The notes beneath the pieces are model-generated. The model was not told the DNA's origin, made no database searches, and worked only from the letters and a program-made list of their open reading frames with translations. A stretch of 64,000 nucleotides of DNA from an uncultured Desulfatibacillum sp. (lineage in GTDB: Bacteria > Desulfobacterota > Desulfobacteria > Desulfobacterales > SpSt-501), in contig CAZNAX010000001.1 of NCBI GenBank assembly GCA_964570965.1, positions 105,469 to 169,468 on the forward strand, read 5' to 3'. The position numbers were made by a program, and so were the translations under genes. Shown here piece after piece: positions 1 to 64,000 of the stretch (positions are counted from its first letter, which is position 1; each line of letters starts with the position of its first letter).

Positions 1-4
1 ATAC

Positions 5-325
5 GTGATGGACCTGACGAAGTCGATCAGCGACTCGTATCTCGACCCAAAGATCAAATGCACAATCTGTGGGAAAGAGCATCCGCAGATTGGTGTGGCG
101 TACCGAAGACCGCGTGGGATGTTGGGATGTTGGGTGCAGTTCCAGTATCTGGGGAAGATGCAAGTTCCAGACCTTAGCGTCCCGATAGATGTGCCAAGGT
201 GGCCAGTCGGAACGAGGCTCCTCAATCAGGAGGAGAACTCGAGGAACTGGCATAGAGGAGAGGAGATAGGGAGTAAAGATGGCGGCGGCGGGCAGGTGGA
301 TGAAGTTCTGGTGTACGAGAAGTGA
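5..325 (+). CDS. hypothetical protein (weak call; the frame is open to the window edge, so this may be the 3' part of a longer gene)
   Basis: ORF track 106 aa; GTG/ATG at 5/8; one CxxC pair; no family recognised; overlaps the next ORF. Confidence 0.3.
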   Translation: MMDLTKSISDSYLDPKIKCTICGKEHPQIGVAYRRPRGMLGCWVQFQYLGKMQVPDLSVPIDVPRWPVGTRLLNQEENSRNWHRGEEIGSKDGGGGQVDEVLVYEK

Positions 326-485
326 ACTGGACTGGGAGATCATAAGCAGACCGATTGACATCGATCGGTTTGTGGAATGTGATGAGATGCGCATTCGTAC
401 TGAAGATGCGTGTCCTGATGACCAGAGCAGATGGCAGAGGCTCTACTATGTGGTAGACAGTCCCCATCAAAATGAGCCTACCTGA
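279..485 (+). CDS. hypothetical protein (weak call)
   Basis: ORF track 68 aa; overlaps the previous ORF in another frame; no motif recognised. Confidence 0.3.
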   Translation: MAAAGRWMKFWCTRSELDWEIISRPIDIDRFVECDEMRIRTEDACPDDQSRWQRLYYVVDSPHQNEPT

Positions 486-550
486 TCTAATAAATCCCCC
501 ATACAAAAGAAAAGGGGACATCCAGCCATCTGCTGAATGTTCTCTTAGCT

Positions 551-559
551 TGTTATAAG
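551..559 (+). promoter_or_regulatory. extended -10-like element TGtTATAAG upstream of gene 596
   Basis: TG-n-TATAAG lies 37 nt upstream of ATG 596 in a 110-nt intergenic gap. The same TATAAG core recurs upstream of three minus-strand genes. Confidence 0.3.
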
Positions 560-595
560 GAGGATGGACCGAAAGGATCTTAGGAGGTAAGTGAG

Positions 596-907
596 ATGTC
601 GAAAGAACTAGACGATCTCAAAGATTGGGTAATGGTGCAGTATGAGAGATCTACACGTGATCAAAAAGATGCACCTTACGATAGTGACTTCTACCGGGCG
701 CAAGGTAGGATTTCAGCGTACGAGAATGTGATTGAGCGAATTGATGTAATGCTGGCTGAAGAAAGGGAACCAAATAGAGTAATAGAACGCCCTAAGACGA
801 TCATGGAACTTATGGGTGTAGATCAAAAGCAAGAGATCATTCAGTTTGAGGATCGTGAGCGAGTTGAGGAGTTACAGCGGCAAGGATATGGAAAGGGAGG
901 TAAGTGA
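596..907 (+). CDS. hypothetical protein
   Basis: AGGAGG 8 nt upstream of the ATG; 103 aa; no motif recognised. Confidence 0.7.
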   Translation: MSKELDDLKDWVMVQYERSTRDQKDAPYDSDFYRAQGRISAYENVIERIDVMLAEEREPNRVIERPKTIMELMGVDQKQEIIQFEDRERVEELQRQGYGKGGK

Positions 908-908
908 G

Positions 909-1280
909 ATGGCTATAAGATGGTCTGGAGATTTGAAGATCAACATCAAGGTGAACGAAGCTGATCGTGAGGGTTGGTTGTACGACTGTACAGTCAGCGT
1001 TCCCAAATGTCACTGCTCACCCAAATGCAAACCCAAGAAGGTGCAGGTCCGCATGGCGCAAGCGGACAAGGAGAAGTATGCAGAGGACAATCCTGTGGCG
1101 TTCGACAAGATCGCTCAGTCAGCGATCAGTTTCGTTGTTGATGAGCATGAAGAGGAGTACGAATTCATGTCCGCTCATTCGTGCACGACAGAGGATGGCA
1201 ACAACTGGTTCATTTCCAGGAGAGAAGCTGGAAGCTGGGAACCATTGCTAGGAGGATCAGATGGACTACCGAGAGGATGA
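909..1280 (+). CDS. hypothetical protein
   Basis: ATG 909 follows the upstream TGA (905-907). Track ORF 846..1280 is trimmed to this ATG. Confidence 0.6.
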   Translation: MAIRWSGDLKINIKVNEADREGWLYDCTVSVPKCHCSPKCKPKKVQVRMAQADKEKYAEDNPVAFDKIAQSAISFVVDEHEEEYEFMSAHSCTTEDGNNWFISRREAGSWEPLLGGSDGLPRG

Positions 1281-1443
1281 GAAGTTGTGTAAACGATGTG
1301 GGCAACCACTGGATGAAGAGGAACAGTGCGAGTGCTGTGATGAGGGTGTGGACACAGAAGATGTTGCAGAGTGCAGGAGAGAGTATGAGAGGGAACAGGC
1401 GTCTCTCCGGCTTGAGAACTACCTGAGACGATGTGGGAGTTAG
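1261..1443 (+). CDS. small zinc-ribbon-like protein
   Basis: 60 aa with CKRCG ... CECC cysteine pairs; 20-nt overlap with the upstream gene. Confidence 0.55.
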   Translation: MDYREDEKLCKRCGQPLDEEEQCECCDEGVDTEDVAECRREYEREQASLRLENYLRRCGS

Positions 1444-1446
1444 ATC

Positions 1447-1761
1447 ATGGACAAGCCCTTGTACGTCATTGATACTGGGATGAACTACGATCGTCCGGTA
1501 CAGAAGGGTCAATGGGCGGTTTCAGACATCACCGGTAAGGGTGCTGAGATCATAAACGAGTGGCTCATGGAGAAGACCAGGGCTCTCGTTGATGAGCTGA
1601 AGTACGCGAAGCTGGAAGGTACGGGGAAGATCGACGTTTCCAAGCTGTCCGATCATTTTGACATCACCATTGAGGTATCGGTGTCGATCATTCCGTCTAC
1701 CAAGAAACCCAAGAAGACTCCAGTGAAAGATGAAGTTGTGAAGAGAAAGGCAGCAAGATGA
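1447..1761 (+). CDS. hypothetical protein
   Basis: 104 aa; starts 4 nt after the upstream stop; 4-nt ATGA overlap with the next gene. Confidence 0.7.
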   Translation: MDKPLYVIDTGMNYDRPVQKGQWAVSDITGKGAEIINEWLMEKTRALVDELKYAKLEGTGKIDVSKLSDHFDITIEVSVSIIPSTKKPKKTPVKDEVVKRKAAR

Positions 1762-2057
1762 AACACGGAGTCATGTACTTCTCCTGGAACTCACAACTTG
1801 GATCATCTATTCCTGGGCTCTCGGAACAGCAAGTAGAGGGTGAGACTGACGAGGACCTGCTGCTTCAGGTAGAGAAGGTGCTTGAGAGGTACTACATACA
1901 GTGCTTCAAGAACAAACCAGAAGAGGTGTTGTTCGCGATATGTGAGGATGGTGAGCCTGTAGGGATGGAGAAGCTGGGGAACAAGTACAACGTCAAGGTC
2001 AGCATCACCATGATGCTCGAGCCGAAGAAGGAGAGGAAAGCGTGGAAGCAGAAGTAA
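1758..2057 (+). CDS. hypothetical protein
   Basis: 99 aa; translationally coupled to its neighbours. Confidence 0.7.
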   Translation: MKHGVMYFSWNSQLGSSIPGLSEQQVEGETDEDLLLQVEKVLERYYIQCFKNKPEEVLFAICEDGEPVGMEKLGNKYNVKVSITMMLEPKKERKAWKQK

Positions 2058-2776
2058 GGGATCGGATATTGGCCGATCAGAAAGGTCCATTAGTCGTACA
2101 GTGTACAGCGAATGTACCCTACATAGGGTGCTACCACGAACCCAACTACTGGCTCCTAAAGGATAGCAGTATCTACCCCCTCTATATCTCTGGTGATGCG
2201 TGGTCCAAGTTCAGGCTTGGTGAGCAGGTATCGACATGGCTAGAGGGAATAGAGGAGATTCACCTGCACCGCGTACACTTTCTAGAGGTGATGGAGGGCT
2301 GGGATAGGTACGACGATTGGGATGTAAGGGAGCTGGAGAATTGGCATCTGGACAACTACAACGTGCTCAATATGATCACGGCGGTGCTCACCTGTCATGA
2401 GCTGCCTACTCCGATCTGGCGTTGCTCTGTGTGCAAGAAAGACTGTCGTGGGCTAGCCAAGTTCCTGGGCTACCGAGGTAACGGCGGCATAGGAATCTTC
2501 CTAGAAGATCCCGTCTGCGACGATTGTTTTCACGACACGGTTCGATGGTGCGAGGGGTGCTGCAGGTACATCAATGTCACCGGAAGGGGGTGGTGCCCGC
2601 ATGACACTGGTGATCTCGACGAAGATGCAGTAGAGCACAGGCTCCATCTACCAGACGATCAGGCCGAGGCATTTGGTCTGACTGGTAGACAGTTCTTGGG
2701 TCCAGATGGTGATGCAGAGGGACTTCGGGGAGTATCCATCGTCATTATGCAGAAGGGAGTTGATCATGTATCATGA
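2042..2776 (+). CDS. cysteine-rich hypothetical protein
   Basis: 244 aa; GTG start overlaps the upstream 3' end. The C-terminal half carries CSVCKKDC, CDDC and CEGCC clusters, suggesting metal binding. Confidence 0.6.
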   Translation: MEAEVRDRILADQKGPLVVQCTANVPYIGCYHEPNYWLLKDSSIYPLYISGDAWSKFRLGEQVSTWLEGIEEIHLHRVHFLEVMEGWDRYDDWDVRELENWHLDNYNVLNMITAVLTCHELPTPIWRCSVCKKDCRGLAKFLGYRGNGGIGIFLEDPVCDDCFHDTVRWCEGCCRYINVTGRGWCPHDTGDLDEDAVEHRLHLPDDQAEAFGLTGRQFLGPDGDAEGLRGVSIVIMQKGVDHVS

Positions 2777-3170
2777 CGATCCAATAAAGAAGCAGTACGA
2801 CGAGACTATTCAAAAATGCGTTACTGAACTGCAGGTGATTGGATGGAGGGCAAGAGCGTGTTCGGAAGTCGCTGGGTACCAGAACGGTATTGCTATGCGT
2901 CTTCAGGCTGATGTGGTCGAGAACATGCATATTGCACTTCAGAGGATCATTGACTCCGGCGGAATGCCGCCATTGAAAGAGATAAACAAGCTGATGGAGT
3001 TTCCGGTTACGATGGTGATTCCCGTAGAAGAATTGTACGCGGAACACCCTCTCAGCAAAGAGTCGATTGAACAGAAGATGAAGATGTGGTCTGGATCACC
3101 AATGTCTACCGTCAGCGTTGGGAGTGAGGTTAGGAAAGATGATTGCTCAATTTGTGGGGAGAAGAAATAG
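2766..3170 (+). CDS. hypothetical protein
   Basis: ATG 2766 preceded by AAGGGAG. Track ORF 2706..3170 is trimmed to this ATG. C-terminal CSIC pair. Confidence 0.6.
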   Translation: MYHDDPIKKQYDETIQKCVTELQVIGWRARACSEVAGYQNGIAMRLQADVVENMHIALQRIIDSGGMPPLKEINKLMEFPVTMVIPVEELYAEHPLSKESIEQKMKMWSGSPMSTVSVGSEVRKDDCSICGEKK

Positions 3171-3200
3171 TTTGTACTCTATACCACGGAGGTCCGCCTG

Positions 3201-3524
3201 ATGACCTATGCACGGGTGGGCAAGCAGGTGCTCGAGTTCAACGGCAAGAACAACCGGAAGAACTACAGCACTGCAGGGAAAGAACAGACCAGGGCGAGCG
3301 TAGAGTGTCAGGCACCTCCTCCCTCTTTTGTTCTGCGAATGATCGATAGGGTGCTTCAACCCCTTTCGGAGGCATTGAGTGCAAAGATCAACAGTATCGT
3401 TGTTGGTGCTGTGTTCAATGGCTGCAACTACCGATTCTGGATCAGTACTGTTTCCAGCAAGACATCTATCTCTGTGTTTGGCAATGCCGGCAATGGTCCA
3501 ACAATCAGGGTGATAAAGGAATGA
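3201..3524 (+). CDS. hypothetical protein
   Basis: 107 aa; 4-nt overlap with the next gene. Confidence 0.5.
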   Translation: MTYARVGKQVLEFNGKNNRKNYSTAGKEQTRASVECQAPPPSFVLRMIDRVLQPLSEALSAKINSIVVGAVFNGCNYRFWISTVSSKTSISVFGNAGNGPTIRVIKE

Positions 3525-3877
3525 CGATCAAAACGAAGAATCGAGTGACTATAAGGGGGTTCGTTGGCAGGTACGTCCGATTGCCAGGTAAGAGAGGTGA
3601 TCCGGCCAGATTTGATGTTGGTACGGTAGAGAGGTTCAGAACAGACAGTGGCGAGCTGATCACCTCTAAGAACTGGCACACTATTCGGACGTACAACATC
3701 GACCAGGTCGAGGAGTCCATTCACACAGGAGATGTTGTTGAGATAAGTGGCAGGATGGACACTGCACTGGTGAACGGCGCCAAGACTGTGGAAGTTGTGT
3801 CTGACGACATCGAAGTGATCCTGACGCAGGAACAGCGCGATGTGCTGCGAAATGCGATAGAGGATTTTGACGAATAA
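3521..3877 (+). CDS. ssb: single-stranded DNA-binding protein-like (OB fold)
   Basis: NRVTIRGFVG start, W-H (NWHTIRTY), TGDVVEISGRMD and an acidic C-terminal tail (EDFDE) follow the bacterial/phage SSB pattern. Confidence 0.6.
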   Translation: MTIKTKNRVTIRGFVGRYVRLPGKRGDPARFDVGTVERFRTDSGELITSKNWHTIRTYNIDQVEESIHTGDVVEISGRMDTALVNGAKTVEVVSDDIEVILTQEQRDVLRNAIEDFDE

Positions 3878-3900
3878 GATCGAGAGACGAGGGAGTGAGA

Positions 3901-5013
3901 ATGGACAAGGATGTTGCACGAGAAACATTGAGTCAACTTGATCAGTACACGAAGGCGATCAGTAAGTTCGTTGGAGTGTCTTGTACTGGTAAGAGCAAGA
4001 ACCATTCGGGTCCATTCCAGTTCGGAAGACCCTTCGGTGCAATCAATCACTTCACGTACTCGAATTCAGCCGTGTCGAGCAGGAACCCGTACGGGAGAAT
4101 ACCGATCCTATTGAACAGGTTCGCTCGTGGATCGAATCAGGGGGTAGGTGTTCAGTTCATCGTGTGGGATCATCTTGTTCCGAGATTCGTTGAATTCAGA
4201 TCTAGATTCTCACTGCTGAAAGACATGCCCTCGGAGGTATTCTTCTTCGGTGATGATCTAGCTTTCTGGCACGCTGGGTGGGTGAATCAGTGGACGTACG
4301 GAGTGGAGATCAGAAACTGTGGAAGACTGCTGCACAAGGACGGAGTCTGTTTCTGGGGTAGCAAGGGTTTGAGGTATGAAGGAAGACCCCCAATCAAGAT
4401 TGGAAACTCATGGTGGGAGCCATATAGCAAGCAGCAGATCACAGCGACTCTCTGGATACATAGACTCATGGCGTCTGTTCACGACATCAAGCCGCAATGG
4501 TTTCTAGGGCACTACCACGTAGCCAACACAAGAACTGATCCAGGAATCCACTTTCCTCTACGAGAGATGCGGGAGTACGCTCTATTCGATGGCAAGAAGG
4601 ACATACCGATCAACGGTATTGCATTTCTAAGCGATCACCCGCTCGATATCGTTGAGACTGACGGTGGTGGTCTGATTGATACAGACAACCTTGCTGATAC
4701 TGTTTCCAGAAACGATGCTATGGACGGTGCAGACCCGTCATTCGATCCTGAAGTGATTCCAGAGTTTCGCAGAGTGATTGGTACCAGCAACGTCAAAAGG
4801 AAGTTGGCGTACCTTGGTTATTATCCTGGACTGATCAATGACGAGATCAATACTCAGTATGTAGACACGCTCAAGGCGTTTCAAGGAAGGTGGAAGGTAC
4901 GTGGAGCACATAGGAGGTTTGAGAACGAGCTTGAGATCACTGGCGAGTTCAATCCAGAAACTGGATTGAAGTTGGATCAGATGATTGTTCAGTATGATTC
5001 GTTTGTGAGGTGA
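3901..5013 (+). CDS. endolysin: N-acetylmuramoyl-L-alanine amidase (Amidase_2/PGRP-type) with a C-terminal PG_binding_1-like domain
   Basis: GHYHVANTRTDPGIHFP and upstream His-containing segments fit Amidase_2. KRKLAYLGYYPG...DTLKAFQGRW fits the peptidoglycan-binding repeat. GGGAG SD 5 nt before ATG 3901. Confidence 0.7.
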   Translation: MDKDVARETLSQLDQYTKAISKFVGVSCTGKSKNHSGPFQFGRPFGAINHFTYSNSAVSSRNPYGRIPILLNRFARGSNQGVGVQFIVWDHLVPRFVEFRSRFSLLKDMPSEVFFFGDDLAFWHAGWVNQWTYGVEIRNCGRLLHKDGVCFWGSKGLRYEGRPPIKIGNSWWEPYSKQQITATLWIHRLMASVHDIKPQWFLGHYHVANTRTDPGIHFPLREMREYALFDGKKDIPINGIAFLSDHPLDIVETDGGGLIDTDNLADTVSRNDAMDGADPSFDPEVIPEFRRVIGTSNVKRKLAYLGYYPGLINDEINTQYVDTLKAFQGRWKVRGAHRRFENELEITGEFNPETGLKLDQMIVQYDSFVR

Positions 5014-5014
5014 G

Positions 5015-5188
5015 ATGACAGAGTTGGGAGCGAGGCTCTTGGCGGCTAGCTTGGGGTGGTTTGAAAACGAATCGAGGTGTAGCAAGAAGCAGTACGTCAC
5101 CTCGATTCGTCCCGGAGTTGTTCTATTCGTTGGGATTCTGCTAGGCTATCTATTGGCGATGATCGTTACGACGGTCATAAGTAGATAG
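5015..5188 (+). CDS. small tail-anchored membrane protein (57 aa), holin-like candidate; not in the ORF track
   Basis: ATG 5015 lies 1 nt after the endolysin stop. My hand translation is MTELGARLLAASLGWFENESRCSKKQYVTSIRPGVVLFVGILLGYLLAMIVTTVISR, with one C-terminal hydrophobic span. Confidence 0.5.
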   Translation: MTELGARLLAASLGWFENESRCSKKQYVTSIRPGVVLFVGILLGYLLAMIVTTVISR

Positions 5189-5229
5189 CATCCGCGTTTG
5201 ATCCACTATGCGTGGTAAGGAGGTAAGGG

Positions 5230-6189
5230 ATGCAACGATTCATCCCCGGATCGCTGACTCTTGTCAGCTTGGCTGTGACCTTAGCTCTACTGATTGGGTG
5301 TAGTATGCCGCCGGTAGTAGAGGACGCAGACGTACAGGAGGAAGTGATCGAGGAGGTAGTGGTTCAGGAAGAGGAGCCTGCTGTGGAGCCAGTAGTTACC
5401 TGGCGAGAGGTTGCGGCAGAGATCAGAGGGGATCTATCAGAGCACTGGGTATTGAGCGACTCAATGCTCTATGATCCTGCCAATGTGGTCTTCAGACTCG
5501 CTACCGAAAGGGGCGAGGATCCGATCATAATGGCATACGAGATGACTGATCTGGCAAACACCATCCTTGAGATGCAGCCGGCGTTCATTGATGGGAGAGA
5601 AGGAGGCTACCAAAGAGCGTTGTTGATAGCTTTGGACATCTATCGTGGGACGCTAGAGTTCCAGGATACTTCTTGTTCTGAGTTAGTGGATCAATTCACT
5701 GCTCCAGATCTAGAGAAGCAGATACCAAAGATCAACCCCTACATCATGGCAGCAATGGGTTACAGAGAATCTCGGTTCATGAAGAGGACCGAAGTAGGGT
5801 ACGTCTGGAGGAAGGGACAAAAGGTCCAGGACTGTAGATGGTGTCGTGGATCTAGGGGCGAACGAGGTATGTTCCAGTTCATGCCTGGTGGTCTCATACA
5901 AAGACTCATGCCTAGTGATTGTAGGAACCCATTCGATCGTCTCTGTAGTGTTAGGGGCGCTGCCAAAGCATTGGCAACGATCAGATGCGTTTGCATTGCC
6001 ACCTTTGGATCGCGCTGCAACGTAGACACATTCGTTGCGGGCTACGGACTATCCAGAATGCCACGTCCAAGCGAGGCCAGGATGGTGAAGAGTGTAGTCA
6101 GAGCTAGAGGCTACCTCTGCAACGTACGCAACGACTGCGATGATCTATGGTCGCAGGACCACGATGATCAGTTCTCGCTGTCTCTATGA
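5230..6189 (+). CDS. lipoprotein with a lytic transglycosylase (SLT-like) domain
   Basis: Signal peptide plus lipobox LLIGC. YRESRF ... GMFQFMP matches the SLT catalytic Glu-Ser and G-x-MQ motifs. AAGGAGG SD. Confidence 0.65.
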   Translation: MQRFIPGSLTLVSLAVTLALLIGCSMPPVVEDADVQEEVIEEVVVQEEEPAVEPVVTWREVAAEIRGDLSEHWVLSDSMLYDPANVVFRLATERGEDPIIMAYEMTDLANTILEMQPAFIDGREGGYQRALLIALDIYRGTLEFQDTSCSELVDQFTAPDLEKQIPKINPYIMAAMGYRESRFMKRTEVGYVWRKGQKVQDCRWCRGSRGERGMFQFMPGGLIQRLMPSDCRNPFDRLCSVRGAAKALATIRCVCIATFGSRCNVDTFVAGYGLSRMPRPSEARMVKSVVRARGYLCNVRNDCDDLWSQDHDDQFSLSL

Positions 6190-6770
6190 ACCTAGTGATC
6201 GGGATTGATGGGGTCGGTTTGGGCGCCCTTGCCGGCCCCATCACTATAGCTGCAGTTGTCATGGAGAGGGATCAGACCATCAAAGGAGTCCGTGACTCCA
6301 AGAAGGTCTCCAAGAATAGAAGAATTGATCTAGTCCATGACATAGACCGACAGAGTCTTTTCTGGATCATGGCTCAGTCGAGCTCGAAGGCAATCGACAA
6401 GTACGGTATACGTACGTGCAACCTGACGTGCATGAAGTGGTGCGCCAAGATCGCTATGAAGTTGTATCCGGACGCGCTAGTGATTGTAGATGGTACTGAT
6501 CCAGTACCCGACATCGCAGCGTCAAAGCAAAGAGTAGTGATCAAAGCGGACGACAAGTTCATGTCGGTAGGTGCAGCTTCGATAATAGCCAAGGTCCAGA
6601 GGGACAAGTATATGGTCTCTCTGAGCACAGAGTGGCCCGCCTATTTGTTCCATGATCACAAAGGATACGGAACCAGAGATCATATTCATGCCCTCAACAA
6701 GTACGGTCCGTGTCCTGAGCATAGAGTGAGCTATGGTCCAGTAAAGCGGGCGAGCAGAAGGAATAGCTAG
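6186..6770 (+). CDS. rnhB: RNase HII-like protein with an atypical first catalytic motif
   Basis: DSKK, VDG, ADDK..AASIIAKVQRD and HKGYGT...HRVSYGPVKRA align by eye to E. coli RNase HII. The first motif is GIDGVGLG instead of GVDEVGRG. Confidence 0.75.
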   Translation: MNLVIGIDGVGLGALAGPITIAAVVMERDQTIKGVRDSKKVSKNRRIDLVHDIDRQSLFWIMAQSSSKAIDKYGIRTCNLTCMKWCAKIAMKLYPDALVIVDGTDPVPDIAASKQRVVIKADDKFMSVGAASIIAKVQRDKYMVSLSTEWPAYLFHDHKGYGTRDHIHALNKYGPCPEHRVSYGPVKRASRRNS

Positions 6771-6773
6771 AGT

Positions 6774-7547
6774 ATGCCACCAGAACAAGTAGAGATGTTC
6801 GAGGAACTGCGCTCAGTAAAGGGATGGCAGAGATGGCGAGCAAAACAAAAGGAAGAGCTAGGCATGTCGACGCAAGTAGAGATGTTCCTGAATGAGGCAC
6901 TGACTGTATTCAAGGAAGAGTTGTACAGAAAGCTCCGAGAGGTCATTGGGATACCTGACGGCGCTACCTTCGATATTGATGCCGCCTGCGAAATGATCTC
7001 ATCATTGAAGACGACGATCGATGTCCTGCAGAAGGTACGTACCTCCGAGCTCAACGCGAGGGGTGATCTTGCCGCTATGCTAATGGGAAACTGGGATGAG
7101 ATGATCCCATGGTCAAAATTGATTGATAGAGTGAGGGAGCTGATGATAAAGGCAAACGAATCCGAAAGTGGCGCGACAGAAGCCGTGCCATACGCATACC
7201 CGCCTGTTTGGTCGAATGTAGTCCATCTGAACAATCATGGCATGTGGCCTGGCGCAGTCATTCCAGTGTGGGTTGTGGAGCGTGTAAAAAGGTGGAAGTG
7301 TGGTCCAACAGATATCAAGATTCTCATGTGTGCGGCCAATTACGAGATTGAGAGGCTTCAGAAGCTGATCGAGATCACCAACGAGGTGCGAGACGAGGCC
7401 ATACAAAAGGCCAATAGGCTGGAGGGGCTGATCAGTAATTGTATCATCTGTCTTGATGATGCGCGAGACCGCATTTCTGGTATACGTAGCACGTTCGATA
7501 TCGTCAGCGAAGTGAAAGACAAGATCAAGGTAGATAGAGGAGAGTGA
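6774..7547 (+). CDS. hypothetical protein
   Basis: 257 aa; compact operon position; no motif recognised. Confidence 0.65.
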   Translation: MPPEQVEMFEELRSVKGWQRWRAKQKEELGMSTQVEMFLNEALTVFKEELYRKLREVIGIPDGATFDIDAACEMISSLKTTIDVLQKVRTSELNARGDLAAMLMGNWDEMIPWSKLIDRVRELMIKANESESGATEAVPYAYPPVWSNVVHLNNHGMWPGAVIPVWVVERVKRWKCGPTDIKILMCAANYEIERLQKLIEITNEVRDEAIQKANRLEGLISNCIICLDDARDRISGIRSTFDIVSEVKDKIKVDRGE

Positions 7548-7548
7548 G

Positions 7549-7848
7549 ATGGGTAAGAAGTGCTACAGAGATCTGTCTAGAGAGTGCGTCGGCGTAGACT
7601 GCATGGCGTACCAGGTAGGAAAAGAGTCGAAGGTTCTAGGATTCACGCCGTCAAGTGGGTGTGCCTTCATCATGTCGGCGACACTCGTTGGGACAAATGC
7701 ACTGTTCGAGTTGCAACAGACGCTCAGCGGTATTGGTGCAGCTGGTTCTGGAGTTGGCGGTCTGCTCCAGAAGCTCATCCTCGAGAAAGTGTACGAGGCT
7801 CAACAACGAAAGGCCGAGGCGAAGGAGGAGCCTCGTGGTAGCGAGTGA
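7549..7848 (+). CDS. hypothetical protein
   Basis: 99 aa; starts 2 nt after the upstream stop. Confidence 0.6.
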   Translation: MGKKCYRDLSRECVGVDCMAYQVGKESKVLGFTPSSGCAFIMSATLVGTNALFELQQTLSGIGAAGSGVGGLLQKLILEKVYEAQQRKAEAKEEPRGSE

Positions 7849-7870
7849 CGTAAAGAGCTAAAATGGGGGT

Positions 7871-8107
7871 GTGAGAGTACATCGAAAGATCGGGCTCTTA
7901 GAGTTCCAACTCCGCTGTATCAACTGCGGAGCTGATCAGTTCATGACCGACTATGCCAACCTGAACCTGGGTGACGAAATCCACCCAGGGATAGGTGGCA
8001 ACTCAGAGTACGGTCGGTGCAAGCAGTGTGGGAAAGGGGGCCTGAGAGTTGTAGATCGTGCAGATCTCAGGCCCCCTTCCAACGATCCCCCATACTGGCC
8101 ATTCTGA
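7871..8107 (+). CDS. small zinc-ribbon protein
   Basis: 78 aa; CINCG ... CKQCG; GTG start after a G-rich SD. Confidence 0.55.
   Translation: MRVHRKIGLLEFQLRCINCGADQFMTDYANLNLGDEIHPGIGGNSEYGRCKQCGKGGLRVVDRADLRPPSNDPPYWPF
8036..8076. repeat. perfect 12-bp GC-rich inverted repeat (GGGGGCCTGAGA / TCTCAGGCCCCC) with a 17-nt spacer, inside CDS 7871..8107
   Basis: Arms at 8036-8047 and 8065-8076 are exact reverse complements. Confidence 0.9.
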
Positions 8108-8125
8108 TTTTAGCTAGCTAAGGAA

Positions 8126-8143
8126 AGAGGGAGAGACCCCTCT
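8126..8143. terminator. short hairpin between convergent genes
   Basis: AGAGGG (8126-8131) / CCCTCT (8138-8143) with a 6-nt loop. It lies between the stop of 7871..8107 (+) and the stop of 8168..8461 (-). A TTCCTT tail follows on the minus strand. Confidence 0.35.
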
Positions 8144-8167
8144 AAATGGAGTGGTTTGCAGGGGGAG

Positions 8168-8461
8168 CTACGCTTCGATGTCTTCGTCTTTGTAGGTAGG
8201 ATACGATCCTGGTGGGGTTACAACGTGAACACGTCCTGAGCGTTCACGCTTGTCCACGTCGTCTACTTCGTCTTGTAGCTGGTGTGCCTTACGCTCTAGC
8301 TTCCGTACGCGCTGCTTCAACTCCTCATTGTCGTCACCAATGGCGTAGCCTATTGCGGTGGCTACTGCCAGTAGTCCGATGCTGAGCAGGCCGCCGGCGA
8401 TAGCTACTCCAGCTCCAGACTCCTTCTTTTCCTCTTGTTTCTCCTTCACCTTCCTCGGCAT
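8168..8461 (-). CDS. small membrane protein with a coiled-coil C-terminal part
   Basis: 97 aa. Lys/Glu-rich N-terminus, hydrophobic span GVAIAGGLLSIGLLAVATAIGYAIG, then a charged helix. GGAGGAGAG SD before the ATG. Confidence 0.7.
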   Translation of the reverse strand: MPRKVKEKQEEKKESGAGVAIAGGLLSIGLLAVATAIGYAIGDDNEELKQRVRKLERKAHQLQDEVDDVDKRERSGRVHVVTPPGSYPTYKDEDIEA

Positions 8462-8482
8462 CTCTCCTCCGTGTGAGCTCCT

Positions 8483-8544
8483 AAAAAAGGAGACCAGTCA
8501 CCCACTCTCATTATTGAGGTGCATGTTTGAGGGTCCGGTCTCCT
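8483..8544 (-). promoter_or_regulatory. terminator-like leader hairpin plus U-tract (attenuator candidate) upstream of gene 8168..8461
   Basis: Minus-strand RNA would read AGGAGACC-[41 nt]-GGTCTCCT followed by UUUUUU. Arms are at 8537-8544 and 8488-8495, the A-tract at 8483-8488. The T-tract ends 21 nt before the ATG. Confidence 0.4.
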
Positions 8545-8575
8545 GAAGCCATGAAACATTCTTGGCCTCAATTAT

Positions 8576-8584
8576 CTTATAACG
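8576..8584 (-). promoter_or_regulatory. -10-like CGTTATAAG on the minus strand
   Basis: The TATAAG core shared with 551-559, 17068-17076 and 17819-17828 sits upstream of the leader hairpin. The palindromic TTATAA core also gives TATAAC on the plus strand. Confidence 0.3.
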
Positions 8585-8614
8585 ATGGTGCCTCACACTT
8601 TTCCGAGATCAAAA

Positions 8615-8633
8615 ACGTACACCCACTGTACGT
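8615..8633. promoter_or_regulatory. palindrome ACGTACA-n5-TGTACGT (operator-like)
   Basis: 7-bp arms with a 5-nt spacer, lying 10 nt upstream of the TTGACA at 8643. Confidence 0.3.
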
Positions 8634-8642
8634 CCAAATGTA

Positions 8643-8672
8643 TTGACACTCACTTTTTGAGCGTGGTACACC
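8643..8672 (+). promoter_or_regulatory. sigma-70-like promoter candidate (TTGACA, 18-nt spacer, TGgTACACC)
   Basis: Consensus -35 at 8643-8648 and a TG-extended weak -10 at 8664-8672. The predicted start falls at about 8679-8680, at the GVG-start codon (GTG 8680) of ORF 8680. Confidence 0.35.
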
Positions 8673-8679
8673 GGAAAGC

Positions 8680-9114
8680 GTGGGATTACTCACAAAAGAT
8701 CAAGTGGACGAGATCTGGGAGCGAAGAGGATTGAAGATTCGCGCCAAAAGATTTCGTAAATACCTCATAAGCATGGGGCTAGGACCCATGACAGTTAGCG
8801 AAGATGTATTCCTTCGCCACATACACGATGAGTTCCTGATCAACTTCTTCGTGAAAGGAGTCCGTGAGGATGCAAGAGGACGTCAAGAGTTCCCCTCTGA
8901 TGAGCCCAACACAAGTAGCAAAGGCACGAGCGAGGGGAAACATGCAGAGAGGAGCTCCAGTGATTCAGAGCGGTCCAGCACCTGTGCCCCTGAACCAACC
9001 GCCGCCCCCGCAGCAGAGAGGCCCAGCGGGGGTATCAATGCGAGAGCTGGGAGGACAGCCCCACCAAGAATCACCCAACCGTCAATCTCGGTCTCCAGAG
9101 GAGATAAAGGCTGA
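8680..9114 (+). CDS. hypothetical protein (3' extent doubtful)
   Basis: The first ~60 aa look like a folded protein. The last ~80 aa are low-complexity and overlap gene 8870..9712 out of frame. Confidence 0.35.
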   Translation: MGLLTKDQVDEIWERRGLKIRAKRFRKYLISMGLGPMTVSEDVFLRHIHDEFLINFFVKGVREDARGRQEFPSDEPNTSSKGTSEGKHAERSSSDSERSSTCAPEPTAAPAAERPSGGINARAGRTAPPRITQPSISVSRGDKG

Positions 9115-9712
9115 TATGCAAAGATTGGCGGATGGGATCAAGCAGCACGAAGTAGCCACCAAGGAAGCAGAAGCACCACCTCCGCCAGAGGTGAAAGAGG
9201 ATGAGACGAGCGACGATCTTCGTGAATGGCTGACCTCACCGAGCACGGAAGATCTGTTCAACAACACTCGCTACAAGAAGTTGGTAGAGAGTCGTCTGGA
9301 GAAGATGGAAGTCGAAAGCCTCATCATGCACGGTGAGGTGATCCAGTTTGTTCCGATCTTGATGAGGAAGGGAAGTCCGCAGTCCCGTATCTCCGCTACC
9401 TTCAGATCAGTCTCGGCTATGGAAGACCTAGCGATCAAGAAGAGATTCTATGAGGAGGAAGGTCCAGATCGATTCATGATCGATCGGTACTCTCTCATGA
9501 ACCTTTGCATTGGTCTCAAGTCGTTGAATGGAACTGATCAGCAGCCTCATCTGGATGAGAATGGCAAGTTCGACGATGCAGCCTTCAAGAAAAAGTTCGA
9601 GAAGCTGCTCAAGATGCCGCACCAGCTCCTCGCACTCCTAGTCGTCAACTACATCTGGTTCGACGAGAGGGTACGCAAGCTGCTTGTCGCTGACGAGTTG
9701 GGAAATGGTTAG
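8870..9712 (+). CDS. hypothetical protein with a Pro/Gln-rich N-terminus
   Basis: AAGGAG (8855-8860) 9 nt before ATG 8870. Track ORF 8864..9712. Confidence 0.7.
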   Translation: MQEDVKSSPLMSPTQVAKARARGNMQRGAPVIQSGPAPVPLNQPPPPQQRGPAGVSMRELGGQPHQESPNRQSRSPEEIKADMQRLADGIKQHEVATKEAEAPPPPEVKEDETSDDLREWLTSPSTEDLFNNTRYKKLVESRLEKMEVESLIMHGEVIQFVPILMRKGSPQSRISATFRSVSAMEDLAIKKRFYEEEGPDRFMIDRYSLMNLCIGLKSLNGTDQQPHLDENGKFDDAAFKKKFEKLLKMPHQLLALLVVNYIWFDERVRKLLVADELGNG

Positions 9713-9756
9713 CGACCCCGTTAGGCTGGGCGCGGGCCAACGTCATATACGACAAG

Positions 9757-10128
9757 ATGGTTGGTCCGCCCGAACCGGGGTCTGTCATGGAGGCCCTTTG
9801 TCTCATGGTGCAGATACGCCGCGAGATGAAGGAACTCTATGCCACTCATGCCGTTGTCCAGACGGTATGGGCATCAAGACATCCAGACAACGACAGCACC
9901 GGAGAGGAAGTACGCAGCTCGTTCGAGTCGTACAAAAACTCCCTCATGCCATTCTTGAAGAATGAGATCAAGAGGGAGCATGACAGGATCGTTGAAGCTA
10001 TGAATGAGGAAGCGCGTAGAGGTCCGATGGTGGTCACTGCAATTGCACCAATGAAGGTGAGCAGTCGTCTCCGTCAGAGAGTACTCAAGGAGGTAAACCA
10101 ACCTCCTATGCGGAGGCAGAAGTGGTAG
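9757..10128 (+). CDS. hypothetical protein
   Basis: 123 aa; start uncertain, with an internal ATG also possible. Confidence 0.55.
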   Translation: MVGPPEPGSVMEALCLMVQIRREMKELYATHAVVQTVWASRHPDNDSTGEEVRSSFESYKNSLMPFLKNEIKREHDRIVEAMNEEARRGPMVVTAIAPMKVSSRLRQRVLKEVNQPPMRRQKW

Positions 10129-10448
10129 ACAACTCTGAAGCCTATGATGATTCTATCGATGAAGAGATCACTGCAGAAGAGATCGAGCAGAGAGATGTGT
10201 TCATGAAAGTGAAGGCTGGTTTACACCGAATCTGTGCAGAGAGGGACTGCCCTCCAGATAATGATCTATTGAATCGCATGACTAGCATGTTCATCGACGC
10301 ACTGGCTAAAGGTGTAATGAAGCGCGATCCAATAGAGGAAATAACGGCTTTGGGGGCAAGTGCTAGATCTTCGAGTACGGTATCTGGTCTGTGGTGCAGA
10401 CGCTTTCTGATCTTGGCCGCTACGGGCCTTATGTATCACGGTGGATGA
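10122..10448 (+). CDS. hypothetical acidic protein
   Basis: 108 aa; GTG start overlaps the upstream stop. Confidence 0.55.
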   Translation: MVDNSEAYDDSIDEEITAEEIEQRDVFMKVKAGLHRICAERDCPPDNDLLNRMTSMFIDALAKGVMKRDPIEEITALGASARSSSTVSGLWCRRFLILAATGLMYHGG

Positions 10449-10791
10449 GATGGTGATCTGCCCACGATGTGCCTATCCTTATATTGGTGATGCTAGGATC
10501 GTATCCGAGAGAGAAGTGATCTGTGTGCGTTGCGATTGGAAGGGTTTGTCATCTAAGCTGCTCATCGTTGACGACGACAAGATCATTGATCCAAGGGTAT
10601 TCGACAAGTTGTACGCCTTGCTACACGAGGAGATAGCTCCGACAGTAGGAAGATTTCTACTTCAGTTAGGTATCGTTCAGCGAGGATCATCTCCAGAACA
10701 TCTGAAGCATCTAGCGGAAGTCCTTCGAGACTTCTCCTCGGCAGGATTCGAGGCGATTGTCAGAAAGGTACTGAACCCAAATGTCCATTGA
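10441..10791 (+). CDS. zinc-ribbon protein
   Basis: CPRC ... CVRC near the N-terminus; 116 aa. Confidence 0.6.
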   Translation: MDEMVICPRCAYPYIGDARIVSEREVICVRCDWKGLSSKLLIVDDDKIIDPRVFDKLYALLHEEIAPTVGRFLLQLGIVQRGSSPEHLKHLAEVLRDFSSAGFEAIVRKVLNPNVH

Positions 10792-11032
10792 AGATAGTAA
10801 GATCATTGCACCAGTTCCTCCAAGGAGTACCTACTGTTGGCTCCACAGTGAGAGAATGTGCGGTGGTGATTGCGAGGCATTTGATCCTGTCGCAGCTCGA
10901 GATGAGCAGGGAAAGAGGACAGCATGCAGACTGGTCAACAGTTTGGAGGGTCTGGGGAAGGCATTCGTTTCGATAGCCAGGTCCAAGAAGGAAATGCCGG
11001 GAGCGAGTCTGACTCCACCGAAGGTGATGTGA
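10781..11032 (+). CDS. hypothetical protein
   Basis: 83 aa; coupled to its neighbours. Confidence 0.5.
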   Translation: MSIEDSKIIAPVPPRSTYCWLHSERMCGGDCEAFDPVAARDEQGKRTACRLVNSLEGLGKAFVSIARSKKEMPGASLTPPKVM

Positions 11033-11466
11033 TCCTCGGTGTAGTAAGCATAGGATCACACGATACGATTGGTGCTGGTGGTCGTCGTTGTGGGTATGTA
11101 ATGGGCCTGGTAGATCTAACAGGGAAGAAGTACTACGTCGATATTTCTGAGAATACATATCGGGACATAGTGGATGTCTATGTGGCAGCAGTTCGAGGTT
11201 ACGAAGCAGTAGATCAACATACCCCTGCGCCAGTAGGGAAGGATCCAACGGGTTCTCCCGAAGAGATAGAGCGCATGAAGTCTGTGCTCGAGCAAACTAC
11301 CTCTACCGATGCCATGAGGAAGCTCGGCTTCATATCTGATGATGGCGTTGCGCAGTCCAGGACTGTTGATCCTGTTGATGACATACTCGCAATGGCGTCT
11401 GACGAGAGTGATGACTACGAAGATCCGGGAGAGGAGAGCTTTCAGGAAGGTGTGGAGGGTTTGTGA
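11029..11466 (+). CDS. hypothetical protein with an acidic C-terminus
   Basis: GTG 11029 forms a GTGA overlap with the upstream stop. Track ORF 10924..11466 is trimmed to it. The start is uncertain. Confidence 0.5.
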   Translation: MILGVVSIGSHDTIGAGGRRCGYVMGLVDLTGKKYYVDISENTYRDIVDVYVAAVRGYEAVDQHTPAPVGKDPTGSPEEIERMKSVLEQTTSTDAMRKLGFISDDGVAQSRTVDPVDDILAMASDESDDYEDPGEESFQEGVEGL

Positions 11467-11903
11467 TGGTGGGCGTGTGGGGTTTCTCTTGCTCCGATCT
11501 TCAGTGCAGGGCTGTGTACTCCGTAGACTATGCAGAGAGTGATACCGCAGTTCTCGAAAGTCTAGCCACGGATGGTACATGCCTTCACTGCGGAGCTGAT
11601 CTAAAGATCATGCTGGCTCCTCCTAAAGAAGGAGTGCAGTTCGAGAGGTTCCAGATTCAGGAGTATTGGAGAAGGCTTCACGGACTAGGTTCTGCCGACG
11701 AAAGAGTGATCGGCTGTACCAAAATCAAGCACCTTCTTACAAGTCAGAGAGTCATTGGTGCAGAGCTCGAGGAGTCACATACAGGAAGATGTGTGATCAA
11801 GAGCCTCACCACGGAAAACGGATGCGTTCTACACTTCGCCGTAGGATTCGGTGAAGCTGTGATCTACAAAGTTACGGAGGAAAGACAATGCCAGGAAGAG
11901 TAG
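11463..11903 (+). CDS. zinc-ribbon-containing hypothetical protein
   Basis: CSDLQC ... CLHCG in the N-terminal 50 aa; 146 aa. Confidence 0.6.
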   Translation: MMVGVWGFSCSDLQCRAVYSVDYAESDTAVLESLATDGTCLHCGADLKIMLAPPKEGVQFERFQIQEYWRRLHGLGSADERVIGCTKIKHLLTSQRVIGAELEESHTGRCVIKSLTTENGCVLHFAVGFGEAVIYKVTEERQCQEE

Positions 11904-12217
11904 TGAACTATGAGAACGACTATGACGAGAGAGTAACGCCGAAGACGCTGCATGGCATCAAGGAAGTGAAGTTGCTGCTCATCCAGTGCTCCAATGCTGA
12001 CGGGCGTACGCAAGTTCTCCTCGGGCTCGAGGTCGAGCCCGGTGATGTCAGAACCTTCCCTGAGAAGAGTTGGGAGAGCTTGGGGCGTCCAAGCGAGTGG
12101 CTCATGGCGCAGATCAATGAGCAGTTCTACGGAAGGAAACCGGCTGCCACAGATAGGCAACCAGCCAAGAAAGCAACTACGGTGCCTGTTTCGGTCAAGA
12201 TGGACAACGCAGTATAG
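11888..12217 (+). CDS. hypothetical protein
   Basis: 109 aa; overlaps the upstream gene by 16 nt. Confidence 0.55.
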   Translation: MPGRVVNYENDYDERVTPKTLHGIKEVKLLLIQCSNADGRTQVLLGLEVEPGDVRTFPEKSWESLGRPSEWLMAQINEQFYGRKPAATDRQPAKKATTVPVSVKMDNAV

Positions 12218-12226
12218 GAGGAACAG

Positions 12227-12535
12227 ATGATCAGGCCAATGGGTGACTGGATATTGGTGAAGCCAAATCCAGATGAGTCGAGTACTGAGGAAGGGATCAT
12301 CATTCCAGGAGAGGCACGACGGACGGCTGTGAAGACCGGTGTGGTCAAAGCAGTTGGACCTGGGAGGATCAACGAGAAAGGGAACAGGGTGCCCCCAGAT
12401 GTGAATGTTGGTGACACTGTTTCCTACATCTTTGCCTTGGAGAAGAGTAGGACTGGGGAATGTATGAAGATGTCGCTTGGAACCGACGAGTTCATGCTTA
12501 GGGAAGCCGATGTCCTCACAGTCACCAGTGAGTAA
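12227..12535 (+). CDS. groES: GroES-like co-chaperonin (Cpn10)
   Basis: MIRPMGDWILVK ... EEGIIIPGEA ... GVVKAVGPGR ... VNVGDTV follows the Cpn10 consensus along its whole length. GGAGGA SD. Confidence 0.8.
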   Translation: MIRPMGDWILVKPNPDESSTEEGIIIPGEARRTAVKTGVVKAVGPGRINEKGNRVPPDVNVGDTVSYIFALEKSRTGECMKMSLGTDEFMLREADVLTVTSE

Positions 12536-12698
12536 GAATGTCCGGTTGAGCTGCCGTATGGATAGGGGGCTGATGCTTTGGATTCAGATGTACGCAAGGC
12601 AGCACGGTACTACTGTTACTCAGATCATAAAGGCCCACTTTCAAGATCTGAGAGAGCAGCACTCAGTGTTGAAGCGTAGAGAGGTAGATCAGATCTAA
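12510..12698 (+). CDS. ribbon-helix-helix (CopG/Arc-like) DNA-binding protein; start uncertain
   Basis: VRLSCRMDRGLMLWIQMYARQHGTTVTQIIKAHF fits the beta-strand/helix/helix pattern. Candidate starts are ATG 12510, TTG 12546 and ATG 12558. Confidence 0.45.
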   Translation: MSSQSPVSKNVRLSCRMDRGLMLWIQMYARQHGTTVTQIIKAHFQDLREQHSVLKRREVDQI

Positions 12699-13273
12699 TG
12701 CCCGCGAGCTACGAGGAAGCAAAACATAGCTTCGATATTCATACTGGAGCTACGCAAGATGACATTGCTGACATGCTTCGTGCGCTTCTCAGTACCAAGG
12801 CTGTGGTCAGAAAAGTAGTCATCGAGGTAACTCCAGGACAAGGGCGTCAGGGAAAGATGACAGTAGATATGCTGACGCCGAAGATAGGACCCCCTGATGG
12901 TGAAATACTGGAACCTGATCCAGAGAACCTATGGCAGATGATGAGCAGAATCCCACTCACGACACCTGATCTCAAGAAGGTGAAGATGCGTGTACCCGCT
13001 GTGATGCGTTCTGTTGCGTTGATCATGCAGGCTGCTCTGTCCGCGGAATCAGAAGCTAGGATACCTGTTGGATGGATGATCAACGAAGATACTACCATAT
13101 TCATGAAATGGCTTGGTTTACGGCTTTCAATCATGCCGTCCGTATACATGAACCTTCCTCTGCTACGTGTACCGTTCGTGGAGAAAGATCGCCTAGTACT
13201 TCTTTGTGCAAGAAGCAGGAAGATGGATCCAGTACGCAGCGAACGCGGTTTGGTTCTGCAGATGGAGGCTTGA
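12698..13273 (+). CDS. hypothetical protein
   Basis: 191 aa; 1-nt overlap (TAATG) with the upstream gene. Confidence 0.65.
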   Translation: MPASYEEAKHSFDIHTGATQDDIADMLRALLSTKAVVRKVVIEVTPGQGRQGKMTVDMLTPKIGPPDGEILEPDPENLWQMMSRIPLTTPDLKKVKMRVPAVMRSVALIMQAALSAESEARIPVGWMINEDTTIFMKWLGLRLSIMPSVYMNLPLLRVPFVEKDRLVLLCARSRKMDPVRSERGLVLQMEA

Positions 13274-13274
13274 A

Positions 13275-13562
13275 ATGGTAAGGAAGATAATCTGCTCAAT
13301 CTATGAAGATCGGCCAGAAATGTGCAAGAGCTACCCACAAACAGATGGGCGTTACGTACCCCCATCCTGCGGGTTCTTCTTTCCGGGTGACGGTACTCGT
13401 CACGGAGAGTGTGATCCTGAATGTGAGGCCGCCTGCTGTCGCCTTACTAGACAGGATGGTGAACCGTTGGGGTACCCACTAGAGGACTATCTTGGTGGCC
13501 TTCCATGCAAGCACCTTGCTTTGATCGAGGGAGAAGATGACGAGAAAGCGAAGGAAGGATAG
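13275..13562 (+). CDS. cysteine-cluster protein (YkgJ/UPF0153-like, tentative)
   Basis: ATG 13275 lies 1 nt after the upstream stop. Contains CSIYEDRPEMC ... CDPECEAACCRL. Confidence 0.5.
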   Translation: MVRKIICSIYEDRPEMCKSYPQTDGRYVPPSCGFFFPGDGTRHGECDPECEAACCRLTRQDGEPLGYPLEDYLGGLPCKHLALIEGEDDEKAKEG

Positions 13563-14115
13563 TTCGGTATTGGATGAGGCGATTGCCGACGATCTGAAAG
13601 TTGCGCTATCTAGCTTCAGTTTCATCGAAGTCCTGGATCAAAGCATGACAACTGGTAGGGCGCGCATTCTTATGCGTGTGCACGATGACTCATCTTGGTT
13701 GCCAGTACTGAAGCTGATTCTGCGTGAGGAAAGACGGCAGACGGAGGATCGTTGGTCCATTCACGTATGCAGGCAGTTCATGCTACGCCCTGACAACGAC
13801 GATGTACTGGCGTTTGCCTGGAACTTCATCCTACGCAGCAGTAACCTCAAAGGAGCCATAGCAGACATTTGTCGTGTGATCGACGTAGCTAAGAATGCGA
13901 TCACATTTGAAAGTGGTTCTCAGCACCGTCGTAGCGCTCCAACTATCAGAGGTAAGAAGCCGAGAATGCAGACCAAGGCCCAACCTAACCGCAACATGGT
14001 CGGTGACATCATGGAATATCCGCTCATGGCAAATCCAAACAGAAATTTGCCTGAAGTACCTCTCTTTTCAAAAGAGAGGGGCAAGCAGAAGGGTGCCCAT
14101 TTGATCGGAGGGTGA
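13537..14115 (+). CDS. hypothetical protein
   Basis: 192 aa; no motif recognised. Confidence 0.6.
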   Translation: MTRKRRKDSSVLDEAIADDLKVALSSFSFIEVLDQSMTTGRARILMRVHDDSSWLPVLKLILREERRQTEDRWSIHVCRQFMLRPDNDDVLAFAWNFILRSSNLKGAIADICRVIDVAKNAITFESGSQHRRSAPTIRGKKPRMQTKAQPNRNMVGDIMEYPLMANPNRNLPEVPLFSKERGKQKGAHLIGG

Positions 14116-14116
14116 G

Positions 14117-14851
14117 ATGAGCTTCTTTGGGCCTAAGCAACAACAGCTCCTAGATGCAGCAAGGACTGCTAGGATCGATCCAGCTCAGCTTCTTCCTTAC
14201 GAGTCGAAGCTACTAGCAGAAGCTGGAGCTACGCTAGAGGACATCACTAGACCGCTTACGGCAGACGAACGGGCTGCAGTAGAATCGAAGCGGCAGGCAA
14301 TCAAGTCGCTACTTACAGAGGACACAACACTCAGGGCAAAATTCAAGATCGAGATTATGTGCGGGTCTGATAGATCCGTGGATAAACCTTTTCGCGGATC
14401 TATTGTAGTCTTCAGAAGCGGAACTGCATTGCACGGTGGAGGAGATGAGGTAGTGTATCCATGTGTTGATCCACTATGTCCTGGATTCATTCCACCAGAG
14501 CTGATCATGACAGCAGTAGGTAAGGCTGGTTGCCCAAAGTGTCAGCGTGTATGGGATCAAAGTAAGCTCAGGGAGATGTTCCTGGCTGTACTCCCAGCAC
14601 AGAAGTGGGCATTCGTTCTATCTAGATTCTTCGTTCGTCTTGGACACGACGCTGATCTCTATCTCAAGAGCGCCCCCATAGACATCAGAAAGAATACGAT
14701 GTCGGAGAAAGAGAAGGATCAGGGAGGGATGCAATTGGCAGTTGCGCGAACTAGGAGACAACCGGTAATCTACCCACTGGATAGGATCTACAAAGATCTT
14801 AGCAATGGAGCGAACCTGGAGCAGCGCTTCAGAGCCTTCGTGACGGCATAG
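14117..14851 (+). CDS. hypothetical protein with an internal CxxC pair motif
   Basis: 244 aa; CVDPLCPG ... CPKCQ. Confidence 0.65.
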   Translation: MSFFGPKQQQLLDAARTARIDPAQLLPYESKLLAEAGATLEDITRPLTADERAAVESKRQAIKSLLTEDTTLRAKFKIEIMCGSDRSVDKPFRGSIVVFRSGTALHGGGDEVVYPCVDPLCPGFIPPELIMTAVGKAGCPKCQRVWDQSKLREMFLAVLPAQKWAFVLSRFFVRLGHDADLYLKSAPIDIRKNTMSEKEKDQGGMQLAVARTRRQPVIYPLDRIYKDLSNGANLEQRFRAFVTA

Positions 14852-14853
14852 CG

Positions 14854-15123
14854 ATGACTACACTCAGTGAAATGATAGATCGCCTCAATACGCTTCGAGC
14901 TAAGATTCACCTGATAGAGTCATTGAAGAGCATGATCAGTGACGAAACCTTCGAGAAGGAAACGAGGGCTTCAGGTGAGGCGATAGACGATCTGCTTATC
15001 GATGTTGATAGTGCTCTTCTAGCGCCAGTGCTCGAAGAGATCGAAATGTTGGAAGGTATGGAGATCCAGAATGGGAAAGTCGAAAAAGAATCCCCCAAGA
15101 AAAGGAAACGTAAGAGTGGCTGA
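14854..15123 (+). CDS. hypothetical coiled-coil protein
   Basis: 89 aa. Confidence 0.55.
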   Translation: MTTLSEMIDRLNTLRAKIHLIESLKSMISDETFEKETRASGEAIDDLLIDVDSALLAPVLEEIEMLEGMEIQNGKVEKESPKKRKRKSG

Positions 15124-15571
15124 TGTTACCAAGCGTATTGTTGATGCAACTGCTATTCGAGTATCAGAAGCGCTTGCTCATATGGACAAGAAGCTGATCG
15201 GATTCGTACAAGCATTCCAGCAGAACCTGAACCAGCTCTACATGAATCAGAAGTCCATCGGCGACATGAGCTACACGAACAACGTCCATGCTGCTGTTCT
15301 ACGCGAAGTGATGTACGATAAGGGTCTGCTCACGAAGGAAGAATATGAAGCTGGAATCGAGAAGGAACTGGCCGTTCGGGAAGCGATCCAAAAGAAGCAG
15401 GCAGAGGAGGCTGAACAGCTTGCTGAGGAGCTAAGAAAGAAGCAGGCGGAAGAAGCTGCTGCACGAATTGCAGCAGAAGCACCTGCTCCTTCAGAGGAAG
15501 TGTTCGATCCACAAGTATTCGGTGGGGATTTCAAGGAGGAAGCTATTGGGCAAGCTGTACAAGGAGAATAG
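15071..15571 (+). CDS. hypothetical protein with a Glu/Ala/Lys-rich helix; start uncertain (ATG 15071 or GTG 15116)
   Basis: 166 aa in the track; overlaps the upstream gene. Confidence 0.55.
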   Translation: MGKSKKNPPRKGNVRVADVTKRIVDATAIRVSEALAHMDKKLIGFVQAFQQNLNQLYMNQKSIGDMSYTNNVHAAVLREVMYDKGLLTKEEYEAGIEKELAVREAIQKKQAEEAEQLAEELRKKQAEEAAARIAAEAPAPSEEVFDPQVFGGDFKEEAIGQAVQGE

Positions 15572-15695
15572 GGACACGTCGAAGATCGTATGTCCTCACT
15601 GCAAGAGCGAGATGGCCACCAAGAAAGTGGTGAACGGTGTTTCCGTTCTCTTCTGCATGAAGTGCAGGACGCAGTTCAAGACAACTCCGATCTAG
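15546..15695 (+). CDS. small zinc-ribbon protein (49 aa, TTG start); only partly represented in the ORF track
   Basis: AAGGAGG (15533-15539) 6 nt before TTG 15546. Contains CPHC ... CMKC. Its stop overlaps the convergent ligase stop by 4 nt. Confidence 0.45.
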   Translation: MGKLYKENRDTSKIVCPHCKSEMATKKVVNGVSVLFCMKCRTQFKTTPI

Positions 15696-17032
15696 GAAAG
15701 TCTCGCATCGAATGCCTCGTTAGAGGACTTGTCAGGATGCCACTCAAGAAAGATCGGATGCTGGAGGGCGTTGGTATCATCTCCTTCGGCTATGAAGGTG
15801 CGAGACTCGTACTTGATCCTAGCAACTCCAGCAATGCCACGATTGTTGGCCGCTCTACGAAGGACGTACCTACGTTGATCTTCGGTGAACCCGGATCCAC
15901 AATTGCAGATGTAGTGCATTGCTCCTTCGGGTCCGAATTGGTAGAGAGCCACAACACCCGGAAGATCCTTCAACCTACCTTTTCCGTAGCGACCACCGGG
16001 CTTGCCGCCGCTCCAGGTCATATCGGGATCAAACACTACGATGAAGTCTCCTTCCAGGATTGGTTTCCATTTCCAAGCTTCAGGTCGATCTTCACGTCCT
16101 CGAAAGTTGACGACAGCATCCCCGAAGATGGCCTCAGCGTCGTAGATCACCAGACCCTCGAGGCTCTCATCGCGAACAGTGATCATCAGTTCATCGAGAG
16201 GATTGTCGGAGGATACTGTAGTGAGTGTTTCCATGACCTGAAGGTATTGGAACTTCCTGCTACCGATCTTCCTGTACATGAAGTCGATCCATTCTCCTAC
16301 TGGAAGCTCTGCCATGATCTGCTTTCCAGCCCAGTAAGGAATTCCAAGAACGATAGCTGTTGGTCTGCGGAATGGGTCGTCTTGGAGAAGAACAGCTCTC
16401 TCTGGAAGACTCCTATCGAGAGTCTGCATCAGTCTCCTGTTGTCCATTCCGTTCTCCACGACGACAAGCTCTGTGAGAAGAATGGTCTTGGGCGGAAACT
16501 TGGCATTCGCGATCTCACGAGCGAGGTATGGATAGTTTGCCGTGCAAAGATCCATTCTCCTCGTGAAGATATGAACGTGATCGTCGTCGATGAAGATGGG
16601 ATGCATCATCCCGTCTCTTTTGATCGTGAAGATAGCCCTATCAGAATCGATAACCTCTTGCAGGCGGGCCATCTCCTTGCTTCCTTCTTCCGGCTGGTGA
16701 CGACACTTCATGAATCGAAGATTCTTGGCGGGGTTGGAGAAGTTGATCTCGTCATCCCTAGTGGATCTCAGAACCTCTCCAGTATTGGGGTCGACTTCTT
16801 GGTAGCCGAGTCGTTCGATCTTGTCCCTGATGTGACGATCGGCAACGAGTATAGCCTGCGTCTTGGCGTCCTTGTACCCCTTCGTTCCAAACTTGCCGAC
16901 AGGTCCGGGTCGATCATGAGTCTGCTTCATCTTCCCTCCGGCGATGCCGGATTCCATGAAAACTACCTCACCGTCGACACCGATCCTCCATTCGAGCGGG
17001 TTGATCTTACCACTTTGCCTGAACACTCTCAC
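15692..17032 (-). CDS. lig: ATP-dependent DNA ligase with an N-terminal WGR-like domain
   Basis: Motif I KRDG (16609-16620), III LLTELVV, IV EGLVIYD, V WKWKP, OB CGSGFT, VI HPIFLEWHPDK. The N-terminus EWRIGVDGEVV ... KGYKD ... LGYQEV resembles WGR. AGGAGG lies 8 nt before GTG 17032; the track start at 17041 overlaps the SD. Confidence 0.85.
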   Translation of the reverse strand: MRVFRQSGKINPLEWRIGVDGEVVFMESGIAGGKMKQTHDRPGPVGKFGTKGYKDAKTQAILVADRHIRDKIERLGYQEVDPNTGEVLRSTRDDEINFSNPAKNLRFMKCRHQPEEGSKEMARLQEVIDSDRAIFTIKRDGMMHPIFIDDDHVHIFTRRMDLCTANYPYLAREIANAKFPPKTILLTELVVVENGMDNRRLMQTLDRSLPERAVLLQDDPFRRPTAIVLGIPYWAGKQIMAELPVGEWIDFMYRKIGSRKFQYLQVMETLTTVSSDNPLDELMITVRDESLEGLVIYDAEAIFGDAVVNFRGREDRPEAWKWKPILEGDFIVVFDPDMTWSGGKPGGRYGKGRLKDLPGVVALYQFGPEGAMHYICNCGSGFTEDQRRYVLRRAANNRGIAGVARIKYESRTFIAEGDDTNALQHPIFLEWHPDKSSNEAFDARLS

Positions 17033-17067
17033 TTCAATCACCTCCTAACATCCGCTAGACCGATGCT

Positions 17068-17076
17068 CTTATAACA
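17068..17076 (-). promoter_or_regulatory. extended -10-like TGtTATAAG (minus strand) upstream of the ligase gene; the palindromic TTATAA core also gives plus-strand TATAAC upstream of gene 17096
   Basis: Plus-strand cttataaca at 17068-17076. It lies 35 nt from GTG 17032 and 20 nt from ATG 17096. Confidence 0.35.
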
Positions 17077-17095
17077 GGTTTGAGGAGATCATAAG

Positions 17096-17314
17096 ATGAG
17101 CGAACCAAAGATCAAAGTGCTTGTTGAGAACGTAGATGGCCTGACCAGACGTCAGGTAGTAGACGAAGTAGTAGAGCGTGAGCTGAACGAGTTCAATAGT
17201 TGGTTTACCGAAACGTTCAGAGGTGCAGCGCCAATGGCTAGCTTCGAGAAAGCTATGGTGAAGAGCTACGTGATGTGGAAGATCAAAGATCAGATTGAGG
17301 CGATCAAGAGCTAA
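17096..17314 (+). CDS. hypothetical protein
   Basis: 72 aa; GAGGAG SD. Confidence 0.65.
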   Translation: MSEPKIKVLVENVDGLTRRQVVDEVVERELNEFNSWFTETFRGAAPMASFEKAMVKSYVMWKIKDQIEAIKS

Positions 17315-17428
17315 TAAATTCTGGGCGCAGCCCGCGTGTGCGTTGCGTCTTGACGTTTCAGCTGCCCGAGGTTCCTCACAATACTTATACCGATCTAATG
17401 GAGAAACCTACGGAGGCTCTCCACGCGT

Positions 17429-17794
17429 TCATCGGGCCTTCCTTCGGGCTTTCGCCCTTTGCTCCCTCTTTTTCCTTCTTTCCTCCTCCTTCTTTCTTCT
17501 CTCGAGTTCCCCCTTGAGCGCCATGATGACGCTCGCGAGGGTCCCTTGTACGGCGGCATTCTTCTTGTTGGCGGTCTTCGCCGCCGCCTTGAACAGAGCG
17601 GCCATCTTCTTCTGCGCCTCTAGCGACTTCGATCGTTCTTCTTGTCGGGCGCTTCTCACCTGGTACTCGCTGTCTGCGTCACAGACATCGAGCACCATCT
17701 CCAATGCCGCTCCCGCAGCTATGATCGGGCCGCCAAGCCCGTCAGCGGCGAACTGCCCCAGTGATTCGAGGCAGAAGTATAGTGGGTTTGCCAT
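17429..17794 (-). CDS. hypothetical protein with a highly basic Lys/Arg/Glu C-terminal tail
   Basis: 121 aa; AAGGAGG SD before the ATG. The plus-strand ORF 17295..17831 opposite it is low-complexity and lacks an SD. Confidence 0.65.
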   Translation of the reverse strand: MANPLYFCLESLGQFAADGLGGPIIAAGAALEMVLDVCDADSEYQVRSARQEERSKSLEAQKKMAALFKAAAKTANKKNAAVQGTLASVIMALKGELERRKKEEERRKKREQRAKARRKAR

Positions 17795-17818
17795 CTATAC
17801 TTCCTCCTTTCTATTGAT

Positions 17819-17828
17819 CTTATATACA
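17819..17828 (-). promoter_or_regulatory. -10-like TGTATATAAG (minus strand) upstream of gene 17429..17794
   Basis: TATAAG ends 24 nt before ATG 17794, in the 99-nt divergent spacer. Confidence 0.3.
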
Positions 17829-17893
17829 TGATGAGACAGCAATTTCTGCTCTAATGTGGTAACTTCACGTAAGAAGAGCGGAGAGTAGTCCCC

Positions 17894-20800
17894 ATGATGA
17901 GTTCGCAGCAGATCGCAGCGATGGCATCGCAGCAACAAGCGATGTTTGGAAACTTCCAATCGTATGCAGCGCAGATCACTCCTGCTTATGGAGCTGGTCC
18001 TGGAATGGGGGCTTTGAGACCTCCTGTCATGGGCGGCTATCACACTGGATCCCCACCAATGATGCCCCCACCCCCACCTCCAATGCCCGGTCTCAACATG
18101 GGTTACGGGGGCGGAATGATGCAGATGGCCACAATGATGCCGTATGCGTCTCCGCAGATGGGAATGCAGCAGGTGATGGGGGAGCAACTTGCCGGATCTT
18201 TTACGGGCGGATTATCCACTGTGGGGTCGGGTCTCGCTCGTATTGGCGGATACGGTGCTCTCGGAGCTGCTGGCCTGAGCATGCTCGGTATGGGCGGAAT
18301 GGGTATGGCAGCTCTTGGCGGCCTACCTGGAATGGCAGTTGTGGGCGGCCTAGAAGCAGGGGCCTACGGCCTCAGTCAGATGCATGCCGGCTTCCAAGAA
18401 CGACAGAATGTGAACAGAGTTCTTCGCCAACGCTTTGGCGGAATGATGGGGATCGGCGGTGGTCGTGGTGGGATGGGGTTCAATACCCAGGAGATGGGTC
18501 AAGTTTCTTCGATGGTTCGTGGCATGGCAGATCAAGACATGTACACGAGCTTTGATGAGCTGACGCGGTTGATGGATCGTACAGCGCAGATGGGGTTGTA
18601 CAGAGGAGTACAAGGAGCGCGGCAGTTCCAGACCAGGTTCAAGGAGACAGTTGCTTCGCTGACAGAGATCGCGAAGACAATGCATACCTCCCTCGAAGGC
18701 GCCACTCAGTTCTTCGAGCAGGCCAGAGGACAGGGCTTCTTCTCTGGAAGAGACATCACAGCGACGTTGACGCAGACCAGGATGGCTGCAGGAGCCTCTG
18801 GTATGTCCATGGATCAGATGATGTCTATCAGAAACCAGGGTACCCAGATGGGACGCATGATGGGTATGCGTGGCCGAACTGGAGCTGGAGCCATGATGCA
18901 GATGGCTACCAACATCGGGGTTGGTATGCAGACCGGTGCCATCAGCGATGAATTGATCTCAGAGGCTACTGGCGGATTGATGGGTGCCGAAGGCGCGCAA
19001 GCTGCTGCCGGTATGATGATGCAGTCAAACGCTAGATGGCTACGAAGAGGTGCCGGCCGTGTGATGTTGGCAGGACTTTGGGATCCAGCAACGGGTGGAA
19101 TCAACAGAGAACGTCTAGCTCAGGTAATGTCCGGGGGAATGAGCTTCCAGGACGTTCGAGCTATGGGTCGTGCGAACATATCCGGAACTGGTGGTAGGAG
19201 ATCAGAGTTCTTTGCTAACGAAGAGCGACTTGGAGGTATGCTTCAGGAAGCGGGAGGTGGGGCGATTCAATTTGGAATGCTAGAGGAGCATATCAGAGCT
19301 CGTCGTGGAGTTACCTCAGACGATCCTATCGGTGAGCGATTCATTCGTAGACAGACTGGCTGGTCTCAAGCCGAGTTCGAGCTTCAGCGTGCAGCGTACA
19401 GAAACCTTCCCAGGATCCTCGAAGATAGATCTATGAGAGAGGCGCAGCAGAATGAAACAGCTATGCGTACTCGATCCATGGAGGGGAGGGGTGTTGCTGG
19501 AGCGCAGAGGCGTATACAGCATTGGTGGCAGACAGAGGTTACAAGTCCGATCAGGCAGATGGGTGATGACCTTGTAACTTCGTTCACAACGAAGGTTGAT
19601 GAGATCTTCAATCAGATGGAAGGAAACGTGAAGCTCACTATTTCTGAGCGTACTCAGGGTCTATTGACTGAGTATGCTAGAACAGGTGAACTCGGCAAAG
19701 ATCTTATGTCCTTCAAGCGCTATCAGGAACTTAGTCGGAAGCTAAGAACTACTAGTGATGAGGGTGGGTTTTGGGGAGGTGTTGGTCGGTCATTGGGTAT
19801 GCGTCCTGGAACAATTGATGAGAGATTCAACGACATTGGAGGGTATCTATATAGTCGAGCCGGTAAGGGTCTAGACATTGGCGCCAAACTAACACAGAAA
19901 CAGAAGGAAGATTTCATCAATAAGTATTACGAAGAATCGAACATGAGCGCATCTGAACTTGGATTTACTAGCGATCAAATACAGAAGCTTAGTGGGCGTG
20001 CAAGTCAGATACTGACGTCTAAGATCGGAACAGGAGCCAGACTTCAGGAGTTCCGAGAACAACTTAGTAGATTTCCTCTTATGTCAGGTGAGGAGAAAGA
20101 TCTTTTCTTCCAGACCAGACTTGATATGTACCAAAGCGGCGACCAAGATATCAAAAAGTTCTTCGCTAAGTTGAGTGGTAGTAGGGCGAAACAGTATGCT
20201 GGACTAGCTCAACTAGAACGTGGATTTGGTAAGGGCATTGAGATGCCCGTTGATGCGATGGGGGGTGTCAAATCCTATGAGACACTACGAACACAACTAA
20301 AGAGCGCAGCTGATAACGAAAAGTCTGTAATGAATCGACTAGCTGCTAAGCTTTTGGGTGGTGGATACGGTACTGAGTGGGCTTATCAAACTACAACTGA
20401 AAGGAAAGAGGGTACTGGGTGGTGGGGTACTAGTTTCATGGGAGAGTCTAAAGAGATAACGAAAAAGATTGCAGGAAAAAAGCTACTCGATGAAATAAGA
20501 ATGCGAGAAAATACGGGATTTATGGACCAGGATTCTAGCCTCGAAAGTAAAAGTAGCGCCCTAAGAAGATATGCCGTATCAATTACAGGTTTGATGTCCG
20601 ATGAGGGTACAAGAGATCTACTTATAAGAGCATCGAGGCCTGGCGGTGATCCTGCGGCACTAAAAAGGCTGCAGGAACTATCGAGGATGGACGAAAAACA
20701 GGCAAAAGATTTTGGTGTCAGCGATGTCGAGGCACTAGGCAAGCTCACTCAGAGAATCGCCAATGACGATACAAAGGTCAAGAACGATATATCAAGTCTA

Positions 20801-21709
20801 GCCGAGTCCTCAAATCTACGAGATATGATAGCCGTATCTCAGCGAGTAAAAGAATCAGGTGCGGCTCTGGATAAGTCGCTGCGGAACAACAGAGCTATTG
20901 TAGAGGCTGCGGACAAAGTATCACCAGAGACAATGAAATCGCTACAAGCTATCGCGGCTGCTGAATCTTCTGGTAACTGGGAAGCTGCTAATGAGCTTCG
21001 TAGTAAGTTCTATTCTGACTACATTGGAAAGCCTGGATCCGAATACCTAGCTGCAGCTCTACGGGCAGATCCTACTGGTGGATCTGTCAATTTGGGTGTT
21101 GGTATGCAGCGAGCTCTTCGTATACAAGGTGAGCTTACCGGGAAAAGGGGTACTGAGCTGGGTATTAGGGAGATGCTTAGCTCTGTTGGTCTAGACGAGA
21201 AGGCGTTTGGTGGTAAGGAGTTTGAGGCACTAGGTCGTAATCAGAAGCAGCGTATGAAAAAGCTGACTGGTATGATCACCAGTAAAGAGGGGATAACATC
21301 AGAACAGTTGACGACCTATCTTGGTGGAACAGCGGGAGACAAAAGTGCGATTGATGCGATTGCCGGTATGGGTGCTGGTACATTCAAAGATAGAACATCA
21401 TCCTGGCTAGAAAGCGGAAAAGACGGCTGGGATGCTAAAGAAGCCGCAGCATTGGCAGTAAGCTCAGGTGCAGAGGAGGCCCAACAGGGATCAATGGGGG
21501 GTACGCAAACTAGAAGTAGCCTTGCTGAAAAGCAATACGATATTCTCAAGAAGATGTTCGACTTTCAAGTAGTTCAATCGACGAAGGACGCTGGACTGAT
21601 CAAGGAACAGACTGATAATCTCATAGCTGCCATGGGATTGCAGTCGAAGACTACGGCCCCTGCTGGTGAGGGAACCTCTGAACAAATTCCAGGAGATTAT
21701 GCGGGGTAG
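17894..21709 (+). CDS. giant virion-module protein (1271 aa) with a Gly/Met/Pro-rich N-terminus; tape-measure-like or internal/ejected protein
   Basis: First gene of the long plus-strand operon. About 190 aa of low complexity (PPMMPPPPPPMPG, GGMGMAALGG), then a long helical-looking region. No enzyme motif accepted. Confidence 0.75.
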   Translation: MMSSQQIAAMASQQQAMFGNFQSYAAQITPAYGAGPGMGALRPPVMGGYHTGSPPMMPPPPPPMPGLNMGYGGGMMQMATMMPYASPQMGMQQVMGEQLAGSFTGGLSTVGSGLARIGGYGALGAAGLSMLGMGGMGMAALGGLPGMAVVGGLEAGAYGLSQMHAGFQERQNVNRVLRQRFGGMMGIGGGRGGMGFNTQEMGQVSSMVRGMADQDMYTSFDELTRLMDRTAQMGLYRGVQGARQFQTRFKETVASLTEIAKTMHTSLEGATQFFEQARGQGFFSGRDITATLTQTRMAAGASGMSMDQMMSIRNQGTQMGRMMGMRGRTGAGAMMQMATNIGVGMQTGAISDELISEATGGLMGAEGAQAAAGMMMQSNARWLRRGAGRVMLAGLWDPATGGINRERLAQVMSGGMSFQDVRAMGRANISGTGGRRSEFFANEERLGGMLQEAGGGAIQFGMLEEHIRARRGVTSDDPIGERFIRRQTGWSQAEFELQRAAYRNLPRILEDRSMREAQQNETAMRTRSMEGRGVAGAQRRIQHWWQTEVTSPIRQMGDDLVTSFTTKVDEIFNQMEGNVKLTISERTQGLLTEYARTGELGKDLMSFKRYQELSRKLRTTSDEGGFWGGVGRSLGMRPGTIDERFNDIGGYLYSRAGKGLDIGAKLTQKQKEDFINKYYEESNMSASELGFTSDQIQKLSGRASQILTSKIGTGARLQEFREQLSRFPLMSGEEKDLFFQTRLDMYQSGDQDIKKFFAKLSGSRAKQYAGLAQLERGFGKGIEMPVDAMGGVKSYETLRTQLKSAADNEKSVMNRLAAKLLGGGYGTEWAYQTTTERKEGTGWWGTSFMGESKEITKKIAGKKLLDEIRMRENTGFMDQDSSLESKSSALRRYAVSITGLMSDEGTRDLLIRASRPGGDPAALKRLQELSRMDEKQAKDFGVSDVEALGKLTQRIANDDTKVKNDISSLAESSNLRDMIAVSQRVKESGAALDKSLRNNRAIVEAADKVSPETMKSLQAIAAAESSGNWEAANELRSKFYSDYIGKPGSEYLAAALRADPTGGSVNLGVGMQRALRIQGELTGKRGTELGIREMLSSVGLDEKAFGGKEFEALGRNQKQRMKKLTGMITSKEGITSEQLTTYLGGTAGDKSAIDAIAGMGAGTFKDRTSSWLESGKDGWDAKEAAALAVSSGAEEAQQGSMGGTQTRSSLAEKQYDILKKMFDFQVVQSTKDAGLIKEQTDNLIAAMGLQSKTTAPAGEGTSEQIPGDYAG

Positions 21710-21712
21710 ATC

Positions 21713-22000
21713 ATGACGGTATACGGCGAATTTGGTTGGACTGCTTCTCCGACCGTTCAATCAATGGACGGTCCTGATTCTGACTACAGGCGCGAGAAGA
21801 CCATCACGAAGATGGTGGGTGGTAAGAAGGTAACACTGATCTTACGCGACACCATTGTTCCAGAAGATCCGTACTTGAACATGGTGTGGGCGGCAGCCTT
21901 CGTCTACACGGAGAATAGCGGTCCTAGTAATAGATTTCCGGTCACTCCAACAACCAGATCGATCAAAGATGCTTTGATCAAAACGAATCTAGTGATCTAG
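21713..22000 (+). CDS. hypothetical virion-module protein
   Basis: 95 aa; starts 4 nt after the upstream stop. Confidence 0.65.
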   Translation: MTVYGEFGWTASPTVQSMDGPDSDYRREKTITKMVGGKKVTLILRDTIVPEDPYLNMVWAAAFVYTENSGPSNRFPVTPTTRSIKDALIKTNLVI

Positions 22001-22010
22001 GGGTACAACA

Positions 22011-23339
22011 ATGGCTGTGTTTATCGAGGCTAGGACCGAACCATTCGCTGCAAGGCGCGAAGAGATGGCTAGTGGTATCCGTGATCACGGAAGATCACAT
22101 CCATACGTGCGTAGACCAACGCGAGGGTATCAGCTCAAGGAAGATGTCTTTGCGGTGATCAGGATCATGGGACCGGATGGTCGGTTCATGCCAGTGATAG
22201 ACGCTGCTGGTGAGGAGTATTCTGTCGAGACCAATAGTGGCATGACAACGTCCTACTCGAACTTCTTCATTCAGTCTGTCTCTGAGCAGCGACAGGAGAA
22301 GCAGCAGATCGTAGAGACGTTTGGTGATTCCTGGATCTTCTTCTTTGGTGAGGCGCCACGTCTTCTCCAAGTAGGCGGTTACCTTCTGAACACGGCCGAC
22401 TTCAACTGGAGAGCAGAGTTCTGGGAGAACTATGAGCGGTACTTCAGAGGGACCAGACTTGTCGAGCTAGGGGCGCGTCTATACTTGATGTACGACGATA
22501 TCATAGTTGAGGGGTACTTGATCAATGCCGCTGCACAGGAGTCCGCAGCACCAGCACCGGCAGTGCTCCAGTTCAACTTTCAGATGTTTGTCACTGGTTA
22601 CACTAACGTTTCTAGGATAGGTGATCCTAACTTTCCTGCTCCAACAAACTTGGACTACGCGCAGCTTTCTAGTTACGATCAGGCTATTCAGAGTTGGCAG
22701 AGGAATAGGAACCTACAACGCAATATCGCCGGTGAGACCATCAACGCAGCTAACAGAAGAGCGTACCAGCTAGGAGTTGGCGCACTGCTGGCGGACTCCC
22801 TTCGTGCGAACATGGTTGATGCCGGTGATCCATCCATCTCAGCGTTTGTTGCCAGAGCTTACATGGCGACCAGAGCCGTGGCCACACTGGCTCAGCTAGC
22901 TAGCAGTCCAGATTCAGTGACCAATGCATCTGTAAATCCTTACGAGGGAGTGAGCATGCAGGGGCCGATGCGTCAGCAGTTCACGCACAACATTGATGAG
23001 TACGTCAGCTCAGGAGAGGAGTCACGCTACGCCAATAGGCATTTTGCATATGAGCTGTCTATGGCTGAACGTTGGCAAGAGATGGATAGTCAGATGGATG
23101 CCGGTCTAGATGGGATGACATCAGGCGGATCGGACGCCGGAGGATCAGAGTTCTGGGATGTGATGGGGCGTGCAGGTAGAACACAGCAGCAGATCATTGA
23201 GAGTGGTGGAGATAGACTCGTATCCCAGAACATCAACCGTGGTATGTTTATCGGCGCCGCTAGTCGCAGTGGTAACCAAGCGGCTCTAGCCAGATCAATA
23301 CCGTTCGGGATGATGGTCATGCCAGGGGAGATGCTGTAG
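22011..23339 (+). CDS. hypothetical virion-module protein
   Basis: 442 aa; abuts the next gene (TAGATG). Confidence 0.7.
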   Translation: MAVFIEARTEPFAARREEMASGIRDHGRSHPYVRRPTRGYQLKEDVFAVIRIMGPDGRFMPVIDAAGEEYSVETNSGMTTSYSNFFIQSVSEQRQEKQQIVETFGDSWIFFFGEAPRLLQVGGYLLNTADFNWRAEFWENYERYFRGTRLVELGARLYLMYDDIIVEGYLINAAAQESAAPAPAVLQFNFQMFVTGYTNVSRIGDPNFPAPTNLDYAQLSSYDQAIQSWQRNRNLQRNIAGETINAANRRAYQLGVGALLADSLRANMVDAGDPSISAFVARAYMATRAVATLAQLASSPDSVTNASVNPYEGVSMQGPMRQQFTHNIDEYVSSGEESRYANRHFAYELSMAERWQEMDSQMDAGLDGMTSGGSDAGGSEFWDVMGRAGRTQQQIIESGGDRLVSQNINRGMFIGAASRSGNQAALARSIPFGMMVMPGEML

Positions 23340-26300
23340 ATGCCAACAGCCCAACATCTGAGACTTCGGTGCTTCTTGGAAGGAATAGAGGTTCCAATTG
23401 TCTCCGCCTCACTCTCGATCCAACCGGATTCGCCGGCGCAATGTCAGATCCAAATTCCAGCTACTGATCGAGCCCATGATCTTCTGCCACGAACGCTTGT
23501 ACACGTTTTCTACTATGACTATCACGACGGTCCTGGGGATACGTTCAGCGTCCGAGTTGGCAACGAAGATCAGGTTCTAGCTGCTAGACGTCTAGCAGAG
23601 ATGTTGAACGAATCAGAGAATGCCGGCAGTGTTCAGTCCGACACCCAGACGGGTGATACTACTACGTCCGGATCGGTAGCAACTAGAACGACATTCGCGG
23701 AAGATCTACCTGGTCTCACAGGCGTTAGTCTTGACCCAGAAGGCGCACAGTTGCCATCTGAGGGTGCACCATCAACTGCAGTAGCAAGAGTTGAGTCGTC
23801 TCAGATAAGACAGAATGAAAGTGATGATCCACTACGTGATGAGCAGGTGAACGATCAGAACTGGAGACTGTTCTTCTGCGGAGAGGTAATCGGATACCAA
23901 TTTGTGAAGAACTACAACAATCGCGGGATCATCCTAGATTGTATGGACCTATCGCTCTATTGGGATACCTGCTACCAGTACAAGGTCAATGTAGCCTCGC
24001 TCACCGGCAATGCCATGGCCAACTTTGTTGGTGCAGGAACGTCGCTGTGGGATGTGTTCTTCCAGAGTGCAACAAGCTCTCTAGTGGATATCGTTACCCG
24101 TAGATCATATAGTAGACCCGATCTTACTGGACTGCTCTCCGGCATCGTTCACCTACTCGAACGAGTAGGTGGTGTCTACACTTCCCCAGGACGAAGCTTT
24201 CGTGGAGTGAACGACTTCTTCTCGATCGCAGAGCTGCGACTACACCTAGTTGATATGATCTGTGCATCAGAGAATGACAATTCCTCCAGACAGGTATTCG
24301 CACGCAGAGCGTACAATGCGTGGACACGTAGAGAGGGTGGGCAGCTGGGAGAGATTGCTAGCTTCAGGGAGATACTCAATCTGGTCAACAGGTACATCTT
24401 TCACAGCGTGATACCGTGTCCAATAGCGAAGTATGAGCCACCAGATCAAATAGCCACATCCAGATCAGTTCGCTACAACATCATGGACACTCCAGCCGGT
24501 AGAAGGGCTCTGGATCTTGCTAGGCAGATACAAGCTAGAGCTAATGCTCAAAGAGATTGTTGGGCTGAACACGTAGCTAGTGGACTTTCTCTTCCTAGTG
24601 ATCTAGTGCCAACAGCTCGTAGCGAATACGTAGGTATTGCGAGTGCATTAGAGCACAGTTTGATCCCATCACTCAATCAGCTAGGAGCTAGGAATGCGGC
24701 AGTAAAGGCCGTTGTGGCAAGACAAAAAGCCGATAGCATTTCAGCGTATATCAATTTTGCGGAAAGAGTGATCGATGTTACCGTACTAGCCGCAACATCT
24801 GAGGAAGCAGCTAGCGCTATGGATGAATGCGTAAGCGCAATGACCGGGCTACCTCCTCGATCTAGAAATGTTAGTAGCACAAGGAGAGTGTCTGCTAGGC
24901 TGAATTCGCAGATCATGCGCCCGGACATCTTCATGGTAGCCCCACCACGCTGTAACGTGATCTTTCCCGAGTTGTACAGCAGCATGCAGTTCTCTAGGCA
25001 GTTTCTCCGTGAGGTGACCAGGATGCGTCTCACGGTATCCGATGAGATCTTCGGCCCGGACATGTTGCTGGACAACTGGTACTACGCTCCAGATGTCGAG
25101 GTACTTGGTGAAAGAGTTCGTCAGGGAACTACAGATGCCGGAGGCGTAGCAGAGGGAGCTACTCTACAGCGTGCAGCGTACAGCTGCCGCCTAATGGATC
25201 ACGAGCTGTTCACTGGTGTCGTTCCTGTGTTCGAGCGAATGAACGAAGTGAACATGTACGCTGCTCGAGCTCAGATGGTGACAAGGCGTGGGGCAGTAGT
25301 GCCCTATGCAATGCGTGCAGCGCACTTCCAGTTCTTCAAGAACCGTATGGCACCTAGGTCCATGTCGGTAAGCGGGAAGTTCAATCCGTACATAGCTCCT
25401 GGATTCCCAGCTACTGTGATCGATAGGTACATGACCAAGGAGGGAATAGAGATGGCCAACCTACGTGGCATCGATCTCCTCGGTCAATCACTCACGCGAG
25501 GTTGGGCACGAGTTATCGAGGATCGAACAGAGTACGATCGTAATGTCGGCAATGCTGAGTTCTCTCCCATGGATGTGTGGAGCGCACTCAGGAACACGGT
25601 ACCAGTTCAGTTCACGGGACTCTTGATGTCAGTTCAGCACAACGTGTCGCAGGGCTCGGCAGGTACCTCCTATACTCTTTCCACAGCTAGAACGCACAGA
25701 GATCGGGATGAGCTGCTTGGTTCCAACGTTATGCAGGTTTCGCGTAGGCAGCCTGCGCAATCTACCAGGACCAGCTTCGTTGCCGCGTTGGAAGGAGACC
25801 CACCACAAGTAGGACAACTTGGCCCCTACTACGGTCTCATCACAAATGTGATGTCCGTGAGTCGTACTGGAAGCTTTCTTCTTTTCGGTACGTTCGGAGG
25901 TGGAAGGCCGCGAAGAGAAGTTGTCCGAGTTCCCGTTGGTGTTACTCAATCGGCTAGAAGTTACGGCCCAGAAGTCGTTGGTATGGTGGGCAGCCGCGAG
26001 GCAGAGGTCACGTTCCGCGCGTATCAGATCACTGAAGAAGTAGATCGTTGGCGAGGTCAGCGTGTAGAAGTTCCAATGGAGGACTTCCTTCGACCACCTT
26101 GGATGAGCGATGTTTGGGCCAGCGATAGGATTGGTGGAGTATACCAGCAGTTCTTCGGAACAGGTGCTATTACTGATCCAATGATCATTGATACGGGTAC
26201 CGCTCGAGCTACCTACACAGAAGATTACGACGAGACGCATAGTGAGGCTGGAGCACGGAACCAAACGGTGCAGGATCCTATCAGGGCTGATGGTACTACG

Positions 26301-26768
26301 AACCAGACTGCTGACCTCGACATCACCATTGAAAGAGCCATTGATCTATTGGTGAAGTCGTACAGCGAGATCAGGCAAGCCGGTCTAGACGTTCACGAAT
26401 TCATTAGGGCGTATACGTGGCGGCCGGTAGCGACCATCGATGACATGCTGGGAACTAGAGATCTGGAAATGGATCCTGCCACTGGTCGTGTGCTCCGTGG
26501 AGTAGAGGGGTTTCATAGTAGAGCGTTCGGTCGTGGAGAAACTGGAAGCAATCTGCGCAACCTGGTTCCAGAAAACATGGCAGGTACGAACGCTTCTGAA
26601 CAGGAAGAAGACCGATACCATATCGCTGCTCGTCTCTTGGGTATTGGTACTGGAGCTAACCAAGATCGTCGTAATCTGTTGACCAGGCTCGACAAGCGGT
26701 CTGATAAGAGTGAAGCGGTCCTGGCCTACGTTCAAGAGCTATGGGACAGTCGTGGACAGCTTGGTTGA
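23340..26768 (+). CDS. giant virion-module protein (1142 aa)
   Basis: Uninterrupted ORF in the operon; no motif recognised. Confidence 0.75.
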   Translation: MPTAQHLRLRCFLEGIEVPIVSASLSIQPDSPAQCQIQIPATDRAHDLLPRTLVHVFYYDYHDGPGDTFSVRVGNEDQVLAARRLAEMLNESENAGSVQSDTQTGDTTTSGSVATRTTFAEDLPGLTGVSLDPEGAQLPSEGAPSTAVARVESSQIRQNESDDPLRDEQVNDQNWRLFFCGEVIGYQFVKNYNNRGIILDCMDLSLYWDTCYQYKVNVASLTGNAMANFVGAGTSLWDVFFQSATSSLVDIVTRRSYSRPDLTGLLSGIVHLLERVGGVYTSPGRSFRGVNDFFSIAELRLHLVDMICASENDNSSRQVFARRAYNAWTRREGGQLGEIASFREILNLVNRYIFHSVIPCPIAKYEPPDQIATSRSVRYNIMDTPAGRRALDLARQIQARANAQRDCWAEHVASGLSLPSDLVPTARSEYVGIASALEHSLIPSLNQLGARNAAVKAVVARQKADSISAYINFAERVIDVTVLAATSEEAASAMDECVSAMTGLPPRSRNVSSTRRVSARLNSQIMRPDIFMVAPPRCNVIFPELYSSMQFSRQFLREVTRMRLTVSDEIFGPDMLLDNWYYAPDVEVLGERVRQGTTDAGGVAEGATLQRAAYSCRLMDHELFTGVVPVFERMNEVNMYAARAQMVTRRGAVVPYAMRAAHFQFFKNRMAPRSMSVSGKFNPYIAPGFPATVIDRYMTKEGIEMANLRGIDLLGQSLTRGWARVIEDRTEYDRNVGNAEFSPMDVWSALRNTVPVQFTGLLMSVQHNVSQGSAGTSYTLSTARTHRDRDELLGSNVMQVSRRQPAQSTRTSFVAALEGDPPQVGQLGPYYGLITNVMSVSRTGSFLLFGTFGGGRPRREVVRVPVGVTQSARSYGPEVVGMVGSREAEVTFRAYQITEEVDRWRGQRVEVPMEDFLRPPWMSDVWASDRIGGVYQQFFGTGAITDPMIIDTGTARATYTEDYDETHSEAGARNQTVQDPIRADGTTNQTADLDITIERAIDLLVKSYSEIRQAGLDVHEFIRAYTWRPVATIDDMLGTRDLEMDPATGRVLRGVEGFHSRAFGRGETGSNLRNLVPENMAGTNASEQEEDRYHIAARLLGIGTGANQDRRNLLTRLDKRSDKSEAVLAYVQELWDSRGQLG

Positions 26769-26796
26769 GCCGAGATGGGGCGGTATCATAGGTTCG

Positions 26797-29700
26797 ATGG
26801 ACGACTTGAAGAAACAGGCGGTTGGCTACAGAAGTGGCGGTTTCATGCAGGTGCGAAGAGGAACCAGACCACTTCACGTCGAAACCCTCCTACGTCGTAA
26901 GACTCCAGAGTCAGCGGCCAACATCTTCGAGCCGGCCAGGCCAACGACAACAGACAAGACCTTCGAGCAGTCTCTTGCGGCCACAGCTGGTGAGGAGTTC
27001 CAGCCAGCAGAGGCTGAAGAGAAGGTAGCTTCGATCAGTGAGCGTGAGTTCCTTGCGAAGGTCAAGAACGAGGCAGCCAAAGAAGGATTCGACATCTTTG
27101 CGGTAGCCGGTCGACCCGATCAGAATACAGGTGCATCCATATACAGTCGTAAGGGGCCAAAGGACACTTCTGCTGCGTGGAATGCGCGAAAGGCGCACAT
27201 GGAGTGGGAGAAGTCACAGGGAATGGATCCAGCACACGACTGGTCGAAAACTGCGGAGCTGCGCAGAGACAAGACCACAGAGAAGCCTACTCAAGTTGAT
27301 CCGAAGGTTGTCGAGTCGGTAAAGATCAAGCAACTCGGTACCGAGAATGGAAAGAAGGTCTTTCTGGTAAATGGTGCCGATATACGAAACAAGATCGATA
27401 CAGACTTCGCTCTTGGTGGTAACTCTGCGAGGTATAGCTACGTCCCAGAAGGTGAGCTGTGGGTAGAGCAGACAGGTTCAACAGTAGATAGTGACGAGAA
27501 GCATACGATCAAGCATGAGGATCGTGAAGAGAATCTCATGCGTAGAGGTATGAACTACAACCAGGCCCATGGAGAGGCTACAAAGGTTGAGACTGTTGAA
27601 CGCAGAAAGCAGGCTTCCGCAGGAGAGTTCGTAGGAAGACTGGCGCCGCTAGTAGATGATGCGGCGATCCTGGCATGGAGAGCCTATCAGAATAAGCAGG
27701 GAAAGAAGCAGGAGATCCAGGAACCAAAAGTCGGTGAGGTGAAGAAGTCTTCTCTGATCACTGATCTAGAGAAGGAAGCAGCTAAGGAAACAAAGCTGAA
27801 GACAGAGCTTCAACCTTATCAGCAACGGGTAATAGATCGACTAAGGAACCAATCTGGTCTAGTAGTGGCCCATGGACTTGGATCTGGAAAGACTCTCTCC
27901 TCCATCGCTGCTGCTACAGAGCTAGCTCCTGGAGAAGCTGCTGCACTAGTACCAGCAGCTCTGCAGGAAAACTATCTCAAGGAGATCGCAAAGCATACAG
28001 AAGGCGCTTCTCCGGTCAGTGTTGGCAGTCTTCAAAATGCGGTAGTGAAGAAGAACATACCGTCAGCCCCATTGCTGATCGTAGACGAAGCGCATAGGCT
28101 CAGGAATCCGGCAGCAGAAGGCTACCAGTTGATCAGAGACGCTAAGACTGGTAAGCGGATGCTTCTTACTGGATCGCCGGTGTACAACAAGCCAGAGGAT
28201 ATTGCTCCTCTCGTCAACCTAGCCGCCGGCGGTCGTGTTCTTCCTGTTGGATCAGATTTCAACCGTCGTTACGTTCGACAGCCGGGTAGGGGTCTTCTTA
28301 CTCTGATCAATCCTTTTGCGAGTGTTGATCCGAAGATAGTCAACAAGGGAGAGCTAGGTGGGGCACTTCACAAATGGGTTGACTACTACAATCCTGAGGG
28401 TGAAAGATCAGCGGACTATCCAAGCCTCAAAGAGGTAAGGATAGACGTTCCCATGTCAGAGTACCAGACGACGGTACATGATGCTGCTTGGGGTCAAGTT
28501 CCTCTGCTAACTCAATGGCGACTACGAAAGTCGCTTCCACCCAACAAGCAGGAGCTATCAGAGCTCAATAGATTCCAATCGCAGGCTCGGCAGATTGCAA
28601 GCTCTGAGAAGAAGTTTCGCACTGGAGATGATCCAGTTGCCATAGCCCCAAAGATCCAGGAAGCAGCAAGACGACTATCGGATCAGATTGAGACCAATCC
28701 AAGACATCGTGGTCTGGTTTATGCCAACTACCTCGAGACGCTCAATGACTACGCGAAAACGCTGGACGAGAAGGGAATTCCGTACGCGCAATTCCGTGGT
28801 GATATGTCCGCTAAGGTTAGAAACCAGGCAGTAAAGGATTACAACGAGGGTAAGATCAAGGCGCTACTTGTATCCGGTGCTGGTGGTGAGGGGCTTGATC
28901 TGAAAGGGACCAGACAAGTACAGGTACTAGAGCCGCATTGGAACGAAGAAAAGCTGAAGCAGGTAATCGGGAGAGCTAGGCGTCTTGGATCGCATGCACA
29001 TCTTCCACAAGAGGAGAGAAATGTTCTCGTAGAGAACTATTCGTCTTATCCTCAGAGATCATTTCTTGGGGCGATGTTCAAGGGGCGAAAAGGCGTAGAG
29101 GGGATGCTCTACGATATGTCAGCCCAGAAACAGCGATTGAATGATCAAGTAATAGACTTGATGAAGAGTGGACAGCATCGTGAGCGCATAGAAGTCTACG
29201 GCCTTCATAATGGAAAGCTTCTAGCCGGTAGGTTTCCAGATAGATCAGTTGGTGTATACGGAGGCGGTGTAGATCCTGGAGAGACTCACGAACAGGCAGC
29301 CCATCGAGAGTTCTTGGAGGAGTCGGGTTACAACATAGGTAACCTTCGCAGAGTAGATGTTCCCCCATTTGAGTCTCCGTGGGTGGAGGATCATGGTCCT
29401 ATCGAGCTTATGGCGCCCAAACGCCGAGAAGAATACGAATCTAGGCGCAAAAAGTTTCCTTCAGGTCACAAGACGACCTACTTCGCTGGTGAGGTGTCTG
29501 GAGAGCCATCGAAACCAGCAGATGATACGGGGTCACTCGGAAGAGTGAGGCCAATTGATCTGAATAGAGCTATCAAGATACAGCAAGCCGTCCTCTCAGG
29601 GATGACGAACCCTTACGACATTCGTCGTCTGGAAAGTAGGATCGCTGTTCTTGAGTCTCTAAAGGACCCACAGAAAACCGCAGCACGTCGTCCCGAATTC

Positions 29701-31392
29701 CCGAACGGGACAGTTCGGGAAAACGGGATGGCTAAAATTGCTGCTGAAGCAACCACCGGACGTAGAGAGTTCGCTCCCGGAATCCCGACCGGTAGAGTCG
29801 TGCAGAGGATACCTTCTGTGAAGGAGAGTGGTCCAAACGCGGAGTGGACTGCAAGTCTTGCCCTTCACCCAGCTGCAAAGCGTGGCGATCACTACGATCT
29901 ACGTCTAGTGGACTCCAAGGGCAAAGCGCATTCTTGGGCTATCAACAACATCCCTGAGCCGGGTAAGAGCACCTATGCTGCCCAAATGCCAACTCATTCT
30001 GGATCCTACGCCAAGCGTACAGAGCCGTTCACCATTCCGATCAATGTCTATGGTGGTACTAGACCTGGTGCACAGGTAGAGCCGAAGTACGTTCAGCCGG
30101 TGGAGGTGATCTCGGCTAACGACAATCGAGTCCATCTGCTTCGTCATGAAGGACAGAAGACGGAAGAGCTGGTACTTCGTAGAGTCGCAATGGCTGGTGA
30201 TCAAACACCGATCTGGGCACTCCACAACGCCACCAGAACTCGATCGACTCAAGAGGGGCAGCGACTTCCGGATATGAAGCCCAGGTATCAGGAGATCCCA
30301 ATCGGGTCAGTGGATTTCAACAACGACCAGCAGCTCATGACAGCGAAGATCGATGGAGCGCATACCATCGTAGATTTCTACAAGCCTGATCGAATGGCGA
30401 GAACATACTCGTATCGGCCTACTCAACGAGAGAGTGGTGTGATCGAGCATACCTTCAAGTTTCCCAACTTCCAGAACCTGAAGACGCCACCATCGTTGAA
30501 AGGTACTATGATCAGAGCTGAGACGTGGGCCTCCGACTCCGCTGGCAGAGCGATACCAGCGTCTGAGATTGGTGGTCTCCTCAACTCGAACGTGATCAAA
30601 TCAAGACAGGCTCAACAGGAAGGCAATATCACTCTCCGCAGAACTGGCATCGATGTGATCCGCTACAACGGCAAAGACATGTCCACCGCTCCATACGAGA
30701 GAAAGCTTGAGATCTTGAGAGAGGTCAACAAGGCTACCAAGGGCGCTATCGAGCTCCCAATCTCCGCTAGGACTCCGGAAGAGAAGGCCGAGCTGTTGAA
30801 TGCGGTGAAGGCTGGAAGGCTGCCAGAGACCAAGGAGGGGGTAGTCCTCCACGATCTTAGTAGCAGCACGATGATGAAGGCGAAGGTTAGGCCAGATACA
30901 GATGTCTACGTGCGAGAGATCGTCACGAAACCACTGACTGAGGCAAAGGGTCAGGCCGCTGGGTTCAAGTACTCTCTCGAACCAACTGGTCCTATCATCG
31001 GTCATGTCGGTACAGGGTTTTCCACACAGCTACGAAAAGAGATGTTGGAGAGCCCAGATCGTTTCGTTGGTCGAGTAGCCAAGGTCCAATCAGGAGGACA
31101 ACACGTAAGTCGTAGTGGACGGATAGGTGCTCTAGTCGGTTCTCCTGCGTTCAAAGAGTGGCACATCGACAAGACGCCGCCTGAGCTAATGAAGGAGGCA
31201 ACTTCCATTGGGGAGGTAATTAGTAGAGCGGAAAAGGAAGTTGATCCAGAAGCACTAGCTGAACGGTTGATGGAGACTAGTAGAACAGTCAAAGCACTCA
31301 AGCCGATTGTAGAGAGCAGTGTTGTACGTCCTTCACTGTTGAAGCTCAGAAATGAGTATCGAAACATCATAGGGGAAAAACCCGGTGATTGA
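26797..31392 (+). CDS. polyvalent multi-enzyme protein: unknown N-terminal region + SNF2-family helicase + Nudix hydrolase + LigD-type 3'-phosphoesterase-like domain + ATP-dependent ligase
   Basis: Single ORF (track 26710..31392). ATG 26797 is the first ATG after the upstream stop; TTG 26761 is an alternative. See the domain features below for motifs. Confidence 0.85.
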   Translation: MDDLKKQAVGYRSGGFMQVRRGTRPLHVETLLRRKTPESAANIFEPARPTTTDKTFEQSLAATAGEEFQPAEAEEKVASISEREFLAKVKNEAAKEGFDIFAVAGRPDQNTGASIYSRKGPKDTSAAWNARKAHMEWEKSQGMDPAHDWSKTAELRRDKTTEKPTQVDPKVVESVKIKQLGTENGKKVFLVNGADIRNKIDTDFALGGNSARYSYVPEGELWVEQTGSTVDSDEKHTIKHEDREENLMRRGMNYNQAHGEATKVETVERRKQASAGEFVGRLAPLVDDAAILAWRAYQNKQGKKQEIQEPKVGEVKKSSLITDLEKEAAKETKLKTELQPYQQRVIDRLRNQSGLVVAHGLGSGKTLSSIAAATELAPGEAAALVPAALQENYLKEIAKHTEGASPVSVGSLQNAVVKKNIPSAPLLIVDEAHRLRNPAAEGYQLIRDAKTGKRMLLTGSPVYNKPEDIAPLVNLAAGGRVLPVGSDFNRRYVRQPGRGLLTLINPFASVDPKIVNKGELGGALHKWVDYYNPEGERSADYPSLKEVRIDVPMSEYQTTVHDAAWGQVPLLTQWRLRKSLPPNKQELSELNRFQSQARQIASSEKKFRTGDDPVAIAPKIQEAARRLSDQIETNPRHRGLVYANYLETLNDYAKTLDEKGIPYAQFRGDMSAKVRNQAVKDYNEGKIKALLVSGAGGEGLDLKGTRQVQVLEPHWNEEKLKQVIGRARRLGSHAHLPQEERNVLVENYSSYPQRSFLGAMFKGRKGVEGMLYDMSAQKQRLNDQVIDLMKSGQHRERIEVYGLHNGKLLAGRFPDRSVGVYGGGVDPGETHEQAAHREFLEESGYNIGNLRRVDVPPFESPWVEDHGPIELMAPKRREEYESRRKKFPSGHKTTYFAGEVSGEPSKPADDTGSLGRVRPIDLNRAIKIQQAVLSGMTNPYDIRRLESRIAVLESLKDPQKTAARRPEFPNGTVRENGMAKIAAEATTGRREFAPGIPTGRVVQRIPSVKESGPNAEWTASLALHPAAKRGDHYDLRLVDSKGKAHSWAINNIPEPGKSTYAAQMPTHSGSYAKRTEPFTIPINVYGGTRPGAQVEPKYVQPVEVISANDNRVHLLRHEGQKTEELVLRRVAMAGDQTPIWALHNATRTRSTQEGQRLPDMKPRYQEIPIGSVDFNNDQQLMTAKIDGAHTIVDFYKPDRMARTYSYRPTQRESGVIEHTFKFPNFQNLKTPPSLKGTMIRAETWASDSAGRAIPASEIGGLLNSNVIKSRQAQQEGNITLRRTGIDVIRYNGKDMSTAPYERKLEILREVNKATKGAIELPISARTPEEKAELLNAVKAGRLPETKEGVVLHDLSSSTMMKAKVRPDTDVYVREIVTKPLTEAKGQAAGFKYSLEPTGPIIGHVGTGFSTQLRKEMLESPDRFVGRVAKVQSGGQHVSRSGRIGALVGSPAFKEWHIDKTPPELMKEATSIGEVISRAEKEVDPEALAERLMETSRTVKALKPIVESSVVRPSLLKLRNEYRNIIGEKPGD
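27808..29000 (+). other. SNF2/DEAD-like helicase domain of the polyvalent protein
   Basis: LQPYQQ, GLGSGKT (27874-27894), DEAH (28084-28095), LLTGSP, GGEGLDL and QVIGRARRLGS. Confidence 0.85.
29185..29560 (+). other. Nudix hydrolase domain of the polyvalent protein
   Basis: Exact Nudix box G-x5-E-x7-R-E-U-x-E-E-x-G-U, read as GGVDPGETHEQAAHREFLEESGY (29263-29331). Confidence 0.85.
29851..30225 (+). other. LigD 3'-phosphoesterase (PE)-like domain of the polyvalent protein
   Basis: LHPAAKRGDHYDLRLVDSKGKAHSWAI ... THSGSY ... YGGT ... VHLLRHEGQKTEELVLRRV parallels KHAA.RLHYDFRLE..G.LKSWAV ... DHP.DY ... YGAG ... G.KL.G.W.LVR of bacterial LigD PE domains. Confidence 0.65.
30285..31172 (+). other. 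ATP-dependent ligase (nucleotidyltransferase + OB) domain of the polyvalent protein
   Basis: Motif I KIDG (30346-30357), III MIRAETW, IIIa IDVIRYNG, IV EGVVLHD, V MKAKV, OB VGTGFS, VI FKEWHIDK. Confidence 0.85.
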
Positions 31393-32155
31393 TCAACAGA
31401 TAGATCCCGTTCTCGACTTCCTCGAGTTTGCAACCGAGCTGGACAAGGAAGCTGCTGAGGACAGAGCCGAGAAGGACTTTCAGCTCTGGCAGACGTGGAA
31501 GCAGAATGGTAAACAGGCTGATCATCTTGAGCCGCTCATGAAGCAGATCGATCCCCTGATCAGAAGAGCTTCCAACATTTACGCAGGGAAGGTCAACATA
31601 CCAAGATCAGCAGTACATGCAGAGTTTCAGATTCAGGCTATCAATGCGTTAGACAGCTTCAATCCGAATCGTGGAGCTTCTCTTGGTACGCATGTTACCT
31701 GGCATCTCAAGAAGGGCAGGCGATTCATAACCACGTATCAGAATATCGGCAGGATACCTGAGACAAGGATCTACAACATCACCACCTTCCAGAATGCTAG
31801 GGACGAGCTGAAAGATCAACTTGGAAGAGATCCCGCTGCTCATGAACTTTCTGATAAGCTGAAGTGGCCGGTGAACCAGGTATCTGCCATGGAGCTCGAG
31901 CTGCGTAAAGAAGTGCCAACCTCGACTCTTCAGTCAGATATGAGCTCTCTCAAGCCGTCGAAGGAGACTGAAATCATTCGATTGATCCAGTACGAGCTAA
32001 CTCCAGAAGAGAAGATCGTATACGAGCATCTACTTGGGGTGAACGGAAAGCCTCAGCTCAAGCCCGGTGAGATAGCTACAAGGCTCAACATGTCTCCGTC
32101 TAAAGTATCTAGGATCAAAGATAGTATTGGCGCCAAGGTAAAGAAGTACTACTGA
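31385..32155 (+). CDS. sigma-70-family RNA polymerase sigma factor (group 3/4-like)
   Basis: Region 2 (FQIQAINALDSFNPNRGASLGTHVTWHLKKGRRFI..IGRIPE), region 3 and a region 4 HTH (LKPGEIATRLNMSPSKVSRIKDSIGAKVKK). GTG 31385 overlaps the polyvalent gene stop by 8 nt. Confidence 0.8.
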   Translation: MIDQQIDPVLDFLEFATELDKEAAEDRAEKDFQLWQTWKQNGKQADHLEPLMKQIDPLIRRASNIYAGKVNIPRSAVHAEFQIQAINALDSFNPNRGASLGTHVTWHLKKGRRFITTYQNIGRIPETRIYNITTFQNARDELKDQLGRDPAAHELSDKLKWPVNQVSAMELELRKEVPTSTLQSDMSSLKPSKETEIIRLIQYELTPEEKIVYEHLLGVNGKPQLKPGEIATRLNMSPSKVSRIKDSIGAKVKKYY

Positions 32156-32361
32156 TGACGACAAGAGACGAAAGACTTGTAACTCTTCGAGATGCCGTTG
32201 ATCGTTGGGCAGATGCAGAAGAGCGCAGACTCCAGGAGGAGAAGACGTTCCTCCAGTCTGTGTTCAACGGTCGTACGAATGGCGGTCAACTGTCGCGGTA
32301 CATCACAGAGGAAGCATCGTCTCTCCTTGAGGACGAAGTGAATTCCTTTTTGACGGGATGA
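32155..32361 (+). CDS. hypothetical small protein
   Basis: 68 aa; ATGA overlap with the sigma gene. Confidence 0.6.
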   Translation: MTTRDERLVTLRDAVDRWADAEERRLQEEKTFLQSVFNGRTNGGQLSRYITEEASSLLEDEVNSFLTG

Positions 32362-32726
32362 GCATGCTGATCAAACCCACTGAAGAAGAGCATGTAGACC
32401 AGCAGGGTCTGATCATGTTGGACAAGATAGCCTTGAGCGACATCAACCAATCTTATCGTGTACGCGATCTTCTTTTTTTGAGACTCATACTCGTATCTAG
32501 AGAACAAGATGCTTGGTTGTTGAGGTTTGCTCTAGTTCATGAGATACCAACATCAAAGATCAAAGATTTTCAGTTCACCAAGCAGGGTGAGGTTCTAGTA
32601 GGAGATGATCATGAATCCACTACTTCCATTCGTAATGAGGAAGTTGGCAGCAGAGGCGTCGGAGTTGTCCAAAGAGCAACTCAGAACGATCAAGCAGGAG
32701 ATCAAAGCTGTAAAACCTCAGACTGA
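32358..32726 (+). CDS. hypothetical protein
   Basis: 122 aa; ATGA overlap upstream; its last ~38 codons overlap the next gene. Confidence 0.5.
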   Translation: MSMLIKPTEEEHVDQQGLIMLDKIALSDINQSYRVRDLLFLRLILVSREQDAWLLRFALVHEIPTSKIKDFQFTKQGEVLVGDDHESTTSIRNEEVGSRGVGVVQRATQNDQAGDQSCKTSD

Positions 32727-33027
32727 AGAAGAGAAGAAGATCGTTGAGTTGGTTGGCAAACCTGCTACACGTGGTCAGCTACTTCGGTCAGCAGGAGTCG
32801 GTAGTGTTGGTGGGGTGGCAGCACACGTAGTTGGGAGAGCTATAAGTGGCGGAGCTGGTGGCATGTATCCGTGGGTTGGATCTAAGGCGAACATGCTATC
32901 CGGCAAGGCTGTGCTGAGTCCGAGAGCTTTGGCGCGTGCAGCATCCATGGGAGTGATCTTCGGATCTGCAGTTCCAGCGCTCAAGAGACACTTGGATATT
33001 GAATCAGCCAAGAGAGGTAAGTTCTGA
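32611..33027 (+). CDS. hypothetical protein with a Gly-rich hydrophobic C-terminal half
   Basis: GGAG 6 nt before ATG 32611 (the track starts at ATG 32605). Segments GVGSVGGVAAHVVG and MGVIFGSAVPAL suggest membrane association. Confidence 0.55.
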   Translation: MNPLLPFVMRKLAAEASELSKEQLRTIKQEIKAVKPQTEEEKKIVELVGKPATRGQLLRSAGVGSVGGVAAHVVGRAISGGAGGMYPWVGSKANMLSGKAVLSPRALARAASMGVIFGSAVPALKRHLDIESAKRGKF

Positions 33028-33030
33028 GCT

Positions 33031-33687
33031 ATGGCCGTCGTACCGCGAAGGAAAGAGAACTTTGCGCTGGCGGCATGCCTATCGGCAGACGCAGTAGGTA
33101 ACCTGGTCTACATTCGTGACGTCTTCAACGGTACTAGATACAGAGTAGCTTCCGTTGATCCATCCTCTTCTTTGAAGATGCCTGCTATAGGTGTGATCGT
33201 ATCGAAGCAGACACCGACTGCGTGTACGATCATGTTCTATGGATTCTCTTCTCTGTACTCTAGTCTATCACCAGGTGGAACCTACTATGCCGGGTTGGAT
33301 AGCAGGCCGGCGCAAGTAAGTGATCCAAATTACCCACCAGTAGGGTCAGTAATCCAGCAGATTGGTGTAGCGACTGACGACGATGAGCTTCTGATTCGGC
33401 CGATGGATACTAGGTCAGGCGGAAGCGGAGCAGGGGCTCGAGTCTACCAGCAACTTCTCATTCCAACGCTAGATCCTAGGGTGTTTCAAACACCACTACC
33501 ATTCATACATGGCGGCACAGATACGGAAGTCGTGGAGTACAACGGTCAGAGACTATTTTCTGGCTTGGGGAACGACTACACCATTTCTGAGTCTGGGGGT
33601 CCCGGTTCTGGCTATGATACAATCACATTAGAATTTACTCCGGCTACGGCATCGAACATGCTCGTAGACTTTGTACCAGATGTGTGA
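33031..33687 (+). CDS. hypothetical virion-module protein
   Basis: 218 aa. Confidence 0.65.
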   Translation: MAVVPRRKENFALAACLSADAVGNLVYIRDVFNGTRYRVASVDPSSSLKMPAIGVIVSKQTPTACTIMFYGFSSLYSSLSPGGTYYAGLDSRPAQVSDPNYPPVGSVIQQIGVATDDDELLIRPMDTRSGGSGAGARVYQQLLIPTLDPRVFQTPLPFIHGGTDTEVVEYNGQRLFSGLGNDYTISESGGPGSGYDTITLEFTPATASNMLVDFVPDV

Positions 33688-33714
33688 TCTGGACGGGAAA
33701 GAGGAGAGTATCGC

Positions 33715-35670
33715 ATGGGTAGGTCAATCTTCGATCAGGAAACTCAACTACGACCGTCAGATTCGTACGTTGACAACATCGCTGCCGGACAGGCGAATCT
33801 AGAAACGCCATCCACAGACATCCAGTTCGATCTCAATGCACTTAGATCTCAAATCAAGCGCATTCTAGATCACACTGCTGGTAACTACTTCGATGATGTC
33901 TTTACGACCGCCACCGGGAAGAAGCGATCTCTCAAGACAGTCCACGTTGACCTAGATGATCTGGAAGAGAAGAGACTCGACTTCCGAACCAACATATACA
34001 CGGACATCTCTGTCCCGGCTTCGGCAGCTGCCACTGATATTCTGACCCTTGGTGCAGCTCCAGTTGCAGCTGAGACTGTGACCATCGATGGGAAGGTGTA
34101 CACCTACGTTGCAGCTCTGACTCCGTTGGAAGGTGAAGTGCTGATCGAGCTCACAGCCTCTGATAGCATAGACAACCTCGTCAACGCGATCATTCACGGT
34201 CCAGGTAGCGGTACCAAATACTCTTGTGCTCTAGCGCATTCAACAGTCACTGCCGCTGCCGGTGCTCTGGATACAATGGACGTGACAGCGATCACACCCG
34301 GTACCAGTGGCAATCTCATCGCTGTTTCTGAGACGTTGGCCGGTGTAGGATCGGTGTGGACTACACCGACTCTTACTGGTGGTGCCGGTGATGTTGTCGT
34401 GCTTTCAGTAGCAAGCTCCGAAGCTCCTTCTGAGCATGGGGCCGTTGGTGGTGTGTCCACGAAGGGTGCAGTAGTCGCCTACAACAGCAGCTTCCCGAAC
34501 TGGAAGTTGTGTCTGGTTTCGGGACCGCACGCTCTTCGTCCGATGAACCTGTGCATCGTTAGGGACACAACCACAAGCGAAGTCATTCTCAGTGGCGGCA
34601 AAGAGGTCTATGCGCTGCTCTGTTGTGAGGACGCAACCGACGACCAGACCTTTGACGATCTGACCAAGCAGGTCGAGCTTGTATTCGTCAAAGAGAACGC
34701 AGGTGGAACTGCTCTGGTGGTAGTCCCTGCAGTGGACATCGGGGGAAAGAGCATCAACTACTCCTATGTTCAGCGTATCGATCTTGATCACATTCCAGAG
34801 TGGGCGTTCTTGACTGAGGTATTCGTTGATCAGTCGGCCGCCACGGATGTGACCAGGCAAAACGCCTACACGTTCCAGGGTACTACTCCTGTCGATGTCA
34901 TCACCAACTCCGTCCTCGATATCCAGTCTGTTGGCAAGTATTGGCAGATCAGAGACAACAACGAAGACTCGCTCTTCAAGATCACAGAGAACTCTACGGG
35001 CTCTGCGACCGACATCGAGGTTGGTACGGCAGTAGACACGTTCAACGTCAAAGCCGCTGCAAACGACTTCACAAAGCCGGTCACCGTAGATTCGAGTGGT
35101 GTTGATCTGCAACTCGGTGTCACAGCGATTGCCAACACTGCTACCATCGATACGCTCGGCGGTAACGATCTCCGCTTGATGGGTACTCAAGAGCTGTACC
35201 TCGATGATGGCAATGCTCCTGTTGGTTGGAGCGACACGAACGGAATCAAGCTTTCCGACACTGCTGGAGAGTGGACTGACTTTGAAGCTGAGTTTGGTGA
35301 GGCGTCGATCCTGAGCGCCATCACTCAGGCAAAACGAGGCACCGAGAGGGCCAATGGCTGGGCGCACGTCATCACGGCTGACATTCCTGCGAGTACATTG
35401 ATCACTGGCGCTGGAGTTGGAGCGAATATCAGTGCTCAACTTCCCAGCTACAAGGGCCTCTCGTTCATTGATGATGTGGAGCTCTTCGTCAATGGAGCTA
35501 AGCAACGACCTGGTGCCAATGCTGGAGCTTTGATGGACACTTATCCCAGTGCCGTTGTCGCAGAGCAGGCACAAGGTGCTTTCTACGCTCTGTTCAAGTT
35601 GAAGGTTCGTGGCGGATCCAATCCACCGGACAACCTCAATATGGTTGTGTGGGGACAGCCAACTCCGTAA
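33715..35670 (+). CDS. large virion-module protein (651 aa)
   Basis: GAGGAG SD. The 389-aa ORF on the opposite strand is treated as a shadow. Confidence 0.75.
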   Translation: MGRSIFDQETQLRPSDSYVDNIAAGQANLETPSTDIQFDLNALRSQIKRILDHTAGNYFDDVFTTATGKKRSLKTVHVDLDDLEEKRLDFRTNIYTDISVPASAAATDILTLGAAPVAAETVTIDGKVYTYVAALTPLEGEVLIELTASDSIDNLVNAIIHGPGSGTKYSCALAHSTVTAAAGALDTMDVTAITPGTSGNLIAVSETLAGVGSVWTTPTLTGGAGDVVVLSVASSEAPSEHGAVGGVSTKGAVVAYNSSFPNWKLCLVSGPHALRPMNLCIVRDTTTSEVILSGGKEVYALLCCEDATDDQTFDDLTKQVELVFVKENAGGTALVVVPAVDIGGKSINYSYVQRIDLDHIPEWAFLTEVFVDQSAATDVTRQNAYTFQGTTPVDVITNSVLDIQSVGKYWQIRDNNEDSLFKITENSTGSATDIEVGTAVDTFNVKAAANDFTKPVTVDSSGVDLQLGVTAIANTATIDTLGGNDLRLMGTQELYLDDGNAPVGWSDTNGIKLSDTAGEWTDFEAEFGEASILSAITQAKRGTERANGWAHVITADIPASTLITGAGVGANISAQLPSYKGLSFIDDVELFVNGAKQRPGANAGALMDTYPSAVVAEQAQGAFYALFKLKVRGGSNPPDNLNMVVWGQPTP

Positions 35671-35693
35671 TATCTCCCTAGAGGAGATCCTGT

Positions 35694-36317
35694 ATGAACC
35701 TAGATCAGTTCAAGGTAAGGGCCGCTCTCACTGAGGGTATCGGCCGCGACATGGAGAAGTCTCTGGAGGAAGCACAGATCGAAGTGATCAAATTCCAAGG
35801 TGCGTATGAGGCGCTGCTACAGATCAGAAAAGAATTGGGGGATAGGTCCGTGCTGGTGCGTGATGATCTGTTCAACGGAAAGATCGTCCTAGATAGAGAC
35901 GATCCTATGGCTGTAGCCAAATATGTCGTAGGCAAGATACAGGAAATGGTGGCATTCGTTCACGAAAAAGCAGAGAACGCCAATCTGAGCGGAGTTGCTG
36001 CACAAGGTAAGGTGAATGGACTACTTCATGTCGTCAAGCACATGAAGGGCCTGTTCGATTCCGAGGTAAGTAGGATCAAAATGGTGGAGGCTCAGATAGC
36101 CTCCGGAGAGGTTGTAGTAGAGGATGGGGTGCTTGTGCACGTGAAGGGGGAGAGAGTACCGGGAGTTCATCCAGGACCAAGTCTGAAGCAAATACGAATG
36201 GAGGAAGAATGGGCCGCCCAGCCTGAGAAGTCCCAGCTTCCTCCATCCGAGCCGGAGAATATCGCCCAGTCAGAGAGTCCTGTCAAGAAGACAAGAGCGA
36301 AGCGTAGGAAGGTATAG
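35694..36317 (+). CDS. coiled-coil protein with a basic C-terminus (scaffold-like, tentative)
   Basis: 207 aa; helical, charged. Confidence 0.6.
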   Translation: MNLDQFKVRAALTEGIGRDMEKSLEEAQIEVIKFQGAYEALLQIRKELGDRSVLVRDDLFNGKIVLDRDDPMAVAKYVVGKIQEMVAFVHEKAENANLSGVAAQGKVNGLLHVVKHMKGLFDSEVSRIKMVEAQIASGEVVVEDGVLVHVKGERVPGVHPGPSLKQIRMEEEWAAQPEKSQLPPSEPENIAQSESPVKKTRAKRRKV

Positions 36318-36321
36318 GATC

Positions 36322-36774
36322 ATGCCTCGATCTCCTGATGCTAGGGCTGGAGAGTTGCTCGAGGATGACGGAATCCTACTGGGATCACAGGAGTCTGATC
36401 CTACTGATATAGGCGAATTCAGAAACGTCAATGGTGAGATTAGGATCAAGGACACAATAGGCGTCTACGATCCTCGTGCACTACGATCTCTCATTCACTT
36501 CATAAGCGAAGGTCCTGCAGATGGATTTGCTTCAGGGACATACAAGGAGATCCTTCCTTCAGCCAATCCATTTCCGACGTCTGTGATCTGGTGGGAATCT
36601 GCCGCTAAGCTCAAGAAGATCGTCGAGAAGACGCTCACCTACACTGGAGCATTTCCTACAACGATCGTTTGGAAGTCGTATGCAGCAGACGGAGTAACTG
36701 TGCTAGCAACTGTCTCTGATGCGATCTCGTACTCTGGTCACTTTGAGACTACTCGAACAAGGACGATAAGCTGA
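36322..36774 (+). CDS. hypothetical virion-module protein
   Basis: 150 aa. Confidence 0.65.
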   Translation: MPRSPDARAGELLEDDGILLGSQESDPTDIGEFRNVNGEIRIKDTIGVYDPRALRSLIHFISEGPADGFASGTYKEILPSANPFPTSVIWWESAAKLKKIVEKTLTYTGAFPTTIVWKSYAADGVTVLATVSDAISYSGHFETTRTRTIS

Positions 36775-36781
36775 GGTAACT

Positions 36782-37486
36782 ATGTCACAAGATTCCCCAG
36801 CCGCCCTAATTTACGACGCAAGCAATGGTCCTGCTACGGTCAGGACTGATGGATCAGATAAGCGGCTTTGTGTTGAAGCGAAACTAGTAAGCGGTGGAGG
36901 CAATCAACAGGTACAGGTTTATGACGCAACGAATGGCCCTGCATCTGTAATAACGGACGGCTCGATAAAGCGCCTTGCCGTCTCTACTGGCGCAGCATCC
37001 ACTCTTACGACAACGGTGGACTTTCTTAGGCGATCATGGCCTGGTGGTGCCTATACGATGGCCGTGGATGGTTCCGTAACTCCGGTTGTGTTCTATTATC
37101 CAGCAGATGCTACGAGGGACATCAACCTAGTCTCGCTCACCTTTTCTTTTTCGACAGGAAACTTCGACTGGAATGGTGTCGGCTTTGGTGACGGAACAAG
37201 TCTAGCTAATGGCATTCTCATTGAGATAGTTGTGAACACTGGAACTACAATTGTACTAGGCACTGTCAACTTGAATGAAGACTTTATGCGACTATCGTCG
37301 TTCAACGACATCACGCAGGCAGGCGTCACCGATCATCTTGACTCCGTATTTCAGTTCACAGGAAATATGCGATTGAAGGCTGGAACTACGGATAGGGCAA
37401 GAGTGACTGTTCGAGATAATCTTACCTTGGCAGCAAGGGATGTGAAATATCTAACTGCAACATTCAAGGGGGAGTTGGTGGCGTAA
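36782..37486 (+). CDS. hypothetical virion-module protein with an N-terminal 36-aa tandem repeat
   Basis: IYDASNGPATVRTDGSDKRLCVEA (36809-36880) and VYDATNGPASVITDGSIKRLAVST (36917-36988). Confidence 0.7.
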   Translation: MSQDSPAALIYDASNGPATVRTDGSDKRLCVEAKLVSGGGNQQVQVYDATNGPASVITDGSIKRLAVSTGAASTLTTTVDFLRRSWPGGAYTMAVDGSVTPVVFYYPADATRDINLVSLTFSFSTGNFDWNGVGFGDGTSLANGILIEIVVNTGTTIVLGTVNLNEDFMRLSSFNDITQAGVTDHLDSVFQFTGNMRLKAGTTDRARVTVRDNLTLAARDVKYLTATFKGELVA

Positions 37487-37950
37487 TGGCTAAACATGTT
37501 ATCAATATCGGAAACACGGGGGAAATTCCTGATGGAACGGCTCCTTTTGTACTAGGCGTAACTAGTGAGATGAGCCCAGGGCAGACAATTGAAACGGTTT
37601 CTGATCCCATCCCCCTCGGTGAAATACTCAGGGTAGTGTTTGCTCGCGCCTCATGTCGGCCGTTACATGACGTAAACGGCGTAAAGAATGTTTTACTCGT
37701 TGAACTGCTTTATCGAGAGGTGTGGGAAAGCGAAACATATGACCATTTGTTCGGGAAATCATATCTAGAGCTAGATTGTTCAGCGGACTTTCCTGCAGAA
37801 TCTCTATGTTGGGATACAACACCCATGATCGGAGATGGCGAAACAACAACGTTCGTTATTCGACGAACAGTATTTGGAAATGTGAGCAACCAGGATACAA
37901 TGGTTGCGGTACGCGGTTACTTGGAAGACTATGAAGAGGAAGGAGAGTAG
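37486..37950 (+). CDS. hypothetical protein, paralog A of a tandem pair
   Basis: 154 aa. Shares ETVSDPI, GDG.TT.VIRR and VRG with the next gene. Confidence 0.65.
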   Translation: MAKHVINIGNTGEIPDGTAPFVLGVTSEMSPGQTIETVSDPIPLGEILRVVFARASCRPLHDVNGVKNVLLVELLYREVWESETYDHLFGKSYLELDCSADFPAESLCWDTTPMIGDGETTTFVIRRTVFGNVSNQDTMVAVRGYLEDYEEEGE

Positions 37951-37953
37951 ACA

Positions 37954-38349
37954 GTGGATAAAGGAAAAGAAGAAGAGTTTTGTCTATCAATCCAGTCTGA
38001 CATGTATCCTGAAAAGGATATATTCGAGACGGTATCTGATCCCATTCACAAAAATCACACGCTGCACTTGCATTCGCTAACGGTAGCGTGCGAGCCGTTG
38101 GCAAACGACTGCGTTCAGGTGGAGGTGCTGTGGCGTGAGACTATCAATTTGGAGGTGATTGACCATCCGGTAGATATTCCTGTGTGGACTCGCGAGTCAG
38201 TCATTCGTCCATATGAGAATCTGTCCACATGTCTCGACGGCACTTCGATGACGGGAGACGGCAAAAGCACACTCGTTATCCGCCGTCACGTTGAGGGCAG
38301 TGTCGGGCCACAAACGGTAGCAGTTGTTGTTCGCGGGCACCACTGCTAG
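37954..38349 (+). CDS. hypothetical protein, paralog B of a tandem pair
   Basis: GTG start 7 nt after GAAGGAGAG; 131 aa. Confidence 0.6.
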   Translation: MDKGKEEEFCLSIQSDMYPEKDIFETVSDPIHKNHTLHLHSLTVACEPLANDCVQVEVLWRETINLEVIDHPVDIPVWTRESVIRPYENLSTCLDGTSMTGDGKSTLVIRRHVEGSVGPQTVAVVVRGHHC

Positions 38350-38367
38350 AGAGGTTCTGGAAGATTT

Positions 38368-38538
38368 ATGATAACAATGGTTTTGGTTATCCTATTGATT
38401 CTAGCTATGTGCGGGGGAGGCTACGGCTGGAAAGCCGGTTGGGGATTCATGGGGTGGTCTCCAGTAGGCATCATTCTGCTCATATGGTTTGTGTTGTGGT
38501 TTACGGGTTACATTCATCCGGGTCGCGGATTCAACTGA
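38368..38538 (+). CDS. small two-TM membrane protein (56 aa), DUF3309-like; not in the ORF track
   Basis: Hand translation MITMVLVILLILAMCGGGYGWKAGWGFMGWSPVGIILLIWFVLWFTGYIHPGRGFN. It fills an otherwise empty 215-nt gap. Confidence 0.5.
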   Translation: MITMVLVILLILAMCGGGYGWKAGWGFMGWSPVGIILLIWFVLWFTGYIHPGRGFN

Positions 38539-38564
38539 TCTAGCGCAGCTAGAGGAGAAACGAT

Positions 38565-38900
38565 ATGGCGACATTTGAAAAGACGTGGGCAAATCGTGCA
38601 GCGCAAGTTGTGTACATGACAACGCAGGATCTCAGTCCGGCAGAGCCCCTTCCGGTTGACTCTACGCTGTCATTCACTATTCCTAGGAAATCCCCCGCTG
38701 TCATAACTGCGTTGTGGAATGGAGATCCGTCGGTCGCATACGGGTACGCGGTGACAGCTCCTCAAGGCGGAACTACAGAATACAACCTTGATAACAATGG
38801 TGATCTTACGAGCTGTGCGAATGGCGCGGCATCCCAGGTTGACGGCATTCTTGGCAAGTTGGCGACGACATCCCGCAAGGCCACGGTCACGATACCGTAG
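38565..38900 (+). CDS. hypothetical virion-module protein
   Basis: GAGGAG SD; 111 aa. Confidence 0.65.
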   Translation: MATFEKTWANRAAQVVYMTTQDLSPAEPLPVDSTLSFTIPRKSPAVITALWNGDPSVAYGYAVTAPQGGTTEYNLDNNGDLTSCANGAASQVDGILGKLATTSRKATVTIP

Positions 38901-38938
38901 CACCCCTCCTTTCACCCGCTTAGAACGGGGTCAACAAC

Positions 38939-39199
38939 ATGGAAGAGAAATCTAATGGAGGGGACAGAACTGAACCCGATATGCTCTTCCTGATCTATCA
39001 GGAAGCATTGGAGCAGAGTAGAAGACTAGATCAATTCCAGGAACAGATGAAACAAGTTCAGGAGCAGATGAAACAGATCAGAGCCGATTTGAACAGCACC
39101 ATATCGGCAATTAGGGTTCTAGGACTGCGACTTGGAATACTAGAAGAGAGCTTCACACCTATCCTCACATCCCCATCTTTTGGAGAGAATGATCAGTGA
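38939..39199 (+). CDS. small coiled-coil protein
   Basis: 86 aa; repeated QEQMKQ heptad-like segment. Confidence 0.6.
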   Translation: MEEKSNGGDRTEPDMLFLIYQEALEQSRRLDQFQEQMKQVQEQMKQIRADLNSTISAIRVLGLRLGILEESFTPILTSPSFGENDQ

Positions 39200-39205
39200 T
39201 ATAAT
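39197..39205 (+). promoter_or_regulatory. extended -10 promoter candidate TGaTATAAT
   Basis: Consensus TATAAT (39200-39205) with TG one nt upstream, 26 nt before ATG 39232. Confidence 0.35.
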
Positions 39206-39231
39206 AGAGATAGAAACAGAGAGGGGATCCT

Positions 39232-39915
39232 ATGGCGAGCACAAAGGTCCCGGACAAAGATTCATCTGATGAGATCACTCAGGTAACTGATCAACGTAGC
39301 ATGTACAAGAAGCTGGAGAAGCTTGATGGCTTGCTGCAGCGAACTATTCGACATGTTGGAATCATACCGGAGATCAAGACTAAGGTATACGCATCCAGCG
39401 AGAAGCTGATCGAGCTGAATACCATTGTCGTCGCTATGGATGAGCGTGTCGACAGGGTTGAACAGCGAATAGATCATGGCCATGACTGCTACCAGGTAGA
39501 TACCATCTCCAATGTCTCCGAGAGTAGCAAGCAGATAGCTGCTACTATCCACGACTATCTGGAGTCATCGATCAAAGCATCCGAGAAGGTCAAACGTATC
39601 GAGGATGATGTACGGGAGATCAAGGGTAATCGCAAGTGGCTGATCGGAGTCATAATCGGTTTACTCGTTCCTATGCTTGGATCAATCGGTAGTGCTATCT
39701 GGTTGGCAGCCACTTTGAATGAAAGAGTCGAGACTCAAGAGGCTGTACGTAGACAGCAGATCGAGCGAGTGGAGAGCGTTGTTCGAGCATCGGATAGACG
39801 CCAGACTGAGGCATTGAAAGGCATCGATCTGCAATTGGAAAAGACGCTCACCGTTGTTCCTGATGGTAAGAGTGCTGGTATTATCTCTCGGAAGGCGGGT
39901 AAGCGTGTTCCATGA
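39232..39915 (+). CDS. membrane-anchored coiled-coil protein
   Basis: 227 aa; hydrophobic span WLIGVIIGLLVPMLGSIGSAIWLAA flanked by charged helices. Confidence 0.65.
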   Translation: MASTKVPDKDSSDEITQVTDQRSMYKKLEKLDGLLQRTIRHVGIIPEIKTKVYASSEKLIELNTIVVAMDERVDRVEQRIDHGHDCYQVDTISNVSESSKQIAATIHDYLESSIKASEKVKRIEDDVREIKGNRKWLIGVIIGLLVPMLGSIGSAIWLAATLNERVETQEAVRRQQIERVESVVRASDRRQTEALKGIDLQLEKTLTVVPDGKSAGIISRKAGKRVP

Positions 39916-40445
39916 CGATACCAGCGACAGTAGGCGATGCTGTAACTCTGGTTGAAGTGCTTCCTGATGGGAGTACTTATTTCTACCCACAGGCAGAAGT
40001 GTATGCGCCAGGGGACACAGTGCCATTGGCTGTAGTCGACTTGGATCACCAAGTGAAAGGGCGATATGAGGGTAGTTGGACTCCCTCTTCTGTTGGGTCC
40101 TACACAGCCGTGTTCATCGTCTATGCTGACGCAGCAAGGACAGTAGAGAGCATCCTGTACACCAGAGAGGCGGAGCAGATATTCGTCACGTCGTCTGACG
40201 TTGATGATCTTGCCTCGATGCTGATCAGAGTACTCGGTCTAGTTCATGAGAATGTCTTCATCGACAACACTACCTACGATGCTAGTGCCATGCTACTGAC
40301 GGCCCGCCTCAGAGTATTTGCGACGAAAGCTGAGGCGCAGGCGGCAACAGACGGCGGTAGCGAAGTGTCTAGAGAGACTTACACTGTTGATGCTGCGTAC
40401 GAAGGCGCCGGCAAGATGCGGCAGTACAGGATGGTGAAGGACTGA
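39912..40445 (+). CDS. hypothetical virion-module protein
   Basis: 177 aa; ATGA overlap. Confidence 0.65.
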   Translation: MTIPATVGDAVTLVEVLPDGSTYFYPQAEVYAPGDTVPLAVVDLDHQVKGRYEGSWTPSSVGSYTAVFIVYADAARTVESILYTREAEQIFVTSSDVDDLASMLIRVLGLVHENVFIDNTTYDASAMLLTARLRVFATKAEAQAATDGGSEVSRETYTVDAAYEGAGKMRQYRMVKD

Positions 40446-40750
40446 TGCCTACTTGCGGAATGGCCATCGTTACTCGTGGGATGACCTACCCCCCGTATGG
40501 GAGTCCGACCCCCACTCTGTGTGAGAAGCCCGTGGTGCACGCAGTGGTGGAAGTCAGACCCCAGATACGAATGGTAACTGCTCCAGCTGCAGAAGGTCCA
40601 GTAGGAGCTCCATCAGTCATAGCGGCATCCGCATTGAAGCCTCAGATCGTAAGTACAAGACCTCCGTATACCAACACTGGTCAAGATATTCCTACTGTAG
40701 TGTCTACAGACGATCTACGTCCACGAATTGTGGATACTGAGGAAGAGTAA
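40445..40750 (+). CDS. hypothetical Pro-rich protein
   Basis: 101 aa. Confidence 0.55.
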   Translation: MPTCGMAIVTRGMTYPPYGSPTPTLCEKPVVHAVVEVRPQIRMVTAPAAEGPVGAPSVIAASALKPQIVSTRPPYTNTGQDIPTVVSTDDLRPRIVDTEEE

Positions 40751-41685
40751 TGGCCGTCATCAAACTCAAGACCTACGTGGCCAATCTGTCCAATGTTCTC
40801 AGTCTCTTCGATAAGATGCAAATGTGGCGATCAGAGACTGGAATACTTGGAACGTATTTCGAGATCACTGCTGCCGTTGTGACTCCGGCAACTCTTCTCG
40901 GAACGCAAACCTCTCCGTTCACTTTGAATGGTAAGACGCTCAAGCTGAAGGTCAATCAAGGATCGGAGCAGTCAATCACCATCGTCAGTGCCGATCCGAT
41001 AGGCATAGACGATCTGGTGAACTTCCTGAACACAGAGCTTTTGGAGGCGATTGCTTCAGAAGATGGTGGCGCTCTCAGATTGACAACTGTCGTCTCTGGA
41101 ACTGTATCTGTCCTCGAGATCACGGGCGGAACAGTCCTAACGGACCTTGGTTTTACTGTTGGACAGATCGATAACGGAGAAGATCTACGTATAACACTGT
41201 CCCCATCGTCTACGTCGTATGAGTACGACGATCAGAGCGGTGATCCAGATAACTACTACAAGGTTCGGTACTACAATAGCATCACAGGAGCATTCTCTAG
41301 TTTCAGCGATCCAGTGAAGGGAGACATTGGATCAATTGTTCCCCCTACCGATCTTGTGAAGGCGTATGGTACGTTTGCTAAGCTAGACGGCAAGCCTCAA
41401 GTAGGAACTGCGGTCATTTTCTACAACGTCTACATGCCCCCGTTGTACGTTGGAGATATTGGAATCATTGGCCGGGAGATTCGTGTAGAGACTGATCAAG
41501 CAGGGTATCTCGAGACGATGCTCGTCAAGGGATCCATTGTAGATGTGATCATTTCTGGAACTGGTATTATCAGACGGATACGAGTTCCAACTTCGGACTT
41601 CAATATCATGGGAGCAGTAGCGACGGCAGATGACAGCTTCCAGATTCAGGTGCCTAACATACCTGCTGCAGTTAGGAGATCGTGA
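40750..41685 (+). CDS. hypothetical virion-module protein
   Basis: 311 aa. Confidence 0.7.
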   Translation: MAVIKLKTYVANLSNVLSLFDKMQMWRSETGILGTYFEITAAVVTPATLLGTQTSPFTLNGKTLKLKVNQGSEQSITIVSADPIGIDDLVNFLNTELLEAIASEDGGALRLTTVVSGTVSVLEITGGTVLTDLGFTVGQIDNGEDLRITLSPSSTSYEYDDQSGDPDNYYKVRYYNSITGAFSSFSDPVKGDIGSIVPPTDLVKAYGTFAKLDGKPQVGTAVIFYNVYMPPLYVGDIGIIGREIRVETDQAGYLETMLVKGSIVDVIISGTGIIRRIRVPTSDFNIMGAVATADDSFQIQVPNIPAAVRRS

Positions 41686-42011
41686 TGGCCGTTCCTGTTA
41701 GAGGAGTTCCGATCGGTGCCCTATTTGCTATGGCTCGAATGGTAGCTCGTAGGGAAAAGCTGCAGGAGTACCGCCTTGCAACGTTAGAAGCGGCACGTGC
41801 ACAAAGAGCAGAGATCGAGGAGGGAGCGCGAGAGGCTAGTCTGGATAGGATGCGCGAGATCAGCAATGCTCAAATGGTATCGCACATTACAGGAAGCGAA
41901 ATACCAGCAGGAATCATGGTGCCACGAGGGGCTGGAGTCTCGAGGTCATCCGTGTCACCATTTGTCCCACAGTTGGTTGCATCGCCAACAGCGATGGCAA
42001 TCCAGAAGTAG
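41682..42011 (+). CDS. hypothetical protein
   Basis: 109 aa. Confidence 0.55.
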   Translation: MMAVPVRGVPIGALFAMARMVARREKLQEYRLATLEAARAQRAEIEEGAREASLDRMREISNAQMVSHITGSEIPAGIMVPRGAGVSRSSVSPFVPQLVASPTAMAIQK

Positions 42012-42019
42012 GGAAGAAC

Positions 42020-42973
42020 ATGGCAGCCCCCGAGACAATTTGTGTCTATGCGAAGGACGAGAATGATGATCCGCTTGTTGGAGTTCTAGTCAGATTCTTT
42101 GATGGATCGGACAACTTCATAACACAGCAGATCACATCACTAGTAGGCGTTGAGGCCTATGCAGAGGTTACTCTCGATGGGGATAGCCCCTCAATTGAAT
42201 ACACGATCAGATTGAGTAAGATCGGCGTTTCATTCGACGGTACTCTTGGCAATGACAGCAAGACGCCTCAGTCGATCGATGTCTACTCACCACCGTCGCT
42301 ATCACCGACAGGAACAAACAACTTTGAGGTGCAGGGTCAAACATACTCTAGGCCAGCTGCAACTGATCCGCGTACATGCAGATGCTCTGGGTACTTTGTT
42401 GATCACCGAGGTCAGCCTCTCAGGAATCTTGAGATGCACTTCATTGCACTGTGCCTGAACGACGGTCAGTCTCCATGGAATCCACTGATCGTTGATGGAA
42501 AAGGTGTGCTCAGTACGAAGATCTATTCCAAGACCGACTCACGTGGTTACATGGAGATTGATCTCTTCCGTACAGGTGTCTATCAGGTATTGGTGCAGGG
42601 TATAGAGACATCCAATCGTGTGGTGAAAGTTCCAGATGCTCCTGGAGTGAACATCGTTGATCTGCTGTTCCCGGTTGTAGAAGAGGTAACTTTCTCGACC
42701 AATCCAGTAACTATTCCTCGGAGCACTTACATTGATCTTGATGTGAGTGTTGTGGCTACTGATGGGCAGGTATTGCTACTCTCCGGCAGTGATGTCATCT
42801 TCGAGAGCCAGAATCTTGGTGTTGCCATCGTGCAGATCGTTGACAACAAGCTACGAATTATGGGAACAGGTGTGGGGACGACTACAGTGACGGCAAGGAG
42901 AGCGGACACCAGTACAGTCACTATCCCCACGCAGCCAGTGATGTACATTCCGCTTTCGGTGACAGTAAGTTGA
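42020..42973 (+). CDS. virion protein with a C-terminal bacterial Ig-like (Big_2-type) domain
   Basis: SQNLGVAIVQIVDNKLRIMGTGVGTTTVTARRAD fits Big_2. The N-terminal segments resemble carboxypeptidase-regulatory-like beta sandwiches. Confidence 0.65.
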   Translation: MAAPETICVYAKDENDDPLVGVLVRFFDGSDNFITQQITSLVGVEAYAEVTLDGDSPSIEYTIRLSKIGVSFDGTLGNDSKTPQSIDVYSPPSLSPTGTNNFEVQGQTYSRPAATDPRTCRCSGYFVDHRGQPLRNLEMHFIALCLNDGQSPWNPLIVDGKGVLSTKIYSKTDSRGYMEIDLFRTGVYQVLVQGIETSNRVVKVPDAPGVNIVDLLFPVVEEVTFSTNPVTIPRSTYIDLDVSVVATDGQVLLLSGSDVIFESQNLGVAIVQIVDNKLRIMGTGVGTTTVTARRADTSTVTIPTQPVMYIPLSVTVS

Positions 42974-42979
42974 TCTATA

Positions 42980-43369
42980 ATGGATATGGCAGAGGATTAT
43001 CTGAAGAGGCAGGCAGAGCAGGAAGCAGTCAAGAGCCTCTGCCGAAGCCTAATCGTTAGAGCCCTACGCGACTACGTAACCTACAAAAAAGCGAACAAGT
43101 CCGGTGAGCATAAGCTTTTCTCTGAAGCTAGCGAGTGGATCTTCAACGGATACCAGATCGATCCACTACCGCATACAGATCCAATAGTCATAAAAGGGTC
43201 TCTGTCTCAAGATGAAGCACGTAAAGAGCTTTTAGAGCTTGATAGGCTCATGAGCTTCGAGTCTGTTTGTGCTATCCTCGGGTGGGATGCCAATCTGGTA
43301 CGTAAACGAGTGAAGGTGCTAACTCAGGCTGACCTTGATCGAATTGGGCCGAGTCTGATGGACTTGTGA
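42980..43369 (+). CDS. hypothetical protein
   Basis: 129 aa. Confidence 0.6.
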   Translation: MDMAEDYLKRQAEQEAVKSLCRSLIVRALRDYVTYKKANKSGEHKLFSEASEWIFNGYQIDPLPHTDPIVIKGSLSQDEARKELLELDRLMSFESVCAILGWDANLVRKRVKVLTQADLDRIGPSLMDL

Positions 43370-46300
43370 TCGTGAGCTATTCTAGTGATGAGAGGGACGC
43401 AGCGGTCTCTGGGTTGGTGCAAGGTACTCTATCCTTCCCTGTTGATCGCCTTGGTGTCAGAGATCAGCCAGCTCCATTTGAAGAAGTTAGGGAGCTGACC
43501 AACTCTGCATTCTTGTATGATCCAGACGCCGTCTTCTACATCATCAATCAAGCGGCTAAGGCGCTCGGCAATACAGTTCAGGCAGAGGTGACAATCTGTA
43601 CTGACCTGTTGAACGCCGTAGATGATCTAGCCATGCCGTACAAGCCAATCAATGATGTGTCTTCTCTATCTGACGCGGCCACCTCGCTCAGTGTCATGCA
43701 GGGAGCACTCGAGCGGAAAGGTGTAATAGGTCCGTCTGAGTACGGTAGGTACAACGCTGCGATAGGAAGAGCGGCGGAAGACATAGGTAGGACTGCTAGG
43801 ATGACCTATGTCCCTCGAGGTAGCACTCAGGTTGTGAAGGATGTGGTGCGAAGCAGTTCAGAGGCCAAGAACGAAGTGCTATCTCTGTTTCAGAGTCTAA
43901 AGAGTGAACATGAGAATCTGATAGAGCGTATAGGCTACATACTGTCCTCCTACGATCAATTCCTATCTGCGAACATTGCAGGAGCTGTGGGCCAACGTCA
44001 GCTGTCTAGGGCTTGTTCAGAAATGAGACAGCTGCACTCAGATTTGAATGTGCTGACACCATCACAACGAACAGCGACGGCTAGAAGATCATTGCTGCAG
44101 GTGCTGGCAAACAGGAGCGTCGTACGAGCGTTGAGAGATAGAGTACTACCTGGAGCTGCTCGAGTATCTCAAGAGTCTGGAGCTCCAGCGCAGTACAGAC
44201 TCTCTCCGTACGGTATAGGGACTCCAGCTAGAGTTGGTGGAGAGATCAGTGCACCTTGGGCTATCCAGGGTAGTCATAGCGACCGCCTTCGTGGAAACTA
44301 CAATGGCACAGTTGTAGATGTAGATCTTGTGGATGGCACACTATCAGGCATAAGCGGTGTGCAGCAGGCTATCGTATATGGATTTGCCGAGGGTAATTTC
44401 GCAATTCATGGAGACATTGCCACACCATATGATCTCTATTCCAATGTTGAACCGTTCAATGTTCCGGCAGATCCGTCAGGCAAGGGAGTCTTCCAGGTTG
44501 TAGTAGACGGAGTGTTCTACGAGTGCCAGCTAACAGCTGGTGCAGGAAGAACAGCGGCTCAAATTAGATCTGATCTTACAACACCGGGAAACTGGCTATC
44601 ACCAGGTGTACCTCCTTTGAGCTTTCCCGCTGCCGGTGCGGTGGTCAAGATCGTGTATAACAATCCAACACCACCAGTGTCCTACTCGGAGCGAGAAGTT
44701 GAAGTAGTGAACGGATACCTAGCCGTATCTACTCCACCAAATAGCATGTGGCCGTGGGTTGTTGACGATCCTAGCGGTCCAGTTACCGAAGATCGTTCAT
44801 TTGGATGGAATGCCAACAACGAGCTGTGGATACATCCAAACGACTACGACGACTTCATTACGAATCCGATCGTTGTAACACTACCGGACGGATCCTTTCC
44901 TGACTTCTTGATCACACCGGCACAGGTAAAAGCGGCAATTGATGCCGCTGCTACAGTTTCCTCTGAAGAGTTTGAGGGAATTGTAAATGGATCCAGAATT
45001 GCCGTAGCCTCTACCTGGCAACGAGTAGTGAACGGAACTACTGTGGATGGCGGAGAAGGATCGATCATCACGATTAGGAGCGCTGGCATTCGTGATCTAT
45101 CCGATCCTACTGGGCGTAGTGGTTACGGCACGCCCAGTTTTCTGGGTATTCGCACTCTTGGGTTTTCTGATGGGCAGTACTCACGCGAATCAGATGTGAG
45201 CGGTCAGGCTGTTATAAAAGCTCTCAATCAGAGTACCAGCTTTGCTGCTCAAGTCAGGTCTTCACTGATCAAGCAGTCCTACTTTGAAAGTACCGAAGGT
45301 ATTTGGAGCGCAAGCGGCTCACTACGTAAGCTCCAGAGTTCTGATCCAACTACTGGGTGGCCCGTAGCATCCAAGTTGAAAGTGGCGATAAAAGCTGGAG
45401 AGAATAGAGGTATCTACGGACTGGTCTCCTACACCTGGACCAACATGGGAGGATCTGACTACCTTGTACTCATCCTAGATCGTAGAATGCGATCAGAAGA
45501 GCCAACGATCAGTCAGCACTTTGAGGTCTATTCAGAGTTCATTCAGCTTGAATCACTGGTGGATACAACAGCGAGTAAGATTGATCTAGAAGATCCAGTT
45601 ACAATACCGCCTACTACAGCTCGTAAAGTATTGGGGCTATCCCAGTCTCCCTATTACGGATCCGTAAACGAGATGTTCATAGAATGGAATGACCCAGAAA
45701 CTGGGTGGAAGCCATTCAATGCTCACTCGCGAAAGATCAAAGTGGGGGACAAAGTACGAAGCAACGGAGTAGAGATTACAACAGTCTCCTCCGTATCCGA
45801 CGTAGAAAGCGGACTAATCAGAGTTGATCCAGAAGTGTCAGATCCTGTTTCCTACTCAGCGTTCTCCATAGAGTCAGCGGACTATTTGGCGTATCAAGAG
45901 TTCATCGATAGCCTTGAGACCTGGTGGGCAGCGTTTCCATACAAGGAGAATCTAGACTCTCTGGATCGGCTAATCAATACTGTTCTACGTAGCCAGCCGA
46001 ATAATGATCGCGTGAGTTCAGTCTACAATGCTGTCAGCGATCTACGCAATGAACTCACCGGGGTGGATTCAGTAGACGAATTGATCCAGTCATTTTCGGT
46101 CAGAGAAGTTCCTGCCGCTAGCTCAGCTACAAGAGCGCTTGCTGATAGAGGACTAGATCGAGCACGAGAGCTTCTTCTGCAAGGACGCTTCGAGGAATTC
46201 TTTGGAACCACGTCTCGTACTGCTTCTCATGGTGGTGCTTTCTTGGATGCCGCTACAACGGCTGTGGTTCAGGATTTGAACGAGAACAATGCAGCTAGAG

Positions 46301-46455
46301 CACGCTTCAGTGCTGTATACAAAAGAAGGGCCGGAGATTGGACTGAAGATGTTGATCCTTCAACCAACTTCACGGATACAGAAGAGGATCTTCCAGAGGA
46401 TGTTCTCGAGGAGTACTGGCCTGGTGTAGACGAGGAAGTGCAAAGTGAGCACTGA
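43366..46455 (+). CDS. giant virion protein (1029 aa); its position upstream of gp25-like/J-like genes is compatible with a baseplate hub/spike component
   Basis: Uninterrupted ORF; GTG start overlaps the upstream stop; no motif recognised. Confidence 0.7.
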   Translation: MIVSYSSDERDAAVSGLVQGTLSFPVDRLGVRDQPAPFEEVRELTNSAFLYDPDAVFYIINQAAKALGNTVQAEVTICTDLLNAVDDLAMPYKPINDVSSLSDAATSLSVMQGALERKGVIGPSEYGRYNAAIGRAAEDIGRTARMTYVPRGSTQVVKDVVRSSSEAKNEVLSLFQSLKSEHENLIERIGYILSSYDQFLSANIAGAVGQRQLSRACSEMRQLHSDLNVLTPSQRTATARRSLLQVLANRSVVRALRDRVLPGAARVSQESGAPAQYRLSPYGIGTPARVGGEISAPWAIQGSHSDRLRGNYNGTVVDVDLVDGTLSGISGVQQAIVYGFAEGNFAIHGDIATPYDLYSNVEPFNVPADPSGKGVFQVVVDGVFYECQLTAGAGRTAAQIRSDLTTPGNWLSPGVPPLSFPAAGAVVKIVYNNPTPPVSYSEREVEVVNGYLAVSTPPNSMWPWVVDDPSGPVTEDRSFGWNANNELWIHPNDYDDFITNPIVVTLPDGSFPDFLITPAQVKAAIDAAATVSSEEFEGIVNGSRIAVASTWQRVVNGTTVDGGEGSIITIRSAGIRDLSDPTGRSGYGTPSFLGIRTLGFSDGQYSRESDVSGQAVIKALNQSTSFAAQVRSSLIKQSYFESTEGIWSASGSLRKLQSSDPTTGWPVASKLKVAIKAGENRGIYGLVSYTWTNMGGSDYLVLILDRRMRSEEPTISQHFEVYSEFIQLESLVDTTASKIDLEDPVTIPPTTARKVLGLSQSPYYGSVNEMFIEWNDPETGWKPFNAHSRKIKVGDKVRSNGVEITTVSSVSDVESGLIRVDPEVSDPVSYSAFSIESADYLAYQEFIDSLETWWAAFPYKENLDSLDRLINTVLRSQPNNDRVSSVYNAVSDLRNELTGVDSVDELIQSFSVREVPAASSATRALADRGLDRARELLLQGRFEEFFGTTSRTASHGGAFLDAATTAVVQDLNENNAARARFSAVYKRRAGDWTEDVDPSTNFTDTEEDLPEDVLEEYWPGVDEEVQSEH

Positions 46456-46780
46456 TCGCGAACAGAGAGATCAAACTGCTGTAGATCAAATACGAAAAGC
46501 TTTGGCAGAAGGCTTTGCTTACGTACGTGGAGCGGAAGTACGTGGTGGTATTGCCACTCTCACGTTCGATGAGATGCTTGCTCGTTCCATTCAAGAGATC
46601 GACACTGATGAAACGGATATCCGTATATCGAAGCTTTCCGCTGTTCGAGCGGTGAGACAGGGTGTCCGCGATGCTGTAGAACAGACAAGACGCATGCCTC
46701 CTGAGATGTTTGCGCTGAATAATGCCAGTGAAGCGACAAACACGAATGAGGATGGCAGCGAACCTGATTTGGAGGCATAG
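46445..46780 (+). CDS. hypothetical protein
   Basis: 111 aa. Confidence 0.55.
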   Translation: MSTDREQRDQTAVDQIRKALAEGFAYVRGAEVRGGIATLTFDEMLARSIQEIDTDETDIRISKLSAVRAVRQGVRDAVEQTRRMPPEMFALNNASEATNTNEDGSEPDLEA

Positions 46781-46782
46781 CA

Positions 46783-47436
46783 GTGGTTGATCTTCAAGTC
46801 ATAGAGATGAGGGACATCCTAAGAGTAACTGGAGTCACCTTCGTCCCAAACTTTTCGCCATCAACTCTCATTGTTCATGGAAAAGATCTAAACGAGGCCT
46901 ATGAGGTCTACATCAATGAGCGTAAGTCTCCCAGTGTTGTAATATCCAGTAGTGAAATACTATTGGCACAGGTTCCTGAAACAGAAGACGGAGCTCCTAT
47001 AAGATCTATCGTAGTCATAAGCTCGAAGCTACGTAAGATCGAGAGGAGCAAGATCATGTTCCGCTTCGGGGATAGTCCCAAGTCTGTGGACGGTTTTGAG
47101 CGGCTGATCCAAACATTCTTGAAGATTATGCTCCAGTCTACGAATACTGATATCTTCTCTCCCAAACTGGGTGGCAATCTTCTTTCTGCTGTTGGCAAGT
47201 TGATAGGTGATCCATCTACTCAGAGTCTAACCACTGATTTTGCCCTGTCTGTCACTAGGGCTAGGCAGCAAATCATGGCTCTACAGGTTGGAGACCCTAC
47301 TTTGAATCTCAACGAACGACTGGCTTTTGCGAAGGTGCTAGAGGTGAAGTTCGTGCCAAATGAGCTTGCCTTGTTGGGTAGAATACACCTAGGCAATCAA
47401 GCTGGCCGTCAATCTGATGTTGGTGTGGGGTTGTAA
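46783..47436 (+). CDS. baseplate wedge gp25/GPW-like protein (tentative) with an N-terminal Ig/TIG-like segment
   Basis: FERLIQTFLKIMLQSTNTDIFSPKLGGNL resembles the GPW_gp25 core. It lies immediately upstream of the J-like gene. GGAGG SD before GTG 46783. Confidence 0.5.
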   Translation: MVDLQVIEMRDILRVTGVTFVPNFSPSTLIVHGKDLNEAYEVYINERKSPSVVISSSEILLAQVPETEDGAPIRSIVVISSKLRKIERSKIMFRFGDSPKSVDGFERLIQTFLKIMLQSTNTDIFSPKLGGNLLSAVGKLIGDPSTQSLTTDFALSVTRARQQIMALQVGDPTLNLNERLAFAKVLEVKFVPNELALLGRIHLGNQAGRQSDVGVGL

Positions 47437-47438
47437 TC

Positions 47439-50400
47439 ATGGCGATCACTGATTGGAGACTGTTCATCCAGGAGCGACTGCGGGCTTATCAGTCGGATAT
47501 CAACCTCAACACAGGATCACCAGCGACCGTTCAAGTTGTCGATCCCATAGTCAATAGGTTGTCTCCTGATCCTATAGAAACCAAGCTGCTTACTTTCATC
47601 ATGACTAGGTTGCAGCAAGAGCATCCGATGCTCTATGCCAGAGAAGGATCCACGATTATGGATCTTCTCGTGAAGCCCAATCTAGTTCTGATCGAGCCTG
47701 TGCGCCGTGAGATAAACAGCGTAAAAAGTCAGCTAACGCTGCTGTACCCAGAGCTTCTTAGTGCTGATGAGGCGGATGCTCTGATAGCTAACTTCTTCAT
47801 CACGAGGAAGCTGGGAGACTACGCAAGGGTAAAGGTGCGTCTGTACTTCCAGAACCCGGTGTCGGTGAACATCGGAACGGCAAACGTAGCATTCACAGCT
47901 CGAGGATTGCGATTTCTACCAACGAGAGCGCAAAGCATTACAGCTGAGGGAATGCTGACCAACTGGGATGGCAACCTCTACTACTTTGACGTGAACTACG
48001 TTGCTGAACGAGCAGGCACCTCATACAACATCGCTGCCAGTGAGGTCATAGGTGTTACTGGAATATCAGCAGCAACGAGGGCTACCAATCTTGCCAAAGC
48101 GAATCCGGGAAGTGACGAAGAGACCACGAACCAATTTGTTTCTCGTGCAGAGAGATCACTTGGAGAGAGGTCGCTCACTACAGTTCCAGGAATAGTTTAT
48201 CAGCTATTTGATCAATTCCCGGCCTTGACCATTCTTCAGATCATAGGCTTCAACGATCCGGAGATGCAGCGTGATGTGATCACTGGAGGAAATCTCGGCT
48301 CAGTAGTCGTGTTTGGGAATACGGGTGTCACAGTAAATGATGGAGATGCCGACGGCTACACGTGGATTTTCTCCGATCCGGCAGCCAGCTTCACCACTCA
48401 GTTTGGTCCTGTAGGCACAGATATCTCTGGATATACACTGACTGCCTGGTACATCGATGGTGCGTTGTTGACTCCACATGATATCAAGTTGAGTCAAGTG
48501 CTGGGCGCCAGTCAAGTAAGCATTGATCCAGATCTGAGTGGAACAAGTAGACTTCCAGATGCACTGACTAATGTGATCTGGACCATTAGGGAAAGAGCGA
48601 CGCTGACACTTTCTGGAATACCAGGTGGAATACTGTTCACATCATCTACTGGCGGGGAGGTCAGTGTTCCGGACGGAGTTGTCCACGTTGGCGGTTGCAC
48701 TGATTTCTACGTTCGTGGTGGTGACATTGTAGACGGCTCTCTGTCCGTAGAACTTGTGTCCGATCAGGATGTGCTAGCTAGAAGGGAAGACGCACATACT
48801 ACCAACGGATCATCTACTGTGGTACTAAACGATCTAACTGCGGCAGAATTTGCTTCAGTAATTGAGGGGGACTCTTCGCTCTACCTAGAGGAAGGATCTG
48901 ATCAGGGATCGTACAGGATCATAGAGAAGGTATCCGGCGGTCCTCCCTACTCAGTACGTCTACGCGATGAGATGACAGCCAACGCTACTAATGTTTCCTA
49001 CACGATAGTAGACGACATCGACATTGATCTACTTGATCCGAAAGACACTAGGTATGAAGGATCTGATCTGAGAACTATCGCTGGCTCTCCAATCATCGAT
49101 ACGGTCAGTGGTACTCCGGACTTTGTAGATGTTGGCGTCACTGATGAGGACATCGTAGAGATCCTCAATGGGTCTGACGTCGGTGAGCATACCATCGCTT
49201 CTGGTGGCGTAGCAGCTGGCCAGATAACTCTCAGTTCGGATATGACTGTCACTGAATCGCCACTTCAGTACAGGATCTTTCATCGTAAGAGCGGTATCTC
49301 TTTGCCACTGCTGCGTGTCAAATCCGTTGAAAGATTGGATAGTGGTCTAGAACCTACTGGGGAGATGATCCCATTCCGACATCCTGTGGACATCCAATCG
49401 CGGAGCTTCCAGAACCCAGGGCGTGAGGCCACAGTAGGAACCTATATCGATGTAACTGAAGGATCATACTTCAGGGCGTCTTCTGGATCAAAGATTTTGA
49501 CTGCTATTGATCTAGCTGGAGGCGCTACTGGTTTCGACTTCTGGACACTTGGTGTTCGTCCTGGTGATCTAGTGAACATAAACAGCACGGACAATCAGGG
49601 TTACTACACCGTAGAGCTAGTTGGCGTACCTGGAGGACTAAGTGCCGATCAGATTCAGGTTACCACTGCTATGCGATGGAGTACCGTTGCCGGACAGGAT
49701 ATGATCTATGAGATTGGTGGGCCATCTTACGGCTCTTTCCGTCTCTACTTCCTTGATCCAGTAACATTCGAGGTAAGCTACTCCAATACCATATTCTCTG
49801 TTACGGTTGATGGCGTATCTAGAAGGTTCAGACCTGATCCAGAAATTCACGCACAGTACCTTCCCACAGACGTTACGATACCAACAGTCTTGATGACGGC
49901 GACATCGGATGATGTGAGTCCATATACGGTGGGTGGAGCGGATACAATTGATCTACGAATACACCAGATCGATGTCGGAGATCTAGCTGAAATCTCGTAC
50001 GCTCCGATCATTGGCTCTGCTGATCTATCAGCTGGTGCCATAAATCTAGACGGCAAGCGTATCAAAATAGATGTCGGTTACGGAACTGAAACGATCTACT
50101 TCTCTGGAACCTCTTTGGGAGCTGACGAGATCGTTGCTCAGATGAATGCGCAGCTGTCGCGTGAGGTAGCAGCCAAGTACAATGCTCCAGCTCCAGCAAC
50201 GACAATTCATGCGATGCTGAGAGCGGACATTCCGATCTCGCTCATTTCAGATGGAGCTCTAGCTGATGCTACACAGCTCGTGTTCGGTGTCTCACGAGCT
50301 ACGTGGCATCCGTGGCTGGCTGGATCCTTTGTGAGTAACACTACGCAGAATGATGCTCCCGACAAGGGTCTCTATCTCGTTCAGTCGATCGGGTCGTATC

Positions 50401-51227
50401 CACCAGGATCAATACAGTTGATGAACACTGATGGTAGTGCCTGGACTGCTACCTACACGATCCACGAAAGTAGGGGTCCATACCTCAGGATCAGCCACAA
50501 CGGTATGCAGCGTATCAGCTCCACTGCCATGTCAACTCAAAAGGATGATCTTGGCTTCTACTACTTTGACGTAGAGTGTGTCAGTGAGGGGTTTGGTACT
50601 CCGTGGAATATCAATGCCGATCTTCAAGCAACTGTTGAAGATTATAGATCGGAAGGATGGGAGATTTCTGTAGAAGACGAAAACCTATCTTACTCGATGG
50701 CTGAGCATCCGTGGCTGCACATAAGCCCCAGAATACTGGTTGCTGGTAACGAGGACGACGAGGCGAATAAGATCGAACTGACAGGAAATAACATTCAGGT
50801 AGTGTATGAGCGAGATACTCTTGTGCAGGATATCAACAGCTACGTTACAGACACACAGACCCGAGTCATCTGTCAGAGTCCTCTCGCTAAGTCACTCTTC
50901 CCCAAGTTCGTCAGAACAGCAATCATATATCGAGGAGGTGGGCAGGTTCGTGATGTGCGAGCCTCCATCGCAGCTCACATCGAGTCTGTGCTCCCAGAAC
51001 AGCTGCTCGAAGTGTCAGACATCTCCAAGATCATCACCGATACTGGAGCGTCGTACGTTCGTTCTCCGATAACTCTGGTCGGCATAGGACACAACGCTGA
51101 CAGGTCAATCTCGGTTGAGCGTGGAGTAGACACGATATCATCTGGACGATTGTCAGCTCTGCTACCAGACGACGATGAGACAACAGCAGACGGGGCGAGC
51201 TATATAGGACTGACCAGGATCATTTAG
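47439..51227 (+). CDS. Baseplate_J-like (gp6/gpJ family) baseplate protein, extended to 1262 aa
   Basis: YARVKVRLYF..VNIGTANVAFTARGLRFLP ... YVAERAGTSYNIAASEVIGVTGISAATRATNLAKANPGSDEETTNQFVSRAERSL follows the Baseplate_J pattern. Confidence 0.7.
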   Translation: MAITDWRLFIQERLRAYQSDINLNTGSPATVQVVDPIVNRLSPDPIETKLLTFIMTRLQQEHPMLYAREGSTIMDLLVKPNLVLIEPVRREINSVKSQLTLLYPELLSADEADALIANFFITRKLGDYARVKVRLYFQNPVSVNIGTANVAFTARGLRFLPTRAQSITAEGMLTNWDGNLYYFDVNYVAERAGTSYNIAASEVIGVTGISAATRATNLAKANPGSDEETTNQFVSRAERSLGERSLTTVPGIVYQLFDQFPALTILQIIGFNDPEMQRDVITGGNLGSVVVFGNTGVTVNDGDADGYTWIFSDPAASFTTQFGPVGTDISGYTLTAWYIDGALLTPHDIKLSQVLGASQVSIDPDLSGTSRLPDALTNVIWTIRERATLTLSGIPGGILFTSSTGGEVSVPDGVVHVGGCTDFYVRGGDIVDGSLSVELVSDQDVLARREDAHTTNGSSTVVLNDLTAAEFASVIEGDSSLYLEEGSDQGSYRIIEKVSGGPPYSVRLRDEMTANATNVSYTIVDDIDIDLLDPKDTRYEGSDLRTIAGSPIIDTVSGTPDFVDVGVTDEDIVEILNGSDVGEHTIASGGVAAGQITLSSDMTVTESPLQYRIFHRKSGISLPLLRVKSVERLDSGLEPTGEMIPFRHPVDIQSRSFQNPGREATVGTYIDVTEGSYFRASSGSKILTAIDLAGGATGFDFWTLGVRPGDLVNINSTDNQGYYTVELVGVPGGLSADQIQVTTAMRWSTVAGQDMIYEIGGPSYGSFRLYFLDPVTFEVSYSNTIFSVTVDGVSRRFRPDPEIHAQYLPTDVTIPTVLMTATSDDVSPYTVGGADTIDLRIHQIDVGDLAEISYAPIIGSADLSAGAINLDGKRIKIDVGYGTETIYFSGTSLGADEIVAQMNAQLSREVAAKYNAPAPATTIHAMLRADIPISLISDGALADATQLVFGVSRATWHPWLAGSFVSNTTQNDAPDKGLYLVQSIGSYPPGSIQLMNTDGSAWTATYTIHESRGPYLRISHNGMQRISSTAMSTQKDDLGFYYFDVECVSEGFGTPWNINADLQATVEDYRSEGWEISVEDENLSYSMAEHPWLHISPRILVAGNEDDEANKIELTGNNIQVVYERDTLVQDINSYVTDTQTRVICQSPLAKSLFPKFVRTAIIYRGGGQVRDVRASIAAHIESVLPEQLLEVSDISKIITDTGASYVRSPITLVGIGHNADRSISVERGVDTISSGRLSALLPDDDETTADGASYIGLTRII

Positions 51228-51552
51228 TTGATAGTATGGGAATCCTGGGGCGTACTTGGGCCAGGTTTCCCATCTCCAGGAGCAGACCCGAGAATGGATC
51301 AAATAGGCAGCTACAATCTGCGCATCGACACAGGAATTTGGGGATTGGACGAGAACTTCGTGATGTCACGCTTCCATCCTCAAGTACCTCGATGTCATTT
51401 TCCAGGTTGCGCTCCTTGATGGTGACTCCTCCGCAGCGGGGGCAAGAGGCGTCGTTGTATATTTGTTGATCAGCTTCTACTAGAGGAGTAAGAAGATCTA
51501 CTTCTTGATCAACAATGGCTTTGAGTAGCTTTTGGTCCATCTCTTGAAACAT
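51220..51552 (-). CDS. zinc-ribbon protein encoded antisense to the structural operon
   Basis: CPRCGG ... CRCADCSC. ATG at 51552 (the track starts at TTG 51555). The 3' end overlaps the stop of the J-like gene by 8 nt. Confidence 0.55.
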   Translation of the reverse strand: MFQEMDQKLLKAIVDQEVDLLTPLVEADQQIYNDASCPRCGGVTIKERNLENDIEVLEDGSVTSRSSRPIPKFLCRCADCSCLFDPFSGLLLEMGNLAQVRPRIPILSTK

Positions 51553-51560
51553 CAAGGTCT

Positions 51561-51568
51561 AGTATACT
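51561..51568. promoter_or_regulatory. palindromic AGTATACT giving a TATACT -10-like hexamer on both strands
   Basis: Centre of the 41-nt spacer between ATG 51552 (-) and ATG 51594 (+). The minus-strand hexamer ends 8 nt before that ATG. Confidence 0.3.
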
Positions 51569-51593
51569 TGGGGGAAGGTTTGGGTAATAGAGT

Positions 51594-54500
51594 ATGACAA
51601 CACCACCACTCGCTGTGTACGGACTTTTCACCTATGGTGGTTCGTTCTACGGGTATCTCAGTGGATTTCCTGTATCGGACGACTTCAGAGTCTACGACTT
51701 CTGTTACCCAGTAGAAGCGGTCATGGGGTTGCTGTTTGCATACCCAGAAGTGACAGCTGCTCGCTTCGGCCTGCCATGGAATTGGTTCGATCCATCTTTT
51801 TCCTTTTGTATGTTCAGCGACGATGGAGCGGATTCTGGATTCCGTATTGATCTATCTGTGCCACAGCCCTACTACACAATCCAGTTCTCGGTAGAGCCTA
51901 TCAGTCTGCCACAAGACTTCTCTAACCTGGCGAGCAGCAGAGTCTTCATAGGTGTCTTCAACCAGTTCGGAAAAATGGGTGGCCTCCTTATTTCCGAGAA
52001 TGAGGGCATTGCCCTGGCACAGAGCGGTACTGGTCCGTACGTTACGCTTCCAGATTCGGCAGACATTTTTGCTGAGGGAGATGACTACTACGTCTTCCGT
52101 TTCACGATCAACGAGGCAACTGGCAAAGGAAATCTTTACGTCACAGCCAAGGCAGTTCTGCTAGCTACAGGAGTACATCAGCTTCGCTACACGTTCTCCC
52201 TGCTAGACTGCCTGGCCGGCGAGACAGACAACTTCCGAGTAGAAGTTCGCGGAACAGTAGCTGATCCATCTGAGATTCATCTCGGGTGTATCAGGATGGA
52301 TGATCGGGAAAAGATTCCAAATCAGCGTCCAGTAGCTGTACCTGGACCAGATCAAGCTGAGTTGATAGGCGGATACGCCTCCTTCGATGGGAGGAGTAGT
52401 TACGATCCAGAAGGTCAGCCTTTGAAGTTCTGGTGGAGCGTTGTTGAGGCTCCAGATGGAACAGCATACAGACTCAGAGTTGTCGGCTCTACTCCTACTG
52501 ATCCTACTGGCCATACGAATGTAGTGCTCTGTCCTGCTGGCCCACCTGCAGAGCCGTTCTCTGGGATCCTTGAGGGTGACATCTTTGTAAATGAGGATGG
52601 ATTCTCTCAGATCATGTATGTTGATCCTGGTGGTGATTACTTCGTTCTTACAGATGACATCCTCACAGCAAGTACGTCCATTGAAGGCTACGTTGCAAAG
52701 CAGTCTATTTGGGGTGGCGCTAGACTACCAACCGTTGTGCAAGATGTTCTGGATGTTCTAGACATTCCACCACCATTGCCAACTGATGGAGACACCTATC
52801 TAGTGGGCACTGCTCCAATTGGTCTATGGATCGGTAGGGCTGGGTACTTGGCTGCGTGGAGCAGTTCGGGTGGCGTATGGCTATTCACGCTTCCGTCCTT
52901 TGACAGTGTTGTGTACATCATTGCGAGGTTTGAATGCTATCGCCATGCAGGTGCCGGCCTCTGGTACGAATCGGCGCCAAAGGGTTGGGAGCTCGATTAC
53001 TGGGAGGGTAGGACTGCACCAATTGGTGTGGTACTTGTGGACGCTCTCCGTCTGTACGTGATCAATCTGCTTGTCAATGATGGCGAGATAGACAGCCTTC
53101 CAGCAGAAGTGCTCCTCAATTCCTATGAGACCAGTGTCATGTACGGTCTCACTCCCGATCTGAGCTTCGTATGGGGATTCATATCTGACTTCTGGAAGCT
53201 TGTCGATGGACGTGAGAAAGCCGAAACAATTTGGTCTGGGCTGGCACAGGTCTACTCTGATCTGCTCATGAGACTCTGGCAGTATGACTACTCCAAGAGC
53301 ATCATGGACATTCAGAGGCTCTTCCAGGTTCGTTGGATCGACTACAGTCTGGTGTACGAGGAGTCCAACTACGAGGAGCTCCCGGCTACTATCGAGAGTG
53401 CTATTGATAGCTCGAGCTATTCAATCGTTCCTGGAGTAGTAGGTCGATCCTATGACCTAGGAGTAACTGTAGCGAACGTTTCAGATCAGCATTACCTGGT
53501 GCTGGATGGCATTCCATACAAGATCATACGTGTTGAACAGGGAGCTACTACGACCGTCACAACCTCTGTGGCCATGCCCTATGATGACGTGCTAGGTGTG
53601 GAGACCGTACCACCAGGTTCTCCCGATGATGGGGATTCATACATGGTCGGTATCGGTGCTGGTGGGGCGTGGTTGGCACTAGATGGACAGATTGCCACGT
53701 GGGATGATGGGAGTAGCTCATGGGAGATCAGTGCTTCTACTCGTCCTAAAGCATGGATGATTAGAGCCAGCGTAACCTCGAGGTTCAGTAACTTCTCCGA
53801 CCTAAGAGTGTCTTCAGGGGATACAGCGACCTTCGAGGTAAGACTCTCTGACAGTGTGACGTACGTCGAGTGCTACATCTATGCCGTTCGTGGTGGTGTG
53901 CTAGTATTCGATCAAACAAATATTGCAAGCTATCTCGCTGACGACTCATACACGGTAAGGTTCAAGAGTGTCCTTCGTAGACACCAGATGCAGGTAGATA
54001 GCCTTGTAAAGGCAGTGCCGAGGCTGCAGGAAACGATAGCGATAAACAGAGTCTCAGGTGCCGCAGCCCCCTATCTGGAGAACAGAGACTACAGGATTGA
54101 GGAGATCACAACGATCGAGAACAACGAGGTCAACACGATCCAGTTCTACAATCTGTGGTATCCCTCTGTCCTGCGCGGCTTTGCCGGGTTCACTACTGCC
54201 CCAGATCATAACTACTTCTATGACAACACTGTCGACTTCGAGACAGCGTTCGGCGTAGACGCGGATCTCAGTGAGTACGTAATTGAGATCGAGGGTGGGA
54301 GCATCCATCGTCTTAGTTCTGTGGTCAGTGCCACTCAGGTAGAGCTATTTGACCCAGAGCTCGAGCTCGGTCTATCAGGAAAAAAGTGGTGGATACGTCA
54401 GTGTTACCTTCCACCAGCTACCTTGTGGGCAGAGATCACCTTCCTAAACAACAATCCGTTGATCGAAGCCAACTTTGGTTATCTAGTCGGCTTTGGGCTA

Positions 54501-56168
54501 GATCACCTTGCTGCTCGAACGGATAACCTGGATTACCTATCTGCTACTCAAGGACTCTGGTACTTCAAGTGGCACGGAAGGACACCGTACAACATCCGTG
54601 TAGGATCACAGATCATACTCGGTCTACCATTTGCAGAAAAGGCAGGTACGGTAGTAGACATCCAGGATCCGTTTGATGGAACAAGATCTAGGATACTGAT
54701 TCAAGACAGCGACAGTGATCTGATAGTGAGATCGTACTTCCTCCCAACAGTTGTTGGGATAGAAGAAAACCCAGCAACAGGACTTCCGTATGCTCCCGGC
54801 GATTCCATCACTCGATTTGCTCCACTCTCTAAGGGCGTTGACGTTGTAGACTACATTAGTGATCCAGAGTGGTTCAAGCCGTATGTAGGGTCAGGAGATT
54901 TCTACGAGGCGCAGAAAGTGCACAGCTTCGGAGTGATTGTGGACTCCGACGTGTACAATCTGACAAACCTAACATTCTTGATCGACTATATTCGTGGCTC
55001 GTGGGCTCGAGATGTAGTTCAGAACAAGCCTCCGTACACTTGGCCGCTGTTTGCCGTAGTCAAAAGGCTCTACGACACTATTGATGTGGCGGATCCAATG
55101 CAGTTCGGTCCCAGTCCTCCTCCGCTACCATATGTCTACCCGGAAGAGTGGCCCGACTACCCAATAGCTTTGACGTGGGGCGACTCTCCCTACGAAGTGA
55201 TAAGGGGAGTGGGGGCGCTGTATGGTGCAGACAAGAAGTTCCATGAACCTCCGCTATCACCGTCCAATACCAGGCACGGAACTCGGTATGAGGTGCTCTC
55301 TTCCGGAACTGGCGTGTTTGTAGGCCAAGGCGGGAAAGTAGCTATCTGGAACGCAGATACCGGTGTCTGGTCGTTCCTTCCTATAGTACCGGGAGAGCCA
55401 CAACGTACAGAGTTTGGCGGCCTACATCTATCCGATGTACCTGCTCGGATACCCGATGGCTGGTCGGGTTCGTGGTCTACTGGAGAGCCCGGAACCCATT
55501 CACCAACGAGGGCCGAGGGCACATTCAAGGTAGATGAGCGGAATACAAGTGGGCACGTCATCCACCACGTAGATGAACCTCTGCTGGCCGTCAACATCTT
55601 GACGGATGGCGACATGGAGGATGGGATTGACCCAGGACCAGGACGTCCATGGACGCTGTACGGAACACCAACTGCAGCTACAAAGATGAATGAACCTCCT
55701 GGTAAGGTTCATTCAGGAACGTTCAGTACCTGGATATCCTCTGGTGATCCGTATGAGGGGATAGTGCAGAGCTTTCCTGCTGTGGTCCCGACCGGGTTCC
55801 AGATTGGTGCCAGGGGAAGTCTGTACGTGGTCACCGGTGTTGCCCTCATTCGCCTTATTGATCAGAATGGTATTACCGTTCTAGCTGAGATCAAACGCAA
55901 CTTCCCGTCCGCTACGTGGATCGATTTCACCATACACGCATGGGAGGTCAGTAGATCGTTAGTAACACCGGTACCGCCGCAGATTCAGATCTTGACAGGA
56001 CCAGCTGGAGCAGAGTTCTATGTTGATGACGTGTCTGCATACCAGATCGTAATGCCATGGAGTCAATGGGGGGTTGATAGATCGATCATGGGAAGAACAG
56101 GTGGCTACACGTTTGGAGGGTCACCGGACGAGTACTGGGAGTTCAAAGCGTATGCTCCACTGCCTTAG
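51594..56168 (+). CDS. giant tail fibre/receptor-binding protein (1524 aa)
   Basis: PKD/Ig-like segment (PVAVPGPDQ...FDGRSSYDPEGQPLKFWWSV), three DUF2793-like repeats, and a C-terminal jelly-roll/CBM-like segment. Lies downstream of the baseplate genes. Confidence 0.75.
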   Translation: MTTPPLAVYGLFTYGGSFYGYLSGFPVSDDFRVYDFCYPVEAVMGLLFAYPEVTAARFGLPWNWFDPSFSFCMFSDDGADSGFRIDLSVPQPYYTIQFSVEPISLPQDFSNLASSRVFIGVFNQFGKMGGLLISENEGIALAQSGTGPYVTLPDSADIFAEGDDYYVFRFTINEATGKGNLYVTAKAVLLATGVHQLRYTFSLLDCLAGETDNFRVEVRGTVADPSEIHLGCIRMDDREKIPNQRPVAVPGPDQAELIGGYASFDGRSSYDPEGQPLKFWWSVVEAPDGTAYRLRVVGSTPTDPTGHTNVVLCPAGPPAEPFSGILEGDIFVNEDGFSQIMYVDPGGDYFVLTDDILTASTSIEGYVAKQSIWGGARLPTVVQDVLDVLDIPPPLPTDGDTYLVGTAPIGLWIGRAGYLAAWSSSGGVWLFTLPSFDSVVYIIARFECYRHAGAGLWYESAPKGWELDYWEGRTAPIGVVLVDALRLYVINLLVNDGEIDSLPAEVLLNSYETSVMYGLTPDLSFVWGFISDFWKLVDGREKAETIWSGLAQVYSDLLMRLWQYDYSKSIMDIQRLFQVRWIDYSLVYEESNYEELPATIESAIDSSSYSIVPGVVGRSYDLGVTVANVSDQHYLVLDGIPYKIIRVEQGATTTVTTSVAMPYDDVLGVETVPPGSPDDGDSYMVGIGAGGAWLALDGQIATWDDGSSSWEISASTRPKAWMIRASVTSRFSNFSDLRVSSGDTATFEVRLSDSVTYVECYIYAVRGGVLVFDQTNIASYLADDSYTVRFKSVLRRHQMQVDSLVKAVPRLQETIAINRVSGAAAPYLENRDYRIEEITTIENNEVNTIQFYNLWYPSVLRGFAGFTTAPDHNYFYDNTVDFETAFGVDADLSEYVIEIEGGSIHRLSSVVSATQVELFDPELELGLSGKKWWIRQCYLPPATLWAEITFLNNNPLIEANFGYLVGFGLDHLAARTDNLDYLSATQGLWYFKWHGRTPYNIRVGSQIILGLPFAEKAGTVVDIQDPFDGTRSRILIQDSDSDLIVRSYFLPTVVGIEENPATGLPYAPGDSITRFAPLSKGVDVVDYISDPEWFKPYVGSGDFYEAQKVHSFGVIVDSDVYNLTNLTFLIDYIRGSWARDVVQNKPPYTWPLFAVVKRLYDTIDVADPMQFGPSPPPLPYVYPEEWPDYPIALTWGDSPYEVIRGVGALYGADKKFHEPPLSPSNTRHGTRYEVLSSGTGVFVGQGGKVAIWNADTGVWSFLPIVPGEPQRTEFGGLHLSDVPARIPDGWSGSWSTGEPGTHSPTRAEGTFKVDERNTSGHVIHHVDEPLLAVNILTDGDMEDGIDPGPGRPWTLYGTPTAATKMNEPPGKVHSGTFSTWISSGDPYEGIVQSFPAVVPTGFQIGARGSLYVVTGVALIRLIDQNGITVLAEIKRNFPSATWIDFTIHAWEVSRSLVTPVPPQIQILTGPAGAEFYVDDVSAYQIVMPWSQWGVDRSIMGRTGGYTFGGSPDEYWEFKAYAPLP

Positions 56169-56177
56169 GAGGTCGCG

Positions 56178-56486
56178 TTGTTCTACATCGAGATTGATGA
56201 CAAGGTCGGTTTCATATTCCCGGTTGATGCTGCCAGCGTAGAAGATGACGAGCAGATACTGTCCGGACCAGCTCCAGCAGCGCCACCAGCTCCTGGAGTT
56301 GATCCGTGGAATGGTCCCTACGGTCATCCAGTGACAGAGTGGACAACCGCAAATGGCTATCCAGCAGTAGGCTTTGGTGGAGCTCCAGGTTACAGTCTAG
56401 CCCCACCAAAGTCCTGGAAGGTAGATGTTCCTCTTCCAGATGGCTGGTATACTCGGATTTCAAGAAGGGACAAATACTCCCGATGA
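56178..56486 (+). CDS. hypothetical Pro/Gly-rich protein
   Basis: AGGAGG 5 nt before TTG 56178; 102 aa. Confidence 0.55.
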   Translation: MFYIEIDDKVGFIFPVDAASVEDDEQILSGPAPAAPPAPGVDPWNGPYGHPVTEWTTANGYPAVGFGGAPGYSLAPPKSWKVDVPLPDGWYTRISRRDKYSR

Positions 56487-57241
56487 GTAAGACCCGATCG
56501 ACGTTCAAGGATGATGTTCGCGTCCATGAGAACTTCAACATCAGGATGCATAAGCCTGGTGGAGGGGATGATCAGTGGCGTGGAGGTGGGGGAGATGGCG
56601 CTCCTCCAATCAAGGTGTTCTCCAACGTCAGTCTCAGACTACGTGATCCAAAGAGCAATCAGGTAGTGGATGAGCGAGAAGATCATAACATCTTCCTCAA
56701 CTACGGAAGAGATTGGCTAGCTCGACTCATTGGGTTGGATACGGGCGGCTCTCCTTTCCGAAGTGATCGAGTCAAGCTTGTTGCTTTTGGGATCGGCGGC
56801 ACTGCTCAGCTTGTTCCATCAGCGGACATCCGTCTCCAGTATCCTGGATTCCCAAATGATTGGGTAGGTGGCGCCGGAACTGGCGATCCTACTCAGACCC
56901 AGATAGATCCTGATGTGACTGCATTGGAGTGGCCGGTCGAAGTGGTAGTCACTGACTACTACGATCTGATCAGCCAGCCCAATACGTTTCCTGGATCAAC
57001 AGGTGTCATACGCTTCACGTCTGTTCTCGGTCTTACGGAGATAAGCTTCGGCGCTCACCCAAGCGTTCCTCTCTCCGAGATAGGTCTATTCACTGAAGGG
57101 GTGGTAGACGAATCGATTCCACCGGTAGTATCTGCTGGGCTTCCAGCTGATAAGTATATGATCGCGTACCATACTTTTGACACGCTCTCCAAGACGACTT
57201 CTTTTGTCCTAGAAGTTGATTGGGAGATCAGGTTCTCATAG
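56483..57241 (+). CDS. hypothetical tail-module protein
   Basis: ATG 56483 forms an ATGA overlap with the upstream stop. Track ORF 56306..57241 is trimmed to it. Confidence 0.65.
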   Translation: MSKTRSTFKDDVRVHENFNIRMHKPGGGDDQWRGGGGDGAPPIKVFSNVSLRLRDPKSNQVVDEREDHNIFLNYGRDWLARLIGLDTGGSPFRSDRVKLVAFGIGGTAQLVPSADIRLQYPGFPNDWVGGAGTGDPTQTQIDPDVTALEWPVEVVVTDYYDLISQPNTFPGSTGVIRFTSVLGLTEISFGAHPSVPLSEIGLFTEGVVDESIPPVVSAGLPADKYMIAYHTFDTLSKTTSFVLEVDWEIRFS

Positions 57242-57250
57242 GAGTGAAGG

Positions 57251-59929
57251 ATGACTCTTCCACATCGTATCAACATCACAAGCGGTGGAACTGGTGCTGA
57301 TCCTGGCGAAATGTTTTTTGGTTGTCAGGTAGACCGTATCGACGGCCCTCCTGGTACAGGATCCCGCGCCTTTTCTCCTGGTGAGGACGCGCTCTCCAAG
57401 AACTTCAACCGTTCGGCATTCGCCCTCGCTGAGAACGATGAGTATCTCGGAGACATCGTAGTCAAACGAGAGCTGGCGTACAAAGAAGTGGGTGTGCTTG
57501 CAGCCTTCAGTGCGAACAACATCAAGATAGATCCAAGTGGTGCTTCGCTGGGAAACGTGAACTACACGGGCAGCCTCTACCTTGGGGAAGCTGGGTGGCC
57601 GGCATCTCAAGAGAACCTCGACAGCCTCTTCCAGCTCTTGGACGAGAACTACAACGAGGTGATCGTTGATGGCGTGGAAGTGAAGATCACTTCGATCCAA
57701 GCTCCACGAGCAGTGGGGGACGAGTTCGTCACCACAATCACCCAGCTCAATCTCAACAAGACCGTACCATCAGCGAACTATAGGATCGCCTACGGCAGAG
57801 GGACTACGCTCGAGAACATTCCCGCCTACTCTTTGATAGGAGCAGACATCCGTGGTCTGCATGAAGCAGCGGGCGAGACGAACCGCAAAGCGTTCGTGGT
57901 GTGTACTCCTGCCGGTGGAACTGGCGACTTTGCGGGTGCTGATGCCGTTCTCAATGCACTAGCAGCGTACCCATCTGGGGATGTGGTGATCTTCATCAGA
58001 AACGGCAGCTACAACATAGCCAATGCTGGGATCACAGCAGTTCCAAGAGGAGTGACGCTGGTCGGAGAGGCGGTTTCTGGTCCTGGAGTTGCGAACGGGG
58101 TCATTCTACTTCTCAATGGTGCTGGTGGAATTGTACTCCTGGGAGCCGATAGCCACATCGAGAAGATCCAGTTCAGGGCGGCCACACCTGATGGGACACA
58201 AATCCTTGCCGTGTTCAACGCCAACTGCTCACTGAGAAACGCATCGATTGATCAGTTGAAGTTGTCCGTTTCTGGAGACTGGAGCACGATCGAAAACGTC
58301 AGGATCCTACCATACGACGTTGCGATCGAAGCTGATCAGTCCAATCACAGCAAGTTCAAGAACATCGAAGTCTCAGAGCCGGCTGTAGATACCGCGAGTG
58401 AGCTGGTCCTGTTCAGTGGAAACACTGAAGGACTCGTAGTCACTGATCTGAATGTGACCATCACTACGGCTGGATTCAGTGTAGGAGGGATCACACTATC
58501 TGGAGCGGCCACCTACTTTCAGAGAACTCGATTCGATAACTGCTACGTGCAGTCTCAAGATGGCATTGCGCTGTCCATTATCGGCAAGTGTTGGGGAGTG
58601 TCTTTTGAGGACTGCGCGTTTTACAGCGATAGAACGATCGTAGACACTGGATCAACAGTGTACGATCTGGATATCAGTTTCAGAAACTGCTACTTCGACA
58701 ATCAAGGATCGGCCTGGTACAGAACGCACGCAGCTCGATTGATGAGCACGACCCCGTCTGGCGGATTCACCAGCACAGGTGGTGTTGTTCTGGAGAACTG
58801 CCACTTCTCCGATTCATATTGTACTGGAAATACTGATCCCGCTGATCCGGGTGGAGTGCCAACTGCTGGTGTAGCATTTCCTGTACTAGAGTTTTCAGGT
58901 GTCAGTGGCAGGAACGTTTCCTTTCAGCGAACTCTGCTTGCTTACAACGTTGAAGACTCCCCGTGGATGAGTTTGAGTAACTGCAGGATCAATGGAGTAA
59001 CCCTCAATGCTTCAGGCGGAACGTTCACCCCATTCAGCTATGCAGGCTATAGTGATGGGATCATCGAAGTACTGGGGCAGAGTTTCATAACTGATCTGAG
59101 ATACGTAAATGCTCTGAAGGATGAAGTTCACAGATCAGTAGTCTTTGTCCACAACACTGCTGACTATACCAGCACGACTGATGTAGCCACTGATCTCCCG
59201 GCAGTGATAGACGGCCTGCACATCGCATTCGATGATGGTAGCGCTTACTTCAATAGTGAGACACCAGCCCCGTATGAACACGGCATGCTGCTTACGATGG
59301 ATGGTAATGCCATAGTTCGTCGATTTGTGATGAACAATGACGTGAAATTCCAAGTGAAGACCACCATGGTCACAAACTATACCAATGTTCTGATTCTGCT
59401 AAAGGGTCGATATAACACTTTCGAGGACTTTCAGATCTATTTGAAGGCTGTTGATCAGGGTACTGTGTCTCGAGTCATTGTGATCGGTTCTGCGGATAAT
59501 GATCACCAGAACATCGTGCAGAACGGCAAGATTCACATAGAGCATACCGTGGTGGATGCACTGAAGTACCCAATACACGCGATCAGTGCGTTGTACGGTT
59601 CTGGTGTGATCGTCAACGGTGTAACTGTATATATGACAACGCCAGATACTGATATGCGTGCTATCTATATCAATTCGTTCTTTTCCAGGGTGGTCAACTG
59701 TCATGTGGACATTGATGGCGATTGCGCGACTGAGAGCGGACTGATCGCCTTTGATAGCGACGGCATAAACGGCCCAGCAGAGACTTGCACGTGCATAGGG
59801 AACATCATGCGAGCACGTACACTACTAGCCGGCCCACCAACTATAGTCGTTGGTGGCGGTGGCACTCTTGGTGCAGATGTTGGAAATGTTCTGATCAAAC
59901 AGACTACTCCCGCCTATCCTACTGAGTAG
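57251..59929 (+). CDS. tailspike-like protein with a right-handed beta-helix (pectate-lyase-fold) region
   Basis: FIRNGSYNIANAGITAVPRGVTLVGE followed by many N/C/F-containing ~25-aa turns (NCYVQS, NCYFDN, NCHFSD, NCRING). Confidence 0.65.
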   Translation: MTLPHRINITSGGTGADPGEMFFGCQVDRIDGPPGTGSRAFSPGEDALSKNFNRSAFALAENDEYLGDIVVKRELAYKEVGVLAAFSANNIKIDPSGASLGNVNYTGSLYLGEAGWPASQENLDSLFQLLDENYNEVIVDGVEVKITSIQAPRAVGDEFVTTITQLNLNKTVPSANYRIAYGRGTTLENIPAYSLIGADIRGLHEAAGETNRKAFVVCTPAGGTGDFAGADAVLNALAAYPSGDVVIFIRNGSYNIANAGITAVPRGVTLVGEAVSGPGVANGVILLLNGAGGIVLLGADSHIEKIQFRAATPDGTQILAVFNANCSLRNASIDQLKLSVSGDWSTIENVRILPYDVAIEADQSNHSKFKNIEVSEPAVDTASELVLFSGNTEGLVVTDLNVTITTAGFSVGGITLSGAATYFQRTRFDNCYVQSQDGIALSIIGKCWGVSFEDCAFYSDRTIVDTGSTVYDLDISFRNCYFDNQGSAWYRTHAARLMSTTPSGGFTSTGGVVLENCHFSDSYCTGNTDPADPGGVPTAGVAFPVLEFSGVSGRNVSFQRTLLAYNVEDSPWMSLSNCRINGVTLNASGGTFTPFSYAGYSDGIIEVLGQSFITDLRYVNALKDEVHRSVVFVHNTADYTSTTDVATDLPAVIDGLHIAFDDGSAYFNSETPAPYEHGMLLTMDGNAIVRRFVMNNDVKFQVKTTMVTNYTNVLILLKGRYNTFEDFQIYLKAVDQGTVSRVIVIGSADNDHQNIVQNGKIHIEHTVVDALKYPIHAISALYGSGVIVNGVTVYMTTPDTDMRAIYINSFFSRVVNCHVDIDGDCATESGLIAFDSDGINGPAETCTCIGNIMRARTLLAGPPTIVVGGGGTLGADVGNVLIKQTTPAYPTE

Positions 59930-59965
59930 CTTCCGCGTGATACCATCCACTAAGGAGGTTCACTC

Positions 59966-60385
59966 ATGGATGAGATCATTATTATCTTCCTAAGCTGGCA
60001 GTTCCTTCTGGTTACGTTTGCCATCTACCTCATGTTCGGTCTGTTCAATGGGATCAGAGAATGGGAAGGGATTGGTCACTACCTATGGATCTTGGGTGGT
60101 AGACCAAGTCTGAGATGGCTACGGAAGCTCTTGAAGCTCATGGAAGCGCTCAAGGTTCCGATGCTAGCTCTCATGGGATTCGGTCTCGGTTGGTTACCAG
60201 GTATGCCGAGACCTACTCCATTAGAGAGCAGTTCCACACTGACGTTGGCTATCCTGTACGCCATTGCCGGTATCTTCTCCATGTTCATAGTCAAAGCGAT
60301 CAGAAAAGCTCTTGAGGCTAGAGGAATTGACATCGATCTGGATATGCAGCCAAAGACGCAGATCGGTAAGAGGAAGTTCTCGTGA
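59966..60385 (+). CDS. multi-pass membrane protein (holin-like candidate)
   Basis: 139 aa with about 3-4 hydrophobic spans; AAGGAGG SD. Confidence 0.55.
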   Translation: MDEIIIIFLSWQFLLVTFAIYLMFGLFNGIREWEGIGHYLWILGGRPSLRWLRKLLKLMEALKVPMLALMGFGLGWLPGMPRPTPLESSSTLTLAILYAIAGIFSMFIVKAIRKALEARGIDIDLDMQPKTQIGKRKFS

Positions 60386-60822
60386 TCAACAGGATGACAA
60401 TCGAGTCGTTTCGTGACGAGCTGTGCAAGATCGCAGAGGGAGACGCAGTACCACTTGTAAGGTGGCTCCCAAAGGATCCAGATAAAGCATTGCATCGTAT
60501 ACGGAATCACATAGACCGATCGACTAAAGAGATCTTAGGTCACAAGAACGTTGCTGTGAGAGCCAAGAAGCTTGGAGACCTAGAGCAGCTTGGTTTCAAA
60601 AAGACTAGGATGTCTGTACCACTGCCGGGAGAACGTATGGGAACGCACTCTTGGAGAAAAGGCGATCTCCATGCTCATCTTCTTGGCGAGCACTACTTGA
60701 TGCATAGAGACAGAACAGAGCCAAAGGGAGTACTAAGATCAGCTATTCACGTCGTCAAAGAGGGTATTCCAGCAGCGGTACGTCGGATCAGGAATAGGAA
60801 AGAGATAGAGGTATCCAGATGA
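60382..60822 (+). CDS. hypothetical basic protein
   Basis: 146 aa. Confidence 0.55.
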   Translation: MINRMTIESFRDELCKIAEGDAVPLVRWLPKDPDKALHRIRNHIDRSTKEILGHKNVAVRAKKLGDLEQLGFKKTRMSVPLPGERMGTHSWRKGDLHAHLLGEHYLMHRDRTEPKGVLRSAIHVVKEGIPAAVRRIRNRKEIEVSR

Positions 60823-61148
60823 TCATATTCTTGAAGTGGGCGTACTACTGGTCCAAAAGAAACTGGAAGTGGATTCTCTTTCCTATTGGAGCGGCAATAA
60901 CTCTTGCCGGATACATCGCTGGCAGATCAAAGAAGTTGGTACTGGTTGCTCCAGATCTTGGTGATGCTGGTGAAACAGCAATCGATGCTACCGTAGCAGC
61001 TGGTGAAGAACGTGATCGGAAGTTAGAAGAGCTGAGAGAGAAGAATCAAGCACGCCTTGAGACATTGAATATTGAGCAACAGAAAGAGCTTGAAGGGTTG
61101 AAAGACAAGTCGCTAGAAGAGGTGGTAGCATGGTTCGACAAGATCTAG
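60819..61148 (+). CDS. N-terminally anchored coiled-coil membrane protein (i-spanin-like, tentative)
   Basis: TM WILFPIGAAITLAGYIAG followed by a charged helix. Confidence 0.5.
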   Translation: MIIFLKWAYYWSKRNWKWILFPIGAAITLAGYIAGRSKKLVLVAPDLGDAGETAIDATVAAGEERDRKLEELREKNQARLETLNIEQQKELEGLKDKSLEEVVAWFDKI

Positions 61149-61675
61149 TAGTTCTCTTCGTAGTCTTGTCCCTTCTGATTTCCACAACAGCTTCAGCGGA
61201 GGAAGCGATATGCGGTCCTCAAGACTATGCCAGCAGCTCTCAGCCCAACTTCGAGTGCCCCAGCCCTGGTGAAGCAGAAATGGTTCCTGATCTACATCCT
61301 CCAGCATCCATTCCAGTAGCAGCTAATGCACAAGTGAAGGCTGTGTGGGATGGAGCTCTCGTACATCGTGATCGTCTTGTAGAGGTCGGCCTTCGTGTTA
61401 GGGCCATACGCAGACTCCGGTGGGCTGATTCGCTTCGTATGGTTGCTGAGTACGCGGTCAATCTGGAGCATGTGCGTACGGTGAGCAGGATACAGCTAGA
61501 GCACATGTCGGCGCAGAGAGACGCCTACGAAGAGAGATGGCGAGCAGCTGAGGAACGTGTGCTCAGATCGGAACGATGGTGGCATAATCCAGCCCTCTGG
61601 ATAGGGGTTGGTATGGTAGTCGCTGGGTGCCTATTTGCGCTGGCTTCCTACGGCCTTTCAGCAGTCTCAGACTGA
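61130..61675 (+). CDS. secreted/membrane protein with an N-terminal signal-like segment and a C-terminal TM
   Basis: LVVLFVVLSLLISTTASA at the N-terminus and LWIGVGMVVAGCLFALASYG at the C-terminus. Confidence 0.55.
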   Translation: MVRQDLVVLFVVLSLLISTTASAEEAICGPQDYASSSQPNFECPSPGEAEMVPDLHPPASIPVAANAQVKAVWDGALVHRDRLVEVGLRVRAIRRLRWADSLRMVAEYAVNLEHVRTVSRIQLEHMSAQRDAYEERWRAAEERVLRSERWWHNPALWIGVGMVVAGCLFALASYGLSAVSD

Positions 61676-61688
61676 TCCATGACTAGGT

Positions 61689-61759
61689 AAGAAAGAAGAC
61701 CCAGGAGAACACGAACCGCGACAGGGCATGGAACTGCGCGCGTCCGATCTCCTGGGTCT
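61689..61759 (-). terminator. 12-bp stem, 39-nt loop hairpin with a U-rich tail on the minus strand
   Basis: AGACCCAGGAGA (61697-61708) and TCTCCTGGGTCT (61748-61759) are exact reverse complements. The minus-strand 3' tail reads UCUUUCUU (61689-61696). It lies between convergent gene blocks. Confidence 0.45.
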
Positions 61760-61819
61760 CAAGTTGGAAGAGAGAAAGGATTAGCTCCTCCACCTCACCA
61801 TTCTTATACCACGAACGTA

Positions 61820-61942
61820 CTAGTAGTTCACGATCTCCCTAGCAGCGCGTATGAGGACAGTTCGTGCCCTTTCCAACGTTGTAACGTTGTCCAGGCACAG
61901 TCCTACTAGCGTAGCAAGCTTCTTGATCTCTTCCAATGACAT
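61820..61942 (-). CDS. small ORF (40 aa), in frame with and downstream of the 251-aa gene; not in the ORF track
   Basis: Hand translation MSLEEIKKLATLVGLCLDNVTTLERARTVLIRAAREIVNY; GAGGA about 10 nt upstream of the ATG. Confidence 0.3.
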   Translation of the reverse strand: MSLEEIKKLATLVGLCLDNVTTLERARTVLIRAAREIVNY

Positions 61943-62029
61943 CTTTCTAAGATCCTCGTCAGTCAATTTGATGCAGGGATCACCGTCCTGAAAACGTTTG
62001 ACGGTCCCGCCGTCTGACTTACGATCTCT

Positions 62030-62785
62030 TCAATCGTCTTTGTCGGTTCTACCGAGGCGCTTGTCCACAAAGGGCTTTGACCTCTCAAAGAGATCAGCAA
62101 ATCCTTTGAGCGGTTCTGCGGTGCCCATCTTGAAGATCCGAGCCGTAGCCAGCTTCATGACCTCCTCGAATTGAACGCTGTCTTCGACGAACTTGAGGAC
62201 GGCGTTGACCTTGTCGGAAACCTCTCCGATGGCGTTGCCCATGGAAACGAGAGCATCCAGAACGCTCTCCATCTTCGCCTCGAGGGCTGATGTATCAGAT
62301 GATGCTTCTGGTTCGGCCTGCCTGGACTCTTCACGCTTGGCTCGTCGACCTTTGCGCGGAGCTTCAGCTTCGTGCTTCTCTACGCCGTCGTTCTCGTCTT
62401 CTGGAGTCTCCTCCGGCGGATCCTCACTTGGATCGGGTTCTGGATCTGACTCGACACCCTCGACGTCGTCGTCATCAAAGACTTTCGAGTATGGATCATC
62501 ATCGTCTTCGTCTTTTTCTTTCACTTTCGAGCTACGCTTGGGGCTCTTTTCCTCCTTACGTGGCTCAGGGCTCTTGTCCTTGTCCAGGCTGAGAATGTTG
62601 ATGTCGCCCTCATCGAACTTGGTCATGATGAGCTCGATCATACTGTCCTCGCCGGCGATTTCGGCTTCTCGTACCTCTTGCTGTGTATAGCCCGCAAGGT
62701 GCATGACGCGGCGCAGACGGTACTTGGCCATCTTCAGAATCACTTGTCTGAATGCCTCTCGCTCTTTGTTGTTACCCATTGTCAC
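62030..62785 (-). CDS. hypothetical protein with a long acidic Asp/Glu/Pro-rich linker
   Basis: 251 aa. The plus-strand Ser-rich ORF opposite it is treated as a shadow. Confidence 0.65.
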   Translation of the reverse strand: MTMGNNKEREAFRQVILKMAKYRLRRVMHLAGYTQQEVREAEIAGEDSMIELIMTKFDEGDINILSLDKDKSPEPRKEEKSPKRSSKVKEKDEDDDDPYSKVFDDDDVEGVESDPEPDPSEDPPEETPEDENDGVEKHEAEAPRKGRRAKREESRQAEPEASSDTSALEAKMESVLDALVSMGNAIGEVSDKVNAVLKFVEDSVQFEEVMKLATARIFKMGTAEPLKGFADLFERSKPFVDKRLGRTDKDD

Positions 62786-63162
62786 TCTCCTTCCAATCTG
62801 GCTTTGTTAGCCATGTAGCAGACAAGAACCTCGGCATCATGATGCCGGAAACAGTTTCTGTGGCAGTGTGTGAGTAGTTGATCTCGAATCTTGTGGAGGT
62901 TCCTTTCCAGAAACTCCATCAATCTTCTCCGAGCTGGATCAAGTGGGTGTACAACTCGTTGTATCTCTCCACGCTCAAGGATCATAGCCAATATGTTTCT
63001 AGGCATACCTCTGTGGGCTCTGACACCTATCAGATTGAGAATCTCGATCATCTCAGTCGAGTTCATCGCCTTCAAGTCTCGAGGGTCGATATTGATCCCG
63101 TTCTTACTGATCTCATCATCCCAGTCTACGGTATCCCAGTACCATTTCTTCTTCAGCCCCAT
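62782..63162 (-). CDS. hypothetical protein
   Basis: 126 aa; 4-nt overlap with the downstream gene. Confidence 0.6.
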   Translation of the reverse strand: MGLKKKWYWDTVDWDDEISKNGINIDPRDLKAMNSTEMIEILNLIGVRAHRGMPRNILAMILERGEIQRVVHPLDPARRRLMEFLERNLHKIRDQLLTHCHRNCFRHHDAEVLVCYMANKARLEGE

Positions 63163-63719
63163 AGAACTCCCCAGATCGTCTCTTCGATCCCACCCTCTAG
63201 CCTAGTCATTTCGCTGTCATCGATCAATTCGTAGAGACCTACCTCTACTCTAGAATCCTCTTCATCGCAATGCTTGAACTGGATCACTGAATGGATGTGA
63301 CTATCATCCACACCGATGGCCTCCATGATAGCGTCGATCAGTAGCTTATTCCTATTGGTGGTGTCTATCTTCTTGTAACGATTCTGGGCCTTACCTTCTA
63401 TCCAGCCCTTGTTCTCCGTGTGCTCGAAAAACAGCTTCACTATGAGGAGGTATGGAACGTCCTTGTGGAATTCGATCTTATTCTTGCTGCGTATGACTAG
63501 CTCAGCGATAGCAGAGGCGACTGATCTTTTGTACTTCTTAGCTTCATCCGTAAGGGCTCGTGCTATTCCGCCCTTGCTAGTTCTGAGGTTGAAGTAGATG
63601 CGGTTGTCCGTTGGCGGAAGCGTGAGAACGATGTTGAAGAAGGCTTTCCCTCTCCGCGTTCCCACACTGTCTTCAGGAACATTTCTAGGAGTCGTCGTCA
63701 CTGAGAGTGTCCTTCCCAC
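63153..63719 (-). CDS. rusA: RusA-like Holliday junction resolvase
   Basis: LTLPPTDNRIY and KIDTTNRNKLLIDAIMEAIGVDDSHI match RusA's PPS.N.(Y)Y and D.DN..K...DAL....DD..V motifs. Confidence 0.7.
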   Translation of the reverse strand: MGRTLSVTTTPRNVPEDSVGTRRGKAFFNIVLTLPPTDNRIYFNLRTSKGGIARALTDEAKKYKRSVASAIAELVIRSKNKIEFHKDVPYLLIVKLFFEHTENKGWIEGKAQNRYKKIDTTNRNKLLIDAIMEAIGVDDSHIHSVIQFKHCDEEDSRVEVGLYELIDDSEMTRLEGGIEETIWGVLWG

Positions 63720-63984
63720 CTAGTACTTGATCTCTTTTTCTCTTCATGCGCTCGACGTTGTGATCTCTTCGATACTGATCCCACTCTCTTGTCCTGAACT
63801 CGACATCGCGGGATAGTAGTCTGTCACATTTGTCCAACGTGTCACAACGGGCTTCGAGGAAGTCTGCCACTCCCTGCCACTCCAGCCTTTTCAGGTTCAG
63901 CTTCTTGTAGTCGATATTGGTTCGTGACTTCGCTCTTCGTTCTTCGGCAATGCCCTTCGACTGCTTGAACACTTCATCACGCAC
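63685..63984 (-). CDS. hypothetical basic protein (the frame stays open to the window end, so it is possibly 5'-truncated)
   Basis: 99 aa from GTG 63984; no stop upstream before position 64000. Confidence 0.45.
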   Translation of the reverse strand: MRDEVFKQSKGIAEERRAKSRTNIDYKKLNLKRLEWQGVADFLEARCDTLDKCDRLLSRDVEFRTREWDQYRRDHNVERMKRKRDQVLGGKDTLSDDDS

Positions 63985-64000
63985 GTGTTTGGAGGCCTCT

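Follow-up and report, generated by a model that had tools for sequence, protein, structure and literature searches.

The main feature of this locus is a single large gene whose product, a protein of 1531 amino acids, joins a motor and three further enzyme domains between a short N-terminal leader and a C-terminal tail (Table 1). The gene lies in the window, the whole stretch of 64,000 nucleotides that was analysed, within the genome of an uncultured myovirus of ~174 kb that has Salmonella phage Arash as a distant relative. The reading frame is open from 26710 and runs from the ATG at 26797 to a TGA stop at 31390-31392 with zero internal stops, in agreement with the single uninterrupted ORF proposed in a first-pass annotation of this DNA. 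The ATG is backed by homologues, the N-termini of which read M..KKQAVG, and the preceding ORF stops at 26768. The identical product (P0001) is present on 3 contigs, and DNA and protein searches of 50,697 phage records gave no close relative, with matches at the helicase level only.

Table 1. Features of the fused gene and its surroundings, with positions given in the window.
Feature	Position	Strand	Remarks
Conventional ATP-dependent DNA ligase, 449 aa	15692..17041	-	Separate gene
Upstream same-strand block (1271, 95, 442 and 1142 aa proteins)	17894..26768	+	Position matches Arash gp4-gp8
Whole gene	26797..31392	+	1531 aa + stop: leader, N-terminal domain, SNF2, Nudix, PE, LIG, C-terminal tail
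N-terminal leader, ~70 aa	26836..27042	+	GGFMQVRRGTRPLHVETLL ... FEQSLAATAGEEF; common to at least 22 protein clusters with differing cargo
Alpha/beta domain, ~110 aa (aa 169-278)	27301..27630	+	Uncharacterised; invariant H-E-x-x-E ... A-H ... E
SNF2-family ATPase/translocase (aa 336-795)	27802..29181	+	Motifs I GLGSGKT (27874-27894), II DEAH (28084-28095), III TGSP, V GGEGLDL, VI QVIGRARRLGS
Nudix hydrolase domain (aa 796-987)	29182..29757	+	Complete box GX5EX7REUXEEXGU at 29263-29331
LigD-type 3'-phosphoesterase (PE), aa 988-1145	29758..30231	+	H1024, H1032, D1034, R1036, H1067, Y1071 all present; LHPAAKRGDHYDLRLVD at 29863-29913
ATP-dependent polynucleotide ligase (LIG), aa 1146-1463	30232..31185	+	NTase then OB domain; KIDG at 30346-30357
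C-terminal tail, 66 aa	31192..31389	+	Kept at the extreme C-terminus of P0003, P0004 and P0005 regardless of cargo
Sigma-70-family gene	31385..32155	+	GTG at 31385; Arash gp10 homologue (29% identity, E=2e-24)

The region shows synteny with gp4-gp10 of Arash, and the same-strand block contains homologues of gp6, gp10 and gp13 from that phage. Downstream of the gene come Baseplate J and tail-fibre genes. The overlap with the start of the sigma-factor gene noted at first pass is real, at 8 nt. In the block upstream, sequence similarity to Arash is confined to the 442-aa protein (gp6). This block had been described as three giant virion-module proteins, a description that holds for the 442-aa protein, which matches an Arash structural protein, but finds no backing in family matches for the giants, in which no Pfam or PHROG family was recognised; the 1142-aa neighbour had zero matches among the 50,697 phage records. 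The idea that the giants might be split RNA polymerase (RNAP) subunits was ruled out, with no Pfam or PHROG match and no DxDGD-type motif found in them, and by tblastn Arash gp206 and gp216 match nothing in the window. The slot between the ~1140-aa protein and the sigma gene is conserved in three related loci (L002, L003 and L006), and its content differs among loci, being a protein of 1461 aa, one of 1476 aa or a PE-LIG protein of 684 aa.

In Arash, LC-MS of virions detected the Gp217 helicase with 38 unique peptides and 1148 spectra, along with the Gp10 sigma factor, Gp4, Gp6 and Gp8 (PMC10585845). The placement of the gene in a virion-type operon is thus upheld indirectly, through Arash synteny and the Arash virion proteome, although some of the Arash detections may represent carry-over, given that the particle preparation yielded 116 proteins, primase and ribonucleotide reductases among them (PMC10585845). 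An Arash-like contig (L007) carries a stand-alone PE-LIG gene between its RNAP beta and beta' genes; the 475-aa gene following RNAP beta' on that contig was examined as a helicase and is not one. The window also holds a separate conventional ligase, presumably the replicative one, and the ligase fused into the large protein is therefore an extra copy rather than the replicative enzyme. An ORF on the plus strand at 15590-17074 was rejected as a gene, being the shadow of this minus-strand ligase, and a scan of the window found no tRNA genes.

Two of the four enzyme domains can be recognised from the single sequence. The SNF2 region exceeds the Pfam cut-offs for SNF2-rel_dom (47.2 bits), Helicase_C (64.8) and ResIII (26.6), and it has the two RecA-like lobes and motifs I, II, III, V and VI of the SNF2/SWI2 family. 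A total of 115 homologues was retrieved with it, and the core is 35% identical to Arash gp217 across 470 aa. The Nudix domain scores 33.8 bits against PF00293 (cut-off 21.1) and its box, GGVDPGETHEQAAHREFLEESGY, matches the consensus at every position, as in a true Nudix hydrolase. The domain is left without a named subfamily because no NCBIfam model comes near its cut-off, the top matches, all sub-threshold, being to YtkD, NudC and RppH.

The profile searches proposed at first pass therefore divide, with SNF2 and Nudix above cut-off and the other two domains below it: LigD_N reaches 17.9 bits (cut-off 31.1) and DNA_ligase_A_M 12.9 (cut-off 26.2). A single-sequence search of the PDB with the C-terminal 570 aa gave nothing meaningful, and a family profile was therefore required. 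A profile built on 11 homologous cassettes (A1) places the PE part with two archaeal LigD-PE structures, 3P4H (E=1.7e-15) and 3P43 (5.5e-14); the six catalytic residues align to both structures and are invariant across the profile, as in LigD 3'-phosphoesterases (PF13298), a beta-barrel superfamily in which His, His and Asp bind the metal. The profile also matches the Pyrococcus furiosus DNA ligase 2CFM (4.4e-8) over both the nucleotidyltransferase (NTase) and OB domains, with K, D, G, E, EG and K as the ligase invariants. Individual cassette members match DNA_ligase_A_M (PF01068) in 9 of 11 cases, LigD_N in 7 and RNA_ligase in 2, and the PE of one relative (P0184) reaches 63.7 bits against LigD_N. 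An AlphaFold2 model of the window cassette has a pLDDT of 86.8, and when it was compared with the PDB by Foldseek, as the first pass had suggested, ATP-dependent DNA ligases accounted for all 50 matches listed. All four enzyme domains are thus real, SNF2 and Nudix by Pfam, PE and LIG by the 11-homologue profile and the model, and every motif quoted earlier was found at its given place, including MIRAE, EGVVLHD, MKAKV, GTGFS and EWHIDK in the ligase.

Within the ligase, the NTase domain carries the motif I lysine K1184 (KIDGAH), motif III (RAE), motif IV (EGVVLH) and motif V (MKAKV), and the OB domain carries a motif VI-like PAFKEWHIDK. By these features the domain belongs to the ATP-dependent DNA ligase clade, whose hallmarks are the lysine of motif I (KxDG), motifs III to V including IIIa, and an OB domain bearing motif VI. 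The canonical KxDGxR form of motif I is however absent, KIDGAH aligning to KYDGAR of 2CFM, and across the family the motif is KxDGA followed by H, S, L or A. The substrate may accordingly be RNA or RNA/DNA, since motif I lacks the Arg and a few members match the Pfam RNA_ligase family. There is no match to the LigD POL (PrimPol) domain in the window protein, and no Ku among the Pfam matches in the called genes of the window, ~10 kb of flank and related loci (on a contig of ~174 kb).

The two ends of the protein are also distinctive. The leader, a candidate targeting or processing signal, is found on no other ORF of the window. The small alpha/beta domain that follows has 1604 cluster representatives in an exhaustive library search, and is also present in Rctr197k_173, a giant InPase/2H-phosphoesterase polyvalent protein of virus Rctr197k. 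Its model is confident (pLDDT 93.6) and has neither a Pfam family nor a PDB fold match; against BFVD there is a faint, non-significant likeness to IrrE, SprT and PolyVal zincins (E of at least 0.087). A Pfam search of the window protein gave no MPTase match, and a single-sequence PDB search with its N-terminal 338 aa gave nothing meaningful. HMMs of the leader, the N-terminal domain and the cassette have no matches in ~98 kb of Arash.

PE and LIG together form a mobile two-domain cassette, which by sequence is widespread among phages and not confined to the window protein. It is found in at least 236 metagenomic protein clusters, none of them annotated and most of them stand-alone proteins of ~470-490 aa, and is nearly missing from bacterial genomes, with 4 loci, all in MAGs. 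Among relatives the cassette is placed before, after or without an SNF2 helicase; SNF2, PE and LIG come together in 11 clusters with the domain order permuted, and three clusters (P0003, P0004 and P0164) have Nudix-PE-LIG without the helicase. The four-enzyme combination, unfamiliar at first pass, is indeed rare and unannotated, since all four occur elsewhere in one cluster only (P0007), again in permuted order. Other fusions include SNF2 with a LigD PrimPol (PF21686, 48 bits) and PE (P0017), SNF2 with a P-loop kinase (AAA_33), a HAD-like domain, PE and LIG (P0063), and a kinase joined to the cassette (P0138 and P0200). Some cassettes are fused to InPase, which would remove the PPi that ligase adenylylation yields. 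Relatives that share the SNF2 core exchange InPase, GNAT, C39 peptidase, kinase, PrimPol and intein modules, and two more distant SNF2-PE-LIG genes (P0009 and P0020) have non-structural neighbours that include Ro60/vWA, a deaminase and a PNKP-like HAD protein.

How does such a protein relate to what has been described? The polyvalent proteins of phages and of conjugative elements (Iyer, Burroughs, Anand, de Souza, Aravind 2017, PMC5512222) are huge chains of unrelated enzymes with SNF2 as a hub domain, delivery together with the DNA being part of the concept. The window protein belongs to this class, as had been proposed, having several unrelated catalytic domains, modules shuffled around an SNF2 core among relatives with InPase, GNAT, peptidase and kinase modules, an N-terminal domain shared with the Rctr197k giant protein, and a position in a virion-type gene block that carries the Arash gp6, gp10 and gp13 homologues and recurs in L002, L003 and L006. 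What the first-pass annotation offered as its best candidate for an undescribed system is rather a new combination inside a class that Iyer et al. 2017 had already set out (PMC5512222). It departs from that survey in lacking MuF, DNA methylase and ART domains and any Pfam match to a zincin MPTase, in a cargo of LigD-like PE and ATP-dependent ligase, and in its own leader, tail and undescribed N-terminal domain. The zincin-like MPTase processing peptidase is the most connected hub of the survey without being universal, and in its text LigD is never mentioned and ligase occurs in an RNA-ligase context only (PMC5512222).

With bacterial LigD, the non-homologous end-joining (NHEJ) ligase made up of POL, PE and LIG, and with the archaeal PE proteins 3P4H and 3P43, the window protein has in common the six PE catalytic residues and, as in LigD, a PE directly beside an ATP-dependent NTase+OB ligase; the LigD PrimPol turns up in relative P0017. 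It differs from LigD in having no POL, in its KxDGAH motif I, in the fused SNF2 and Nudix domains and in belonging to a phage-carried family, and from LigD and the archaeal PE alike in 2 extra residues between the two PE His ligands. Arash gp217 (PMC10585845) shares the SNF2 core, and the genes around the window protein, sigma included, are syntenic with Arash virion genes, but gp217 stands alone, as 472 aa beside RNAP beta', and carries none of leader, Nudix, PE and LIG. Jumbo phages, too, have SNF2 helicases linked to RNAP, which count among the closest described systems (PMC7824862). In a bacterial repair cluster of Lhr-Core helicase, MPE nuclease, ATP-dependent ligase and phosphoesterase (Ejaz & Shuman 2018), as far as it is described where PMC10140301 cites it, helicase, phosphoesterase and ligase likewise form one repair unit, but as an operon of separate cellular proteins with an Lhr (SF2, Ski2-like) helicase and a phosphoesterase of another family.

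What, then, would the protein do? We give roughly an even chance to its being a polyvalent phage protein, probably delivered with the virion or acting early, that heals and seals broken nucleic-acid ends. The SNF2 domain would be the carrier, a translocase on double-stranded DNA that is homologous to the helicase detected in purified Arash virions, with a conserved leader on the N-terminal side and a conserved tail on the C-terminal side framing a variable enzymatic cargo, here the Nudix hydrolase and the phage-specific LigD-like cassette. A Mn-type PE would strip 3'-phosphate or 3'-ribonucleotide blocks and a ligase of the DNA-ligase clade would then close the break with ATP. The protein would most likely be packaged or made very early, with the incoming phage chromosome as its target; the motor would hold the repair enzymes on the DNA, and PE and LIG could mend nicks and breaks that host nucleases make, or connect the ends of the genome, with no need for the NAD-dependent ligase of the host. 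The Nudix domain may dispose of a nucleotide that inhibits or signals, or shorten a 5' end. Counting against a packaged protein acting on DNA are the absence of the leader from Arash gp217 and of leader and cassette from the ~98 kb of Arash covered, the possible carry-over in the Arash preparation, the occurrence of distant homologues among non-structural genes, the missing Arg in motif I together with the members that match RNA_ligase, the lack of Ku in the regions scanned and the giants upstream in which no family is recognised.

There are partial parallels for such a role. In phage T4, Pnkp and Rnl1 reportedly counter PrrC by end healing and sealing, and work attributed to Pitcher et al. 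in 2006 is said to have found that in the mycobacteriophages Corndog and Omega phage Ku and host LigD circularise the genome. As proposed for the window protein, the latter is NHEJ-type end joining on an incoming phage genome, but in that case Ku comes from the phage and LigD from the host, whereas the window phage supplies PE and LIG and has no Ku in the regions scanned. A precedent is the PhiKMV DNA ligase, a counter-defence enzyme that mends Cas12a and EcoRI breaks (bioRxiv 10.64898/2026.09.21.753257). Like the T4 and PhiKMV enzymes the window protein would clean ends and then ligate them, undoing nuclease immunity, and its relatives add Pnkp-like kinase and HAD modules; those enzymes are however separate, soluble and expressed after entry, while here they are fused to a motor in one polypeptide. 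Delivery of the protein along with its genome would mean that phages can import their own break-repair kit of motor, end-cleaning enzyme and ATP-dependent ligase, independent of the host NAD-dependent ligase and able to weaken CRISPR nucleases, restriction enzymes and nicking defences in general, which would complement the recent PhiKMV report, where repair acts after expression. Newly exposed in any case are an unannotated, widespread, phage-specific LigD-like PE-ligase family of at least 236 clusters, a conserved leader at the N-terminus of proteins with variable cargo, and an abundant domain of ~100 aa, in at least 1600 cluster representatives, whose fold is predicted with confidence and matches no solved structure. 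The minimal PE-LIG enzymes may serve as reagents.

Whether the ends in question are DNA or RNA is the main point on which other readings diverge. It is possible, if somewhat unlikely, that the protein repairs or processes RNA ends in connection with phage transcription, with the SNF2 motor as a RapA- or NPH-I-like partner of co-packaged phage RNAP and sigma, the Nudix domain trimming 5'-triphosphates or NAD caps, PE taking off 2',3'-cyclic or 3'-phosphates, and the ligase rejoining RNA, for instance tRNA or mRNA that anticodon nucleases or HEPN RNases have cut. The PE-LIG gene between RNAP genes in L007, the adjacency of Arash gp217 to RNAP beta' with similar abundance in virions, and the translational coupling of the window gene to a sigma factor all fit such a role, as do the identities of the best Nudix matches, the Pnkp-like kinase and HAD fusions with Ro60 neighbours, the motif I without the DNA-ligase Arg and the members matching RNA_ligase (PF09414). 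In addition, Iyer et al. 2021 described an SNF2 helicase with a distribution that follows phage RNAP and suggested a RapA-like role. Weighing towards DNA are the fold, OB domain and motif VI of the ligase, with 50/50 of the Foldseek matches listed being DNA ligases and DNA_ligase_A_M found in 9/11 cassette members against 2 for RNA_ligase. To our knowledge PE occurs solely in DNA-repair LigD proteins and their archaeal homologues; the SNF2 clade moves along double-stranded DNA, and no RNAP gene turned up in the 64-kb window or ~10 kb of flank. A further reading is a phage mRNA cap-handling unit, in which LIG would be a capping-type nucleotidyltransferase, PE an RNA 5'-triphosphatase and Nudix a decapping enzyme. 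Capping enzymes share the NTase+OB fold and KxDG motif with ligases, and the cassette has RNAP and sigma genes as genomic neighbours; this reading is nevertheless most improbable, with no capping enzyme among the 50 structural matches listed, ligase and LigD families but no capping-enzyme family in the Pfam scan of cassette members, ligase-like motifs IV (EGVV) and V (K-x-K then D-V-Y-V), and the catalytic set of 3'-phosphoesterases in PE.

If healing and sealing of DNA ends is retained, the question becomes whether the protein travels with the virion. It is unlikely, although the genome lends it some support, that this is an ordinary unpackaged enzyme of replication, recombination or repair, produced in the course of infection, which would process ends with RNA primers or ribonucleotides and seal DNA, its structural-gene neighbourhood being incidental. 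LigD PE resects 3' ribonucleotides and LigD LIG favours 3'-ribo nicks, the phage also has genes for RNase HII, PolA, a RecA-like protein and RusA, distant homologues are surrounded by non-structural genes, and the presence of replication enzymes in the Arash particle proteome makes the mass-spectrometric evidence unspecific. Against this, a conventional ligase is already encoded separately; the gene is set in a tight same-strand block with virion-protein homologues, in which a promoter and terminator scan gave no signal exceeding chance; the cargo of the slot varies while leader and tail are conserved; and InPase, GNAT, C39 peptidase and the N-terminal domain are partners of the kind that characterises delivered polyvalent proteins. 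Delivery could also serve another end, and an improbable reading is a virion-borne, poxvirus-like factory for transcription and RNA processing, with SNF2 working alongside co-packaged RNAP and sigma and the enzymes remodelling RNA 5' and 3' ends instead of repairing DNA. The activities of such a factory would be de-triphosphorylation or decapping, 3' trimming and RNA-RNA or RNA-DNA joining, acting on nascent or host RNAs.

The polyvalent gene is a single intact gene that joins four catalytic folds, each with its catalytic residues. Its reading frame is open from 26710 to 31392, the gene upstream ending at 26768, and translation from the ATG at 26797 gives a product of 1531 aa with no internal stops. 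This is taken as the best start because the resulting N-terminus, MDDLKKQAVG, aligns with the N-termini of homologues; the gene caller had begun P0001, the protein cluster of the window protein, recorded on three contigs, 15 codons further upstream (1546 aa). The uninterrupted frame described in the first-pass annotation is therefore confirmed, all the motifs quoted there are found where it placed them, and the overlap it saw with the start of a sigma-factor gene amounts to 8 nt shared by the polyvalent stop and the next gene's GTG start.

The window protein belongs to the SNF2, Nudix, LigD-type 3'-phosphoesterase (PE) and ATP-dependent ligase (LIG) superfamilies, as had been proposed. Two of these pass Pfam with the single sequence, the helicase through SNF2-rel_dom (47.2 bits), Helicase_C (64.8) and ResIII (26.6), and the Nudix domain, whose Nudix box is complete, at 33.8 bits (cut-off 21.1). 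In the window protein alone LigD_N (17.9 bits) and DNA_ligase_A_M (12.9 bits) both fall under threshold, and a plain sequence search of its C-terminus against the PDB gave no match; PE and LIG are settled through homologues, among which a block of ~470 aa recurs as a unit, the PE-LIG cassette (consensus EFAPGIP ... H.A..G.H.DLRL ... SWA ... TH..Y ... K.DGA ... EGVV ... K.K ... GTGF ... WH.DK). A profile built from 11 homologous cassettes matches the archaeal LigD phosphoesterase structures 3P4H (E=1.7e-15) and 3P43 (5.5e-14), with which the catalytic set His, His, Asp, Arg, His, Tyr aligns, in agreement with the LigD-type signature noticed earlier, and this set is invariant in the cassettes. 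The same profile matches P. furiosus DNA ligase 2CFM (4.4e-8) over both its nucleotidyltransferase (NTase) and its OB domain. Scanned individually, nine of the 11 members are assigned DNA_ligase_A_M and seven LigD_N. The AlphaFold2 model of the window cassette is confident (pLDDT 86.8), and all 50 listed Foldseek matches in the PDB are ATP-dependent DNA ligases, including those of Archaeoglobus and T4, human Lig1 and M. tuberculosis LigD.

How unusual is this combination? Among 115 SNF2 relatives, SNF2 occurs with PE-LIG in 11 clusters, the cassette being C-terminal to the helicase in P0001, P0002, P0006-P0009, P0011 and P0063 and N-terminal to it in P0010, P0020 and P0021. Apart from the window protein, P0007 is the sole cluster with the full set of four, in a permuted order with Nudix N-terminal. 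The four-enzyme combination is rare, as the earlier claim supposed, but it is no undescribed system: it falls within the polyvalent class, which is already known (Iyer et al. 2017, PMC5512222). Other clusters P0003, P0004 and P0005 keep the leader, N-terminal domain, PE-LIG and tail without a helicase, the first two also retaining Nudix, while P0164 is Nudix-PE-LIG, P0017 is SNF2 with LigD PrimPol and PE, and P0063 combines SNF2, a P-loop kinase (AAA_33), an HAD-like domain, PE and LIG. The profile search finds the cassette in at least 236 clusters, most of them 'hypothetical', of ~460-500 aa and on contigs of up to ~200 kb, with further fusions to GNAT, InPase, kinases, SET, DUF192 and DUF5662; among 185,579 species-representative genomes it occurs at 4 loci, all on MAG contigs. 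The cassette is mobile, and it or the SNF2 carrier has repeatedly been fused to enzymes that process ends or remove PPi, namely kinase, HAD, PrimPol, InPase and Nudix. LigD-type modules in polyvalent proteins go unmentioned in two broad surveys by the group that defined the class, and no literature description of a phage PE-LIG family was found; this cassette family is widespread and undescribed, as are the leader and the N-terminal domain.

The leader is N-terminal in at least 22 protein clusters (listed as P0002-P0006, P0012, P0120 and P0128-P0151) whose cargo differs, being PE-LIG alone or with other modules, SNF2 alone, or SNF2 with PE-LIG; no other ORF of the window carries it, and it is possibly a signal for capsid targeting or for processing. 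The last 66 residues of the protein are conserved in relatives with unlike cargo, at the very C-terminal end. The compact N-terminal domain is abundant, with 1604 cluster representatives in a library of 1.84 billion proteins; many of these are small, and tandem copies are frequent. No Pfam family covers it, its confident AlphaFold fold (pLDDT 93.6) matches none in the PDB, its likeness to IrrE, SprT and PolyVal zincins is faint and non-significant, and its invariant residues are H-E-x-x-E ... A-H ... E. It is also present in Rctr197k_173 (2039 aa), a textbook polyvalent protein that also carries DUF7178, DUF5661, a 2H phosphoesterase and InPase in two stretches. The library search also returned P0336 (1737 aa), where SET and the unnamed domain accompany a eukaryotic-type topoisomerase IB catalytic core, a further DNA break-and-join enzyme on the same module set. 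A G-x-E-F motif stands at aa 67, 277 and 991 (nt ~26995, 27625 and 29767), each time on a border between modules, as it also does in relatives, and the only two EF dipeptides in each of P0004 and P0005 are likewise at such borders; the motif could be a maturation-protease site, but the copy at aa 991 also forms the first strand of PE.

The gene lies in a closely packed, single-strand block (17894-32155) encoding proteins of 1271, 95, 442 and 1142 aa, the polyvalent protein and a sigma-70-family protein, with no promoter or terminator signals above chance. Salmonella phage Arash, a distant relative, has the same order, namely gp4 (1097 aa), gp5, gp6, gp7, gp8 (1165 aa), gp9 and gp10 sigma. Of the claim that three giant virion-module proteins lie upstream, the position agrees with Arash, but the giants have no Pfam or PHROG matches. 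The 1271-aa protein, Met/Gly/Pro-rich and of low complexity at its N-terminus and without a family match, is the positional equivalent of gp4, among the most abundant Arash virion proteins. In purified Arash particles, LC-MS picked up Gp4, Gp6, Gp8, Gp10, RNAP beta and beta' and, with 38 unique peptides and 1148 spectra, helicase Gp217 (PMC10585845); since 116 proteins were detected in total, some may be carry-over. Related contigs keep the gene order but vary in what precedes the sigma gene: a protein of 1461 aa, one of 1476 aa, or a PE-LIG protein of 684 aa (P0147; contig L006, 10001-12055) followed by one of 383 aa. The slot is conserved and its cargo variable, within a block homologous to virion genes. 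Because P0147 retains the first ~20 residues of the SNF2 domain (LKTELLPHQKRVVERLREQPGLV), its sequence suggests derivation by deletion from an SNF2-PE-LIG ancestor. On the Arash-like contig L007 (3486-16113) a stand-alone PE-LIG gene directly follows the portal gene, between two RNAP genes, the first (RNAP beta, 1987 aa, Rpb2-type and Rpb1-type Pfam domains) matching Arash gp206 and the second, a separate gene, gp216 (RNAP beta'). By architecture and neighbourhood the window protein fits the polyvalent class, with packaging putative.

Features of the window and tblastn matches to Arash proteins
Feature	Position	Strand	Detail
N-terminal leader, ~70 aa	26836-27042		aa ~14-82; R.G.RP..V.TLL ... 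S..F ... FE..LA...G.EF
Compact unnamed domain, ~100 aa	27301-27630		aa 169-278
Stand-alone conventional ATP-dependent DNA ligase	15692-17041	-	449 aa; PF01068, 34.4 bits
RNase HII	6186-6770
Cpn10/GroES-like	12227-12535
Amidase_2 lysin	3895-5013
1271-aa protein	17894-21709
XhlA-like	39232-39915		31.4 bits (under Pfam cut-off)
Arash gp6 match	22227-22469
Arash gp10 sigma match	31457-32143
Arash gp13 match	47556-48281
Arash gp217 helicase match	27805-29163

What might such a protein do? The function inferred for it, given an even chance as a whole, is that of a packaged or very early-acting protein that would heal and seal ends. The SNF2 motor would hold its cargo on incoming DNA and may also serve packaged transcription machinery; PE would clear 3' blocks before LIG seals, the two repairing nuclease damage or joining genome ends with ATP and not via the host NAD-dependent ligase; and Nudix might remove an inhibitory or signalling nucleotide or trim 5' ends. 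A functional precedent is the PhiKMV DNA ligase, which repairs Cas12a and EcoRI breaks in counter-defence (bioRxiv 10.64898/2026.09.21.753257), and the idea of a delivered repair kit is both timely and testable. In comparison with NHEJ LigD the window protein is without POL, and no Ku, RNAP or tRNA genes were seen within the window or flanks; with POL absent and Ku not found, it is not LigD in the NHEJ sense. It acts like a DarB-style polyvalent SNF2 carrier fused to a LigD that is Ku-less and POL-less.

The main rival, RNA-end repair or processing coupled to phage transcription, draws on the RNAP and sigma linkages, on associations with kinase, HAD and Ro60, and on the atypical ligase motif I, which is KIDGAH in the window and lacks the Arg of KxDGxR family-wide; it is judged unlikely. 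A non-packaged role in replication or repair ranks beneath it as improbable; the window and flanks encode RNase HII, an SSB-like protein, a RecA-like protein, RusA and PolA. A capping-type role is very remote, the 50 listed Foldseek matches including no capping enzyme.

The fused ligase has a distant paralogue in the stand-alone one, whose OB end, PIFLEWHPDK, is similar to the fused enzyme's (26% identity); a '+' ORF at 15590-17074 was rejected as merely the shadow of this minus-strand gene. Past the right edge of the window (contig L016) lie RusA, at the edge itself, a RecA-like protein, an HU-like protein and a split PolA. Finally, the XhlA-like protein, encoded just ahead of the tail gene block, is a candidate lysis or membrane protein.

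What the first reader, a model, noticed from the sequence alone, without database searches (positions are those of the whole stretch)
29851..31172. An end-healing domain next to an end-sealing domain, analogous in logic to phage RNA/DNA repair against host nucleases
Seen: the PE-like domain is followed directly by the ligase domain in the same polypeptide, with a Nudix domain just upstream.

Established: LigD PE domains remove 3'-phosphates and resect 3'-ribonucleotides to give ligatable 3'-OH ends. ATP-dependent ligases seal 3'-OH/5'-PO4 nicks. Phage T4 uses a non-homologous heal-and-seal pair (Pnkp plus Rnl1) to reverse tRNA cleavage by a host anticodon nuclease.

Inference: this pair could repair breaks in phage DNA or host/phage RNA made by defence nucleases. 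I recognised no Ku-like or polymerase/primase partner in the window, so this is not a standard NHEJ LigD arrangement.
Basis: partly seen in the sequence, partly recalled or inferred. Interest (0 to 1): 0.7.

Follow-up and report, generated by a model that had tools for sequence, protein, structure and literature searches.

The report
Phage end-healing plus ligase repair module
A giant phage protein carries a LigD-type 3'-end-cleaning domain fused directly to a DNA ligase; this pair is the constant core of a large, undescribed family of uncultured-phage multi-enzyme proteins, and probably repairs the phage's own DNA.

Summary
Window 29764-31194 encodes a LigD-type 3'-phosphoesterase (PE) barrel followed directly by a complete ATP-dependent DNA ligase. 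It lies inside one reading frame of about 1531 aa (26797-31392), which also holds an intact SNF2 ATPase and a Nudix domain. A family profile matches solved PE structures (E 1.8e-20) and DNA ligases (E 4.5e-8). All six PE catalytic residues and ligase motifs I-VI are essentially invariant in 94 sequences. The AF2 model has pLDDT 91.9.

No Ku or LigD polymerase was detected, so this is not an NHEJ LigD. PE-ligase is the fixed core of a large uncultured-phage family (at least 150, up to 956, clusters at 50% identity). Accessory domains are shuffled around it: SNF2, Nudix, GNAT, InPase, DUF192 and a P-loop kinase-like domain. That pattern is typical of phage "polyvalent proteins".

The phage has a separate ordinary DNA ligase. 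The gene sits between homologs of Salmonella phage Arash virion proteins.

The heal-and-seal logic is supported. DNA is a more likely substrate than RNA. A counter-defence role and delivery in the virion are inferred, not shown. I found no match in 50,697 deposited phage genomes and no description in the papers searched.

The parts
26797..31392 (+). Whole multi-domain ('polyvalent') protein gene. The ORF opens at GTG 26710. The likely start is ATG 26797 (aa 30 of the ORF). The stop codon at 31390-31392 overlaps the start of the sigma-factor gene.
26797..27021 (+). Conserved N-terminal leader (ORF aa 30-104). It is shared by relatives with otherwise different architectures and is predicted to be disordered. 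Function unknown; a targeting or anchoring peptide is one possibility.
27247..27729 (+). Domain X (aa 180-340), a small alpha/beta domain with no Pfam, PDB-sequence or fold match.
27742..29199 (+). SNF2-family ATPase (aa 345-830). Walker A GLGSGKT is at 27874-27894, DEAH at 28081-28101, and motif VI QVIGRARRLG at 28960-28989.
29200..29664 (+). Nudix hydrolase domain (aa 831-985), with an intact Nudix box G-x5-E-x7-REFLEESGY at 29260-29331.
29764..29787 (+). Family-invariant N-peptide REFAPGIP at the start of the PE-ligase module. Role unknown. It may be the counterpart of the PaePE N-peptide needed for 3'-monoesterase activity.
29839..30228 (+). LigD-type 3'-phosphoesterase (PE) beta-barrel (aa 1044-1173). 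Catalytic residues are H1053 (29866), H1061 (29890), D1063 (29896), R1065 (29902), H1096 (29995) and Y1100 (30007).
30280..30897 (+). Ligase nucleotidyltransferase domain (aa 1191-1396). Motifs: I K1213-I-D-G (30346), III E1271, IIIa D1315, IV E1376-G1377, V K1390/K1392.
30898..31194 (+). Ligase OB domain (aa 1397-1495), with motif VI SPAFKEWHIDK at 31141-31173.
31195..31389 (+). C-terminal tail (aa 1496-1560). It is conserved in the closest relative (L009). Function unknown.
15692..17041 (-). Second, PE-less ATP-dependent DNA ligase (449 aa) of the same phage. It is a distant paralog of the ligase half and is probably the housekeeping ligase.
22011..26768 (+). Two upstream genes of 442 aa and 1142 aa. 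They are homologous to Salmonella phage Arash gp6 and gp8, both detected in Arash virions.
31385..32155 (+). Sigma-factor gene immediately downstream. It is homologous to Arash gp10, which was also detected in virions.

Best explanation
The segment is a functional two-step repair module for nucleic-acid ends. A Mn-dependent LigD-type 3'-phosphoesterase cleans blocked 3' ends. An adjoining two-domain ATP-dependent DNA ligase then seals the resulting 3'-OH/5'-phosphate nick.

The module is embedded in a phage polyvalent protein. I propose that the SNF2 ATPase of that protein moves along duplex phage DNA and brings the PE-ligase pair to nicks or breaks, which are then healed and sealed. The gene is co-transcribed with homologs of virion proteins. 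The protein may therefore be made late and travel with the DNA into the next cell, so that it acts early on the incoming genome.

Shown: the domain identities, the catalytic residues, the invariance of the PE-ligase pair, its repeated coupling to SNF2, the separate second ligase, and the synteny.

Inferred: that DNA is the substrate, that the lesions come from host nucleases, and that the protein is delivered in the virion.
For: - PE and ligase identity: profile against PDB, AF2 model and Foldseek.
- Catalytic residues: the six PE residues and ligase motifs I, III, IIIa, IV, V and VI are essentially invariant across 94 sequences. They correspond to the residues shown to be essential in PaePE and MbaPE (PMC3082917; PMC3300020).
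- The pair is never split. The top 150 of the representative clusters all span the full PE-ligase profile.
- Inteins sit exactly at the PE metal-binding motif, at the PE His84-equivalent and at ligase motif I. Inteins typically persist at indispensable active sites.
- SNF2 coupling occurs in independent arrangements. It is fused N-terminally in the window, L011, P0077 and P0086. It is fused C-terminally in P0073/L004 and P0115. It is an adjacent, overlapping gene in L006.
- The ligase has an OB domain and motif VI like DNA ligases. Its best structural matches are DNA ligases.
- The phage has another ligase for routine work.
- The partner domains are those of polyvalent proteins: InPase, GNAT, Nudix, SNF2 (PMC5512222).
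- The neighbouring genes are homologous to Arash gp6, gp8 and gp10, all found in virions by mass spectrometry.
- The genes from 22011 to 32155 abut or overlap, with no terminator-like site between them.
Against: - There is no biochemical evidence of any kind.
- No fusion to a portal or MuF domain, and no proteomic evidence, shows that this protein is packaged.
- The Arash virion proteome lists 116 proteins and may include contaminants. Homology to Arash is weak (E 7e-11 and 6e-7 in a small search).
- Most restriction nucleases leave ends that can be ligated directly, so the need for a 3'-healing step is unexplained.
- The PaePE residues specific for 3'-phosphate removal are not conserved (Ala1051, Pro1094).
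- 44 of 93 homologs are stand-alone genes with no SNF2 in the same protein.
- One relative has the gene between RNA polymerase subunit genes, not in this slot.
Confidence: 0.55

Rival explanations
1. RNA repair. The module heals and seals RNA, for example tRNA cut by host anticodon nucleases. This would be a non-homologous analogue of T4 Pnkp plus Rnl1.
For: PE enzymes act on 3'-terminal ribonucleotides and 3'-phosphates, and CkoPE prefers single strands (abstract of PMC3258152). Some family members carry a P-loop kinase-like domain, as a 5'-kinase would. Weak RNA_ligase Pfam hits appear alongside the DNA ligase hits.
Against: The ligase has an OB domain and motif VI, and it matches DNA ligases, not Rnl families. 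The recurrent partner is SNF2, a duplex-DNA translocase. The P-loop domains match only generic adenylate-kinase-like P-loops, not polynucleotide kinases. The window protein has no kinase domain, so 5'-OH ends could not be healed.
Confidence: 0.12
2. Genome-end joining or circularisation. The module works as a Ku-independent, or host-Ku-dependent, NHEJ-like ligase that joins the ends of the injected linear genome. This would be the mirror image of mycobacteriophages Corndog and Omega, which bring Ku and borrow the host LigD (own knowledge: Pitcher et al. 2006).
For: The PE-ligase pairing is otherwise typical of LigD, the NHEJ ligase (PMC3082917). The gene lies in a block whose Arash homologs are in virions. 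That placement fits an action at DNA entry.
Against: No Ku or polymerase domain was found anywhere in the window or in the family's partner domains. The ligase half scores better against Lig1-type and archaeal ligases (E 4.5e-8) than against M. tuberculosis LigD ligase (E 0.03-0.07). Nothing is known about the genome ends.
Confidence: 0.13
3. Housekeeping replication or recombination. The module trims ribonucleotide-terminated 3' ends and seals nicks during phage DNA replication, recombination or packaging. It has no link to host defence or to delivery in the virion.
For: The phage encodes RNase HII, RusA and a possible SSB, so it has its own DNA-maintenance genes. PE enzymes trim 3'-ribonucleotide tracts to a ligatable end (PMC3300020).
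Against: A separate ordinary ligase already exists. The gene lies among homologs of virion-protein genes rather than in the replication block. Its accessory domains change between close relatives, which is the pattern of conflict genes rather than core replication genes.
Confidence: 0.15
4. The domains are inactive relics that serve only a structural role.
For: The single-sequence Pfam scores are below threshold.
Against: Every catalytic residue of both domains is invariant across the family. Inteins target these same sites.
Confidence: 0.03

Closest known systems
Bacterial DNA ligase D (e.g. Pseudomonas aeruginosa LigD, domain order PE-LIG-POL) with Ku
   Same: Both have a PE 3'-phosphoesterase domain with the same six catalytic residues, directly N-terminal to an ATP-dependent NTase+OB ligase in one polypeptide. 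Both follow a heal-then-seal logic.
   Different: There is no POL (primase-polymerase) domain and no Ku partner. The first His-His spacing is 2 residues longer. The monoesterase-specific Gln40 and Glu82 are not conserved. The ligase half is no closer to LigD ligase than to other ligases. The module is phage-encoded and embedded among SNF2, Nudix and other domains.
Stand-alone archaeal PE proteins (Candidatus Korarchaeum CkoPE, 3p4h; Methanosarcina barkeri MbaPE, 3p43)
   Same: These are the best sequence-profile matches (E 1.8e-20 and 5e-15). They share the beta-barrel and the active site.
   Different: The archaeal proteins are single-domain and are not fused to a ligase.
Phage polyvalent proteins (Iyer et al. 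2017, PMC5512222; archetype P1 DarB, a methylase plus SNF2 helicase packaged in the head)
   Same: These are very large phage proteins that combine unrelated enzymes. They contain an SNF2 ATPase. Architectures are shuffled between relatives. The partner domains InPase, GNAT and Nudix are shared.
   Different: A PE-ligase module is not among the domains that paper describes ('LigD' has 0 mentions; ligase is mentioned only for RNA ligases). No MuF, portal or methylase domain is present here. Packaging is unproven.
Phage T4 Pnkp plus Rnl1 (RNA) or T4 Pnkp plus DNA ligase
   Same: It is a phage-encoded end-healing step followed by end-sealing, used against host nuclease damage.
   Different: The enzymes are non-homologous: a HAD phosphatase and P-loop kinase, and an Rnl-type ligase. 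They are separate proteins. The proven substrate is tRNA.
Mycobacteriophages Corndog and Omega: phage Ku using host LigD (own knowledge)
   Same: A phage makes use of part of the NHEJ toolkit.
   Different: Those phages supply Ku and borrow the ligase. This phage supplies a PE-ligase and has no Ku.

Membership tests
LigD 3'-phosphoesterase (PE) superfamily (Pfam PF13298) | Significant sequence or profile similarity to characterised PE domains | tested here: met
   The family profile matches 3p4h at 1.8e-20, 3p43 at 5e-15 and 3n9b at 1.2e-9. Many homologs pass the Pfam LigD_N cutoff. The window sequence alone is sub-threshold at E 0.0038.
LigD 3'-phosphoesterase (PE) superfamily (Pfam PF13298) | Six essential active-site residues (PaePE His42, His48, Asp50, Arg52, His84, Tyr88) | tested here: met
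   H1053, H1061, D1063, R1065, H1096 and Y1100 are invariant in all 94 aligned sequences apart from truncated ones. Residue roles are taken from PMC3082917 and PMC3300020.
LigD 3'-phosphoesterase (PE) superfamily (Pfam PF13298) | Eight-stranded beta-barrel fold | tested here: inconclusive
   The AF2 model is all-beta over aa 1044-1173 with pLDDT above 90. The listed Foldseek hits were dominated by the ligase half, so no direct PE superposition was obtained.
LigD 3'-phosphoesterase (PE) superfamily (Pfam PF13298) | Mn-dependent 3'-phosphodiesterase and 3'-phosphomonoesterase activity | not testable with these tools
   This needs an enzyme assay. The monoesterase-specific Gln40 and Glu82 equivalents are Ala1051 and Pro1094.
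ATP-dependent DNA ligase (NTase + OB, covalent nucleotidyltransferase superfamily) | Motifs I (KxDG), III, IIIa, IV, V and VI | tested here: met
   K1213-I-D-G, E1271, D1315, E1376-G1377, K1390/K1392 and F1481..D1487-K1488 are each conserved in at least 85 of 94 sequences (motif VI Asp1487: D in 70, E in 17).
ATP-dependent DNA ligase (NTase + OB, covalent nucleotidyltransferase superfamily) | NTase plus OB fold | tested here: met
   Foldseek matches T4 ligase, Lig1, archaeal ligases, LigD ligase and minimal ligases at E 1e-12 to 1e-9. BFVD viral DNA ligases match at up to 1.7e-16. The profile matches 2cfm at 4.5e-8.
ATP-dependent DNA ligase (NTase + OB, covalent nucleotidyltransferase superfamily) | Self-adenylylation and nick sealing | not testable with these tools
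   This needs an enzyme assay.
Bacterial NHEJ system (LigD + Ku) | POL (primase-polymerase) domain in LigD | tested here: not met
   There is no PrimPol or LigD-POL Pfam hit in the window protein, in any window ORF of 100 aa or more, or in about 30 family members scanned.
Bacterial NHEJ system (LigD + Ku) | Ku partner gene | tested here: not met
   No Ku or Mu Gam Pfam hit was found in the window sweep or in the precomputed Pfam of neighbours in L001-L008. Many ORFs have no Pfam hit at all, and only 64 kb of a genome of about 178 kb was seen.
Phage polyvalent proteins (Iyer et al. 2017) | Several unrelated enzymatic domains in one large phage polypeptide | tested here: met
   SNF2, Nudix, PE and ligase occur in one ORF.
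Phage polyvalent proteins (Iyer et al. 2017) | Variable, shuffled architectures among relatives, drawing on the known polyvalent domain pool | tested here: met
   L009 lacks SNF2 and Nudix, L001 lacks SNF2, and L004 has the order PE-LIG-SNF2. InPase, GNAT and Nudix fusions occur.
Phage polyvalent proteins (Iyer et al. 2017) | Packaged in the virion and delivered with the DNA (fusion or linkage to MuF or portal, or proteomic detection) | tested here: inconclusive
   No MuF or portal domain was found. The flanking genes are homologous to Arash gp6, gp8 and gp10, which were detected in virions.
T4-type RNA repair (Pnkp + Rnl1) | Rnl-type RNA ligase and a Pnkp kinase-phosphatase | tested here: not met
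   The ligase is a DNA-ligase-type NTase+OB enzyme. The window protein has no kinase or HAD phosphatase domain.

The most novel reading that the evidence does not exclude
PE-ligase polyvalent proteins are repair kits carried in the phage particle. On this reading they are packaged in the capsid and injected with the genome. SNF2 tracks along the entering DNA while PE-ligase heals and reseals nicks or breaks made by host defence nucleases before replication starts. Such an 'injected DNA repair' counter-defence has not been demonstrated for any phage.
Probability: 0.2. Interest if true: 0.85.

Novelty: new variant of a known kind. Interest (0 to 1): 0.62.

Why it matters
LigD-type end healing has been studied as part of bacterial and archaeal Ku-dependent end joining. 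Here the PE-ligase pair turns up without Ku or a polymerase. It forms the invariant core of hundreds of protein clusters from large uncultured phages, and it is wired to SNF2 translocases and other conflict-type domains.

If it repairs phage DNA damaged by host nucleases, that would be a new class of phage counter-defence: repairing the damage rather than blocking the nuclease. It would also suggest which chemical end types host defences generate.

The compact PE-ligase enzymes of about 470 aa could be useful reagents for ligating 'dirty' 3' ends. The finding can be tested directly with standard enzyme assays and phage-defence plating assays.

Tried and rejected
- **Single-sequence searches were not enough.** Pfam gave only sub-threshold hits and a PDB phmmer search gave nothing. 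A family profile was needed.
- **No cultured relative.** tblastn of three diverse family members against 50,697 deposited phage genomes found no match.
- **No match in species-representative bacterial and archaeal genomes** with two peptide patterns. Sensitivity was limited.
- **N-terminal 316 aa.** The large homology search returned nothing. That is odd, because P0001 and P0002 share this region. Pfam at E<=10 gave nothing. The AF2 model reached only pLDDT 63.8, and Foldseek found nothing below E 0.75. Its function remains unknown.
- **P-loop domains fused to some homologs are not shown to be polynucleotide kinases.** Only generic P-loop and adenylate-kinase-like matches were obtained. One passes the Pfam AAA_33 cutoff.
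- **Idea that 'E|F' marks prohead-protease cleavage sites at domain borders: dropped.** There are 9 E-F/E-Y dipeptides in the protein, against roughly 7 expected by my rough composition estimate. Several stand-alone homologs begin directly at M-x-EFAPGIP.
- **The promoter and terminator scan of 17-34 kb was not informative**.
- **The 'Serglycin' hits are artefacts** of the Gly-Ser linkers I used to concatenate ORFs.
- **The upstream 442-aa and 1142-aa proteins could not be assigned.** No PDB, Pfam or PHROG match identified them as terminase or portal. Only the Arash homology was found.
Full report
**What is there.** The finding lies in one uninterrupted reading frame, 26710..31392 on the + strand. 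Homologs start at the position of the first in-frame ATG, 26797. That start also removes the overlap with the upstream gene. Read from the ORF start, the protein contains:
- a conserved leader, aa 30-104
- an unassigned small domain, aa 180-340
- an SNF2-family ATPase, aa 345-830, with intact Walker A, DEAH and motif VI
- a Nudix domain, aa 831-985, with a perfect Nudix box
- a short tail.

**Checking the observation.** With the window sequence alone, the two domains are only hinted at. LigD_N scores E 0.0038, DNA_ligase_A_M scores E 0.094, and a single-sequence PDB search found nothing.

A search with the C-terminal 601 aa returned 93 homologs. Many carry precomputed LigD_N, DNA_ligase_A_M and DNA_ligase_OB_2 hits. 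I built a profile from 29 of them (A1). It matches the solved PE structures 3p4h (E 1.8e-20), 3p43 (5e-15) and the P. aeruginosa LigD PE 3n9b (1.2e-9). Further along, it matches ATP-dependent DNA ligases at 4.5e-8.

An AlphaFold2 model of aa 1030-1500 is confident, with pLDDT 91.9 and pTM 0.80. It shows an all-beta domain followed by an alpha/beta domain and a small beta domain. Foldseek places it on T4 ligase, human ligase 1, archaeal ligases, LigD ligase and minimal ligases at E 1e-12 to 1e-9.

**Catalytic competence.** The alignments to PaePE and the archaeal PEs place the six residues shown by mutagenesis to be essential (PMC3082917; PMC3300020). These are PaePE His42, His48, Asp50, Arg52, His84 and Tyr88, or MbaPE His36, His42, Asp44, Arg46, His78 and Tyr82. 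In the window protein they are H1053, H1061, D1063, R1065, H1096 and Y1100.

I aligned the window protein and all 93 homologs to the profile. These six positions are invariant except in truncated sequences. Ligase motifs I (K1213), III, IIIa, IV, V and VI are also nearly invariant.

Two caveats apply:
- The spacing between the first two histidines is two residues longer than in known PEs.
- Gln40 and Glu82, which in PaePE matter specifically for 3'-phosphate removal, are Ala1051 and Pro1094 here.

An invariant N-peptide, EFAPGIP, precedes the barrel. In PaePE a disordered N-peptide is needed for the monoesterase reaction. Whether EFAPGIP plays the same part is unknown. 3'-phosphodiesterase chemistry is therefore the safest prediction, and 3'-phosphatase activity is open.

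**The family.** An exhaustive profile search of 1.84 billion representative proteins gave 956 clusters at E<=1e-30. The best 150 all score below E 1e-140 and all span the whole PE-ligase profile. Their lengths run from 440 to 1682 aa. The figure of 956 may include some bacterial LigDs, so the family holds at least 150 and up to 956 clusters at 50% identity.

Among the first 93 homologs, 44 are essentially stand-alone, 23 have N-terminal extensions, 23 have C-terminal extensions and 3 have both. The extensions carry SNF2, Nudix, GNAT, InPase, DUF192 and P-loop kinase-like domains, in either order.

Close relatives occupying the same genomic slot differ in their accessory domains:
- L009, 83% identical in the module, has leader-domainX-PE-ligase-tail and lacks SNF2 and Nudix.
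- L001 has leader-Nudix-PE-ligase.
- L011 has leader-SNF2-unknown-PE-ligase.
- L004 has PE-ligase-SNF2.
- L006 has an SNF2 gene overlapping the start of a stand-alone PE-ligase gene.

PE-ligase is therefore the constant core and everything else is exchangeable.

This is the architecture pattern described for phage "polyvalent proteins". The published domain pool for those proteins includes SNF2, InPase, GNAT and Nudix, but not a LigD-type PE or a DNA ligase (PMC5512222).

Inteins with LAGLIDADG endonucleases interrupt family members at three places: inside the PE metal-binding motif, just after the His84-equivalent, and just after ligase motif I. This fits both active sites being indispensable.

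**Genomic setting.** The window is part of a large tailed phage. It has a baseplate J protein, DUF2793 fibre-like proteins, an amidase, RNase HII, RusA and GroES, and no tRNAs. Related IMG/VR genomes are about 178 kb.

The phage also encodes a second, PE-less ATP-dependent DNA ligase at 15692..17041 on the minus strand. This ligase is conserved in relatives. It is a distant paralog of the ligase half (hhalign probability 87%, E 4e-6). The PE-ligase is therefore unlikely to be the routine replication ligase.

The gene is tightly packed between a 442-aa gene and a 1142-aa gene upstream and a sigma-factor gene downstream. The three are homologous to gp6 (E 7e-11), gp8 (E 6e-7) and gp10 (E 3e-27) of Salmonella phage Arash, in the same order. 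All three Arash proteins were detected in purified virions by mass spectrometry (PMC10585845).

This suggests, but does not show, that the polyvalent protein is made with and perhaps packaged with virion components. Points against the idea:
- The Arash virion list is long (116 proteins).
- The homology to Arash is weak.
- No MuF or portal fusion was found.
- In one distant relative the gene sits between RNA polymerase subunit genes instead.

**How it most likely works.** I commit to a DNA-directed heal-and-seal module. PE converts blocked 3' ends into 3'-OH, and the adjoining ligase seals the nick. Blocked ends here means terminal ribonucleotides and possibly 3'-phosphates. The recurrently coupled SNF2 translocase brings the pair along duplex phage DNA.

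DNA is favoured over RNA for three reasons:
- The ligase is of the DNA-ligase type, with an OB domain and motif VI.
- SNF2 enzymes track duplex DNA.
- The window protein has no kinase to heal 5'-OH ends.

The counter-defence purpose and virion delivery are inferences from the polyvalent-protein pattern and from synteny. The rival explanations are RNA repair, Ku-independent end joining or circularisation, housekeeping repair, and inactive relics. They are listed with their tests.

**Comparison with known systems.** The module works like the PE-LIG part of bacterial LigD, but it fails the membership test for an NHEJ LigD system. No POL domain and no Ku were detected in the window or among family partners. 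The ligase half is no closer to LigD ligase than to other ligases.

It qualifies as a member of the PE superfamily and of the ATP-dependent DNA ligases. It fits the polyvalent-protein class in architecture, with packaging untested. It is only an analogue of T4 Pnkp/Rnl1.

**Novelty.** Three diverse family members found nothing in 50,697 deposited phage genomes. The BFVD library of viral structures yields only plain DNA ligases covering the ligase half. Literature searches found no description of a phage PE-ligase. These searches cover open-access papers only.

I rate it a new variant of a known kind. The enzymes themselves are known. What is new is the Ku-less and polymerase-less phage context, the family's size, and the coupling to SNF2 and other conflict-type domains.

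Noticed in passing
window 15692-17041 (-): A second ATP-dependent DNA ligase (449 aa, motif I KRDG, no PE domain). It is a distant paralog of the ligase half of the finding. The 494-aa + strand ORF 15590-17074 lying over it is probably spurious, and GC skew flips sign in this region.
   Followed up: partly
homologs P0093, P0128, P0211, P0065, P0155, P0219 (not in the window): Inteins with LAGLIDADG homing endonucleases interrupt PE-ligase genes at three catalytic spots. These are the PE motif G|xHxDxR, just after the PE His84-equivalent, and just after ligase motif I KxDGAH|T.
   Followed up: yes
window 29764-29787: The invariant peptide EFAPGIP precedes the PE barrel in essentially every family member. 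In many stand-alone forms an amphipathic stretch of about 15 aa precedes it. Its function is unexplained.
   Followed up: partly
window 26797-27021: A conserved N-terminal leader, predicted to be disordered, is shared by proteins of different architecture in the same genomic slot. It may be a targeting or anchoring peptide. The large homology search with this region unexpectedly returned nothing.
   Followed up: partly
window 31385-32155: A sigma-factor gene overlaps the stop codon of the polyvalent gene. It is homologous to Arash gp10, which was found in virions together with the RNA polymerase beta and beta' subunits. This suggests a phage that may carry its own transcription machinery.
   Followed up: partly
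window 6186-6770; 12227-12535; 3521-3877; 63153-63719 (-): RNase HII (E 1.6e-29), a GroES/Cpn10-like protein (E 9.5e-17), a weak SSB hit and a RusA resolvase. Together they point to a phage-encoded DNA-maintenance and chaperone set.
   Followed up: no
L007 3486-9449 and 14326-16113: In a distant relative the stand-alone PE-ligase gene lies between multisubunit RNA polymerase genes. One of them is a beta/beta' fusion of 1987 aa that carries a LAGLIDADG insertion.
   Followed up: no
L004 993-2027 (-): A NADAR-domain gene lies near the PE-ligase-SNF2 gene of an NCBI metagenome-assembled contig. NADAR enzymes reverse DNA ADP-ribosylation, which may hint at conflict centred on DNA modification.
   Followed up: no
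window 17894-21709, 23340-26768, 43366-46455, 57251-59929: Several very large ORFs (892-1271 aa) have no Pfam or PHROG match. Only the 1142-aa protein has a detectable relative, Arash gp8, a virion 'cell wall hydrolase'.
   Followed up: partly
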